64,000 nucleotides of DNA from Heptranchias perlo (Eukaryota), in assembly GCF_035084215.1 (NCBI RefSeq), contig NC_090353.1, forward strand, positions 17,732,001 to 17,796,000, written 5' to 3'. Positions 1-64,000 of the stretch are shown here, piece by piece. Below the pieces are notes generated by a model. The model was not told the DNA's origin, did no database searches, and saw only the letters and a program-made list of their open reading frames with translations. How positions within the stretch are numbered: the first letter of the stretch is position 1; every line of letters begins with the position of its first letter. The position numbers and the translations under genes are program-made.

Positions 1-2545
1 GGTGCAGGGTGGGTTAAGGTTGGTTTATTGCTGGAGGCGGTGCAGGGTGGGTTAAGGTTGGTTTATTGCTGGAGGCAGTGCAGGGTGGGTTAAGGTTGAT
101 TTATTGCTGCAGGTGGTGCAGAATGGGTTAAGGTTGGTTTATTGCTGGAGGCGGTGCAGTGTGGGTTAAGGTTGGTTTATTGCTGAAGGTGGGTGCAGTG
201 TGGGTTAAGTTTGGTTTATTGCTGGAGGCGGTGCAGTGTGGGTTAAGGTTGGTTTATTGCTGCAGGTGGTGCAGAATGGGTTAAGGTTGGTTTATTGCTG
301 GAGGCGGTGCAGGGTGGGTTAAGGTTGGTTTATTGCTGGAGGCGGTGCAGGGTGAGTTAAGGTTGGTTTGTTGCTGGAGGCGGTGCAGGGTGGGTTAAGG
401 TTGGTTTATTGCTGGAGGTGGTGCAGGGTGGGTTAAGGTTGGTTTATTGCTGAAGGCGGTGCAGGGTGGTTTAAGGTTGGTTTATTGCTGGAGGCGGTGC
501 AGGGTGAGTTAAGGTTGGTTTGTTGCTGGAGGCGGTGCAGGGTGGGTTAAGGTTGGTTTATTGCTGGAGGTGGTGCAGGGTGGGTTAAGGTTGGTTTATT
601 GCTGGAGGCGGTGCAGGGTGGGTTAAGGTTGGTTTATTGCTGGAGGCGGTGCAGGGTGGTTTAAGGTTGGTTTATTGCTGGAGGCGGTGCAGGGTGGGTT
701 AAGGTTGGTTTATTGCTGAAGGTGGTGCAGGGTGGGTTAAGGTTGGTTTATTGCTGGAGGCAGTGCAGGGTGGTTTAAGGTTGGTTTATTGCTGGAGGCG
801 GTGCAGTGTGGGTTAAGGTTGGTTTATTGCTGAAGGCGGTGCAGGGTGGTTTAAGGTTGGTTTATTGCTGGAGGCGGTGCAGTGTGGGTTAAGGTTGGTT
901 TATTGCTGAAGGTGGGTGCAGTGTGGGTTAAGTTTGGTTTATTGCTGAAGGTGGGTGCAGGGTGGGTTAAGGTTGGTTTATTGCTGAAGGTGGGTGCAGT
1001 GTGGTTTAAGGTTGGTTTATTGCTGGAGGCAGTGCAGGGTGGGTTAAGGTTGGTTTATTGCTGAAGGCGGTGCAGGGTGGGTTAAGGTTGGTTTATTGCT
1101 GAAGGTGGGTGCAGTGTGGGTTAAGGTTGGTTTGTTGCTGGAGGCGGTGCAGGGGGCGGTTAAGGTTGGTTTATTGCTGAAGGTGGGTGCAGGGTGGGTT
1201 AAGGTTGGTTTGTTGCTGGAGGCGGTGCAGGGGGCGGTTAAGGTTGGTTTATTGCTGGAGGCGGTGCAGGGGGGGTTAAGGTTAGTTTATTGCTGGAGGC
1301 GTTGCAGTGTGGGTTAAGGTTGGTTTATTGCTGGAGGCGGTGCAGGGGGGGTTAAGATTAGTTTATTGCTGGAGGCGGTGCAGGATGGGTTAAGGTTGGT
1401 TCGTTGCTGGAGGTGGTGCAGGATGGGTTAAGGTTGGTTTATTGCTGGAGGCGGTGCAGTGTGGGTTAAGGTTGGTTTGTTGCTGGAGGCGGTGCAGTGT
1501 GGGTTAAGGTTGGTTTGTTGCTGGAGGCAGTGCAGGGTGGGTTAAAGTTGGTTCGTTGCTGGAGGTGGTGCAGGGTGGGTTAAGGTTGGTTCGTTGCTGG
1601 AGGCGGTGCAGGGTGGGTTAAAGTTGGTTCGTTGCTGGAGGTGGTGCAGGGTGGGTTAAGGTTGGTTCGTTGCTGGAGGCGGTGCAGTGTGGGTTAAGAT
1701 TGGTTTATTGCTGGAGGCGGAGCAGTGTGGGTTAAGGTTGGTTTATTGCTGGAGGCGGAGCAGTGTGGGTTAAGGTTGGTTTATTGCTGGAGGCGGAGCA
1801 GTGTGGGTTAAGGTTGGTTTCTGCTGGAGGTGGTGCAGGGTGGGTTAAGGTTGGTTCGTTGCTGGAGGCGGTGCAGTGTGGGTTAAGGTTGGTTCATTGC
1901 TGGAGGCGGTGCAGGGTGGGTTAAGGTTGGTTTATTGCTGGAGGTGGTGCACGGTGGGTTAAGGTTGGTTCATTGCTGGAGGCGGTGCAGTGTGGGTTAA
2001 GGTTGGTTTATTGCTGGAGGTGGTGCAGGGTGGGTTAAGGTTGGTTTCTGCTGGAGGTGGTGCAGGGTGGGTTAAGGTTGGTTTATTGCTGGAGGCGGAG
2101 CAGTGTGGGTTAAGGTTGGTTTCTGCTGGAGGTGGTGCAGGGTGGGTTAAGGTTGGTTCGTTGCTGGAGGCGGTGCAGTGTGGGTTAAGGTTGGTTCATT
2201 GCTGGAGGCGGAGCAGTGTGGGTTAAGGTTGGTTTCTGCTGGAGGTGGTGCAGGGTGGGTTAAGGTTGGTTCGTTGCTGGAGGCGGTGCAGAATGGGTTA
2301 AGGTTGGTTCATTGCTGGAGGCGGTGCAGTGTGGGTTAAGGTTGGTTTATTGCTGGAGGTGGTGCACGGTGGGTTAAGGTTGGTTCATTGCTGGAGGCGG
2401 TGCAGGGTGGGTTAAGGTTGGTTTATTGCTGGAGGTGGTGCACGGTGGGTTAAGGTTGGTTCATTGCTGGAGGCGGTGCAGTGTGGGTTAAGGTTGGTTT
2501 ATTGCTGGAGGTGGTGCAGGGTGGGTTAAGGTTGGTTTATTGCTG
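1..2545. repeat. 38-bp G/T-rich minisatellite (GGTGCAGGGTGGGTTAAGGTTGGTTTATTGCTGGAGGC)n, about 65 copies, open at window start
   Basis: Unit read directly, with 36-39 bp variants; decays at about 2545-2590. Confidence 0.97.
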
Positions 2546-2609
2546 GGGATGTTTCAGGATTAGTTAAGTTTAAGGTATTGCTGAGGGGCACCCAGTGACC
2601 TTTAACATA

Positions 2610-3300
2610 TTATCCTATGACGTCAGGCCTGGCGGTTTCCGGGTCCCGTGACGCGCGCTGGGATTCTCAGAGGCTCTGGGTACACCCGGCCCGACAGCGC
2701 CAGGACACCGGGGAGCGGCGGGCCCCGATCCGAGGCAGGTCCCTCTCAGGTAACTAACCGGCCCGTTACTGAGTTTTACCTTTGCGCCGCTGCGGATCAA
2801 CCTAATGTGATGGTGGGCGGGAAACCGTGGAATTTGATTGACAGGGAAGCGACCGATCAAGTTAAAGGGAATTCCGGGGGCCGTGATACGATAGGCCAAT
2901 TGTCGGTGTTTAGGGCGGGTGCTGCGGGCGGGAGGCAGGCCGGTTGAATGGGCACTTGCCGGGCCCGGCTCTCCTGATAGTTCCCTCCGGCACCGGCTGC
3001 TCCTCCTCAGGCCTTCGGTCACCGAAGCGACCTAACTGACCGTCAAGGGCGCTTCCGGCAGCAGGTGCGGCCGGCGACTTGGCCTGTGCTCACTCCCCTT
3101 AAAGGGACATGGACTCCGCCGCCGCCTCCTCCTCCATCCCGCTCGGAGTGAGTTCGGGTTTAAAGCCGGATCGTACCCGGACTCTCACTGATTGAAGCCC
3201 CGCGCCCCGACCCGCCAATCGGTGTGTTGTGTGACGTCATTGTAATTTGGCGGCCCCTTGGTTCAAATCAAGGTCCGGGAGCAATTTACAAAGAGGCAGA
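2610..3300. promoter_or_regulatory. CpG-island promoter, probably of the CDC42SE gene and possibly bidirectional
   Basis: High GC/CpG; full CRE palindromes TGACGTCA at 2618-2625 and 3232-3239; PBX/PREP decamer TGATTGACAG 2835-2844; CCAAT at about 2896 and 3215; ETS-like TTCCGG; donor-like GTGAGT at 3148. Confidence 0.75.
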
Positions 3301-3643
3301 TTTTCCCATCGGTGTGTGTGTGTGTGTTTAATTACCTATAATACCCATATCTGCGCCAATTAAATGGGCTTTACTGCTTGTAAACTGCTGAGGTCCGATA
3401 GAGGGCAGTTGCATCTCCTTGTAAATTTCTGGCTGCAGGTCAGCATGAAAAAGTTGTCCTTAATAAGGCCTGGATTCTATTGAATTGTGACCCAATGAAG
3501 TGTTATGTCTGGAGTGTGACAGACCCACATTGGTTTCAAGTCTTTTATATAATGTGTATAATGATCCAAATGGCTGATAGAATACACAATATAATTTTTC
3601 TCCTTTTTGGCCAGTTTGCCCTTCCTCCTTCATAAAATATTGA

Positions 3644-3763
3644 TGTAAGGAATCTTACAACACCAGGTTATAGTCCTGTTGGACGATAAACTGTTGGACT
3701 ATAACCTGGTGTTGTAAGATTCCTTACATTTGTACACCCCAGTCCATCACCGGCATCTCCACA
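3644..3763. mobile_element. Short Penelope-like inverted-repeat insertion with 14-bp TSD
   Basis: Perfect 34-bp inverted repeat 3643-3676/3696-3729; TCATAAAATATTGA duplicated at 3630-3643 and 3764-3777; tail resembles shark Penelope termini (from memory). Confidence 0.65.
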
Positions 3764-3769
3764 TCATAA

Positions 3770-4170
3770 AATATTGACTTCTTGCAGGAGTATGGGTTTC
3801 ACAGGTACTGGCAGCATTTTGGTACCTCGTCTGTGTATGAATTCTTCACGTGTGAGCTTAGTTGGTGAGTGTTGGCTGTGTATAAGACAGTGGAGGGGCA
3901 TCACAGCTGAGCCGCATTCTATTGTATGAAGTTCACACACACACTTGCACTTTCTATCAGAGATCGCTGGATAGAAATCAGGAGCAGGATCCATGGCTAA
4001 TTTTCCTTTCCTCCCTCGCTCCTTCTAAGGATGCAGAGGCTAATTGTAAGGACCCTGCTGCTGCTTCAGATGAGCTAAGCTAACTCAACACACACCACGG
4101 ATGTAACCTGCGGCTTTCCTGATCTTTATGGCTCAATTACTCACTGTCTTAACCAGCTGATCCATTGAAG
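3770..4170 (-). mobile_element. Old SINE-like dispersed repeat (family A)
   Basis: Shared blocks (sense TTAGCTGATCTCAG, CCTGCTCCTGATCACTATCCAGTGACCCCTGCTG) with copies at about 5.2, 6.7, 15.6, 16.5, 18.1, 22.9, 38.2, 42.9, 46.5, 54.9, 59.2 and 63.7 kb. Confidence 0.6.
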
Positions 4171-4574
4171 CGGCTCACTGCACATACAACTTATAAAAAT
4201 AGACTGGTGACTTGTTCATAAATTATAAAATATTCCTGGTCTGTTTGATAACTGCAGGACAGCATGATGGATAGTTACAGATCCCTCAGAGGGGCATGAT
4301 ATTATGCTGCATCATGTCAATGTCAATCCCAATCCCAACGATAATACATTTTGAGCTTCTTGCTGAGTAGAGGTGACTGAACGGAACTGAACTCATGACT
4401 CAAATTGGACAGGCTGTGTGTTGAGTGAATTTGAACTTCTGGAGATATCCTGCGTGAGTCTGGATCAGTGAAGATATTGAGGATGGCACACCCACCCTGG
4501 GATCAGTAAAGACTTGTTCAAATCAACGGTTTAAATTATCAGTTGGAATTTGGAATGCACCACAAACACCAAGT

Positions 4575-4750
4575 CAAACACAGGTCTGTCAACATCTGAA
4601 AAAAGAGGAGGCAAGTTAACATTTGGCTCAGAGAGCCTTCATCTGACTAAGAGACTCCATGCAAATGTTAACCCGTCATTCAGATACTAATAGAGCTACC
4701 TTGTATTTCCAGCATTTTCTGTTTTAATTTTAGATTTTCTGCAGTTTTTT
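4575..4750. mobile_element. Degenerate Penelope-like terminal fragment
   Basis: GTATTTCCAGCATTTTCTGTTT tail shared with 51337-51360; imperfect inverted arrangement. Confidence 0.45.
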
Positions 4751-5332
4751 ATTTTTATCTCAAAAATAAAGTATGTGCGCACTTTCTTCGTCTCCATGGT
4801 AGTAAAACTTATAGAATCATGGTGAAGGAGACTCTCTTCCAAAATGACCTACTTTTCATTCAGGTGCTGACGGATCTGCATTTCAATTTTTATTTCAATC
4901 CCTTGTGGCATTTCTAGAAGAAAATCTCCTCACTCACTAACAAAAAACACACAGCGTGGAACAAACACACATTGACACAGAGGTCACATTATACGCAGAG
5001 AGTCAGATTTCTACTTGGCCCACAGCACAAATACCACATTCTATATGCCTTCTCCCTTCCGTCAGTCCTTTATAAATGCACCAGACGTTCTCACTTAACT
5101 GTACTCAACACTAGAAATTTCCACAAACTTCACCGATGACTCAGTAAGTTTATCTAGTGAGTTCCTGAGTTACACGGAAAACTTCCAGGTTCCATCCCCA
5201 CTCTGTTGGGTTAGCTGATCTCTAGCATAGCGGCAATAGGGGTGGTCCGACTTGCCTCCACATTCTTCGGTTAGGAAGGGAAAAAAGAACCACGGTTTTG
5301 GCACCTGATCACAAACCAGTGGTTCCTGCTTC

Positions 5333-5640
5333 AGTAAGGAGGGGTGACTGTCCCTGTGAGAGGGCGCCCCGGTAAGGAGGGGTGGCTGTCCCCGTGGGAG
5401 GGCGCCCCGGTAAGGAGGGGTGACTGCCCCCGTGGGAGGGCGCCCCGGTAAGGAGGGGTGACTGCCCCCGTGGGAGGGCGCCCCGGTAAGGAGGGGTGAC
5501 TGCCCCCGTGGGAGGGCGCCCCGGTAAGGAGGGGTGACTGCCCCCGTGGGAGGGCGCCCCGGTAAGGAGGGGTGACTGCCCCCGTGGGAGGGCGCCCCGG
5601 TAAGGAGGGGTGACTGTCCCCGTGGGAGGGAACCCCAGTA
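5333..5640. repeat. 38-bp GC-rich minisatellite (GGTAAGGAGGGGTGACTGCCCCCGTGGGAGGGCGCCCC)n, about 8 copies
   Basis: Direct tandem unit, 38-nt period (5371, 5409 ...), no spacers. Confidence 0.95.
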
Positions 5641-6412
5641 AGGATTCAATATCTTGAGTGGAGAAAAATATCAACAAAAAAATTCTAGAAAATCGTTTGC
5701 AGACGTTTTATGGTAGAAACTGTGTCTTTTTAAAACAAAATATTCACTACTTGAACGATGTTCCAGGATATAGTGTCAGTGTGAAATGACCCAATAATCT
5801 GGTTATGATCTAACAGACTAGAAATGTTTTCTAATGACTTCAGAATGGTGGAGTCTCAGATTTTAATAAGACTGTATTCCACTTTTATTTACTGGAGCAA
5901 CTGACTTGATGGGTATGATTCAGCAACAGAGTCAGCTGGACTGGGCTCAGCTTTGTGTGGAGTTACAGATAAGCTATGAAAGGATTGAAGAATCTGCAGT
6001 TATTGTGGCATGGGATTTGACAATGTTTTACACCGTACACTGCACAGTATGGTCCAACAAGTAAAAGTGCTTTTTCTGAAGATATAGTTTTAATTTAGTG
6101 TTCCAGCATTTACCACAAAGTCTGACTAACTGAGTAATGACTACTGTGTAAAGACACTGACACATACTGTAAACTTTTGAGTCATGGGGAAAGTATAGAT
6201 TCCCATGGGATTCCCAGGCAGATACAAATCCTGTTGCCTAGCTGAACGCCAGAGTCCTGTCCGACAGTCTGAGGTACACCATCCATTTGAAACTTGTTGG
6301 GTGTGCGCTATTTTTAGGTGAGGATATTCCTATGGAGTAGCCGGGAACGAGCTGTATGGGTAGAAGCTTACATGATGCATTTTTTCCCACAGTGATGCTC
6401 TTCAAAGAAGTT

Positions 6413-6655
6413 GGATATGGATTCCCCGATCTCTGACTCTCACTGGGATATGAGTTCCTTGATCTCTGACTCTCACTGGGATATGGGTTCCCTGAGCCCT
6501 AACTCTCACTGAGGTTCAGGTTCCCTGGACACTAACTTTTCTTGGGGTATGGATTCTCCAGGTGCTGTGTTTCGCTGGGGTTTAGGTTCCATGGGCGCTG
6601 ACACTTGCTAGGGTAGGGTTCCTGGTTGCTGATTCTTACTGGGGTATGGTTTCCA
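6413..6655. repeat. Degenerate ~33-bp tandem repeat (GGATATGGGTTCCCTGATCTCTGACTCTCACTG-like), about 7 copies
   Basis: Visible periodicity; abuts a family-A copy (6660-6920). Confidence 0.75.
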
Positions 6656-7331
6656 TCTGTGTGAAACCAGAATCAGTTTGGGGGTTGAAGGGGGAGGGCT
6701 TCAGAACTGATCCAACATCACACATGTATTTCCTAGAAGGAATCAGTCACCAGTAATCAGGAGTAGGATCCCTTGCTGTTTGTTTTATCATCCTCCCTAT
6801 CTCACGGGCAGTAAGGCCAATTGTAACTCCCCCATGGGCTCTGCTGGCTCACATCAGCTAGCTGGGAACTTGCTGCGCTATTTGCCTTGGATACTCACTG
6901 GATAAGCTCCGGACCCACCATAGGAGATGTATTTTCTGTTTTAAAAGCTAACGTAGAACAGTGTAGTGTTGGCCACTTGGTAATTGTGGAGCCTCAGTGA
7001 TTCCGCGCTCAGGGCCAAAATAAATAAATGCAAAAATAAAACCAGATAATGTTTCCCTGACGCAAATGTTTATTTTGTTTCTACAGCTTGGTTACGGCAG
7101 TACTGGTGATCCACAAACCTGCTGCAGCATTGGTATGAGAAAAAATTTCAGTAGAAAGACTGATAACCAGCTGCCTGATTACTAGACTTCAGCACCCTGC
7201 GGTTGACGCCACAAGTACCAGATCCTGAGTGTTCTACAACGAAGGCATCGCCTGCCTGTGTTCCTTTAGGGTCTGCCAACATAGCCAAAGTGATCCTGGA
7301 TTTATCAAATGCGACCAAATAGTTTGTAACA

Positions 7332-7385
7332 ATGAGTGAATTCTGGTTATGTTTTAACTGCTGTATTGCAGAACAACCACAGCCA
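7332..7385 (+). CDS. CDC42SE2: CDC42SE first coding exon (exon probably 7087-7385 including 5'UTR)
   Basis: [18 protein letters not shown] then GTAAGT; acceptor TTTTGTTTCTACAG ends 7086. Confidence 0.92.
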
Positions 7386-10300
7386 GTAAGTGTTTTTTTT
7401 AAATGAATGAATCCCATACTTTTAACTGTTTACTGAATTTATAATAGTACAGAACCATGCTGCTGGATTTAATGGCTTGTTTTATAGTTATTAAAGAGAA
7501 GGAGTTGTGATTAAAATGGAACATCTGCTCTCAGCTTTGAACTCCTGGACACTCTGATGTCCACATTTAAGTTGCACAAGTTTTTTGGGGGGATGGGGGT
7601 GGATTTAAGTGGATTAGCACACTAACCATAAAACACCTGTAACTACTGTAATGCTTATTTACCATTTTACAGTACCATTCTACACAGACTAGACCGATTG
7701 TGCAGTGATCATTTATATAGGGTATAACTTTTATAATTTAATGGGAATACTTCTGGTGTCTGCTTGCATTAATGGATCTGCTGCATATTCATCGTAATCT
7801 GTGCAATGTCATCACTTTACCACTATCGTATCCATGTGTTAAAGTGCTGAAGGATCTCTCACCTGATCTTGCTACTTTTTTTGACAGAAAAGGCGGAGGC
7901 GGATAGACAGGAGTATGATTGGAGAACCAACAAATTTTGTTCACACATCGCACATGGGGGCTGGAGATATGTTTGGGGATCGAATGCACTCTGTAAGTGT
8001 CTCTAAAATATTTTGCAGGGTTACGAAATCATTTTCATTTGCTGCCTTGTTATTTTGTCTGCTTTGCAACTGTGGTGGAGAGCGAGCGAGCCAGCCAGCA
8101 ACTGAGCGGGTGAGCAAGTGCCTCATCCACTCCTAGGCCTAGGCCTCAGCCCCTCAATTCTGGTAACATCCTTGTATATCTTTTTTGCACTTTCTCCAGT
8201 GCTTCAATATCCTTTTTGTAGTATGGAGACCAGAACTGCACATAATACTCCAAGTGTAGTCTAACCAAGGTTCTATATAAGTTTAACATGACCTCCCTGC
8301 TTTTGTCTTCTGTTCCTCTAGAAATGAACCCCAGCACTTTCTTTGTACTCTTTATGGCCTTATCAACTTTTAGCGATTCATGTATATGTAATCCCAAATC
8401 TCTCTGCTCCTCTACCCCATTTAGTTTCTTACCCTCTAAGGAATAAGTGGCCTTATTCTTCCAAACAAAATGAACCACCTCACACTTTGTTATATTGAAT
8501 TTAATTTGCCATTTATCCTTCCACTCTGCAAGTCTGCTTATGTCTTTCTATGTTTTGGTGCAGCCCTCCACATTATCAGCTTTATCCCTCAATTTGGTAT
8601 CATCTGCAAATTTCGATACCATATCTCCAATTTCTGAGTCCAAATTATTTATGTGTATGATGAAAACAGTGGTCCCAGCACAGATCCCTGCGGGATATCG
8701 TTTCCCACTTTCTGCCAATCCGAGAAACTTCCCTTTTTAAATTTTTTTTTTATTCGTTCATGGGATGTGGGTGTCGCTGGCAAGGCCAGCATTTATTGCC
8801 CATCCCTAATTGCCCTTGAGAAGGTGGTGGTGAGCCGCCTTCTTGAACCGCTGCAGTCCGTGAGGTGAAGGTTCTCCCACAGTGCTGTTAGGGAGGGAGT
8901 TCCAGGATTTTGACCCAGCGATGATGAAGGAACGACGATATATTTCTAAGTTGGGATGGTGTGTGACTTGGAGGGGAACGCGCAGGTGGTGTTCCCATGT
9001 GCCTGCTGCCCTTGTCCTTTTAGGTGGTAGAGGTCGCGGGTTTGGGAGGTGCTGTGGAAGAAATCTTGGCAAGTTGCTGCAGTGCATCCTGTGGATGGTA
9101 CACACTGCAGCCACAGTGTGCCGGTGGTGAAGGGAGTGAATGTTTAGGGTGGTGGATGGGTGCCAATCAAGCGGGCTGCTTTGTCCTGGATGGTGTCGAG
9201 CTTCTTGAGTGTTGTTGGAGCTGCACTCATCCAGGCAAGTGGAGAGTATTCCATCACACTCCTGACTTGTGACTCGTAGATGACGGAAAGGTTTTGGGGA
9301 GTCAGGAGGTGAGTCACTCACCGCAGAATACCCAGCCTCTGACCTGCACTTGTAGCCACAGTATTTATGTGGCTGGTCCAGTTCAGTTTCTGGTCAATGG
9401 TGACCCCCAGGATGTTGATGGTGGGGGATTCGGCGATGGTAATGCCGTTAAATGTCAAGGGGAGGTCGTTAGACTCTCTCTTGTTGGAGATGGTCATTGC
9501 CTGGCACTTGTCTGGCGTGAATGTTACTTGTCACCTATCAGCCCAAGCCTGGATGTGTCCAGGTCTTGCTGCATGTGGGCACGGACTGCTTCATTATCTG
9601 AGGGGTTGCGAATGGAACTGAACACTGTGCAATCATCAGCGAACATCCCCATTTCTGACCTTATGATGGAGGGAAGGTCATTGATGAAGCAGCTGAAGAT
9701 TGTTGGGCCTAGGATACTGCCCTGAGGAACTCCTGCAGCAATGTCCTAGGGCTGAGATGATTGGCCTCCAACAACCACTACCATCTTCCTTTGTGCTAGG
9801 TATGACTCCAGCCACTGGAGAGTTTTCCCCCTGATTCCCATTGACTCCAATTTTACGAGGGCTCCTTGGTGCCACACTCGGTCAAATGCTGCCTTGATGT
9901 CAAGGGCAGTCACTCTCACCTCACCTCTGGAATTCAGCTCTTTTGTCCATGTTTGGACCAAGGCTGTAATGAGGTCTGGAGCCGAGTGGTCCTGGCGGAA
10001 CCCAAACTGAGCATTGGTGAGCAGGTTATTGGTGAGTAAGTGGTGCTTGATAGCATTTTCGACGACTCCTTCCATCATTTTGCTGATGATTGAGAGTAGG
10101 CTGAAGGGGCGCTAATTGGCCGGATTGGATTTGTCCTGCTTTTTGTGGACAGGACATACCTGGGCAATTTTCCACATTGTCGGGTAGATGCCAGTGTCGT
10201 AGCTGTACTGGAACAGTTTGGCTAGAGGCGCAGCTAGTTCTGGAGCACAAGTCTTCAGCGCTATAGCCAGGATGCTGTCAGGGCCCATAGCCTTTGCTGT

Positions 10301-13300
10301 ATCCAGTGCACTCAGCCGTTTCTTGCTATCACGTGTAGTGAATCAAATTGTCTGAAGACTGGCTTCTGTGATGGTGGGGATATCAGGAGGAGGCCGAGAT
10401 GGATCATCCACTCGGCACTTCTGGCTGAAGATGGTTGCAAACACTTCAGCCTTGTCTTTTGCACTCGTGCTGGACTCCGCCATCATTGAGGATGGGGATG
10501 TTTACAGAGCTTCCTCCTCCTGTTAGTTGTTTAATTGTCCACCACCATTCACGACTGGATGTGGCAGGACTGCAGAGCTTTGATCTGATCCGTTGGTTGT
10601 AGAATCGCTTAACTCTGTCTATAGCATGTTGGTTCTGCTGTTTAGCATCCATGTAGTCCTGAGTTGTAGCTTCACCAGGTTGGCACCTCATTTTTAGGTA
10701 TGCCTGGTGCTGCTCGTGGCATGCTCTTCTACACTCCTCATTGAACCAGGGTTGATCCCCTGATGTGTTGGTAATGGTAGAGTGAGGAATATGCCGGGCC
10801 ATTAAGTTACAGATTGTGACGGAATACAATTCTGCTGCTGCTGATAGCCCACAGCGCCTCATGGATGCCCAGTTTTGAGCTGCTAGATCTGTTCTGAATC
10901 TATCCCATTTAGCACAGTGATAGTACCACACAACACGTTGGATGGTGTCCTCAGTGCAAAGACGGGACTTCATCTCCACGAGGACTGTGCGGTGGTCACT
11001 CCTGCCAATACTGTCATGGACAGATGCATTTGCGACAGGTAGATTGGTGAGGACGAGGTCAAGTCGGTTTTTCCCTCGTGTTGGTTCGCTCACCGCCTGC
11101 CGCTGGCCCAGTCTGGCAGCTATGTTCTTCAGGACTCGGCCAGCTCGGTCAGTAGTGGTGCTACCGAGCCACTCTTGGTGGGGGACATTGAAATCCCCTA
11201 CCCAGAGTACATTCTGTGCCCTTGCTAACCTCAGTGCTTCCTCCAAGTGCTGCTCAACATGGAGGAGGACTGATTCATCAGCTGAGGGAGGACGGTAGGT
11301 GGTAATCAGCAGGAGGTTTCCTTGCCCATGTTTGACCTGATGCCATGAGATTTCATGGGGTCCGGAGTCAATGTTGAGGACTCCCAGGGCCACTCCCTCC
11401 TGACTGTATATCACTGTACCGCCACGTCTGGTGGGTCTGTCCTGCCGGTGGGACAGGACATGCCCAGGGAAGGTGATGGAAGAGTCTGGAATGTTGGCTG
11501 AAAGGTATGATTCTGTGGCTATGTCAGGCTGTTGCTTGACTAGTTTGTGGGACAGCTCTCCCAATTTTGGCACCAGTCCCCAGATGTTAGTGAGGAGGAC
11601 TTTGCAGGGTCGACTGGGCTTGGTTTGCCTTTGTCGTGTCCGGTGCCTAGTGGTCCGTCCGGTTTTATTCTTATTATGACTTTTTTTGGCGAGATTTTAC
11701 AACTGAGTGGTTTGCTAGGCCATTTCAGAGGGCAATTAAGAATCAACCACATTGCTGTGGGTCTGGAGTCACAAATCGGCCAGACTGGGTAAGGACGGCA
11801 GGTTTCCTTCCCTAAAGGACGTTAGTGAACCAGATGGGTTTTTATGACAATCCAGTAGTTTCATGGCTACCATTACTGGTACTAGTTTTTTTAATTCCAG
11901 ATTTTATTTAATTAATTGAATTTAAATTCCCCAGCTGCCGTGGTGGGATTTGAACTCATGAGTCATGAGTCTCTTATGTGGCACCTTACTGAAGGCCTTC
12001 TGAAAGTCTATGTATAACACATCCACTGCATTGCCCTTGTCTACTCTTTCTGTTATTTCTTCAAAGATTTTAGTAAGGTTTGTTAAACACGACCTTCCAT
12101 TCTGACTTTTTATTATATTCTCTGTCTGTAGATGTTTTGTCATCTTTTAGCAAAGATTCTAGTATCTTTTCTACCACTGACGTTAGGCTAACTTGTCTAT
12201 AGTTCCCTGCGTTGTTCTGTTTCTGTTTTGAAGATAGGAATTACATTTGCTGTTCGCCAGTTCTCTGGCACGGTTCCTTTGAATTCTTTTGAATTTTTAC
12301 ATTTGGATATTAGTGTTTCTGCTGTCCCCTCCCTAGTTCCTTTGAATATCCACGGGTGCAACCCATCTGGACTCAGGGCTTTGTCCTCAAGTTTGGCTAG
12401 TTTGTCTATTATCTTCTTTCTTTCTGTCTTAACTGTTGTAATATCCCTCTTGACTTATTCTGTCATTGTAATTTCGTCTTCAATGAAAACTGTGGTAAAG
12501 TATCTCTTCATTATCATCTCCTGTGAGTTTCTCTTGCTCATCCCTTAGTAGCCATATCCTCATCTTAATTCTCCTTTTTGTTATTTATGTGCCTATAGAA
12601 TACTTTGCTACTTTTTATGTTCTTTGATATTTTTATTTCATATTGCCTCTTTACCTTCCTAATTGTCTTTTTTTTACCTATTTCCTAAGCTCATCATATT
12701 CCCTTTTGTCATCCTCTCCTTTATTATTTATGTACCTTGGCTATGCCCCTTTCTTTAGGTTCAATTTTATCCTCACCTCTTTATTTATCCATGTCATCTC
12801 ATTCTTGGCTAGTCTGTTCTTATTTTTTAGTGGAATATATTTCTCCTGAACTCTATTGATTTCTCACTTTGGTAGGAAGAATAGAAAAACAGAATATTTT
12901 TTAAAGGGTGAGAAACTTTTAAATGTTGGTGTATAGAAGGATTTGGGTGTCTTTGTACATGAAACACAGAAAGTTAACATGCACGTACAACAAGCAATTA
13001 GGAAGGCAAATGGTATGTTGGCCTTTATTGTAAGGGGTTTGGAGTATAAGAGAAAGGAAGTCTTGCTACAATTGTACAGGGCTTTGGTGAGACCACACCT
13101 GGAGTACTGCATACAGTTTTGGTCTCCTTACCTAGGGAAGGATATACTTGCCTTAGAGGGGGTGCAACAAAGGTTCACTAGGTTGATTCCTGGGATGAGA
13201 GGGTTGTTCTATGAGGAGAGATTGAGTAGAATGGCCCCATAATCTCTGGAGTTTAGAAGAATGAGAGGTGATCTCATTGAAACATATAAGATTCTGAGAG

Positions 13301-16300
13301 GGCTTGACAGGGTAGATGCTGTGAGAGGCTGTTGCCCTTGGCTGGAGAGTCTAGAAGAGAAATTTCTTCACTCAGGATTGTGAATCTTTGGAATTCTCTA
13401 CCGCAGAGGGCTGTGGATGCTGAGTCGTTGAGTATATTCAAGGCTGAGATCGATAGATTTTTGGACTCTAATGGAATCAAGGGTTATGGGGATCAGGTGG
13501 GAAAGTGGAGTTGAGGTTGAAGATCAGCCATGATCTTATTGAATGGCGGAGCAGGCTCGAGGGGCTGTATGGCCTACTCCTGCTCCTGTTTCTTATGTTC
13601 TTAAATATTGCCCACTGTTTTACTTCTTTGTCTGTCAGTTTACCTTTTTTAGCTCCATCCTCACTCCCTCATCATTGGTGTTTTTCCAATCTGTTACTTT
13701 GGTCTTTGCACTATCTATATATCTCTCAATCATTATCTTAAACCTTGTTATATTGTGATCACTGCTCCCTAGACGTTCTTTCACATTTACTTCTCTTATC
13801 TACACTGGTTCATTTCCCATTACTGGATCTAGCAGTGCTTCCTCCACTGTTGGGCATCTTGCATATTAGGTCAGAAAGGAGTCTTGTACACACTATTAAA
13901 AACTCCATTCGCCTTCTCCCCTTTCTCTCCCTCTCCTTGCCAATTTATTTTGGGGTAGTTGAAATCCCCCATGATTATAAGTCTTTTTTTTTACTCATTT
14001 CATATATTTGCTTACATATTTCTCCATCCACTTCCTTTCCACTATTTGATGGTCTGTAGTATACCCCTAATAGTATGACTGATTGCTTCCTTTCCTTTAT
14101 CTCAATCCATATAGATTCTTTCCATCTCTTTGTTAGTTATGTCCTTTCATGCTACTGCCTTTATGTTGTGTCTGATCAACACAATACCCCACCCAGTTCT
14201 TCCCTGCCCTATTATTTCCAAATACATTATAGCTGCAGTATTTAACTTTGTCATGTCCTGTCTGCAGCCATGTTTCTGTTATCCCTATTACATCTATTTT
14301 CTTGCTTTTAATTATTGACTCCAATTCCCTTGTTTGTTGCTCTGTGTATTGCAGTACAAGCCATTCAATATGCTCTTTTTCATTATTCCTGCTTTATTTT
14401 TGTCAGGTAATATTATTAATTCCTACAATCTTTTCTGCTTCTTGAGTATTTGTTATTTTTATCTCTTTCTATACTCTCATCCTTTCTTTTTCTTATCTTT
14501 AGGTCACTATTATATCCACCTGAACCCTTCCCTCCCCCCTTTACTAGTTTATAGTCCTTTCTAAATGTCCTATTTATGCTTTCTGTGATGAGTGGTGAGC
14601 AGATACCAAGGTATAAATGACCCAGGGTGAGCAAGTACCACCAACAATTTGCACTTCTGTAGCACTTTTAAAGTATAAAAACATCTTAAGGCACTTCACA
14701 GAGATATAAAGAAAAATTAGACGCCAAGCTCAAAGAAGGAAATATTAGGAAAGGTGACCTAAAGCTTGGTCGAAGAGGTGGTTTTTAAGGAAGGTCCTAA
14801 AAGAAGAGAGTTGGAGAGGCAGAGGGTTTTAATTCAAGGCAGCCGAAGGCACGGCCTTCAGTGGTGGAGCAAAGGGAGGGGGTGATGTGTAAGTGGTCAG
14901 AGTCAGAGCGACTGAGAGTTTGGTGGGAGGGCAATAATCACATCCCCCTCTCTCCCCTACCAGCAAATCTGGTGTAACGTTGAAGTTTTGTTCTCACCTA
15001 CAGATCGTGCCCAAACAGAAGAGCGGGTGAAAGGTTCAGGTATACTCGCAGGGTGCCTCTCAGTTTTCATCCCTGAGGCATGCAGCCACTGCACCAGTAC
15101 AAGGAGAATTCTTAGATAACCCACTTTCTGATACAACATTGCAATTCTGAAACTTGTCCTAAAATGCTGTAATGGCTCCACCTAGCTGTGATAATGCAAA
15201 CCACCAGATTTATAATTAGAATGCCAGCGTAAAGCAGGTTTTCTGGCCTATTTATCTCCCCTCCCCATCCCTCTTCTCTGGAAGGCACTGACTCATATTG
15301 GGGTGCACTTCCAGTATCACCCACTGAGCCAGCGGGGAGCTCCAACAGTATTTCTTAATTAACCCTAGCTGGTATAATTATCTCAGGCTAAAATAATTTC
15401 CACTTCTTAGGAGAAATGTGGAGTTCGAAGATTCAGGGGATGTAACCTGATTAATGGGAAAAGTTTCTATTTGACTATTTTCTTTCCTAACTTTGTCGAA
15501 GATGCTAACTTATATTGAAGTACGGTTCTTTGCTCTGAGGTACCTTATCCAAATAGCTATTATTTGTGAGCCTCAGCGGGCTATTTGACTACAGGGGCAT
15601 CATAGCTGATCCTATCCTCATCTGACATCACACACACATGCACTCCCCAGCAAGGGTCACTGGACACTGATGAGGAGAAGGAACCTTGTCTGACTTTCCT
15701 GTCTCTAACCTAGAGGCACTGAGACCAATTGTAGCACTTCTATAGCTGTTTGGTTGAAATCAGCTAACAGCACAGACTGGGGAGAGAGCATGGGCCCGTC
15801 CTGATCTATGTGGTTGAGCTATTCACATAAACACACTGAGGCAGCCTCGCCTCGGGATTGGATCTGACTGGAGGGTGAGAGGAGGCTTTCTATACTCTGA
15901 TCTTTGCTAGTCACTAACATTTAACACAGAAAGATGAACCCTTGATTGACCTGCTGCAGAAATGGCACCTCATGGATGCTTGTACTGGAGGAGTTAGAGT
16001 GTCACAGGCTTGATATTTGGAGCAATGTAGCCTATAAAAGACAAACATTTTCAAAACATGCTTGGATTTTGAACAAGCTAAATTGAAAGAGTGCAGTGTT
16101 CACAAGGTTGATTTAGAATGAAAACTACGGGCAGGAAGATTTTGACAGTATTACATTAGCTTGATTCTCCATACTAATGCGCCCTCTTTTCTTTCACAGC
16201 TGAATGACGTACATGGCCAGATGCAATCTAAGGGTGGCTACAGTGACACAGTGCCAATTAGTATTCAGACAATGCAGCTTATCGATACAACAGCAGCATA

Positions 16301-16301
16301 G
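7332..16301 (+). CDS. CDC42SE2: CDC42 small effector protein (SPEC/CDC42SE family, CDC42SE2-like), 86 aa; coding exons 7332-7385, 7888-7992, 16200-16301
   Basis: Spliced product [18 protein letters not shown]|[35 protein letters not shown]|[34 protein letters not shown]-terminal CC motif, basic stretch, CRIB motif [17 protein letters not shown]; all GT-AG phase 0. Family certain, exact paralog uncertain. Confidence 0.9.
7888..7992 (+). CDS. CDC42SE2: CDC42SE CRIB exon
   Basis: TTTTTTTGACAG acceptor; [35 protein letters not shown]; GTAAGT donor. Confidence 0.93.
8742..11960 (-). mobile_element. CR1-group (CR1/L2/Crack-like) APE-RT LINE with tRNA-derived head, copy 1 (5' end clipped just upstream of the B box)
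   Basis: APE (LTNIWGL, YRPPS, VGDFN, LDLVLTN, SDH) and RT ([16 protein letters not shown]) ORF fragments; A-rich 3' tail; B box GAGTTCAAATCCC at 11945-11957. Confidence 0.93.
12865..13600 (+). mobile_element. 5'-truncated younger CR1 LINE 3' end
   Basis: [39 protein letters not shown] and CR1-type tail GGCCTACTCCTGCTCCTGTTTCTTATGTTCTT. Confidence 0.92.
14640..14930 (-). mobile_element. L2-clade LINE 3' fragment
   Basis: Reverse complement of the tail seen at 19200-19465. Confidence 0.7.
16200..16301 (+). CDS. CDC42SE2: CDC42SE last coding exon (exon likely continues to donor at 16333)
   Basis: Branch-like TACTAAT plus CTTTTCTTTCACAG; [33 protein letters not shown]. Confidence 0.9.
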   Translation: MNDVHGQMQSKGGYSDTVPISIQTMQLIDTTAA

Positions 16302-18234
16302 TGTTACTTGGCTACTGAGTTACATGACTCAGGTAAATCCATTTGTAAGTATCACTATTACTAGATAGTGAGTTACAGTTCTTGGATAAACCCATTAGTA
16401 AGTATCACTATTACTATGGTACTCTATTCAGCAGTTATACTTTTTTCTCCTCTTCACTCATGAAGGTGCTGACTTTTGCTAAGGTACAATTCATCAGGCA
16501 CTATGCACTCATCTGAGTGCCCATTCTTCATGAGTCTAGATTGAGTGTCAGCAAGGTATTAAACCATGGAGGGTATCGCAGTTAATTCTAATTCTGTCTT
16601 TGACATCAACAAACATGCACTTTCCAACAGGTGTAACTAGAGACCTGGCTGATTTTCTTCTCCCTGACTTCTGGAGGCTACCCCGGCTGAAAATGAACTT
16701 AGCACAAACCGGAGGTCTAACCTGGGATCTTCCTGGTCTGTATACCTCATTATCCCCAACCATTACCCCTTGCCCTGAGAAAATTTCCAAGCAAAAGACA
16801 AAATTCACTGAACAGTACAGACTCATGCAGGTCTGAAAATATTTTTTTAACATTTTGTTTCATATTTATTGATTTTTTTTTTCATGCAGTTCAAAAAAAA
16901 GTATTTTTTTTAATTGCCCTGTCATGGCTGTATTGCCAGTCCCATTCCAGCTATCCATTTATTTTTTCCCAGTTGATACATTATCATTCATCTTGCTTAG
17001 GGCACGCACTTTGTGCCCACAAATCCCCCTTCTTGTTATCACAATTTATGGTCATGCTTTGGTGGAAGCATTTACCATTGTAAAGTGCTATGTCAACTGT
17101 CACAATGCTAATGCAGGCTGTGACCATTAGGTGGCTCTGTGGGGTGAGTTTCTGAAGTCTCCCAACTCTATTGCCACCTTGTGTATATGAAAAAAAAACT
17201 TGTTTTCATTAACTGACCATGGGCAATGGCATAAGCAATTTGTTAGTGTATAATAATTAATGTTAGGGTGCTTTTTATTTTAGCCTTTTCTTAAATTTAA
17301 TAACTTCTGTGGGAGAACATCTATGCTTTCACAGCAAATTTGCGCAAGGGGTACAGATGCTCTTTCCTTTGCTGTTTCTTGGTCTTCAAACTCTCCTCAT
17401 AGTGTACTATGCTACACTATATATAGTAGTTAATAAATTAGCTTCTTAGTATACGATGCTACATTGTAGTAATATTCCTTATAGCTGGGTCAGTAGTGGC
17501 CTTTACCCTTACCATGTAGAATAAGGATTTGAACAGCAGTTAGAGGAAAGTTTGTTTCATAACTAACCTTATATGGATGTGTAAGTTTGTTTTATTTGCA
17601 TAAATTACATGTACTAATCATTTTCTTAAGGTAGAACTGAGTAATTCTTGTGAATATTTGTTTGTTTTCCAGTGTTGTACCACCCAGCCCCCTCTCTTAC
17701 TCCCCAATGTGAATTGGCTTTTGTGATCCAAAAATAAATGCATTATTAGAGCTAGTTGCTTTCATTTTTCCCTCAAGAATCTGCTCAGTCTAATTAATCT
17801 TTTCTTATTATTTTGGTTGGCCCAGAACAGCAGTAACCTTGTCATTGTGTGACAGGTTTATAATCCATTTCATGCATTCTCCTCTTTCAATCTGTTGTGG
17901 TTATTACAGTAATTATCTTACTACACAATGGCTGGCAACTTAACATATGAAAAGGAATGTATTCTTTCTATTACAAGTCCAACAAGTAAAAAGTGACCTT
18001 TGTATTCCCTGATGGATAAGTGAGTTTATTCAGTGAGTGGCTGAGCCTTACAGATCAGGAAGGTCTGGCCTCAGGCTCCATTCCTGGTTTGTGCAGTTAG
18101 CTGATCGCAGTTGGTCATTACAATTAGCCCCAGTGTACCCAGGATAGGCAGGGGGAAAAAATCAGACAGAATTTCCCCTCTTGATCACTGACATGACTGT
18201 GTAATGTGATCCTATGTGACTGTGGCCATGGTGC

Positions 18235-19465
18235 ACTATCCCTCCTCATCCTTCTTGATCTGTCCATAAGCCTTTGACACGGTTGACCACACCATCCTGC
18301 TCCAATGCCTCTCCTCCATTGTCCAGCTGAGTGGGATTGCCCTCACCTGGTACCACTCTTACCTCTCCAGTCTTAGCCAGCAATGGCTTCTCTTCCCGCT
18401 TCTGCACTGTTACCCCTGGAGTCCCCAAAGGATTTATCCTTGCCCCCCTTCTATTTCTTATCTACATGCTGCCCCTTGGCGACATTATCGGAAACCACGT
18501 CTGGTTCCGTGTGTACACTGACTACACCCAGCTGTACCTTACCGCAACCTCTCTCGATCCCTCAACTGCCTCTGTGTTGTCAGACTGCTTCACCGAAATA
18601 GATGAGCCAGAACTTCCTCCATTTAAACATTGGGAAGACTAAAGCCATTGTCTTTGGCCCTCGCCACAAATTCCGTTCCCTAACCACTGAATCCTTCCCC
18701 CTCCCTGGCCACTGTCTCAGGCTGAACCAGACAGTTCGCAACCTCGGCATCCTATTTGACCCTGAGCTGAGCTTCTGACCCTATTACCTCTCCCATCACC
18801 AAGACCGCCTACTTCCACCTCCGTAATATCGCCCGTCTCTGCTCCAGCCTCAACTCATTTGCTGCCAAAACCCTCATTCATACCTTTGTTACCTCTAGAC
18901 TCGACTATTCCAATGCTCTCCTGGCTGACCTCCCATCTTCCACCATCCATAAACTTGAGCTCATTCAAAACTCTGCTGCCCGTATTCTAACTTGCACCAA
19001 GTCCCATTCACCCATCACCCCTGTGCTTGCTGAGCTACATTGGCTCCCAGTCTGGCAATGCCTCAATTTTAAAATTCTCATCCTTGTGTTCAAATCTCTC
19101 CGAGGCCTCGTCCCTCCCTATCTCTGTAACCTCCTCCAGCCCTACAACCCTCCAAGAACTTTGCTTTCCTCCATTTCTGGCCTCTTGATCATCCCCCATT
19201 TCCTTCGCATCACCATTGGTGGCTGTGCCTTAAGCTATTTAGGCCCTAAGCTCTGGAATCCCCTCCCTAAATATCTCCACCTTTCCAACCCTCTCTCCTC
19301 CTTTAAGATGCTCCTTAAAACCTACCTTTTTCACCAAGCTTTTGGTCACCTGTCCTAATGTCTCTTTCTTTGGCTTGGTGTCAGTTTTTATCTGATTACA
19401 CTCCTGTGAAGCATCTTGGGATGTTTTACTGTGTTAAAAGCGCTATATAAATGCAAGCTGTTGTA
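18235..19465 (+). mobile_element. 5'-truncated L2-clade LINE (RT pseudogene plus tail), inserted in a family-A copy
   Basis: [56 protein letters not shown]; tail CGCTATATAAATGCAAGCTGTTGT. Confidence 0.9.
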
Positions 19466-19954
19466 ACCAGTGATCCTCTGCTGGAAAATGCCTGTGTGAG
19501 GACAGGTTCATCTGATACCTACCCCCCACCCCACCCTCTACCACCCATGCTTTTATGTTTTTTTTGTGCTCATGGGATGTTAGTGCTGGGTAATGAAGCT
19601 CTTTCCATTCCCATTGGGTCCAGTGCTAGTCCTCATTTCCACTGCCAGCAGCATCATCGAGCACTCCAAGCTGAATTGTAGTATAGTCAACCTTGCAAGA
19701 CCATCCCCTACTATACCAGTGCGACACTGTCCCTAGGCCCTCAGCTCGAGCTTGTGTACCTGTCCATAGGCGCTGTCATAGATCTCCTGAGCTGTTATAT
19801 CTGAAACCAAGCTTGAGTGATTATTCAGGTTTATTTTCATATACGTCTTAGAGCTTATCTCACTCACCTGAGATTTGGTGAATGGCCCTGCAATTAGTTG
19901 GGAGTGCACTGAATGGCCATGGCTGAATAGGGATGTGATGAAAGGGACTTATAA

Positions 19955-20220
19955 GGACATAAGAACAGAAGCCTCTTGAGCCTGTTCCACCATTCTAATA
20001 GATCATGGCAGATCTGTACGTCAACTCTATTTATCTGCCTTTGCTCCATACTTTGTGATACCTTTACCTATCAAAAATCTATCTCTCTGTCCTGAAAATT
20101 TCAATTGACTCAGCATCCACAGTCTTTTGGGGGCGTGAGTTCCAGATTTCCACTATGCTTTGTGTAAAAAAAAAAAAGTGCACCCTGATTTCACTCCTTT
20201 ATGGCCTAGTTCTAATTTTA
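19955..20220 (-). mobile_element. CR1 3'-end fragment
   Basis: Reverse-complement match to the tail at 13380-13600. Confidence 0.7.
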
Positions 20221-20951
20221 TTTTGATGGTGGGGATGTGAGAAACAGCCAGTATGAACTCCCGAGGGATTTGTCTCAAACTAATTTTACTTTAACTGTTT
20301 GCACTTTACAGTTACGTGTTGGCTCCCATTTAAATTGGTGAACTTGGAAATAGGACTCCTCCCTGGAGCCAGTTCAGAAGAACCCCTGGCAGCATAACCT
20401 GGTAGCTGAGCCCAGGCTCTGAATCCCCGCCAATTGTGTCATTGTACCGGGCACTGAGGAAAGCTGGTGGGGAGGGGGGGTGGTGGCGGTGTGGATGGTG
20501 GTAGTGCTGGATAGCCCTGATGTAGGATATTGAACTTGAATTATGGCTTTGGGGTATAAACATAACAATGGACATAGAAAGAGAGTACTGTGAAGACCAT
20601 TATATGTTAGAGATGAATGTCTATTGGGTCCAGTGCTAATCTACATTTCCACTGCCGAAAAGCTCAGATTGTCTGGGAGTAGATACTGTGACAGTGACAA
20701 GGACAAGGACAGTTACTGTGACAGTGCAGCAAGAACAGTCTCTTGTTTTCTTGCCATATATGGTATTCCTTTTATCCATCTCGGGAGAATGAAAGACATA
20801 GTGAACCCTGTTGGAATTTGTACCCAGGACTGGCACTCAAACTTATATACAGGGAGTACAAAAGGGTTTGTGTCATAAATTAGGATTCTGTAACACATGT
20901 AAACCACAATGTGTGTCCTGTGATTATTGTAACCGGGTAATACCCAATCAC

Positions 20952-21645
20952 TGGCCTGGAGTTTCCTCCATGGGCGCAACCTGGATGTTAGACCCAAGAA
21001 CTCCCCCAATGTTGCCCTCATTTTGCCAATGTCAAGTTACACCCAAGTATCCCCCCAATCTCATTAGAATGCGCCCAAACTTAAAATGGGCATAAATCAG
21101 TGTAAACAACGGGGCCCAAGGAAACGTCGAACTCACACCATATATTTCTTCTTTGAGTGTTAAATTAAGTTTTAACTTATTTAACCATCATTCATGCATA
21201 TCAGGCACAGCATGTTTAAGAACCTGCAGTCGGGGAAGCTTTTCAATTTTTAATGTAACTTATACTTATGCCATAAAAATGCATTAAAAGAAATAGAAAA
21301 TACTGAGCAGGTCTTAGTAAGGATAATTTTTTTTTAACAAATGCTCAAAAAATTGCAATTAAAAGATCAGAAAAATGACTTTGATTCCTGCTGCACCAGA
21401 AAATCTGGTCGTAGTGTTGAGACCCCTGAACAAGCGCAATTGGAGGATACTCGCATTTGAGAGTCAGGGTGTGGCCAGTTTTGTGGGTGGAGATTTGTTT
21501 GGATGGAGGGTTTGATGGACGGACGTAAAGGTTCGAGGAGACTTGGGCATATTGTAGTTACGCAGGTAACTCACGCCAAAATTCCGTGCTCTTTTAAGCC
21601 GCATAATTGGTTTGCGCTCAGGTTACAGGTGTAAACTCCAGCCCA
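20952..21645. mobile_element. Putative MITE-like element
   Basis: Imperfect terminal inverted repeats TGGCCTGGAGTTT ... AAACTCCAGCCCA; non-coding interior. Confidence 0.35.
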
Positions 21646-21734
21646 CTATTTTTATCCCCTCCTCCACCCCGTTAAAACTTTTCCAGCAAAAGTTTAATTC
21701 TTCCTGTGTTTTTAAACATTTCTGTAATTTCCCA

Positions 21735-21870
21735 GTATCTGAACCAGCTGCACATGACCCAGCTGTATCTGACTCAACAGCTATCTGACTGGTGTCTGAC
21801 CCAACTGTATTTAACTGGTACCTGACCCAGTTGTATCTGCCTGGTGTCTGACTCAGCTATATTTAACCCA
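21735..21870. repeat. Degenerate short tandem repeat (GTATCTGAC/CCAGCT units)
   Basis: Repeated GTATCTGA..CAGCT blocks. Confidence 0.55.
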
Positions 21871-22371
21871 TATCTTAAGGTACATGTTGTTTCTCTTTTT
21901 TCAGATTGCTCTATCTTCCTTAAAGTACTCCTCTGTGACCCATTGCCTCTACCTGTCAACTAAGCCGAGATGAAGTTTGTGCTTTGCATATTGAAGGACT
22001 CAGCGTTGTGTTTAAAGTGGCCACATTCCTCCCAGCTGAACGTGTACAGGGAAACTGCCCCTTGTGTTTTCTGAAGTGGACTACATGTTTTTTCTAATTT
22101 TGCCTCAATCAGTCAAATTGGAAGTGCTTTTTGTCCTTGTACAGTTTGTATTTGTTGACTTGCAATAAGTACTGGAGTCAGGGAGATTCCCACACACTGG
22201 AGGAATACAGCTTTTCACCAGACTGCACATTACTGCGTAGCTGTGTTTGGAATAACGTTTAAATGTCTTGTTCTGTAATTTTATTATATGGACGGACTTT
22301 ATTTTGATGCTGTCAAAGATCCTGGATTTCAGTGTAGAGTTGTAACTTGAGTGGGATGCAGGAATTTCAGT

Positions 22372-22870
22372 CACAGTTCCCCAGCTGCTGACTCTCGCTG
22401 GGGCACAGTTCCCCAGCTGCTGACTCTCGCTGGGGCACAGTTCCCCAGCTGCTGACTCTCGCTGGGGCACAGTTCCCCAGCTGCTGACTCTCGCTGGGGC
22501 ACAGTTCCCCAGCTGCTGACTCTCGCTGGGGCACAGTTCCCCAGCTGCTGACTCTCGCTGGGGCACAGTTCCCCAGCTGCTGACTCTCGCTGGGATAGAG
22601 TGCCATAGGCGCTGACTCTCGCTGGGGCACAGTTCCCCAGCTGCTGACTCTCGCTGGGGCACAGTTCCCCAGCTGCTGACTCTCGCTGGGATAGAGTGCC
22701 ATAGGCGCTGACTCTCGCTGGGGCACAGTTCCCCAGCTGCTGACTCTCGCTGGGGCACAGTTCCCCAGCTGCTGACTCTCGCTGGGGCACAGTTCCCCAG
22801 GTGCTGACTCTCGCTGGGATAGAGTGCCACAGGCGCTGACTCTCGCTGGGGCACAGTTCCCCAGGTGCCA
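22372..22870. repeat. 32-bp minisatellite (CACAGTTCCCCAGCTGCTGACTCTCGCTGGGG)n, about 15 copies with an interspersed GATAGAGTGCCATAGGC variant
   Basis: Direct tandem unit; continues into a family-A copy at 22870-23120. Confidence 0.96.
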
Positions 22871-25800
22871 GTCACCAGTATCTCTCTCTGGTATCCAGTT
22901 TTCATGTGTGCCAGTGAGCGTTGACAAGCCATTCAATCGCAGAGGACATTCCAGCCGAGGCCAATTCTGTCCTCACCGCACGTCCACGTGTGCACTTTGC
23001 AGCAGAATACTGGACAGTGATCACGAGCAGAAATCCTGGACGATTTCCCCTCCCTAACCCAGCAGCGGTGAGGCCATTTGTAGCATACCTGCTGATGCCC
23101 ATTGCTCGATCCCAGCTGAAGAATTAAGTGGGGGCTGGGGGTGGAGGGAGGAACTTTGGTAATCCTGATGCTGTTTCTACTTTCTGTGCTGAAAGGGGAA
23201 AGAGCACACATTAGTTTACTAATTTGCTGTTGTGTTTGATGCTGTCTGGTCACAGAGAGTAAGATGTTTATTGTTTATTGAGAGTAGCTGTGTTGTGGTG
23301 GAATGTGGAGCGTGAATGTAGCCTCTGAACACTCTCTGACTGCTGCTCACTTTGAAAAGTTGTCGTGTGATTGCTGATAATGAGTGAAAAGCACAGCACA
23401 AGCAGGGCAAATACAACCATTGCCTCTGCATGGACCCACCTGCAGGGTAAAAACTTCTCAGGTTGACTTTTACTGCAGCTTGTAGTTGGACAGCAGTTAA
23501 CCCAACAGTGGAATCGCTTGTGTGGCTGAGTTTGCTCTAGAATATTATAATTTGATTGTAAAAAAGAAAAGTCACATGCGGTTCATTCCTCTTGCTACCA
23601 GCTTTTGGCGACCTGCTGTAAAGCAGGCAGCGTACAGATATTGAACAGGAAGGACAAGGTTCCTGAATCAGTCAGCTTGCATGTTAGGTTTGAAAGGTCC
23701 TAGTAAAACCTCCCCCTCCCCCACCCGTGTCTCTCTCACATGTACTCTTTATTCACAGGTGGTTCTGTTGTCCAATGGCAGCAAAACTCTTGTGTGACCG
23801 CCAACTCCTTGCTGTGCTGGGAGCATGCCAATCACACTGAATCTGATATTTTACCAAGTAAGAAGCTTGTGGGATCTTTGCACAGCTTTCCTACTGGAGT
23901 AAAATCATAGATGAAGCAGTAGTGTCTCGTGGTCAAGATAGGGTTACCATAATTTACCAATTCCAAAACTGGACGGGAGTGGGGTGCAGCAGGGTAGAGA
24001 GTTTACAAGAGGTGGAGATGTTAGACGGTGTGGCGTAGAGGGGGCAGGATGGAGATGCATGGTAGTGGTGGGTAGTAAAGGGGCAGGGGGTAGAAACTGG
24101 GATCATAGCATGAGTTCTGAGCTTTGCTTTGCTGATTGATGTAAACTCATTGAAAGCTTAATAAAATAATCAATGCCTGCACATTAGAAGTGAATGGATG
24201 TCTATTTTAAAAATTAAATGTTTTGTATCTGGTGCATATTTGAGAAATTTCCTGACCGTGATGATTGTGGGTAAGATTGCATTGCGTGTATGTGTAAAAG
24301 TTCTGCTTTGTAATAGTTTGAATTAGATCTAAATGAAGTTCACCACTGGCTTGTGGATTTTTTTTTCCCCTCAGTGTTGTCAAAATATTGAAGGTATTTT
24401 AATAAATGTAAAGCAGCCAGAATATGAGAGCAGTATTTGGATCAGTTTATTTTCTTTGAAGACCTGTACTTTCTCCAGGGAGAGGGTGTCGAGTTCATAG
24501 AGCGTCTTGGTGTTGTCTCCCTGGGTATTTACTGTAGCTGCCCAAAAAGATACTTAGGGAGGGCTCACAGACCCCAGTCACCTCAGCACTCAGAACTTCT
24601 GCATCGTCCCATATTAACTCAGAACAGCATCGAGCGCTGAAATCAAGGCAGGAAGACACCAATTGACAGCCACGGTGGGAGAGCAACACCACTGTCAGGT
24701 GAGGGTGAGCTTGCAAAGCTACATTAGAAACCTGGAATGGTTTGCTCCAGCAGTCAAACATTCAGAGCCTATACTACAGTAATCCTTCAATGTCTTTTGG
24801 TGTAACAAAAACATTTTGAGACTACAGTGCAATTCTCAGCATCTTACTCTACTTACACTGTCTCCTCACATAATCAGCCTTGTCTTCCCTCCCTCTCTTT
24901 GTCACATATTTCTTCACCTCATCATTCATTCAGACACAATTCCTCATCCTATCGCCTACTGAAACAATTGCCTGCCCGGTTGCTCACTTACGTGTATGTT
25001 GAGATAAAACTTGTGGCAAAATTCAGATCAGAATGGATTTCTGCTGTGGGGGTTGAAAATACCAATTTCTCCAACAGTAACCTCTGTGTTCTATTATTAG
25101 CTTGCTACATCAAAGATCAACATTACCCAACTAGACTATTCATTGAAGGGTTTGTTCTAAGGTAAACATCTCTCCACTTATTTTAGACTTTCTCTCTCCC
25201 TTGGCTCTAATCTCCTGCAGCCAACTAACTGCAACTGAGAGTGGGCAGAGGGCCTACTTCCAGAACACTGCCAATGGCATTCAACTGACCAGTGGAAGAA
25301 CTGCCCCCAACCTACAGGGAAGATGCCTGGCCTCTACTTGGTGCCTTTCCAGTGGCAAAGCTGAAGCTGGTAGGGCAGGAGAATGAACCTGCATCGCTGT
25401 TCTGCTGTGCCATGTCAGTGCTCCAATACATAGCTTAAAAAAAGTCCCATCTTTGTAACTTTGTGCATTCTTACCTTATGTGCATATTCTTACTGTGTCT
25501 ATTCTGAGTGTAATCCTATTTTGTCTATGTATCCTTGCTTTGTGTATCCTTGGGTATGTATTCTTTCTTTTCTCTGGGTTACAAACATTCTTACAGAATT
25601 GCTTTTAAAAAGGGAAGAACTGTAGCTGTTCACTATTATAAAGACCGATATTCAAATTAACTGTCGAGAGCAGTTCTAGTTAAGCAGCTTTTCTCATCCA
25701 TTTGGGTAGTTTAGAGAGGGATTTTTTTTTTTGTCATTTAAAACCTAGCTTTTAATGTTCAAAATGGGATGCTGTCTTTTTACATTCATGGCAGAATAGG

Positions 25801-27502
25801 CTTAATGCAGAAGGGCAGTTTCTGCCAGGTATTGGCAGGAAGGTTTCACTATAATGTGCTAATCCATTCGACAGAATAAACTAAATTTTATGCTGAGTTT
25901 AATGTATTTTGATTAAAATGTGAGAATTAATAAGCTAAGATCACTGCTCTCTGCTAGCTACCATCTGTCCTTCATTTCAATGTTCTGCGTAGGATTTAAT
26001 TATTCCTTTTAAAGTAACTTTAAAGAAAAGTCAGATTAAATATTGAATACTCTGCACCCACTGGTTTAATTTTTCACCAATTTTATATTCAATTATGATT
26101 TATAGAGCAGGAGTTGAAAAGCCATCTCATTAAAAGGTCAATTTATGTACTTTGATGTTTTATATCGAATTGGAAACATGGTGGTGCCAAATTTTCACAC
26201 TGGCTACTTGTACATTTGAAAGAGTCGTAATCATACCCACTGCTAGTATTTCAAAAGGTGGTCTGGGTATGGATTTGGTATCAGGTGCTTCCCAGTGCAA
26301 TTTCCTTCATTGTTTTGGATAGCTGGCTACAATACTCCACTAGAAAATCCCTATTAATGTTTTAATGAAATATTATGTTCTTGGCTCTTGTATTTGTCAT
26401 TTCACTAATATTTGAGAGAGCTTGTTATAAAATTGCTAGAATTCAGTTACTGAGTTCTGACATAGGGTCCACACTTGAAACATGACCTCGTATGTTCTCA
26501 TGCTGTCTGATCTGACTTTACAATCATTTTGTTTTTTTTTAATGTCACATTTAACAGCTTCTAAATCAGTTTAAAAGGTGAGGTGCAACAATTATCCCCT
26601 GGAAAATGTAAAAAGAGGACAGGAATAGTGGAGGGGCTGGGAAGATTGAACACAAACAAAAGCAGTGCAAGAGGTCACTGCACTTTACAATCCTCACATT
26701 ATACACTTAATGACTTATGGTGAAGCAAAACAACAGAATCAGCACCAACTACTGGAAAAACAAGAGTTTATTGTACACAGTGGACAATGTTTGTCCTCCA
26801 CATCCAGCTTCAAAAACAAACTAAATCTCTGAAGAGACTTACATTAAACAAGTTTCTATGCAAGACTCCAACATAAGTTATGGAAATGTTATTCACAAAC
26901 ACACAGAATAACTATTTGACACTGGTACTTTTTTAAAAAAAAGTAGATTGGGTAAAAGTTGCCTGAGAAAATAAGATCTGTTCAATTTAACAATTTTAAA
27001 TAAAGTGTAAATGAAAAGTAGAAAATTGCAGGTTTCTAAATCAGCTGGTTTTGAAATAAAAATATCATTGCTGGGGAAATTCAGCTGAAGCTTGAATTGA
27101 GAGGCTGTTTCCACTGCACTATGATTACAGTGCTACAGAGAGCTCAGCATACTCACTGGCTCAGCTTCATTCCTAGAATCTGGTTCCATTGTGCTACACA
27201 GACTGCTGCTGTGCCTAAATGCACCACTGCCTGGTAACACTCCTGGATTACAGGGTAGTACAGCCAGTACTGCAATATGCAACTGGTGGATAACAGGGCA
27301 ACAAGTTCACAATTGATCTGCACAAGATAAAGGAATGAGTGCAAACTCCTGCTCGCCACCCAAAACACTCAGCCTATAACTACATTTAGAAACATCCCAG
27401 TGCTGGTGATATTACAAGTCCCCATCATACACATCAGCTTTGGCTAATGGATAAAACCAACTAAATTGAAATCCTGAGATCTAGTAATGAGACATTTCCA
27501 GG

Positions 27503-27645
27503 CTAACCATCTTGCTGTTGGATGAAAGGGTTTGGAATAGCCTCCATCCCATCTTGTGGGCAGATTAGAACAACCGAGGTCCCTCTGCATACGACCAAGC
27601 CAAGCTGGCGCGTGTCTTCAGTCAATTTGTATTGGTCATCTGGAT
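27503..27645 (-). CDS. LSM7: LSM7 exon 4 (coding part)
   Basis: DPDDQYKLTEDTRQLGLVVCRGTSVVLICPQDGMEAIPNPFIQQQDG*; candidate AATAAA on minus strand at 26767-26772. Confidence 0.95.
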
Positions 27646-29522
27646 CTGAAATTTATTACAGGTATGTTAAGTTTGTGCAAAATATTTATTAGCCCTTGAA
27701 CATCCAGCTCTATAACACAAAACAAACATGAAATGTGCTGGAGGGGTTGCAAGAGAAAAAGTAAACACTTGTATTTTAAAGAGGAAGTTGTATAACAAAA
27801 CTTTACTTGAAGGAGCATAGCTATGCTGGATCCCCCTCAGTGTTAGCTCAAGCACAAGAGACGTTGCCCTGTCTCTCGACTGGCAAATTAGAGTAAAGCG
27901 TTGGCTGAGAAATTAGCAGAGTGAAGCTCCCTCTGCTCTGCCAAGAAGAGCACTGCCTACTGCATCAGGGCGATGATGCCAGGTATCCTTATGATCCCTC
28001 AGTGAAGCTGCAGATCAGCAGGGATCTGATTCCAGCTGGTAGCATCTCATTTCTCGTGCCAGGCTGCAAAGCTGACTTGTAGCCAGCAATGTACTCTGCA
28101 CTTGTACGCCTACACCCATGAAGAGTTGATCAATTTTAAACTTACCTCAAGTGATGAGATGGCATCCCCAAGTGGGTGTCAGGACCCTGCTTTTAGGTCT
28201 GCCTAGGATCAAAGTTATACAACTTTGGCATCAGAAAGTGGAAATCACTTTACAGCAACACAGGAGTAGAATATACTGCACTCTAGTGGTTTTGTGCTAT
28301 CGATTCTTCACAAGGAGCTTGTGTTACAAAAGGCAGGAACATTTTTGTGGCTTACCTCTTACATACTCTATAGTTCCATCCAATACAAGATTGAGGAGTG
28401 GGTCAAACCTTTCAAATCCCACTGGCTGTCAAGTGGAAAAAAAAAGTAACTTCAAATTAACAGCTCTGCAGCATCAGGCAATATATAATGGAACCAAAGC
28501 ATGCAACACACAGGATTCTTGCCATTATCCTCCTTTCCTCCTCCCCCCTTCAGCAACAGTCATCAATAAAGCCCAGTACTAAAAACAGGCAAAGCTCCAT
28601 TTTCCAGTTAAAGTAATTTTAAGTTACAACAGAACAGCAAAGCAATGCTACTGCACTTCACTACTGGAAGGTTATATCTGTCACCTCACAACTTCTTGTT
28701 CTCCTGCCCAAAAGGAATAGCTGTGTTGAAACTTCTATTTTAGCCCATTCCGCAGAACTCAGCCCCCTAATTACCGCCAATCTAAAACTTCATGATATTG
28801 TTAATCTGTTCTTTTGGGCAGTTGAAGCTAAAAACGCACAAAGAAAACAGCTATTGGTATGTCAGACTGTGTTACATTTACACACACATCTATTATCTAA
28901 ATACACACAAAACCCGTATCAACAAACTGCACCTTCGCGTCCGCCTTGAAATTTTACACGGATTGTTTTGTCTATGTATTTGGAGAGGTCGAGGATACTC
29001 TCCTTCTTTTTCTTCTCCTTATCCTGCATTTAAAAAGACAGAAAAGGAATGTCAAGAGTAATAATTCTCACAGCTCAAGGTGTTCTCGTGGCCGCAGATT
29101 CGGACCAGAGCCTCGGATAAACCCACGTTTCCGTGAACCCACAGCCATTTCAAGCTGCTGGACGGAGTCAGGATTCCCGGGTGGTTAAAGGAGCCCATGA
29201 AACGGGAACAGGACAAACCAGCGAGTAAGGAATACAGACACAAACTGGGCTCCAGGCTTGGGTTTCATGGGCCGGATTGCCAGGGCCCGGAGCCGCTTTG
29301 TGGGAATCTCTGGCCGGGAAAGATTGGAACAGATAAAATAATTGGGAACAGCGAGGACTTCAATACGGCCCGGGCCCCCCTCCTTAGGCTGCTGCGGGTT
29401 TGTAGTTACAGAACCCGGGTTTAGAGCTCAAGCCCTCGGCCCACCGCTCAGTCTGGCCCCGGTTACTTTAGAACCCATCGCCCGGGGGACCCAACAACTC
29501 GCCGCCGCGCACTCACCGCCAT
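27503..29522 (-). CDS. LSM7: LSM7, U6 snRNA-associated Sm-like protein; exons 29517-29522, 28933-29023, 28356-28425, 27503-27645 (exon 3 has two apparent 1-nt deletions)
   Basis: MA|DKEKKKKESILDLSKYIDKTIRVKFQGGRE|ASGI[L]KG[F]DPLLNLVLDGTIEYVR|DPDDQYKLTEDTRQLGLVVCRGTSVVLICPQDGMEAIPNPFIQQQDG*; GT-AG introns; head-to-head with SPPL2B as in mammals. Confidence 0.96.
28356..28425 (-). CDS. LSM7: LSM7 exon 3 (70 nt; 72 needed to keep frame)
   Basis: ASGI..KG..DPLLNLVLDGTIEYVR with CAG/GTAAG ends. Confidence 0.9.
28933..29023 (-). CDS. LSM7: LSM7 exon 2
   Basis: DKEKKKKESILDLSKYIDKTIRVKFQGGRE, 91 nt. Confidence 0.96.
29517..29522 (-). CDS. LSM7: LSM7 exon 1 coding part (ATG GCG)
   Basis: GAGATGGCG|GTGAGT on minus strand within CpG island. 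Confidence 0.85.
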
Positions 29523-29824
29523 CTCCGCGCCGACAGCCTCCGACCTCCGAACCCGATGACCTTTAACCCCCGCCTGCTCCGTGAGTTCCGGCAGGCGGAG
29601 TTTCCCGACCCAGGCCCCGGGCCGTCAGCTCAGTTGCGGCCGGTTTTCAGATCTGCTGAAAAATAAAATTAAAACAACTCGCGCCCCCATTCAGCGCGAT
29701 CCGATTCCACGAATATTATCCCCTCCCTATTCTGTACATTTGGACTGTTCCGGTCCCGTCTGTGGGCTGTTGTCGGGCGCGACCACCGTACCCGGCTTGG
29801 ACGGGTCTAAGCCGCAACTGAAAC
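29523..29824. promoter_or_regulatory. Bidirectional CpG-island promoter LSM7/SPPL2B
   Basis: About 300 bp between divergent ATGs; CpG-rich; TTCCGG ETS-like sites; both ATGs in YY1-like (A/G)ANATGGCG contexts. Confidence 0.85.
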
Positions 29825-29873
29825 ATGGCGCTCGGAGCGAGGCTGCTGTTCTTCGCCCCTCCAGCTCACTCAG
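29825..29873 (+). CDS. SPPL2B: SPPL2B exon 1 (signal peptide; one extra C)
   Basis: AACATGGCG start and CAG|GTACCG donor; 49 nt, reads MALGARLLFFALQLTQ if one C of 29856-29859 is removed. Confidence 0.75.
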
Positions 29874-32800
29874 GTACCGGGCACTGTCTCACACTTACCC
29901 TGGGGCTGGCGACTGCTCACAGTGACCGCGGCCCGTTCCATCCGTTCTCCCCCCCCCACCCCCCCGGCCTCTCTGTCCCCCCCCCCCCGGCCTCTCTGTC
30001 TCCCCCCCGGCCTCTCTGTCTCTCCCCCCCCCCCCCCCCGGCCTCTCTGTCTCTCCCCCCCCCCCGGCCTCTCTGCTCTTCTCCCCTTCCCCCCCCCCCC
30101 CCCCGGCCTCTCTGTCTCTCCCCCCCCCCCCCCCCGGCCTCTCTGTCTCTCCCCCCCCCCCCCCGGCCTCTCTGTCTCTCCCCCCCCCCCGGCCTCTCTG
30201 TCTCTCCCCCCCCCCCCGGCCTCTCTGTCTCTCCCCCCCCCCCCGGCCTCTCTGTCTCTCCCCCCCCCCCGGCCTCTCCGTCCCCCCCCCGGCCTCTCTG
30301 TCTCTCCCCCCCCCCCCCCGGCCTCTCTGTCTCTCCCCCCCCCTCTCTGTCTCTCCCCCCCCGGCCTCTCTGTCTCCCCCCGCCCCCCCCCGGCCTCTCT
30401 GTCTCCCCCCGCCCCCCCCGGCCTCTCAGTCTCTCCCCCCCCCCCCCGGCCTCTCTGTCTCTCCTCCCCCCCCGGCCTCTCTGTCTCTCCCCCCCCCCCC
30501 GGCCTCTCTGTCTCTCCCCCCCCCCCCCCCGGCCTCTCTGTCTCTCCCCCCCCCCCCCCCTCCCCCCGGCCTCTCTGTCTCTCCCCCCCCCCCGCCTCTC
30601 TGTCTCCCCCCCCCCCCCTCTGTCTCTCCCCCCCCCCCCCCTCTCTGTCTCCCCCCCTCTCTGTCTCCCCCCCCCCCCCTCTGTCTCCCCCCCCCCCGGC
30701 CTCTCTGTCTCTCCCCCCCCCCCCCCGGCCTCATCGTCTCTCCCCCCCCCCCCCCGGCCTCTCTGTCTCTCCCCCCCCCCCCCCCGGCCTCTCTGTCTCC
30801 CCCCGCCCCCCCCNNNNNNNNNNNNNNNNNNNNNNNNNNNNNNNNNNNNNNNNNNNNNNNNNNNNNNNNNNNNNNNNNNNNNNNNNNNNNNNNNNNNNNN
30901 NNNNNNNNNNNNNNNNNNNNNNNNNNNNNNNNNNNNNNNNNNNNNNNNNNNNNNNNNNNNNNNNNNNNNNNNNNNNNNNNNNNNNNNNNNNNNNNNNNNN
31001 NNNNNNNNNNNNNNNNNNNNNNNNNNNNNNNNNNNNNNNNNNNNNNNNNNNNNNNCCCCCCCCCCCCGGCCTCTCTGTCTCTCCCCCCCCCCCCCCCCCC
31101 CCCCCGGCCTCTTGTCTCCCCCCCCCCCCCCCCCCCCCGCCTCTCTGTCTCTCCCCCCCCCCCCCCCCCCGGCCTCTCTGTCCCCCCCCCCCCCCGGCCT
31201 CTCTGTCGTCCCCCCCCCCCCCCCCCCCGGCCTCTCTGTCTCCTCCCCCCCCCCCGGCCTCTCTGTCTCTCCCCCCCCCCCCCCCCCCGCCTCTCTGTCT
31301 CCCCCCCCCCCGGCCTCTCTGTCGTCCCCGGCCTCTCTGTCTCCTCCCCCCCCCCCCCCCGGCCTCTCTGTCTCCCCCCCCCCCCCCCCCCGGCACTCTC
31401 CCCCCCCCCCCCCAGGCCTCTCTGTCTCCCCCCCCCCCCCCCCCCCCCCCGCCTCTCTGTCTCCCCCCCCCCCCCGGCCACTCGTCCCCCCCCCCCCCCC
31501 CGGCCCTCCTGTCCCCCCCCCCCCCCCCACAGCTCCTCCCCCCCCCCCCCCCCCGTCTCTCACTCTCCCCCCCCCCCCCCCGGCCTCTCTGTCTCCCCCC
31601 CCCCCCGCCTCTCTGTCTCCCCCCCCCCCCCCCCCCGGCCTCTCTGTCTCCCCCCCCCCCCCCCGGCCTCTCTGTCCCCCCCCCCCCCCCCCCGGCCTCT
31701 CTGTCTCCCCCCCCCCCCGGCCTCTCTGTCCCCCCCCCCCCCCCCCCGGCCTCTCCGTCTCCCCCCCCGGCCTCTCCGTCTCCCCCCCCCCCCGGCCTCT
31801 CCGTCTCCCCCCCCCCCGGCCTCTCCGTCTCCCCCCCCCCCCCCCCCCCCCCCCGGCCTCTCCGTCTCCCCCGCCTCTCTGTCCCCTCCCCCCCCCCCTC
31901 TCTTCCCCTCCCCCCCCCCCTCTCTGTCCCCTCCCCCCCCCCCTCCTGTCCCCTCCCCCCCCCCCTCTCTGTCCCCTCCCCCCCCCCCCTCTCTGTCCCC
32001 TCCCCCCCCCCTCTCTGTCCCCTCCCCCCCCCCCTCTCTGTCCCCTCCCCCCCCCCCCTCTCTGTCCCCCCCCCCCTCTCGTCCCCTCCCCCCCCCTCTC
32101 TGTCCCCTCCCCCCCCCCCCTCTCTGTCCCTCCCCCCCCCTCTCTGTCCCCTCCCCCCCCCTCTCTGTCACCCTCCCTCCCCCCTCTCTGTCCCCTCCCC
32201 CCCCCCCTCTCTGTCCCCTCCCCCCCCCCTCTCTGTCCCCTCCCCCCCCCCTCTCTGTCCCCTCCCCCCCCCCTCTCTGTCCCCTCCCCCCCCCCTCTCT
32301 TTCCCTCCCCCCCCCCTCTCTGTCCCTCCCCCCCCCCCTCTCCCTCCCCCCCCTCTCTCCCCCCCTCCCCCCTCCCCCCTCCCCCCCCCCCCCCCTCTCT
32401 GTCCCCTCCCCCCCCCCTCTCTGTCCCCTCCCCCCCCCTCTCTGTCCCCTCCCCCCCCCCCCTCTCTGTCCCTCCCCCCCCCTCTCTGTCCCTCCCCCCC
32501 CCTCTCTGTCCCCTCCCCCCCCCCCTCTCTGTCCCCTCCCCTCTCTGTCCCCCCCCTCTCTGTCCCCCCCCCCCTCTCTGTCTCCCCCCCCCCCCTCTCT
32601 GTCCCTCCCCCCCCCCCCTCTCTGTCCCCTCCCCCCCCCCTCTCTGTCTCCCCCCCCCCCCCTCTCTGTCCTCCCCCCCCCCCCCCGGCCTCTCTGTCTC
32701 CCCCCCCCCCCCGGCCTCTCTGTCTCCCCCCCCCCCGCCTCACTGCTCCCCCCCCCCCCGGCCTCTCTGTCTCCCCCCCCCCCCCCGCCTCTGTCTCCCC

Positions 32801-35800
32801 CCCCCCCCGGCCTCTCTGTCTCCCCCCCCCCCCCCCGGCCTCTTCGTCTCCCCCCCCCCCCGGCCTCTCTGTCTCCCCCCCCCCCCCCGGCCTCTCCTGT
32901 CTCCCCCCCCCCCCCCCCCGGCCTCTCTGTCTCCCCCCCCCCCCCCCCCGGCCTCTCTGTCTCCCCCCCCCCCCCCGCCTCTCTGTCTCCCCCCCCCCCC
33001 CCGCTCTCCGCCTCCCCCGCCCTCTCCGGCCTCTCTGTCTCTTCCCCCCCCCCCCGGCCTCTCTGTCTCTTCCCCCCCCCCCCCCGGCCTCTCTGTCTCT
33101 CCCCCCCCCCCCCGGCCTCTCTGTCTCTTCCCCCCCCCCCCCGGCCTCTCTGTCTCTTCCCCCCCCCCCCCGGCCTCTCTGTCTCCCCCCCGGCCTCTCT
33201 GTCCCCTCCCCCCCCCCCCCTCCCTCTCTGTCCCCCCCCCCTCCCTCCCTCCCTCTCTGTCCCCCCCTCCCTCCCTCTCTGTCCCCCCCCTCCCTCCCTC
33301 TCTGTCCCCCCCCCCTCCCTCCCTCCTCTCTGTCTCCCCCCCCCTCTCTGTCTCCCCCCCCCTCTCTGTCTCCCCCCCCCTCTCTGTCTCCCCCCCCCCC
33401 TCTCTGTCTCCCCCCCCCCCCTCTCTGTCTCCCCCCCCCCCTCTCTGTCTCCCCCCCCCCTCTCTGTCTCCCCCCCCCCTCTCTGTCTCCCCCCCCCCCT
33501 CCCTCCCTCTCTGTCTCCCCCCCCCCCTCCCTCCCTCTGTCTCCCCCCCCCTCCCTCCCTCTCTGTCTCCCCCCCCCCTCCCTCCCTCTCAGTCTCCCCC
33601 CCCCCTCCCTCCCTCTCTGTCTCCCCCCCCCCCCTCCCTCCCTCACTGTCTCCCCCCCCCCCCCTCCCTCTCTGTCACCCCCCCCCCCCCTCACGTCCCC
33701 CCCCCCCTCTCTGTCACCCCCCCTCCCACTCTCTCCACCCCCCCCCCTCCCTCTCTGTCACCCCCCCCCTCCCTCTCTGTCACCCCCCCCCTCCCTCTCT
33801 GTCACCCCCCCCTCCTCTCTGTCACCCCCCCCCCTCCCCTCTCTTCACCCCCCCCTCCCTCTCTGTCACCCCCCCCCTCCCTCCGTCCCCCCCCTCCACT
33901 CTGTCACCCCCCCCCTCCTCTCTGTCACCCCCCCCCTCCCTCTCTGTCACCCCCCCCTCCCTCTCTGTCACCCCCCCCTCCCTCTCTGTCACCCCCCCCT
34001 CCCCCTCTCTGTCACCCCCCCCTCCCTCTCTGTCACCCCCCCCCTCCCTCTCTGTCACCCCCCCCCCCCTCCCTCTCTGTCACCCCCCCCCTCCCTCTCT
34101 GTCACCCCCCCCTCCCTCTCTGTCCCCCCCCCTCCCTCTCTGTCCCCCCCCCTCCCTCTCTGTCACCCCCCCCTCCCTCTCTGTCACCCCCCCCTCCCTC
34201 TCTGTCACCCCCCCCCTCCCTCTCTGTCACCCCCCCTCCCTCTCTGTCACCCCCCCCCTCCCTCTCTGTCACCCCCCCCCTCCCCTCCTCTGTCACCCCC
34301 CCCCTCCCTCTCTGTCACCCCCCCCCTCCCTCTCTGTCCACCCCCCCCCTCCCTCTCTGTCACCCCCCCCCTCCCTCTCTGTCACCCCCCCCCTCCCTCT
34401 CTGTCACCCCCCCCCTCCCCTCTCTGTCACCCCCCCCCTCCCTCTCTGTCACCCCCCCCCTCCCTCTCTGTCACCCCCCCCCTCCCTCTCTGTCACCCCC
34501 CCCCTCCCCTCTCTGTCACCCCCCCCCTCCCTCTCTGTCACCCCCCCCCCTCCCTCTCTGTCACCCCTCCCCTCCCCCTCCTCCCCCCTCCCCCCCCTCC
34601 TCCCCCTCCCCCTCCCTCCCCCTCCCCCCCCCTCCCCCCCCNNNNNNNNNNNNNNNNNNNNNNNNNNNNNNNNNNNNNNNNNNNNNNNNNNNNNNNNNNN
34701 NNNNNNNNNNNNNNNNNNNNNNNNNNNNNNNNNNNNNNNNNNNNNNNNNNNNNNNNNNNNNNNNNNNNNNNNNNNNNNNNNNCCCCCCTCCCTCTCCCCT
34801 CCCCGGCTGCCCCCCTTGCTCCCTCCCCCTGCTGCCCCCCTTGCCCCCTCCCCTGCTGCCCCCCCTTGCCCCCTTCCCTGCTACCCCCCCCCTCCCTCTC
34901 TGTCCCCGTCTCCCTCTCTGTCCCGTCTCCCCCCCCCCTCCCTCTCTGTCCCGTCTCCCCCCCCCCCTCCCTCTCTGTCCCGTCGTCCCCCCCCCCCCTC
35001 CCTCTCTGTCCCGTGTCCCCCCCCCCCCTCCCTCTCTGTCCCGTGTCCCCCCCCCCCTCCCTCTCTGTCCCGTGTCCCCCCCCCCCCTCCCTCTCTGTCC
35101 CGTGTCCCCCCCCCCCCCCCCTCCCCCTCTCTGTCCCGTGTCCCCCCCCCCCTCCCTCTCTGTCCCGTCCCCCCCCCCCTCCCTCTCTGTCCCCGTCCCC
35201 CCCCCCTCCCTCTCTGTCCCGTCCCCCCCCCTCCCTCTCTGCTCCCGTCCCCCCCCCCCCCTCCCCTCTCTGTCCCGTCCCCCCCCCCTCCCTCTCTGTC
35301 CCGTCCCCCCCCCCCTCCCTCTCTGTCCCGTCCCCCCCCCCTCCCTCTCTGTCCGTCCCCCCCCCTCCCTCTCTGTCCCGTCCCCCCCCCCCTCCCTCTC
35401 TGTCCCGTCCCCCCCCCCCCTCCTCTCTGTCCCCGTCCCCCCCCCCCTCCCTCTCTGTCCCGTCCCCCCCCCCTCCCTCTCTGTCCCGTCCCGCCCCCCC
35501 CCCTCCCTCTCTGTCCCGTCCCCCGCCCCCCCTCCCTCTCTGTCCCGTCCCCTCCCTCTCTGTCCCGTCCCCCCCCCCCTCCCTCTCTGTCCCGTCCCCC
35601 CCCCCCCCCCCTCCCCTCTCTGTCCCCGTCCCCCCCCCCCCTCCCTCTCTGTCCCGTCCCCCCCCCTCCCTCTCTGTCCGTCCCCCCCCTCCCTCTCTGT
35701 CCCGTCCCCCCCCCCCTCCCCCTCCCTCTCTGTCCCCGTCCCCCCCCCCCTCCCTCTCTGTCCCGTCCCCCCCCCCCTCCCTCTCTGTCCCGTCCCCCCC

Positions 35801-38800
35801 CCCTCCTCTCTGCCCCCCCCCCCCCCCTCTCTGTCCCGTCCCCCCCCCCCCCCCCCCTCTCTGTCCCGTCCCCCCCCCCCCCCCCCTCTCTGTCCCGTCC
35901 CCCCCCCCCCCCCTCTCTGTCCCGTCCCCCCCCCCCTCCCTCTCTGTCCCCCCCCCCTCTCTGTCCCGTCCCCCCCCCCCCCCCTCTCTGTCCCGTCCCC
36001 CCCCCCCCCTCTCTCGTCCCGTCCCCCCCCCCCCCCCTCCCTCTCTGTCCCGTCCCCCCCCCCCCTCCCTCTCTGTCCCGTCCCCCCCCCCCCCCTCCCT
36101 CTCTGTCCCGTCCCCCCCCCCCCCTCCCTCTCTGTCCCCCCCCCCCCCCCCCTCCCCTCTCTGTCCCGTCCCCCCCCCCCCCTCCCTCTCTGTCCCGTCC
36201 CCCCCCCCCCCTCCCTCTCTGTCCCGTCCCCCCCCCCCCANNNNNNNNNNNNNNNNNNNNNNNNNNNNNNNNNNNNNNNNNNNNNNNNNNNNNNNNNNNN
36301 NNNNNNNNNNNNNNNNNNNNNNNNNNNNNNNNNNNNNNNNNNNNNNNNNNNNNNNNNNNNNNNNNNNNNNNNNNNNNNNNNNNNNNNNNNNNNNNNNNNN
36401 NNNNNNNNNNNNNNNNNNNNNNNNNNNNNNNNNNNNNNNNTCCCCTGCTACCCCCCCTTGCCAGTTTTAAATGCTACTTTGCTGTACAGTGAAAGGATAA
36501 CTGGATATGATGCCTGTTGATCTTTAGCTAAAAAAAACAGTCCCTAGTACCAGCTGTCAATTCCAACAGTGTCGCTTGTGATACAACAAATCCATTGCTT
36601 GGTTCCTGTAAATTTAGACCTCAGCATCCTTTTAAGCAAGGTAAATAATTAACAGTGATAATATGGTATAGAGCGAAATAAAGGAGGTAATTGCATACAG
36701 TTGGTTGTCTCGTTTGCTGTGCCGTTGTGTTTTAATTCAGCAGCTGATTTAGATGTGGGTTTGGGTCAAGCACTAGCAGATATTGAATGGTGTGTACTTT
36801 CTATATTTGAACCTGCTAGTCTGATGCAGTTTACCCTGAATCTGCAGGTGCTATCTGAGTATGGGATGGTCCATGTGCTGTCTGAGAAGGAGCATGGAAA
36901 TACAAAAGATTACTGTATCCAGTTCAACCCCTCCTGGGCCTATTTACCTCATGATCTCAGTAAAGCGGTAAGTGTGCATCTGGGAACATTTGAGGACTGC
37001 AATACAATAATACTCGAGTAAAAGTAATCATCACGTACCTCTGGAACTCATCCTGGCATCTTGTTCCTTTAAAAACCTCTTGAAGCGGGATCCTGGACCA
37101 GCTGTGCAGCCTCTAAGCCCCCAATGTTGCAGGAAAACCCCCTAATTTCACTGCTCTATTGCCCTACCTGGAGCAGTGCAGTCAGAAGGTATGTCTGCAA
37201 CATTGGAAGTGGGCACAGGTGAATCTGGATGATCTATAAGGTATAAACTCATGTTTCTGGTTTACGGGACATTTATAGCATTTCAAAAAATGCTCTTGAA
37301 GTCTAAAACCAAAGTCCAAGATTAAAGAGGAGTGTATTATCTGAATTGTCAGTAACACTGAATAACACACAGGGAGGGAGATACCTGTACATGTCTTGGT
37401 ATCTCTCCATTCTCTCTTCTTCCAGTGTTATACTTTAAACATGCTGGTCGGATGCCACCAGGCAGCATATTTGTTCCTTGGGTGTCTCTCCTCTTGTCAT
37501 CTTGTGCAGTTCCTCTCTGGTGACACTTCAGTCACAACTGCCAGATTCCCTGTTCACGATGTCACTGAAAGGAAAATTCTGTGGAAAAGGTCAGCACCTG
37601 GGCCACCTGCACCCAGTAATTTTAAACATGAAGTTGGAACGAAGGAGGAATGGATGACCCCAGCATGTGTCTAGCTATCTTCTGCTGTAATAGATGTGGT
37701 TATGTGGCTATTATGTAGATATTTTTCCCCTTTAAATGTGACCCAGATTTGTATCTTACAATGATCAGCTGTTTGATGAACGTTTCACTCCAGTTTCTAA
37801 AGTAGGTAAATGACTGTTTTAATTGCTTGTGGAAAAAGTCCACAATTTATACCGTGTCCATAAACTAGAGTGAAAGATTTAAAATGCTCTTATATTTCCA
37901 GAGTGTCATACTATATGGGACTTTCTGTCATTCAGCTGGAGAATAGATCATAGAAAATAGGAGCAAGAGTAGGTCATTTGGCCCTTCGGGCCTGCTCCGC
38001 CATTCAAAATGATCATGGCTGATCGTCTAACTCAGTACCCTGTTCCCGCTTTTTCCCCATATCCCTTGATCCCTTTAGTATTAGCATTATCATCAGATAA
38101 TCAAGATGTAAATGTATAGATATCCAATGAGTACTGAGCCATACAGACATGAAGGACCCTTAGCTGATCTTGGCCAGGGTAGCAGTTGGGCTGTTATGAT
38201 TGGCCTCAGCATTTGGGCCAGGCAGGTGAAAATGAGCCAGGGTTGCTGTTCCTGATTTCTATTCACTGACCCCTAGCAGAAGTGCACTTTGTTAGACATC
38301 GTGTAAGGACAGGATCGGGCTTGAATACAGCGATCTCCACAGTTTAAATTCTTTGTTGACAGTGCTTTTTAAAAAAAGGAAGAAAACAAAATTTTCCCAG
38401 AGATTGCCCAGAATTTGCCCAGAGATTGCCCTTTTCAGATTTTTGTCAACACAGGCTGTGGCTCTGTCGCAATTGGTATCATGTTTATGATTCACCTCGT
38501 GTTGTGCATGTTAGTATACCATGTGTTTTTAAAGAGGTACTATTTTACTGTAAATATTCATTTTAAAATGATGCAGTTCCAGTGGTACCTGAGAGATTTA
38601 TTCGGACGCAGTGTTCTTTTTTTTAGCCAAAAGTTTTTTTTTGATTTACTAACAATGATTCTGAAAACATCTCGTCCACTCTGTTTAACCTGCACCTAAT
38701 ATTCTGTTCTTTCTCTCTCAGTCTCTCTTGCAGCTCCAGGACCTGACATCCTCTGTCCTGTGTACACCTTCAGATGTGCCCCAACAAGGTTTTAGCAATA

Positions 38801-41800
38801 GAATCGCCATGGTGATGCGCGGGAACTGTACATTCTATGAGAAAGTGCGCCTTGCTCAGATCAATGGAGCCAAAGGGCTGCTCATCGTCAGCAGGGAGAG
38901 CCTGGTAAGAAAAGTTGGACAAAGAAATTGTTCTGTTTAGCTGATTGTGGCTGTATTAATGACTTGGCAACACTGTGCCCCCTGTTGACTGCAGTTATAT
39001 TAGTGACTGTAGCTGCCACTGAGTCTCTTGTTGGCTGTACGGTGTTATGTTAGTGACTGTAGCAAATGTCACTTATTAACAGTGAGGAAACCCTGGTTGT
39101 TTTCCTCCCTCTCTTTCTTGGAGGTGCTGAGCCCAATTGAAGTGACTCTGTTGCTGCTTCAGTTAACACAGCAATGTGTTAGGAATGCTGAGGCTGATGG
39201 CAGTGTCTATACTCCTGCTGCAGTTCAGCCAGCATTAGGGTTTCTGCTGTCACTAGAGTTAGTAAAGAATGCTACTTTTTAACTGGCTGTTTCAGGGTAA
39301 CCAGTTTCAGTGACATTTAAAACAGTACAAAATTACCACAGTATGAACATTTTTAAAAAGTGCAGTTTGGTTTTAAAACTAGGGCTGCAGATATTGCATG
39401 AATCCTGTGTCTGGAACACGATGTTATTTGCTGTTGTGTCTTCAATGTGAAATCCACAGTGCATTCTGGCAGTAATTTCCATGCCAGTTTTATCCCACGA
39501 TGGGATCCACGTCAGATTTACTATAAAGCTGTGAGCAGCTGGCCGCTTTTATGATCATCCTGCTCCATTAAATTGCTCCTCTGAAGGTGAATCGAGAAAT
39601 CAGGCTTTATGTTGTATTCTTCTAAGCAAAATTGGTAATATGTCAGAGATTGAATTAATTTATTTTGAAAGATATTGCAGTGGGACTACAAAAGGATTGG
39701 CATTAGTTTTCTCCCCTTTCTCTCTGACACTCCTCGACTGGTTCCTTGTGCTCCAGCAAATTGACTTCACGATACTTGTTCTCGCTTTCAAATCCTTCAT
39801 CGGCTTCGCCTAACCTTACCTTGCTTATCTCCTCAAGCTGTATCTCCCTACACATGCCCGGTGCTCATCTGACACTGGGCTATTCCTGGTTTCCTGCTTC
39901 CTCTGCTGTACCAACAGTATCAATAACCCGCAGTTTCAGTCATTACGCATCACCCCACTGGACTACCTCCCTAATTCCCTCCACCTTCTTCCCTAAAATT
40001 AAAAAGAAACACTTCCCTTCAACCGTGCTTTCAGCACCACCTTTCCCCAGAATGCTTGGCATCCACCATTTTTCCTCCTCGTCGTAAAATATTTTCAGAT
40101 TTCAGTGAATGTGAGGAAGGACAGAAGTGTTAGTTGTCTTTCTCTGCTTGTCCGAGGCAAATGCTGATCTTTAGTTTCTGTGCAGGCCCTGTGGTGCAGA
40201 ATCAGTGCACCGCATCTCTCTCTCTTCTCTCTTTTTTCTCTCTCTCTTTCCCACCCCCCCACCCATCCCTTCTACATCTGCCACGCCTCCATGGTAATGT
40301 TTGGACTCCAGTTCAATCAGCTGTGGGTTTCAAGGATAACATTTTGATTACTGTTTAATAATGGAACCCTGGACACTGTTTGGTATAAATTACACTTGTC
40401 TACTCTGCAGTTGTTTATTCACACAGGAATTAATGGGCCTCGAGTGGTTTATTTTCTCGGTAGGAGTTTTAAGTATTCGTATGCGGAATTTATACAACTT
40501 GAACTTTTATAATTTGCTACTTCTGTTTGCCATCAAATGAAACCCAAGCATTAGTAAATAAATGTTTTAATGATTATATAATATGTTGTGTCTGCGGAAG
40601 GCTGCAGCTAGTGAGTGGGATCGGCAGAAGGTAGAAAAATACACTTTTGAAAGAGAGTCTTGCGATTGGCACAAGCCATCCAGCAAACATGTCGACCCCA
40701 GCCACTAATCATGGTAATCCTTTGATGTGTAACTCACTTTTTTAGAGAACGTTGAGTGTTAAACTTAATCACTGAGGTGCACATCCAGACTTTGGAAACC
40801 ATGCCTTTCTGCAGGAGTTCCACAGGACTGAAGCAGGAGAGGGGCTGCCACGGGAAGGGGTTTCATTGGAGACCACCTAAATCATAGAATGGTTACAACA
40901 CAGAAGGAGGCCATTCGGCCCATCGAGCCCTCTTTGTAAGAGCAATCCAGTTAGTCCCGTTCCCCCGCTCTTTCGCTGTAGCTCTGCAAATTTTTTCCCT
41001 TCAAGTATTTATTCAATTCTTTTTTGAAAGCCACGATTGAATCTGCTTCCACCATCCTTTCAGGCAGCGCATTCCTGATCATAACTACTTGCTGTGTAAA
41101 AAAGTTTTTCCACGTCTCGCCTTTGGTACGAGGATTAGCAGCTGGGGTCGACATGCTCACTGGATGGCTTGTGCCAATTTTACTAAAAATCTTGTGGATG
41201 TACACACTTCCTGTCCAACTAAACTACTTCCTGTTGTCAAGCTTTTGTGTCAACATTTAACCTTGAAATTGCCTATGTAAATATTATAATGGGATTTCCC
41301 TACGTAAACAGTTCCTGTAACACAGCAGTTGTAGGCTGTGGACAACAGGTGGCACTGCAGAGCAATTTTCTGAAGCCGAACTTTGTCTGCCTTCTTGCTT
41401 TTCTGCTCTTCTAGGTAAGTACTTTATTTTTTCAAACTTTTAACTATATATAAACTTTACTTTTGCCCTCTCCTGTTTCCAATCATTGGCCCGCCTGCTT
41501 CCCTGTCTGTCCCCTGTGGTTCTGCACCGTTGCACCAGGACCTGCTATTTCCTATTTACCGGCCCAGTCTTCCCCTTTTCATTCAGGCTCCTCTATACCC
41601 TTAGGTGAGTTATTTTTGTCAGTTCCCTGGCATGCTTGGAGTGCTCCATCCTTCTTGCTGCACTGAAGCCGTCCCCTGCCTCACCTGCCCAACTCCTAGC
41701 TCCTCCGCGGTCTTTCCTGCTTTGTCTTCAACCCTGATTTGGCGGCCTGTTCCTGCTTGCTTCCCCCTGCGATTTTTCCCCAATCTACTGCTGTGATCCC

Positions 41801-44800
41801 TGACCCGACTCCCCTGTTCCTGCGTGACTCCAAGATAGCCTGTAGGTCCACTTTCCTCTTTTTTGGTCCCCAATCCATAAGCTGGTTACCAAGGTTTCTT
41901 AGTGTGTTCCCCAGTCCAACACCTATGCCACCAATTGTTTCTTCACTGCCTTGAGGTGCTCTCTGACCTGACTATTAGTAGCCTTCTTTCTGCCCTGTTT
42001 TTTAGAAAATGACCCTGTTCTGCTTTTTTTAATTGCCTCCGTTGTATTCCTTTTTTGATAGCCCAGTTGTACTTTGTTTTCTTTTACCCCAGTTGCGCTG
42101 CTTTGTTTTTATAGCCCCAGTCATGCTGCCTTTTTTTTTAATAGTCCCAGTTTTTTTTTTAGATAGCTCCGGTTCGTCTCCAAATAGCCCCATGAACAGT
42201 GCTGTTGGAGATTGATTCTATAGTAATGGAATAAATGCTCTGTCTGTTATCCCGCCAATTACCAGTTGCTTTGTAGTAAATCTGTAGGAAGTGTTGGCCT
42301 AGATTACAAGGCATGTACTGTTTGTGCAGATACTGCCTGAAGCTTTCTGTTGTCTCCTCTTACACTTCTCAAAACTGTTCAATGAACACATAATGAAACA
42401 GTGGGATTATAGACATGTCAATGTAAACTATCATGTTGGATTAACGTGCCATTTTTTTTCCTGCTCTGCAGGTGCCTCCAGGTGGAAATGGGAGTCAGTA
42501 TGAGGAGATTGATATCCCAGTTGCTCTCCTCAGTTACGATGACATGCTTGATATATCAAAGGTGAAGCTTCTCATGTGTCCCTGTTAGTGGGTGGGGTGT
42601 TTTAAAGTATTTACTGCTGATCAGAGTGGTTCAAACACTGCAGCTCTCACTCATAGACCAGCAGGAATGAGTGAAAGAGAAGAGGGGAGCAGTTCAAACC
42701 TGAGAAACCAAATCGCAAAGCAACATAAAACAGACCGAAATTAACTGGCGGACACAGTACACCCACTGCCCAAGTTGCTTTGATGTACGAGATTCTTTGG
42801 CTATTTTTCCTTATTTATTTTTTTCTACTCGAATCTTCTCCACTAAAGGTGCTAATTCACGCCATCTTTGACTCCACGATGATGACTGCCCTCTGCTTCC
42901 TCCACCCACTCGGCAGTTTGTTCACTCCTGAGGTAGTCACTGTCCAGTCTGATCCTTGCCTCACCCAGCAGTCACACACTTTCCAGCAAGAGTCCCTGGA
43001 CAGCAATTGGGAGCTGGAATCTTGGTTCAGTCAAGAATGGGAATGTGTCTAGAGGTGTGCCGTCATCTCACGGTGCAGTGGGTTAAAGTGCGAGTACTCC
43101 GTGCTGCGTTTCGGTCAGTTTTTGCGGTAATGTTTTACATCGTGCATTTGTTTGCACAGCACCAGCAAATGGTTTTTGGTCCTTGTGGAGCGCTGGAATG
43201 TGCAGTACGAACTGTGGGAATTCGATAGGCCGTACATTTCAACTTTCCCATGCTATCTGAGAGAATCCCGCTCAGCTATGCTATCTTCTGCCTCCTGGGG
43301 TTACAGATAAATCTGCCAACTAGACATTCTGGTCTGGAGCAGGACTGTCGAGTGGTTTGTTTGCAGTACCGACAGCTGGCATTGGTGGTCATGATCCTCC
43401 TGGATGGATGGCAAGACCTTTGGAGTATCCTGTTGAATTCTGGAGATTAACGGAATTATTCTGGTCTAAATTACTAGATTTGTTCATGTCTTTTCTGAGG
43501 GATCTGTAGATTCATGTAATTACTGAGCTTTAAGTCAGAAGAGGCTGAGTTTAATTAAAGGAGCCAAAGCATTGACTAACTTAAGGGTGTACTTAGCATT
43601 TAGATAGAGTCTTAACATGTCATTGGAATGTCCCAAAGTACTTCACGTGTTATGTAGGCCAGGGCATTCCAAACTGTCTTATCCCACCCCCAGTCCTGGC
43701 AATCCAGCCCAGGCACCTCAATCCAATTTTCCGCTTGTAATTTTGGCTTACTGGTTTTAACCTGTTTGAATGTTGTGGGCCTGGCGTTTAGGTAAGGACT
43801 GCATTTATCACTGTTGTATTATTGGTGGATTAATCCTAAATCAGAACAGCAAGATCTGTTTGTATCAACAACTTCAGTTATATGCAAATTAATGGAAACA
43901 GGGAGTTAAACTTTATTTGGGATGGCCGATGCTCCGTGGTCCATACCTATGTGGCCCCCAAAGACACAAAGTTTGGACAATGCTGATGCTGACCGCGATT
44001 ATAGGGGTTAGACAGCGTGCAAGCAGGAGAGTATTGGGAGTTTAATGTTTAAATTAGAAATTTCACAGTTTTCACCACTTCAGTTAACCTGTTCTGTGAC
44101 TTGAAGTTCTGCCACAGCCAGTGGTGTCTGATGTGTAACCTTCCAACTGGTAAAACTTTATGTACAAACCTTTTTTTAAAAAAATGTTTTCTTTCCACAA
44201 CAGACTTTTGGGAAATCGATCAAAGTAGCGATGTATGCTCCAAATGAACCATTCCTGGACTACAATATGGTGGTTATCTTTGTCATGGCGGTCGGGACAG
44301 TAGCTATCGGTGGCTACTGGGCGGGAAGCAAAGATGTGAAAAAGTAGGTCATCCCTGCCATTTATTTGCTGCATGGAAATGAGCAAGTAGTGTGTGGTGG
44401 AGGCACGTCATTCGTAGCTGTGGGAACTCCTTCAGTCACCTGGCTTGAACCTGCCAGAGGAGTGTTCGCAGTGAACTTTAATAAAACTTTTGGAACATTA
44501 TTTGCACAAGTGCAATTCTGTTTTCCCTTGGCTATCCAATGCTGAAATTCACTTGTGATTGATTTTCTGAGGTTGGACCGTTGGTGCCGTGGCATGTGAT
44601 AGGTTTATTTACTTTACCATTGGCAGCATGTGCCATATTCCCACCATCAAACTCCATCCAACATAGGAACAGGAGTAGACCATTTAGCCCCACGAGCCTG
44701 ATCCGCCATTCAATAAGATCATGGCTGATCTGTGACCTAACTCCATTTACCCGCCTTAGCCCCATATCCCTTAATACCTTTGGTTAATAAAAAATCTTTA

Positions 44801-47800
44801 TCAATCTCAGATTTAAAATTAACAATTAAGCTAGCATCAACTGTTTGCAGAAGAGAGTTCCAAACTTCTATCACCCTATGCGTATAGAAGTGTTTCCTAA
44901 CTTCACTCCTGAAAGTTCTGGCTCCAATTTTTAGGCCATGTCCCCTAGTCCTAGACTCCCCAACCATATAGAGGAAGCAAACCCTGCTCCTCTGAATGAA
45001 TTCAGGACCCGAATTTCCATGGGTCTCTGAGATGCCACAGGAGGGAGGGCAAAACTCCATTCCAATTGGCTGTCCAACAGGACCAATAGGAACTGAGAGT
45101 ACATTGCAAGCAAAATTGGGAAGTGTGAAGTTTTAAGTCACAGGCCTGCTCTTGAGCACCATTCTCCCAGCGACTGAACTGCAACATAAGAACAGAAATC
45201 GCTTGATTTTATTTGGTGAATTTTATGGTCATTGAGGTAAGGAATGTTAGTTCTGGAGTATAGAATACTTTTCTTTTATGGCACCCAGGATGAGCATCAA
45301 ACACTCCCAGATCAGGTACAGCACTGAATAGATATAGAGTAAAAGTTCTTTTTACACTGTCCCAATAACACACCTCAGCCCCAACAACAGAAGAGCATCC
45401 CCTACTCTACCAGCGTGATACTTTCCTATTTCACCCACTGGCCATCCTGTGACCTCCTGAGTGCTGAACAAGTCTCAGTTTTCTGATGTGGACTTCATGT
45501 ATGGGCCTTGCAGTGAGAGGAGACTTTCATCCCATCAGTCTGTGTTGGATTTAAACCCAGGTACCAGAGGTGAAAGGTACTAACCTCACTGAGTTTAATC
45601 TCACTGCACCACCTCAGTCCTCTTGTATAGCCTGGATTATTGCCACACTCAGTCACCAAATGATAGAGATGGGATGGGAAAGCAGTAAATAACAGTAGTA
45701 AGCCACTTGTGAGTTTTATTTCTAATTTTACAAGACTTTCCTAGTTCATCATTCCTTAGCCTTCACTTGCTTTCAATCAGTTGTAAAAACTTTTGGAAGC
45801 GCTCAGCCTCTCATTATCAAGTTTGTACCTTTTAATGCTGCATCTAGACAGTGATGTGAAAGTTTCAATTCTAGTGTGAAATGTGATGGCCATTTTAATA
45901 TTTTTCTGTTCCTGTTTAAGGCGTTACATGAAGCACAAGCACGATGGAGCAGACAAACAGGATGATGAAACTGTTGATGTGACACCAATTATGATCTGTA
46001 TTTTTGTGGTTATGTGCTGCTCAATGCTGGTACTCCTTTACTACTTCTACAGTCAGCTAGGTATGTCACTGTTTACTGGATTTCCAAATGTCTGGGAGTG
46101 GGCTAGATGGCTGTAATTTAGAGGTCCCCATTGTGAATTCCCCAGGAGGGATTACAGACTGTAACTAACTTACTGCCAGAAATTTGTTACACTGTGTGCA
46201 CAATAAAATGTGCTCTTGCTGTGGGTTGAAGGTTGAGATGTTGTGACGTAGTATACATACATTCCTGTGGTCGGACTTGTACAGAGCGTAGAGGGAATAA
46301 ATGCTGTTTGGCCCAGTGAGTGTAACTGAGTCATACAGTTTAGCAGATCTAATTAAACAGCAGATTAGGTGACTGCTTTGCCAAATACCTCTGTTTTGTA
46401 TGCAAGAAGTTGCCAGGTTCCATCCATTTATTAACACAGAAAAAATCAGTGTCTCCTGAGTCCGCTGATCTCAACCAGGTGGCAGGAATACTCAAATTAG
46501 CAATAGCTCCTCTGGAGTAAGGAGGGAAGAAAATCAGCCAAGGTTCTGACTCTTGAACCAGTGACTCCTGCTGGAAAGTACATGTGTGCGGACATCAGGC
46601 AAGGGCAGGATTGGGCGCAGGTGTGATGTCCTCGACAGTTAGCCCGCCAATGCTCACTGTCTAGACTCTCAAGTGCAGAATTGGTGAGGTACCTGAGAGT
46701 ATTTGGTGTCTGGAACTGTGGGAGTCTGTGCCTTTTAGGAGGAGGAAAGGGAAGAAAATTGGCAAAAACAAGTTATATGGCAAATTTTCGGGTTGAAATT
46801 TGATGACATTTGTTCAAAGTGTGACATTTATTGAAGGGGAGAGATTTGAAAACTACTGTGACACTTGTGAATATTCAAAAGCCACATCAATTAAGCATCT
46901 TCTCACATTCTGTTTCTTCCCTATTTCTAAACCAGTGTACATAATCATAGGAATTTTCTGCCTTGCCTCTTCCATCGGACTTTACAGCTGCCTGTCCCCA
47001 TTTGTGCGGAGAATTCCTTTCTGTGAATGCAGGTATGATGAAATTTAAAATGTCCTTTTGGAAATTGGTATAAAAACTGAGTTTAAAACAACCCTGAATT
47101 TAGAATTCTCCCCTGGTGTTACCCTGATTTCTCTCCGTTCTTCTACTCAGGATTCCAGACCTATCAAGCAGTCACAAGCGTCCCCAAGTACGGATGTTGT
47201 TTCTGGGCATGTTCTGTGTCTCTGTTAGTGGTGTGTGGGCAGTATTCAGAAATGAAGACAAGTAAGTAACAGTACTTTATTGTTCACCGTGTAATTTACG
47301 TGTACTTCCTCTCTTCTAGTATACTGTATCCACTGCTCACAGTGTGGTCTCTACACTGGGGAGACCAAATGTAGGTTAGGTGTCTACTTTGCCAAACACC
47401 TGTGTTCTGTTTGCAATTGTGATCCCAAGCTACGCTTACCATTTGGACTCCCCATCCTCTTCGGACTTCTGCACTGTTCCAGTAAAGCTTATCTCAAGCT
47501 CAAGGAACAGCACCTTATCTTTCTCTTGGACACTCTGCAATCCGCTGACCTTAACGTTGACTTTAATAACTTCAGACCTTAACTATAGCCACCGTTTTCT
47601 TCATGGCAGAGGATTCTGGTGATTCACAATGGGTGTGCCGGGGGAGTCAAATTGGTGCTTTGATCAGAGACCCTCTGTCGGAACACTGTGCTGGCTGGAG
47701 GAACCTGTGCCCTGGGTGTTGGTTTGCTATTTTTTTGGACTGCTAGATCCTGTCATGTTTTGCTAGCTTTTCCCGTGTCCTTTTCACACCTGACTTTTCA

Positions 47801-50800
47801 CCCTATCTACTGCCTCAGCTATTTGCACAATCTTTGCCTCCCTCATGTCTTTAACTTTTTAAAATTATATATCTCTTCCCATCGTCTTATGTAAATATCA
47901 TCACTGCCATCCTACGATCTCCTGATTTTCTTTTAAGCATTGTAATAAACTGGATAGCCAGATGGTGAAGGATTTTTATTTATTCGTTCATGGGATGTGG
48001 GCGTCGCTGGCAAGGCCAGCATTTATTGCCCATCCCTAATTGCCCTTGAGAAGGTGGTGGTGAGCCGCCTTCTTGAACCACTGCAGTCCGTGTGGTGAAG
48101 GTTCTCCCACAGTGCTTTTGGGGAGTTCCAGGATTTTGACCCAGCGACGATGAAGGAACGGCAATATATTTCCAAGTTGGGATGGTGTGTGACTTGGAGG
48201 GGAACGTGCAGGTGGTGTTGTTCCCATGTGCCCGCTGCCCTTGTCCTTCTAGGTGGTAGAGTTTGTGGGTTTGGGAAGTGCTGTCAAAGAAGCCTTGGCG
48301 AGTTGCTGCAATGCATCCTGTGGATGGTACACACTGCAGCCACTGTGCGCCGGTGGTGGAGGGAGTGAATGTTTAGGGTGGTGAATGGGATGCCAATCAA
48401 GCAGGCTGATTTGTCCTGGATGGTGTCTAGCTTCTTGAGTGTTGTTGGAGCTGCACTCATCCAGGCAAGTGGAGAGTATTCCATCACATTCCTGACTTGT
48501 GCCTTGTAGATGGTGGAAAGGCTTTGGGGAGTCAGGAGGTGAGTCACTCGCCGCAGAATACCCAGCCTCTGACCTGCTCTCGTAGCCACAGTATTTATAT
48601 GGCTGGTCCAGTTAAGTTTCTGGTCAATGGTGACCCCCAGGATGTTGATGGTGGGGGATTCGGCGATGGTAATGCCGTTGAATGTCAAGGGGAAGTGGTT
48701 AGATTCTCTCTTCTTGGAGATGGCCATTGCCTGGCACTTGTTTGGTGCGAATGTTACTTGCCATTTATCAGCCCAAGCCTGGATGTTGTCCAGGTCTTGC
48801 TGCATGTGGGCACGGACTGCTTCATTATCTGAGGGGTTGCGAATGGAACTGAACACTGTGCAATCATCAGCGAACATCCCCACTTCTGACCTTATGATGG
48901 AGGGAAGGTATTTGATGAAGCAGTTGAAGATGGTTGGGCGTAGGACACTGCCCTGAGGAACTCCTGCAGCAATGTCCTGGGGCTGAGATGATTGGCCTCC
49001 AACAACCACTACCATCTTCCTTTGTACTAGGTATGACTCCAGCCACTGGGGAGTTTTCCCCCTGATTCCCATTGACTTCAATTTTACTAGGGCTCCTTGG
49101 TGCCACACTCGGTCAAATGCTGCCTTGATGTCAAGGTCAGTTACTTTTACCTCACCTCTGGAATTCATCTCTTTTGTCCATGTTTGGACCAAGGCTGTAA
49201 TGAGGTCTGGAGCCGAGTGGTCCTGGCGGAACCCAAACTGAGCATCAGTGAGCAGGTGCCGCTTGATAGCACTGTCGACGACACGTTCCATCACTTTGCT
49301 GATGATTGAGAGTAGACTGATGGGGCGGTAATTGGCCGGATTGGATTTGTCCTGCTTTTTGTGGACAGGATATACCTGGGCAATTTTCCACATTGTCAGG
49401 TAGATGCCAGTGTTGTAGCTGTATTGGAACAGCTTGGCTAGAGGCGCGGCTAGTTCTGGAGCACAAGTCTTCAGCACTACAGCCGGGAGGTTGTCGGGGT
49501 CCAAAGCCTTTGTTGTGTCCAGTGCACTCAGCCATTTCTTGATATCATGTGGAGTGAATCGAATTGTCTGAAGACTGGCTTCAATGATGGTGGGGATATC
49601 GGGAGGAGGCAGAGATGGATCATCTACTCAGCACTTCTAGCTGAAAATGGTTGCAAATGCTTCAGACTTGTCTTTTGCACTCACGTGCTGGACTCTGCCA
49701 TCATTGAGGATGGGGATGTTTACAGAGCCTTCTCCTCCCATTAGTTGTTTAACTGTCCACTACCATTCACGTTGATTCCCTGGCTTGTTGGTAATGGTAG
49801 ATTGTGGAAAACACCGGGTAATGAGGTTACAGATTGTGCTGGAATACAATTCTGCTGTTGCTGATGGCCCACAGCGCCTCATGGATGCCCAGTTTTGAAT
49901 CTATCTCATTTAGCACAGTGGTAGTGCCACACGTTGGATGGTGTCCTCAGTGCGAAGACCGGACTTCGTCACTGCTACTAATACTGTCATGGATGCATCT
50001 GCGACGGGTAGATTGGTGAGGATGAGGTCAAGTAGGTTTTTCCCTCGTGTTGGTTCGCTCACCACCTGCCGCAGGCCCAGTCTGGCAGCTATGTCGTTCA
50101 GGACTCGGTCAGCTCGGTCAGTCGTGGTGCTACCGAGCCACTCTTGGTGATGGACCCAGAGTACATTCTGTGCCCTTGCTAACCTCAGTGCTTCCTCCAA
50201 GTGGTGCTCAACATGGAGGAGGACTGATTCATCAGTTGAGGGAGGGCGATAGGTGGTAATTAGTAGAAGGTTTCCTTGCCCATGTTTGACCTGATGCCAT
50301 GAGATTTCATGGGGTCCGGAGTCAATGTTGAGGACTCCCAGGGCCACTCCCTCCTGACTGTATGTCACTGTACTGCTACCTCTGGTGGGTCTGTCCTGCC
50401 AGTGGGACAGGACATACCCAGGGATGGTGATGGAGGAGTCTGGGATGTTGGCTGAAAGGTATGATTCTGTGAGTATGGCTATGTCAGGCTTTTGCTTGAC
50501 TAGTCTGTGGGACAGCTCTCCCAATTTTGGCACAAGTCCCCAGATGTTAGTGAGGAGGACTTTGCAGGGTCGACTGGGCTTGGTTTGCCTTTGTCGTGTC
50601 CGGTGCCTCGTGGTCTGGCCGGTTTTGTTCTTATTATGACTTTTTGTAGTGATTTTTTACAAATGAGTGGATTGCTAGGCCATTTCAGAGGACGATTAAG
50701 AATCAACCACATTGCTGTGGGTCTGGAGTCACATATAGGCCAGACCGGGTAAGGATGGCAGGTTTCCTTCCCTAAAGGACATTAGTGAACCAGATGGGTT

Positions 50801-53800
50801 TTTACGACAATCCGGTAGTTTCATGGCCACCATTACTGATACTAGTTTTTTTTTTATTCCTGAATTTTATTTAATTAATTGAATTTAAATTCACCAGCTG
50901 CCGTGGCGGGATTTTAACTCGTGTCTCTGGATTATTAGTCCGGGCCTCTGGATTACTAGTCCAATAACATAACCACTATGCTACCGTACCCTAGGATAGA
51001 ATACTAGATCCTAGTCTTTAGTTGCTTCCAAGCCTTTATTCACAGAGATCCACACACCAACACCACACCCGAGATAAGGATATATACATCATGAAAATGG
51101 ATACAAGAGAGTCCCCAATTGATACACACCACCTGAATACATTTATCACTAATTGATATAAATCATACAATTAACAAGCATGTTGCACATCATTGCTTCT
51201 TCTCCTGTGAATGTTCACTTCCTTTTTCCTTTTGTTCTGATCCAATATAAATGCTGTTCATTTTACCAGTGCTGATAAAAGGTTATTCTCAGAACATTGA
51301 CTTGTCTGTTCCCTACACAGATGCTGACTGACTTCTGTATTTCCAGCATTTTCTGTTTCTGTTTTAAATTTCCAACATTTTCGGTTTTTTGCTTTTTATT
51401 ACCTTGAAGATGTGTGGTTATTGTATATTGGTACACGTTTGCACTACCTGGCCTTGAAATTATGTAATGTGAATATTCATGTGCTAATTATTAGCCCATC
51501 ATGTGAGAGTCCTGATCTGCTAGTTTAGTGGAGGTTGTTTTAACCCACTTACGGGCAAAGGAATTTCATGCAATCAAGAATTTGTATAATAGTCACACTA
51601 TGTAATTATACACTAATAGTCACTCTAATTTATACTCTAATATTTGCACCATGTAATTTATACACTAATATTTGCACCATGTAATTATACTCTAATATCC
51701 ACACCATGGAATTTATATACCAATGTTCACACTGCATAATTTGTACACTTATATTTGGATCACTTTATTTTAAGACCAAAGATTACAAACACGCACATGT
51801 GTTTTCTCACAGTCTGAAATTTTACAATTCCTATATTAGTTTGTTAACCTTAAGTAAAAACCTGAGTTAATAAAAGTTACTGTTTTTAAAATTACTTGAA
51901 ACTGAGCAAAGATGTTATCTGTTTTAAAAAGCACATCCCAGGTATAAAACTAAGTGGCTCAGAGACTGATGGATCTTGAGTATATAGCAAAATTGTACTG
52001 CATCATGTTTGTATTAATCCCATGCCCATATGTGCAGTAAATTACTGTACAAACCTTTAGCTTTGTGACACTGAATGGATTCTATTTCATAGATGGGCCT
52101 GGGTCTTGCAAGACACTCTGGGAATCGCCTTTTGCCTTTATATGTTGAAAACAATCAGATTACCAACTTTTAAGGTACAGTGCCTTAAGTTGAGTTGCAT
52201 GAAAACTAACCAATTGTGATGTAATTACTTTAAAGAATGTTTTAAAACCCCACCATCATGCATCCTATCAGCTGATCCACATGGACTGTGTAACGTGCAG
52301 AATGGCTGACAGTGCATGATAGATGTTCTAACTCCTAGTTGAAGTTAGCCGTCACCTGAAAAATTGATTTTTTTTCCTCAGTTACTTCAGGAGCAATATC
52401 CACTGCAGGTACCCCTTCACCAGCTTCTCACCCTTTAATTCTCCTCCTCCCCCCCCCCCCCCCACCCCCCCACTTCTGTGTTGCATAAAAGTTGTAGAAC
52501 GTGAACTGTGAGCTGTTTCAGTACTGGGGTGGTGAGGCACTTCAACCGACACACTCTAAACATCCTGGGCTGAAGGACTGATCGATACAAGAAGGTTTCT
52601 CCCTGAAAGCAACCTTTTCTAGTCCTCCAGATCCGGAGAGTTTCAAGGGATGAAGCCGAACTATTTATCCGTACTGTGCCTCTTCTTATATTAAGTGAGC
52701 AAAGCTGATCTCACCTAGGGATAATTTCAGCTCCCAGTGAAACTAACTTGTACGTTTAATATGAGAAGAAGCAGAGGCCAAATGAAATGAGCTCATATTT
52801 GGACCAGGAGCCATGTGTTAGACACTCCTGCATTAGGCAGTGCAACGTGGTGGACCACCCTCCCCAACCAATAGTAAATGCTGCAGCTGATACTCTGGAT
52901 ATAAGAGTGCCGAGAGTCGGAATGGCTACCCTACTTCCTTATTAACGGGTCAGATTTTCAGAAATCCTTCTGAAACTTTTACATTTAAAGTATGATCAGG
53001 ATCTGGGAGCTCTGAACTTGACAGTTAAATTAGTGGTCTGTACCATATATGCAGCAATTTCCAATTAAACTGTTAGATGGCGCTAACTGCAAATTATAGG
53101 CGATTGCTGTCCTGTTAATAGTAAAGGCCAGGGTCCAAGACACGTGCGCCTAATGCGAGCGTTTATACTTCCATCCCAAGCGAGGCCCAACACCTTGGGA
53201 TGCTGTAGTTGGTATGCTCTGCTGGTGAGGGTGCACCTGTTTTAGAGCTCCAGACTGCCGCCGCACATACAAAGACAGGTATGGCAATGGTTGCATACCG
53301 GTGGTAATGCCCAAAGATTGAGAGGAAGCCTGTATTATGATCATTGTTACTGGCCCCATACAAGTAACAATGGCAGATCATCTATCAACCTTGGGGCTCC
53401 CTTGAGTGGAGGGCAGGCAGAGTTAGGTAATATTGGTAGCTTTGCTGTACTTTCCGATGTAATGCCACACTGGGAATTTTGTTGGTTGGGAGGATTAGAC
53501 TGGAGCTGACACAATGTAAATCCATTGCCTGCCCATCATGCTGGGAGATCTTGTTCTGCCATCGCAGTCAGAGCAGCACTGGGCTGTGTTGTCCTCATTC
53601 AATTATTTGAGCTGCATTTGTAATCTGAACAATATGACTGTAGTTTGACATTCAGACATGGTGGATGTAATACTCTCGTCAATTCGTCTGCTAGTTCCTG
53701 GCTTTAATTTAGTAAGTACAACGTTTTAAAGAGATCAGATAGTGAATGCATTTTATGATGTGTGAAATTTTTTTTAAAATTATGATCTAGACTTGAGTGT

Positions 53801-56800
53801 TCTGTGTATTAATGTAAATTATTTAGTGCCCAGTGCCTCTGATTTGTGCAACTAGATCGACCCTTAACATATCCGTTTTGTAAATGGGGCATAATCACTA
53901 AAGAATCATAGAATGTTCCAGCATAGAAGCAGGCCATTCAGCTTATCAAATCTGCACTGGTGTTTTCTCCACATGTGCCACAGACTCGAATCTCACTGAA
54001 CTGCTCACCCTACATACTCTTTAGTGTTTCTCTTTTTCAAAACAACTATTTAATTCCCTTTTAAAAGAATTTCTCGGACCCTGCTTCAGCAAAGGTTTCT
54101 GGCAGACAATTCCATGTGCCAATTACACCCTGTAAAGAATTTTTTTCTAACCTCCCCTTTAATTCTTTTTGTGACCATCTTAAATTTGTGCCCTCTCTTT
54201 ACCGTCTCGCTGTAAAGTGGAAATAATCTGTCACTATTTACCTTATCATAACCCTTACTAATCTTGAAGACCTCTATCAGGTCACTCCTTAACTTTCTCA
54301 GCTCAACTGAGAAAGAGACCTAACTTCTCCAGTCTCTTTTCATAACTATAACCCCTCATCCCCGGTAACATCCTAATGAATCTGCACTGCACCTTTTTCC
54401 ATTGCTGTTGTAGCCTTCCTATAATGGGGTGCCCATAACTGCACATACTCTTTTTATTTATAACGTGGTGTGTGCACCAGTTTCCACTGGATGGGTGTTG
54501 GTTTATTGTTAATGGTTTGGCATTTGGAAGCATGAGTTATAGATTACAATGCCCTTATTGCATACTTATGAAATGTTTTCATAACAATAGAAAACATTTT
54601 GCTTTCTGCTTTCTAAATAATGCTTGTGAGTTTACTCTTAAGTGGCGCCGACTATCTGAGAAATTGCTGGTAATAGGGTCTGACCATCTTAAAATCCAGC
54701 TTAGAGTAGCATATGTTACAGTTTGCTGTGCCGCTTACTAGCAATTTATGTGTGCGTTTTCTTGTAGTTAATCAGTAATTTGGTCATTTTCATTTTACAG
54801 TCAACAGTATCATCTAGATTAACCCTTTGTGAACTTCCCTGATGATGCAATTGGTAAAGTGACCCAAGAATAGTGAGGGGTGAAATCAGCCAGGGTTCCT
54901 GCTCCTGATCACTATCGAGTGACCCCTGCTGAAAAGTGCACTTGTGTGGATGTCGGGTGGATAGGATCAGGCTTGGCTGTGTTCCCTCTCACAGTCAAGT
55001 AGCTGCCAGCATACACATGAAGAATGACCACTTGGGCATGGGTGCCTGACATTCAGTGAACTGTACCTACCAGGGAGTCAGTGCTTAGGGAAGTGTTACC
55101 CAGCAGGGAGTCAGTGCTTGGGGAAGTTTTACCCAGCAGGGAGTCAGTGCTTGGGGAAGTTTTACCCAGCAGGGAGTCAGTGCTTGGGGAAGTGTTACCC
55201 AGCAGGGAGTCAGTGCTTGGGGAAGTTTTACCCAGCAGGGAGTCAGCGCTTGGGGAAGTTTTACCCAGCAGGGAGTCAGTGCTTGGGGAAGTTTTACCCA
55301 GCAGGGAGTCAGCACTTGGGGAAGTTTTACCCAGCAGGGAGTCAGCACTTGGGGAAGTTTTACCCAGCAGGGAGTCAGCGCTTGGGGAAGTTTTACCCAG
55401 CAGGGAGTCAGCGCTTGGGGAAGTTTTACCCAGCAGGGAGTCAGCGCTTGGGGAAGTTTTACCCAGCAGGGAGTCAGCGCTTGGGGAAGTTTTACCCAGC
55501 AGGGAGTCAGCGCTTGGTGAAGTTTTACCCAGCAGGGAGTCAGTGCTTGGGGAAGTGTTACCCAGCAGGGAGTCAGTGCTTGGGGAAGTGTTACCCAGCA
55601 GGGAGTCAGTGCTTGGGGAAGTGTTACCCAGCAGGGAGTCAGTGCTTGGGGAAGTGTTACCCAGCAGGGAGTCAGTGCTTGGGGAAGTTTTACCCAGCAG
55701 GGAGTCAGTGCTTGGGGAAGTGTTACCCAGCAGGGAGTCAGTGCTTGGGGAAGTTTTACCCAGCAGGGAGTCAGTGCTTGGGGAAGCGTTACCCAGCAGG
55801 GAGTCAGCGCTTGGGGAAGTGTTACCCAGCAGGGAGTCAGTGCTTGGGGAAGTGTTACCCAGCAGGGAGTCAGTGCTTGGGGAAGTGTTACCCAGCAGGG
55901 AGTCAGTGCTTGGGGAAGTGTTACCCAGCAGGGAGTCAGTGCTTGGGGAAGTGTTACCCAGCAGGGAGTCAGTGCTTGGGGAAGTGTTACCCAGCAGGGA
56001 GTCAGTGCTTGGGGAAGTGTTACCCAGCAGGGAGTCAGTGCTTGGGGAAGTGTTACCCAGCAGGGAGTCAGTGCTTGGGGAAGTTTTACCCAGCAGGGAG
56101 TCAGTGCTTGGGGAAGTTTTACCCAGCAGGGAGTCAGTGCTTGGGGAAGTTTTACCCAGCAGGGAGTCAGTGCTTGGGGAAGTGTTACCCAGCAGGGAGT
56201 CAGTGCTTGGGGAAGTGTTACCCAGCAGGGAGTCAGCGTGATCAGTTGAGGAAGGAGAAAACTTATATTTTTAAATCAACCTTGTACGATCCTCAGTCAC
56301 TTGTTTCACAAAAAAACTATCCATATTCCTTTGAATTTGCCAATAGTATCATGTTTCATACTGTTAGTTGGACTGATATTTAAAAAGTTTATTGATGATG
56401 AGAACTCTCTAAGCTTTTTATGTTAGTTGCAGTAGTAACCATTTCCCAGCCACAGATGGTGATTATATTTTACTTCAGTAGTATCCGTTTCCCAGACTCT
56501 AATAGTGTTTATATTTTAGTAACCACTCCCAGACTCTGATGATGATGATTATATTTTACTCCAATAGTAATCATTCCCAGACTCTAATGGTTTATATTTT
56601 ACTCCAGAAGTAGCCGTTCCCAGACTCTCATGGTGTTTACATTTACACCCGAAGTAACCGTTCCCAGACTCTCATGGTGTTTATATTTTACTCCAGTAGT
56701 AATTGTTCCCAGACTCTAATGTTTATAAATGTCTATTTATTCCAGGCTTGCACACTACTGCTGGTGGTTCTTTTCGTTTATGATATTTTCTTTGTCTTCA

Positions 56801-59800
56801 TTACTCCATTCCTCACTCAGGTAAGCTGAAAATTAACTTATTCCCTGTATAGTCCAGGATCTTTAATTAGCAAAAAAAGTGACCGTGCAAAGTTGTTGCT
56901 CTGTTTATTTTTGTTAGTTAAGATCTTTTCTCTGGTTCTGCACAGATCCGTATTTCAGCATTGTAAATAGGACGAATCAGTGTTAATGAACGGTATTCAG
57001 GAACCAGATGTTGGGGTCACCAACTTTCTTAAAAATGCAATGGAGCCAATCACATGGTGATTGAATGGTGCAGTGGATTAGACACTGGCCTCCTACAACT
57101 GCAGTCTGACATCAAATCCAGCCCAGACTTGATGGCTGTAAGGATTCGGTGTGATGATTTTAGGCAGTCTTGCCCAGTTACCAGTGGATGAGTGGGGCAG
57201 GGAGTTTTTAGTGACTATTCCATGTGATGTTTGTAGTAATCAGTCCTTTCTATTTGGCAGCCAAACCGTTTCTTCTTTTTCTGACAATTGCTTGGTACCT
57301 AAACCCTTTTAAAAATGTGGCTAACTCACAACTTCACATTAGTCACTTTTAATCAATCTGACTGAAGTATGAAGAAAAACAATTCAACAATGTGCAAACA
57401 TCTATTGCCCCAATCCTTTTAACTCATGGGATATGTTTGGCTCCTAACAGACAAGTGTTAAATGTATCCTGTACTTATAAAGAATTTGTTTTGCTCCAGA
57501 CTTAAGGAAAATAACTTCGAAAAATCTTGTATGAAAGAAGAAAGATGAAGTAGCTTAACAATATATAAATCATGAGCAGCGTAGTGCTGGGTGAGTGGGT
57601 GCCTGCACCTTGTTGGGAGTGGAGTGGAAAATATTAATGCCTCGTTCAAAGTGTTTTCTCTACCTAGTAGTTTTCCAAGAGTTCTAAAGAGCATTGAAAT
57701 AATTTTTGAAGTGAAGCCATGTTTCTAAACAGTGATGAGTTTCTGTGTGTTCCAGAGTGGGGAGAGTATCATGGTGGAAGTAGCTGCTGGTCCTTCAGAT
57801 TTCTCCACTCATGAAAAGGTATGGCTGAAAGAGACCATCGAATATTGCTTGTTTAAAATCTGCTTCGGTCTCTATGTGGCATTTCCATCAGCAAGTTGTG
57901 AAAATAGTTACATTTTTATTCATTTATTTTTTTCTGTTCCGCTCTCTCTTATTTTTGGTAGCAGATAACCTGCTCTGTTGGGCCTGCTTACCATTGACTG
58001 TGCCTGACCCCTCCTCCAAAAACGGTTACATTTTCCCTTTATCCCTTCCTGATTTGCGTCCACTGTTTTTCCTCCTTGTAAGTGCTTTGAGATATCTTGG
58101 GAATGCTATACAAATGTACGTTGTTGTGGCCCAGTGGGAATCTGTTGCAAATGGATTCACGCAGTTTGGATCCTCCTTCCACCTGCTTGATGCTTTTGCC
58201 ACTTGGCTCCTGTATTTTACTGCCACATTAATGCTGTCCCATTTATGTGTTGGGTGTGCAGAATCTTTATTCTGTGGCTCAAGTATTAAATACGTGCAGC
58301 ACTTCGATCTATCCAAAACTCTGTGTAGACTAAAGCCCAGAAATTCCACTCCTTTTTGAGGCAAAATTCTGGTGTAGTAGAGGACTTGAAGTGAAACCCA
58401 GCTCTACTGGGTTTCCACCACATTGATAAAGCCACAGCAGCTTCCGCTCAGGCACTTTTCCTGCCACATCCCAACTGCAGGCTACCCCGGGAATCCTGCC
58501 AGATACACCACTGATAGGCCCAGCAGTCCCTAAATCCATGGAGCAGATGTAGGTGCCGTTCTGGATTGTGTGTGGGGCTGCACCAAGCAGGAATTGAATG
58601 GTAAATGATCCCAGAGGGATAGATTTCCATCTGATTCTGGGCCTGCCAGCATAGGATTAGAAGATGAGGAAGAAAATTAATCTGTCACATTCGGCCATCC
58701 AGGCCTCTGGTTCTCCCTCTGAGCAGCAGTGTGCCACCCTGATTTTCCAATGCTATCGCTGGGTGGGCACCCCGTTACTCTGCTACAAGTTCGGGCACCC
58801 ATCTGTGATATAGTAATGACCCTATCACCGGGATTTGGGACGGGGTCATGGAGAGGCCGAAGCAGGCGACAGTTCCGCCCTGATGTACCTCTGGTGTCAC
58901 TGGAATTTCTACCCTTCGATCTTTAATTTGCCCCGCAGTTTTACCCCCTACCCTCCTCTTCTGACTCGTTGCTGGGTTTGGTTTCAAGGGTGCTGCCTAT
59001 CCTCTGGTTGCTCACCCAAATTGCCATTATTCACATCTAAGTCTAGAAGTGAGTGTTGGCAAGCTGTTCGATCACACAAGGTATCACAGGTGAGCTTAAT
59101 CCTGTTTTCATCCAATGTTCACGCACGTGCACTTCCATAAGGGGTCATTGTGTAGCGCCGGGGTCAGAAGTCGTGACCTGTTCCCCTCTGTAGCCCAGTG
59201 GCGCTGAGATCAACTGCTGCTCTGGCTAAGATCAGCTAACTGCACAAACCATGATCAAGCGTGAGACCTTCCTGGTCTGAAAGGCTCAGCTACTCACTGG
59301 ATAAACCTGTTCAGCCATTGGCGAGCCTGTGGGCTGAAAATATTTCACAATGAGTTTCTGTGTTCAGACTGAATAATCAAGGGTTGTTTCGAAAGACTTT
59401 ACAGTTCATTGGTTTTGAGTCTGTAAAATCTTGTGCTGAATATTTTGTACATGCCAACTAATTAGAATCTGTTTCTAAAAAGCATTTGCTCTGGAGCAGG
59501 TTCATCTCCATAAATTCATTGATGTTTTGTGGGAATGGATATTTTGCTAATCTCTGGGATGTTCACGTTTAGCAGGAGTCTTCTATAACAATTTAAATTC
59601 ACCCTAAATCTTTTTGCCCAAGTCAGGTGCTAATGCTGTATGTACAGTTACGTTGATCTTTTCAATACTGTAATAAAATGCAATAAATTGGGTACTTGAA
59701 AAATGGAATCAAATGTATTAGGCTGGGTACGTCCCAAACAGAATCAAAGCAGTTCAAATATTCCTTTCCGTTTTAGTGGAATGAAAACATTTGTATTCTT

Positions 59801-62099
59801 GGTGTAGAATTGTTTTCCTTTATGCTTAGGCTGTTCCTCTCCTCCTCAGCTCCCAATGGTACTGAAGGTGCCCCGATTGAATTCCTCACCTCTGGCACTG
59901 TGTGACAGGCCATTCTCCCTCCTGGGCTTTGGCGATGTCTTAATACCAGGTAAAGAATCTCTCAGAATAGTGATCTGCTTTAGTCCTGACAGGTTATCCT
60001 CAAATATTTGTGTGATAGGAGACAGAACTGTATAGGATTTATTTTTTTCTCTCTGAATTTTGGATTTGCCATGAAGTGGCTGTCCTCTTGAACAGGACTG
60101 CCATTTATTATGCATTTCCCTGGCTGGGGAGCAGAAACACTATGGTTCATTGCTGAGCCTCAGCCTCGAATACCAGTGGGAGGCCAACACCTTGTGGTAC
60201 TTACATTTTTTTCTAAGCTTATCAGTCTGTATTCAATTAAAAAATATTGTTTCTCAACCACTCGAGGATAAGACCATTACGTAGGGTCTTCATTCTGGAA
60301 TTCCCTTTGATCTTAGTTGTAAAAATCCTGGAACTCCCTACCTAACAGCACTGTGGGAGAACCTTCACCACACGGACTGCAGAGGCTCAAGAAGGCGGCT
60401 CACCACCACCTTCTCGAGGGCAATTAGGGATGGGCAGTAAATGCTGGCCTTGCCAGTGACGTCCACATCCCATGAACGAATTTTTAAAAGAAAAATAATA
60501 TTGCAGTTTCTCTCTCTTTCCCCCCCTCTCAAAATGTAAGCAACACCTTCCTGCTTTATTTTTCTTTCAGGAATGTTGGTGGCGTACTGTCACAGGTTTG
60601 ACATTCAGGTGCAGACGTCAAGAATCTACTTCATGGCCTGCACGATCGGTAGGTGCCAACATCTGTTTTGACATTATAACAAAACAAAACTGGAGCAAGA
60701 ACTTTACTAATGGATATATACTTTAACAGGAAACATTTGCAGGGCTATGGGGAAAGAGCGGTGGGGGGAGGGAGGGGAGGGGAATGGGACTAATTGGATA
60801 TCACAGGTATGATGGGCCGAATGGTTTCTTTCTGTGCTGTAAGAGTCTATAAGTAGAAGCCCCTCACGATGCACTATTACTATCGAATAATACATAATTT
60901 TTGTACCCCTCGACTTGCAATGATTTGAAAAGGTGGAATCGAGGGAGGGAGTGCAGTTTTCTGTAGAATTGGCTGATTTTACACTGCTGATGCTTTTCTC
61001 AGCCGGGCTGTTTAATTTCAGGCTGTAACGATTGAAGCTGGACAGTTGAGAGATGTAACACGCATACAATCCAACTGAGTAGCGAGGATGTTTAAACAAA
61101 ATTGAGGCACACCATATATTGTGTACAGAAATATCTGAATCTTGGTTAAGATAGTAGACACTCGGGTAGAAAATTGTGGCATTTCTCTCTAACGTTGGAC
61201 ACAAGAAATACATAAGAAAAATATCAAGAACAGCTTAACCTCAACAACTATACTGACAAGTGGAGGCAAAAGAATCCAGGAATGCAGGAAATCTGAAATA
61301 CACAGCAGACCTATTAGCATCTGAAAGAGAAAAGATAGGTTAATGTTTTGGGTAGAGACTCTTTGTCAGAACCATCACAGGCTGGAGAAGACCTTTTATG
61401 TTTGATCAAACCATGGGTGGGAGGGAAGGGAGAACAGGTATTCAAGACTTTGTACCTATTAATTACTTCCACAAGGAGGCAGTTGATGGATTTAATAGCC
61501 TGTAATAACAGCTTTTAAGATGCTGGAAAGAAATGCAGACCGTTTTGCACTATACAAAGGTCATTTGAAACACGGTGTTGTATATGTAAGCATTGGAAAG
61601 ATAAAAATGGTGAATCAGGCATGCCTCCAAAATAGAAGGGAAAATAGTGGAATGGGAATAAGATCTACTGGGAAAACGCAACAGGAAAATTAGAGCCAGG
61701 GCCTGAATTTGGTGAAGTTGATGTTCACAGAAGAAGCCTGCTAAATGCCCAGGAGGAAGATGAGACAGATTCTAGCTTAGTGCAAGTAAATATTTTTTTA
61801 AATTTCAGCCAAATGAGAGTGAGTACAGTGGTGTGTGATTTTCCAGTTTCTACACATTCTTTTCATGTTTACACAAGTGTTGGCTGTACATTAAAGTCTG
61901 TGTGTTCTCCACTGCAGCTTACGGCATCGGTCTTCTCATCACCTTTGTCGCCCTGGCACTGATGCAGACGGGTCAGCCCGCGCTCCTTTACCTGGTCCCG
62001 TGCACTCTGATCACTAGCATCTGTGTGGCTTGCTGGCGCAAGGAAGTGGCAATGTTCTGGAGTGGAAGTGGATTTGCGGTGAATACCAGTTTGATATGA
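29825..62099 (+). CDS. SPPL2B: Signal peptide peptidase-like 2B (GxGD intramembrane aspartyl protease); exons 29825-29873, 36848-36967, 38722-38904, 42472-42561, 44204-44343, 45921-46060, 46936-47032, 47151-47261, 52093-52174, 56746-56820, 57756-57818, 59850-59949, 60571-60648, 61918-62078 (read-through stop at 62099; a further terminal exon probably lies beyond the window)
   Basis: All introns GT-AG with consistent phases for exons 2-14; PA domain (MRGNCTFYEKVRLAQ), YD, LGFGD and QPALLYLVP motifs; EYGMVHV..DYCI..LPHDLSKA typical of SPPL2B; LSM7 synteny. Confidence 0.96.
29950..36460. repeat. C-rich low-complexity tandem array (CTCTCTGTC core plus poly-C) with three N gaps, in SPPL2B intron 1
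   Basis: Units GGCCTCTCTGTCTC(C)n, then CTCTCTGTCCCCT, CTCCCTCTCTGTCA and CTCCCTCTCTGTCCCGT; gaps 30814-31055, 34642-34782, 36241-36440. Confidence 0.97.
36848..36967 (+). CDS. SPPL2B: SPPL2B exon 2
   Basis: VLSEYGMVHVLSEKEHGNTKDYCIQFNPSWAYLPHDLSKA; CAG/GTAAGT. Confidence 0.93.
37945..38085 (-). mobile_element. CR1 3'-end fragment
   Basis: CATAGAAAATAGGAGCAAGAGTAGGTCATTTGGCCCTTC, the reverse complement of a CR1 tail. Confidence 0.7.
38722..38904 (+). CDS. SPPL2B: SPPL2B exon 3 (PA domain)
   Basis: SLLQLQDLTSSVLC..MRGNCTFYEKVRLAQINGAKGLLIVSRESL, 183 nt. Confidence 0.95.
39720..40090 (+). mobile_element. Degenerate L2-like 3' fragment
   Basis: Weak similarity to 19030-19350 (LHWLP..FKIL region). 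Confidence 0.45.
40880..41125 (-). mobile_element. CR1 3'-end fragment
   Basis: KNFFTQQVVMIRNALPERMVEADSIVAFKKELNKYL plus tail. Confidence 0.8.
42472..42561 (+). CDS. SPPL2B: SPPL2B exon 4
   Basis: VPPGGNGSQYEEIDIPVALLSYDDMLDISK. Confidence 0.93.
43660..43985. mobile_element. Putative hAT (Charlie-type) non-autonomous element
   Basis: TIR-like CAGGGCATTCCAAACT ... AGTTTGGACAATGCTG; TSD degenerate. Confidence 0.45.
44204..44343 (+). CDS. SPPL2B: SPPL2B exon 5
   Basis: TFGKSIKVAMYAPNEPFLDYNMVVIFVMAVGTVAIGGYWAGSKDVK. Confidence 0.95.
44660..44990 (-). mobile_element. CR1 3'-end fragment
   Basis: GESRTRGHGLKI..RKHFYTHRVIEVWNSL plus tail. Confidence 0.85.
45290..45615 (-). mobile_element. tRNA-derived SINE, LF-SINE-like (family B)
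   Basis: Minus-strand head GGTGGTGCAGTG..CCTTTCACCTCTGGTACCTGGGTTTAAATCC and body GTGCTGTACCTGATCTGGGAGTGTTTGATG; related pieces at 57060-57190 and 62480-62710. Confidence 0.5.
45921..46060 (+). CDS. SPPL2B: SPPL2B exon 6
   Basis: RYMKHKHDGADKQDDETVDVTPIMICIFVVMCCSMLVLLYYFYSQL. Confidence 0.95.
46936..47032 (+). CDS. SPPL2B: SPPL2B exon 7
   Basis: VYIIIGIFCLASSIGLYSCLSPFVRRIPFCECR. Confidence 0.94.
47151..47261 (+). CDS. SPPL2B: SPPL2B exon 8
   Basis: IPDLSSSHKRPQVRMLFLGMFCVSVSGVWAVFRNED. Confidence 0.93.
47941..51176. mobile_element. ~215-bp putative solo LTR (TGTAA...TTAACA) with 5-bp TSD AGCAT, split by the LINE
   Basis: AGCAT at 47936-47940 and 51177-51181; TG..CA ends; minus-strand AATAAA near 51035. 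Confidence 0.6.
47973..50991 (-). mobile_element. tRNA-headed CR1-group APE-RT LINE, copy 2 (complete 5' head, internal deletion near 49770)
   Basis: 406-aa RT ORF ([30 protein letters not shown]) and APE ORF; A box 50973-50984, B box 50908-50920; AGGAT TSD-like flanks. Confidence 0.94.
51590..51760. repeat. Degenerate ~30-bp AT-rich tandem repeat (CACCATGTAATTTATACACTAATATT)
   Basis: Visible periodicity. Confidence 0.65.
52093..52174 (+). CDS. SPPL2B: SPPL2B exon 9
   Basis: WAWVLQDTLGIAFCLYMLKTIRLPTFK. Confidence 0.95.
53900..54450 (-). mobile_element. CR1 3' fragment
   Basis: KVQCRFIRMLPGMRGYSYEKRLEKLGLF plus CR1 tail. Confidence 0.8.
55061..56237. repeat. 33-bp minisatellite (CCCAGCAGGGAGTCAGTGCTTGGGGAAGTKTTA)n, about 35 copies
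   Basis: Direct tandem unit; grows out of the 3' end of a family-A copy (54870-55090). Confidence 0.97.
56430..56745. repeat. Degenerate ~44-bp tandem repeat (7 units) forming the acceptor region of SPPL2B exon 10
   Basis: Units CAGTAGTAACCGTTCCCAGACTCTAATGGTGTTTATATTTTACTC. Confidence 0.8.
56746..56820 (+). CDS. SPPL2B: SPPL2B exon 10 (catalytic YD)
   Basis: ACTLLLVVLFVYDIFFVFITPFLTQ. Confidence 0.96.
57756..57818 (+). CDS. SPPL2B: SPPL2B exon 11
   Basis: SGESIMVEVAAGPSDFSTHEK. Confidence 0.94.
58334..58915. mobile_element. Putative MITE-like element
   Basis: Imperfect TIRs AGCCCAGAAATTCCA ... TGGAATTTCTACCCT. Confidence 0.35.
59850..59949 (+). CDS. SPPL2B: SPPL2B exon 12 (catalytic GxGD)
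   Basis: LPMVLKVPRLNSSPLALCDRPFSLLGFGDVLIP. Confidence 0.96.
60320..60482 (+). mobile_element. 3' terminal fragment of the tRNA-headed LINE family
   Basis: AAAATCCTGGAACTCCCTACCTAACAGCACTGTGGGAGAACC...CACATCCCATGAACGAAT, near-identical to the reverse complement of 8750-8910. Confidence 0.9.
60571..60648 (+). CDS. SPPL2B: SPPL2B exon 13
   Basis: GMLVAYCHRFDIQVQTSRIYFMACTI. Confidence 0.95.
60720..60845 (+). mobile_element. CR1 3'-tail fragment
   Basis: TTTGCAGGGCTATGGGGAAAGAGCG..GATGGGCCGAATGG..TTCTGTGCTGTA. Confidence 0.6.
61270..61770 (-). mobile_element. Penelope-like element 3' remnant
   Basis: Minus strand resembles the GIY-YIG C-terminal region (LIFLLG..NINFTKF) followed by a terminal repeat with decayed hammerhead-like core. 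Confidence 0.55.
61918..62099 (+). CDS. SPPL2B: SPPL2B exon 14 (PAL motif); donor at 62079 or read-through VNTSLI*
   Basis: AYGIGLLITFVALALMQTGQPALLYLVPCTLITSICVACWRKEVAMFWSGSGFA|VNTSLI*. Confidence 0.94.
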
Positions 62100-64000
62100 G
62101 TGCCTAGAAGAATTTTTTTTTCCCCCAAAATATAACAAAGTTGAGTAAATTTGCCATTCTACCATCATGCAGCTCTATCTTGGGGCTGGTGTGAAGTTTG
62201 ATAACAGGATTTCAGCCATGTTATTTTGGGATCTCCTGAAACCTTCATATCACCCAAAGAAAGGCCAATTATGATTGACCATCACTCCGTTAGACAGTGT
62301 CTATCTGATTCAACATCTTATCTAAACTTTTAAGTAGGAAAGACTAAGACCTTTATTGGAAGCCTAAAAACAGCTTTTGACTTTTTACATATGTTGTTGC
62401 TCATTTTGTGCTCATCGAACCAAAGGATCCGAGTGCTGGGGAGTGGGACACCTGTTCTACTTTCGTCCCCCATTGTCAGTATTAAGCACTCACAGGTAAG
62501 GTACAGTGTGGGTTAAATACAGAGTAAAGATCCCTTTAAACTGCACCATCAATAACTCTCAGGTCAGATACAGAGTAACGCCCCCTCTACACTGCCCCAA
62601 TAAGCACACCCAGGTTAAGTACAATACTAGTTTGGTACAGAGTAAAACCTCCCAATTTGTCCTAACCTCACCTTTTTAAAAGAGCATTCCTCACAACACA
62701 GTGAGCTTTTCCATAACAGACATTAGATAGTGTTGGTTGGACAGATTTTTGTTGTAACTTAATGTGTAAATTGTTTTATAAATGGCTTAATTTGATTTGA
62801 ATCTGTCTGATTTTTCTAACATACAAATGTAAAAATTCTTATTGTTTTTGTTGATACGGTTCGTTAATTTTTGGGGCTGACTATCTCTGTTTCTCAGGGT
62901 TTGGTATCTTTTACTGGTGCTGTCACCTGCCTGAGGATGGTGTTGGGTGTCTGTAACTTGCATTTATCAGTTGTCTAATGACCAACTAGTGACGATCCTC
63001 CTTGGTGGGGAAGTTAGCAGGGTCTTCTTGGTGGCTGCAAAATGTCACGCCTTTCAAGTCTCCATGGCAGACTCGGCATTCCGATACCAGAACCAGGCGG
63101 GTTCGCAGTGCCTCGGCTCTGTTGATGCTCGAGCACTCCACTTGCCTCACTAACTAAACCTGTCCCGAAGGATTCTTCCCACTTGCCTCCAACTAACCCT
63201 GCAGGCCAAAGCCCTAATGGTGCTCCTAGCTGGACAAGCAATGGGAAGCGGCTTTGGTAAGCTGCACAATTTTAGCTGGTTAAACTCCATCATTACCCTG
63301 TGCACACTTGGGGATCCCTAAGAATTGGCTCTGCCAACCTGCACTTAAGATCAATAGGCTTATGTAAAAGGAATGTTTCCCTATAGGAAAAGAGTGTGCA
63401 TTCCATATTGTGCAAGCAGGAATCCTACAGGTGGGTGTGGATTTCCCAATAGCTTGGTTTGGAGATTTGTAAACATGATGATCAGTTTCTGCGTGTGTCA
63501 GACACCCGTTGACCAGAAAAAAAGCCACTGTGCGTGCCTGAGGTTTCATAGTTCAATATCAAGCGATTTACAGTTTGTGTTGTTCAAAAACTTTTAGTAT
63601 GTCCCATTTTCATACTTTTGTCCTCCCATTCTTTCCTCTGGTGTCCACTCCTTTCATGAAATACGGACTCCTGCTCATTTACAGCTTCATGGGCCTGGCT
63701 GGACTCTAGTACCTCACCCAAGTGACCATTTTTCATGTGAGACTAGATAGTAAGTGTCTGGCTCCCCTAGGGCACTGAAGCCACACTGTAGTACCTGCAT
63801 AGTGCCCCCACCTGATCAGCTAACTCCGCATAGACTGGCGATTGACCTGGTCTGTGTGTCTTAATCCTTGTGTCCTGCACTTTTAATTAGGAGTTCTGAA
63901 ACAGGCCCTGGAGTTTATGCTGTTATTTTGTAGACCAGCAACAGACTTATAAACCTTTTTCATGATTGGAAACTTGAGAGGGATGTAAATTGGGAGGGAG

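What the first reader, a model, noticed from the sequence alone, without database searches (positions are those of the whole stretch)
47973..50991. Candidate Pol III-transcribed autonomous LINE: tRNA/SINE head fused to an ORF1-less APE-RT, with a sense strand free of TTTT
Seen: the minus-strand element begins GGGTACGGTAGCATAGTGGTT (A box 50973-50984) and has a B box 50908-50920 (perfect GAGTTCAAATCCC in copy 1 at 11945-11957). A SINE-body-like block follows (AAAAACCCATCTGGTTCACTAATGTCCTTTAGGGAAGGAAACC, 50761-50803). The APE domain (LLTNIWGL) starts only ~430 nt from the 5' end, so there is no room for a conventional ORF1. The same head-to-ORF junction is in both copies, so it moves as one unit. 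By eye I find no TTTT on the sense strand of the 3.2-kb copy 1. Copy 2 has two (plus-strand AAAA at 49644 and 49808), both where copy 1 differs. Roughly 5-6 would be expected by chance at ~22% T, and the neighbouring CR1 (12865-13600) has several. Knowledge: A/B boxes are internal Pol III promoters and T-runs of 4 or more terminate vertebrate Pol III. Inference: a protein-coding LINE under selection for full-length Pol III transcription, and a likely parent of SINEs formed by internal deletion. The body block resembles my recollection of the MetaSINE Meta domain (unverified).
Basis: partly seen in the sequence, partly recalled or inferred. Interest (0 to 1): 0.85.

Follow-up and report, generated by a model that had tools for sequence, protein, structure and literature searches.

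The report
Shark LINE with Pol III promoter
This is a decayed copy of a still-active 3.3-kb shark jumping gene (a Zenon LINE) that codes for its own copying enzymes, yet starts with a tRNA-derived promoter and avoids the T-runs that stop RNA polymerase III, so it is likely a protein-coding element read by a polymerase thought to make only short non-coding RNAs.

Summary
Observation confirmed, with two corrections: window copy 1 lacks the A box (5'-truncated), and the body is not the Meta domain. The element is the elasmobranch CR1-Zenon LINE, published as consensus sequences in 2026 (PMC13343379). Those consensi carry the same head, but the paper never mentions tRNA or Pol III. In this genome the family is young: 42 of 51 top protein hits have stop-free frames of 965-984 aa. 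Of 40 copies picked by ORF alone, 30 start within 19 nt of the tRNA-like 5' end. Internal sense TTTT is nearly absent: 6 in 130 kb of young copies and 19 in 115 kb of older ones, none fixed. The genome's CR1 has 2.4-4.0 per kb. For one element P is only about 0.01-0.05, but TTT is also depleted (6 vs 13 under codon shuffling, P=0.0003) and G, C and A runs are not. The ORF is under purifying selection and has no AUG start. Head-plus-tail SINE-like deletion forms exist. Pol III transcription is the best reading (about 0.6) but is untested. The scan noted this architecture before in other genomes (7 notes).

The parts
47973..50991 (-). Copy 2: full-length but decayed Zenon LINE (87-94% identical to a young intact copy)
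50900..50991 (-). tRNA-derived head; local alignment score 60 to the genome's tRNA-Ser(AGA) against a shuffle maximum of 49; also resembles tRNA-Thr(AGT); donor unresolved
50973..50984 (-). A box (TAGCATAGTGG)
   Evidence: column conservation
50948..50964 (-). Anticodon-arm hairpin, loop CTAGTAA
50927..50943 (-). Second hairpin (near-duplicate of the first, in the position of a long variable arm)
50908..50920 (-). B box, mutated in this copy (GAGTTAAAATCCC; family majority GAGTTCAAATCC)
50660..50899 (-). AT-rich linker and conserved body of the 5' UTR; not Meta, Deu or UCON3; retained in the short derivatives
48036..50656 (-). Remnant of the single APE-RT ORF (about 970 aa in intact copies), no AUG at its start
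50534..50557 (-). Start of APE endonuclease (LLTNIWGL)
48863..48874 (-). RT catalytic FADD motif
49808..49811 (-). Private TTTT, next to the 198-nt deletion at 49771
49644..49647 (-). Private TTTT
48022..48027 (-). AATAAA about 40 nt before the end (present in 107 of 112 tails)
47973..47984 (-). Short A-rich tail
8743..11964 (-). Copy 1: same family, 5'-truncated at nt 64 (B box only), inserted in a CR1; no sense TTTT
11945..11957 (-). Intact B box of copy 1
60319..60500 (+). 3' fragment of the same family, ending in T5 then an A-run

Best explanation
It is a decayed copy of the elasmobranch Zenon LINE, a single-ORF endonuclease/reverse-transcriptase retrotransposon whose 5' end is a tRNA-derived A/B-box head, and the master copies are likely transcribed end to end by RNA polymerase III. 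Shown: the head is the fixed 5' end; the ORF is intact in many copies and under purifying selection; sense T-runs are depleted; there is no AUG start; head-plus-tail derivatives exist. Inferred: TFIIIC binds the A/B boxes and Pol III starts at nt 1; selection on master copies removes T4 (and T3, one step from T4) so the 3.3-kb RNA is not cut short; transcription ends at a T-run in or just beyond the A-tail; the uncapped RNA is translated from a non-AUG start within about the first 7-16 codons of the frame; the protein then copies the RNA by target-primed reverse transcription; internal deletions yield SINEs that keep promoter and tail. The head was probably gained in the elasmobranch ancestor, since hagfish, coelacanth and moth Zenons lack it.
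For: Sharp shared 5' end in unrelated flanks (15 of 40 protein-selected copies start at nt 1, 30 of 40 within nt 1-19, the rest truncated inside the head). A and B boxes are seen in the first 400 nt of all 7 published elasmobranch Zenon consensi (stingray B box degenerate), canonical TGGCNNAGTGG / GGTTCGAATCC in three sharks, with no TTTT there by eye; the 3 hagfish and coelacanth consensi show no such head and have TTTT. T4: 6 in 130,244 nt and 19 in 114,803 nt, none fixed. Own-genome CR1 has 55 in 22,486 nt at a similar 22% T and 116 in 28,884 nt. All 73 metagenome relatives with a usable ORF (of 80 loci) have at least 3 T4, with T3 observed/expected 0.77-1.25 against 0.46 here. Depletion is T-specific. 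28 of 38 shared non-CpG ORF changes are synonymous against 28% of private ones; 7 of 9 in codons 1-41 are synonymous in the APE frame; the first Met is at aa 244-286 in 37 of 38 correctly oriented copies. The 3' end resembles T+ SINEs: AATAAA in 107 of 112 tails and T4 or more directly before the A-run in 19 of 112.
Against: No direct transcription evidence. The family is one evolutionary datum: TTTT absence alone has P=0.05 under codon shuffling and 0.07-0.12 under a first-order Markov null. One relative has a T3 z-score as low (-3.06 vs -2.81). Shared changes to T that avoid making T3 (0 of 21) are too few to be significant. The tail T-runs can arise after insertion by A-to-T change (PMC8466645), similar T-runs occur inside some A-tails, and most tails have a single T. 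AATAAA also fits Pol II processing. Pol III is described as weakly processive (PMC10886601). How an uncapped RNA would be translated is unexplained.
Confidence: 0.6

Rival explanations
1. An ordinary Pol II Zenon LINE that captured a SINE as its 5' UTR. The head or body works as an internal Pol II promoter, or the A/B boxes only open chromatin, and T-run poverty is a compositional quirk of this lineage.
For: AATAAA near the end and an A-tail; Zenons elsewhere are ORF1-less, A-tailed and lack a Pol III promoter; modest P for TTTT alone; the sense strand is T-poor (20%).
Against: T-specific run depletion beyond codon usage (P=0.0003 for T3+), not seen in CR1 or the relatives; both boxes retained across sharks and a ray while the sequence between them diverged; no AUG for cap-dependent scanning.
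Confidence: 0.22
2. Division of labour: Pol III makes the RNA that is copied (hence the head and T-run avoidance), while the protein comes from capped Pol II host transcripts that read through intronic or intergenic copies and acts in trans.
For: Removes the need to translate an uncapped RNA. 39% of whale-shark CR1-Zenon-like sequence is intronic. Efficient mobilisation of non-coding head-plus-tail forms shows trans activity.
Against: Strong purifying selection on the ORF of the replicating lineages is easier to explain if each RNA makes its own protein; an internal AUG-less ORF is hard to translate from a host mRNA too.
Confidence: 0.13
3. The head is an RNA-structure signal, not a promoter: a tRNA mimic that lets RNase P cut the element out of longer Pol II transcripts exactly at nt 1, or that serves as an IRES.
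For: The 5' 415 nt fold better than shuffles (z=-3.5); the second hairpin differs in sequence between sharks but stays a hairpin, by eye; precise 5' end.
Against: ARAGORN finds no tRNA; the Rfam tRNA match is partial and weak (18.7 bits); acceptor and T stems pair poorly by eye while the box sequences are kept; it does not explain T-run depletion. An IRES role is compatible with the best explanation.
Confidence: 0.05

Closest known systems
Elasmobranch Zenon (CR1-group) LINEs: SquAca_Zenon-1/2/3, CarCar_Zenon-1, ScyCan_Zenon-1, RhiTyp_Zenon-1, HypSab_Zenon-1 (Stuart et al. 2026, PMC13343379; read parts 1-3 of 8, term searches, supplement rows cut at 400 characters)
   Same: About 3.3 kb, no ORF1, APE+RT, A-tail; the first 400 nt are nearly the same as the SquAca consensi by eye, including the head.
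   Different: The paper has 0 hits for tRNA, Pol III and polymerase III in the main text and 0 for tRNA in the held supplement. It reports almost no intact ORFs in those species (0/2313, 1/1419, 3/612), whereas here 42 of 51 top hits are intact.
Lepidopteran Zenon and its internally deleted derivative Persaeus (Wang et al. 2019, PMC6740152; passages)
   Same: Single-ORF Zenon spawning 5'+3' deletion derivatives with variable breakpoints.
   Different: Persaeus has no tRNA homology and no Pol III promoter; here the derivatives are SINE-like because the parent carries the head.
T+ class tRNA-derived SINEs (B2, Dip, Ves; Vassetzky et al. 2021, PMC8466645; abstract, introduction part 1, section 2.2)
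   Same: tRNA head with A/B boxes, AATAAA, T-run before an A-tail in a share of copies.
   Different: Those are short, non-coding, mammalian and L1-dependent; only 19 of 112 tails here have T4 or more.
Bipartite SINEs (Bov-tA, SINE2-1_ACar, SINE2_Gav) and RTE-1_DAn (Kojima 2015 PMC4494074, passages; Kojima 2018 PMC5786205, part 2 of 5 and passages)
   Same: tRNA head joined to LINE 5' and 3' parts; RTE-1_DAn and relatives are LINEs said to hold a tRNA-like sequence.
   Different: In those SINEs the head was added to a non-coding deleted LINE. RTE-1_DAn gets one sentence with no position, promoter or T-run analysis. The paper treats autonomous LINEs as Pol II and says SINEs cannot encode protein.
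R2 retrotransposons (recalled, not looked up)
   Same: Autonomous single-ORF element on an uncapped RNA from a non-Pol II polymerase, translated without a standard AUG.
   Different: R2 is co-transcribed with rRNA by Pol I and released by a ribozyme; it has a different endonuclease and is site-specific.

Membership tests
Zenon (CR1 group) | No ORF1; single APE+RT ORF | tested here: met
   350-nt 5' UTR, 967-984 aa frame, Pfam APE and RVT_1
Zenon (CR1 group) | Poly(A) tail rather than a microsatellite tail | tested here: met
   107 of 112 tails end in an A-run, 19 of them after a T-run
Zenon (CR1 group) | RT falls in the Zenon clade | tested here: inconclusive
   Quick tree without named Zenon references: groups (SH-aLRT 82) with single-ORF 930-990 aa proteins, apart from the genome's canonical CR1
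Zenon (CR1 group) | Sequence match to published elasmobranch Zenon consensi | tested here: met
   A 13-nt head motif hits SquAca_Zenon-2 and -3; the first 400 nt match through the APE start by eye; the rest of the consensi were cut from view
MetaSINE | 66-bp Meta domain directly after the tRNA head | tested here: not met
   Published Meta sequences do not resemble the body by eye; 19-nt core motif has 0 matches at 3 mismatches
DeuSINE / SacSINE1 | Deu domain in the body | tested here: not met
   15-nt Deu core motif has 0 matches at 3 mismatches; only faint likeness by eye to the AmnSINE1 Deu row; the SacSINE1 sequence itself was not available
SINE2 (tRNA-derived SINE) | tRNA-derived head with A and B boxes | tested here: met
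SINE2 (tRNA-derived SINE) | Short and non-coding | tested here: not met
   3.3 kb with a selected ORF; the roughly 450-nt deletion derivatives do meet it
SINE2 (tRNA-derived SINE) | Transcribed by Pol III | not testable with these tools
   Only contigs of guessed RNA runs were available
T+ SINE-type 3' end | AATAAA, then Pol III terminator, then A-tail | tested here: inconclusive
   AATAAA in 107 of 112; T4 or more before the A-run in 19 of 112, possibly post-insertion

The most novel reading that the evidence does not exclude
Sharks and rays have carried, since their common ancestor, an autonomous protein-coding LINE that is transcribed full length (3.3 kb) by RNA polymerase III from a tRNA promoter and translated without cap or AUG: an autonomous SINE that also spawns ordinary SINEs by internal deletion, with dozens of intact copies ready for testing.
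Probability: 0.5. Interest if true: 0.9.

Novelty: new variant of a known kind. Interest (0 to 1): 0.72.

Why it matters
The textbook split is Pol II for LINEs and Pol III for short non-coding SINEs (stated in PMC10886601 and PMC5786205). A natural 3.3-kb Pol III messenger for a 970-aa protein in a vertebrate would break that split, would demand a cap- and AUG-independent initiation signal, and would give a one-step route to SINE birth. The compact intact element is directly testable in cell culture and could inform Pol III expression cassettes and retrotransposon-based gene insertion. Even if Pol II is the polymerase, a tRNA head kept on an autonomous LINE across sharks and rays is not described in the papers I could search.

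Tried and rejected
Meta, Deu and UCON3 domains as the body: rejected (two motif searches plus comparison by eye, no full alignment). Independent SINE insertion in front of a LINE: rejected. Functional tRNA: rejected. RNA evidence: no RNA holder listed on record; contigs of four coded runs from four other organisms cover all 30 bins and show head-to-tail joints but cannot show start, strand or cap, and only 40 of 389 variant rows were shown (9 changes to T, none makes TTTT in the reference context). Older diverged subfamilies as an independent T-run test: the hits were 67-78% identical decayed fragments and were not pursued. A family search for other intact LINE controls returned only CR1 and this family among the 20 of 150 hits fetched. 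Canonical start codon: an in-frame strong-context ATG 9 codons upstream is followed by one or two stops in all but 2 of 79 copies; an ATG seen in six published consensi is ATA here and lies in another frame; initiation is unresolved. Target-site duplications: none in 13 of 18 full copies tested, short or repeat-derived in the others. The careful tree did not finish, so the quick tree is used. Two papers (SacSINE1 and V-SINE originals) were not held, and the supplement of PMC5499810 was unreadable; the SacSINE1 and HE1 sequences there could bear on the body's identity. Literature searches listed no paper on a Pol III-transcribed autonomous LINE; Repbase Reports and subscription journals are not covered. 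Dropped rows: L051 (duplicate flank) and L064 (insertion); 7 of 80 metagenome loci without a PQGS ORF of 400 aa or more; L233 and L268 mis-oriented (handled correctly).
Full report
1. Observation. The minus-strand element at 47973-50991 is as described: GGGTACGG start, A box, B box, AT-rich linker, body block, APE motif LLTNIWGL 434 nt in, RT FADD, AATAAA and a short A-tail. Copy 2 has two sense TTTT and copy 1 none. Copy 1 aligns only from element nt 64, so it lacks the A box, and it sits inside a CR1. Copy 2 is dead: deletions including 198 nt at 49771, stops, and a mutated B box. A third, 3' fragment lies at 60319-60500.

2. The family. A search of G000 with head plus APE gave thousands of candidates, of which 40 were scored. 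The 39 non-window loci mostly begin at the same base in unrelated flanks, and most run about 3.3 kb to the tail. They differ by 3.5% on average from the column majority. A protein search found a younger set: 46 of 51 hits without a stop in the match, 42 with frames of 965-984 aa. I fetched 40 of these, chosen without regard to the head. They are 97-99% identical to one of them; 15 start at nt 1, 30 within nt 1-19, and 10 are truncated within nt 78-342; none shows another 5' end or an ORF1. Of 29 loci found with the head alone, 26 continue well into the ORF and 3 jump from within the first 560 nt to the 3' end. A pattern joining body end to tail found 117 exact matches (control 0) with many different junctions; many of the 30 fetched are roughly 450-nt head-plus-tail elements, 74-96% identical in the head region. 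Contigs of four runs from four other organisms cover the whole element at 85% likeness and show the same head-to-tail joints.

3. Identity. Pfam gives APE and RVT_1 only. Homologues are 33-43% identical single proteins of 930-990 aa and group apart from the genome's canonical CR1 in a quick tree. Stuart et al. 2026 (PMC13343379) describe Zenon elements in elasmobranchs: ORF1-less, A-tailed, over 84% alike. Their supplement holds seven elasmobranch consensi of 2.9-3.3 kb whose visible first 400 nt carry this head, body and N-terminus; the spiny-dogfish ones are nearly the same as this element. The paper does not mention tRNA or Pol III. Hagfish and coelacanth Zenon consensi show no such head and contain TTTT early, and the lepidopteran Zenon derivative lacks a Pol III promoter. 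So the family is known; the promoter type is what is new. The body is not the Meta domain, nor a recognisable Deu or UCON3 domain.

4. The head. Rfam gives a weak partial tRNA match through the D and anticodon arms. Against tRNA genes fetched from G000 and labelled by ARAGORN, the window head scores 60 with Ser(AGA) against a shuffle maximum of 49; the young head scores 56 with Ser and 52-54 with Thr(AGT) against maxima of 46-51. It is tRNA-derived, donor uncertain. Box columns are 88-100% conserved across copies. In white, whale and cat shark consensi both boxes are canonical while the hairpin between them differs (by eye), which suggests the boxes are maintained.

5. T-runs. Older copies: 19 T4 in 114,803 nt, at most 2 copies per site, one of them in a tail. 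Young copies, tails excluded: 6 in 130,244 nt. For an intact copy the expectation is 3.8-4.3 (P=0.010-0.012); ORF codon shuffle gives 2.55 (P=0.05); T3+ is 6 against 13.2 (P=0.0003); G, C and A runs are at expectation. A first-order Markov null weakens T4 to P=0.07-0.12. Controls: CR1 in the same genome has 2.4 per kb at 22% T and 4.0 per kb at 24-28% T with nine recurrent sites. The 73 metagenome relatives all have T4 in the ORF, T3 ratio 0.77-1.25 against 0.46 here, though one matches the z-score; 72 show no B-box motif upstream and one a distant hit. The signal is real and T-specific but rests on one lineage.

6. Translation. Shared (master-lineage) non-CpG changes are 28 of 38 synonymous against 488 of 1723 private ones, so the ORF was translated and selected. 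The first Met lies at aa 244-286, past the endonuclease, in 37 of 38 copies. In codons 1-41, 7 of 9 shared changes are synonymous in the APE frame (2 of 9 in the +1 frame) and the two recurrent indels are 15 and 3 nt. Homologues have an AUG at about this place. Initiation is therefore unconventional (near-cognate start, read-through or reinitiation, IRES), which fits but does not prove an uncapped RNA.

7. 3' end. AATAAA precedes the end in 107 of 112 tails, and 19 of 112 have T4-T10 right before the A-run, the layout of T+ SINEs. Vassetzky et al. show such T-runs grow by A-to-T change after insertion, so this is ambiguous. It would still give some copies a terminator exactly at the end. No consistent target-site duplications.

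8. Verdict. A real, young, autonomous Zenon LINE with a fixed SINE-type head: a new variant of a known kind. Pol III transcription of the full-length RNA is the best single explanation of head, T-run depletion, missing AUG and SINE-like derivatives (0.6); Pol II with a captured head 0.22; split Pol III template and Pol II protein 0.13; structural signal 0.05. Seven earlier AI notes report the same architecture in other genomes; they are not independent proof, and their Deu/SacSINE1 label did not hold in my motif test. No paper describing Pol III transcription of an autonomous LINE appeared in nine searches; the nearest hint is one sentence on RTE-1_DAn.

Noticed in passing
window 8152-8721 and 11964-14300 (-), 12865-13600 (+): Nested retrotransposons: a minus-strand CR1 is interrupted by Zenon copy 1 and by a plus-strand CR1 3' end whose tail resembles CR1-1_CM in the hagfish-paper supplement.
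   Followed up: partly
window 1-2587, 5334-5644, 22372-22868, 29926-36517, 55064-56238: Five tandem arrays (periods about 38, 38, 32 and 33 nt, plus a 6.5-kb C-rich array broken by N stretches); their long stop-free frames are repeat artefacts.
   Followed up: no
L239:724-828 (element nt 179-283): A 34-codon upstream ORF starting with a cluster of ATGs lies in the same frame as the main ORF, separated by stops; 6 of 9 ATGs in the 5' UTR are in that frame.
   Followed up: partly
tails of L231, L233, L246, L283, L235 and window copy 1: T-runs appear inside short A-tails as well as at their start, suggesting a frequent A-to-T tract conversion in this genome.
   Followed up: partly
L105, L108, L118 heads: Older SINE-like derivatives have only one of the two head hairpins, shortening the A-B box spacing.
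   Followed up: no
L230, L104, L123, L126, L277, L286: Zenon copies often lie inside or beside other Zenon copies, some in opposite orientation.
   Followed up: no
L044, L051, L052: Three copies share the same flanks (segmental duplication), 99.4% identical.
   Followed up: no
G000:C1414 and C1089: Dense clusters of tRNA-Ser(AGA)-like motifs at about 3-kb spacing over several Mb: tandem tRNA gene arrays.
   Followed up: no
P0012, P0027, P0028, P0034: Several shark gene models include 72-84% identical pieces of this ORF: exonisation or annotation artefacts.
   Followed up: no
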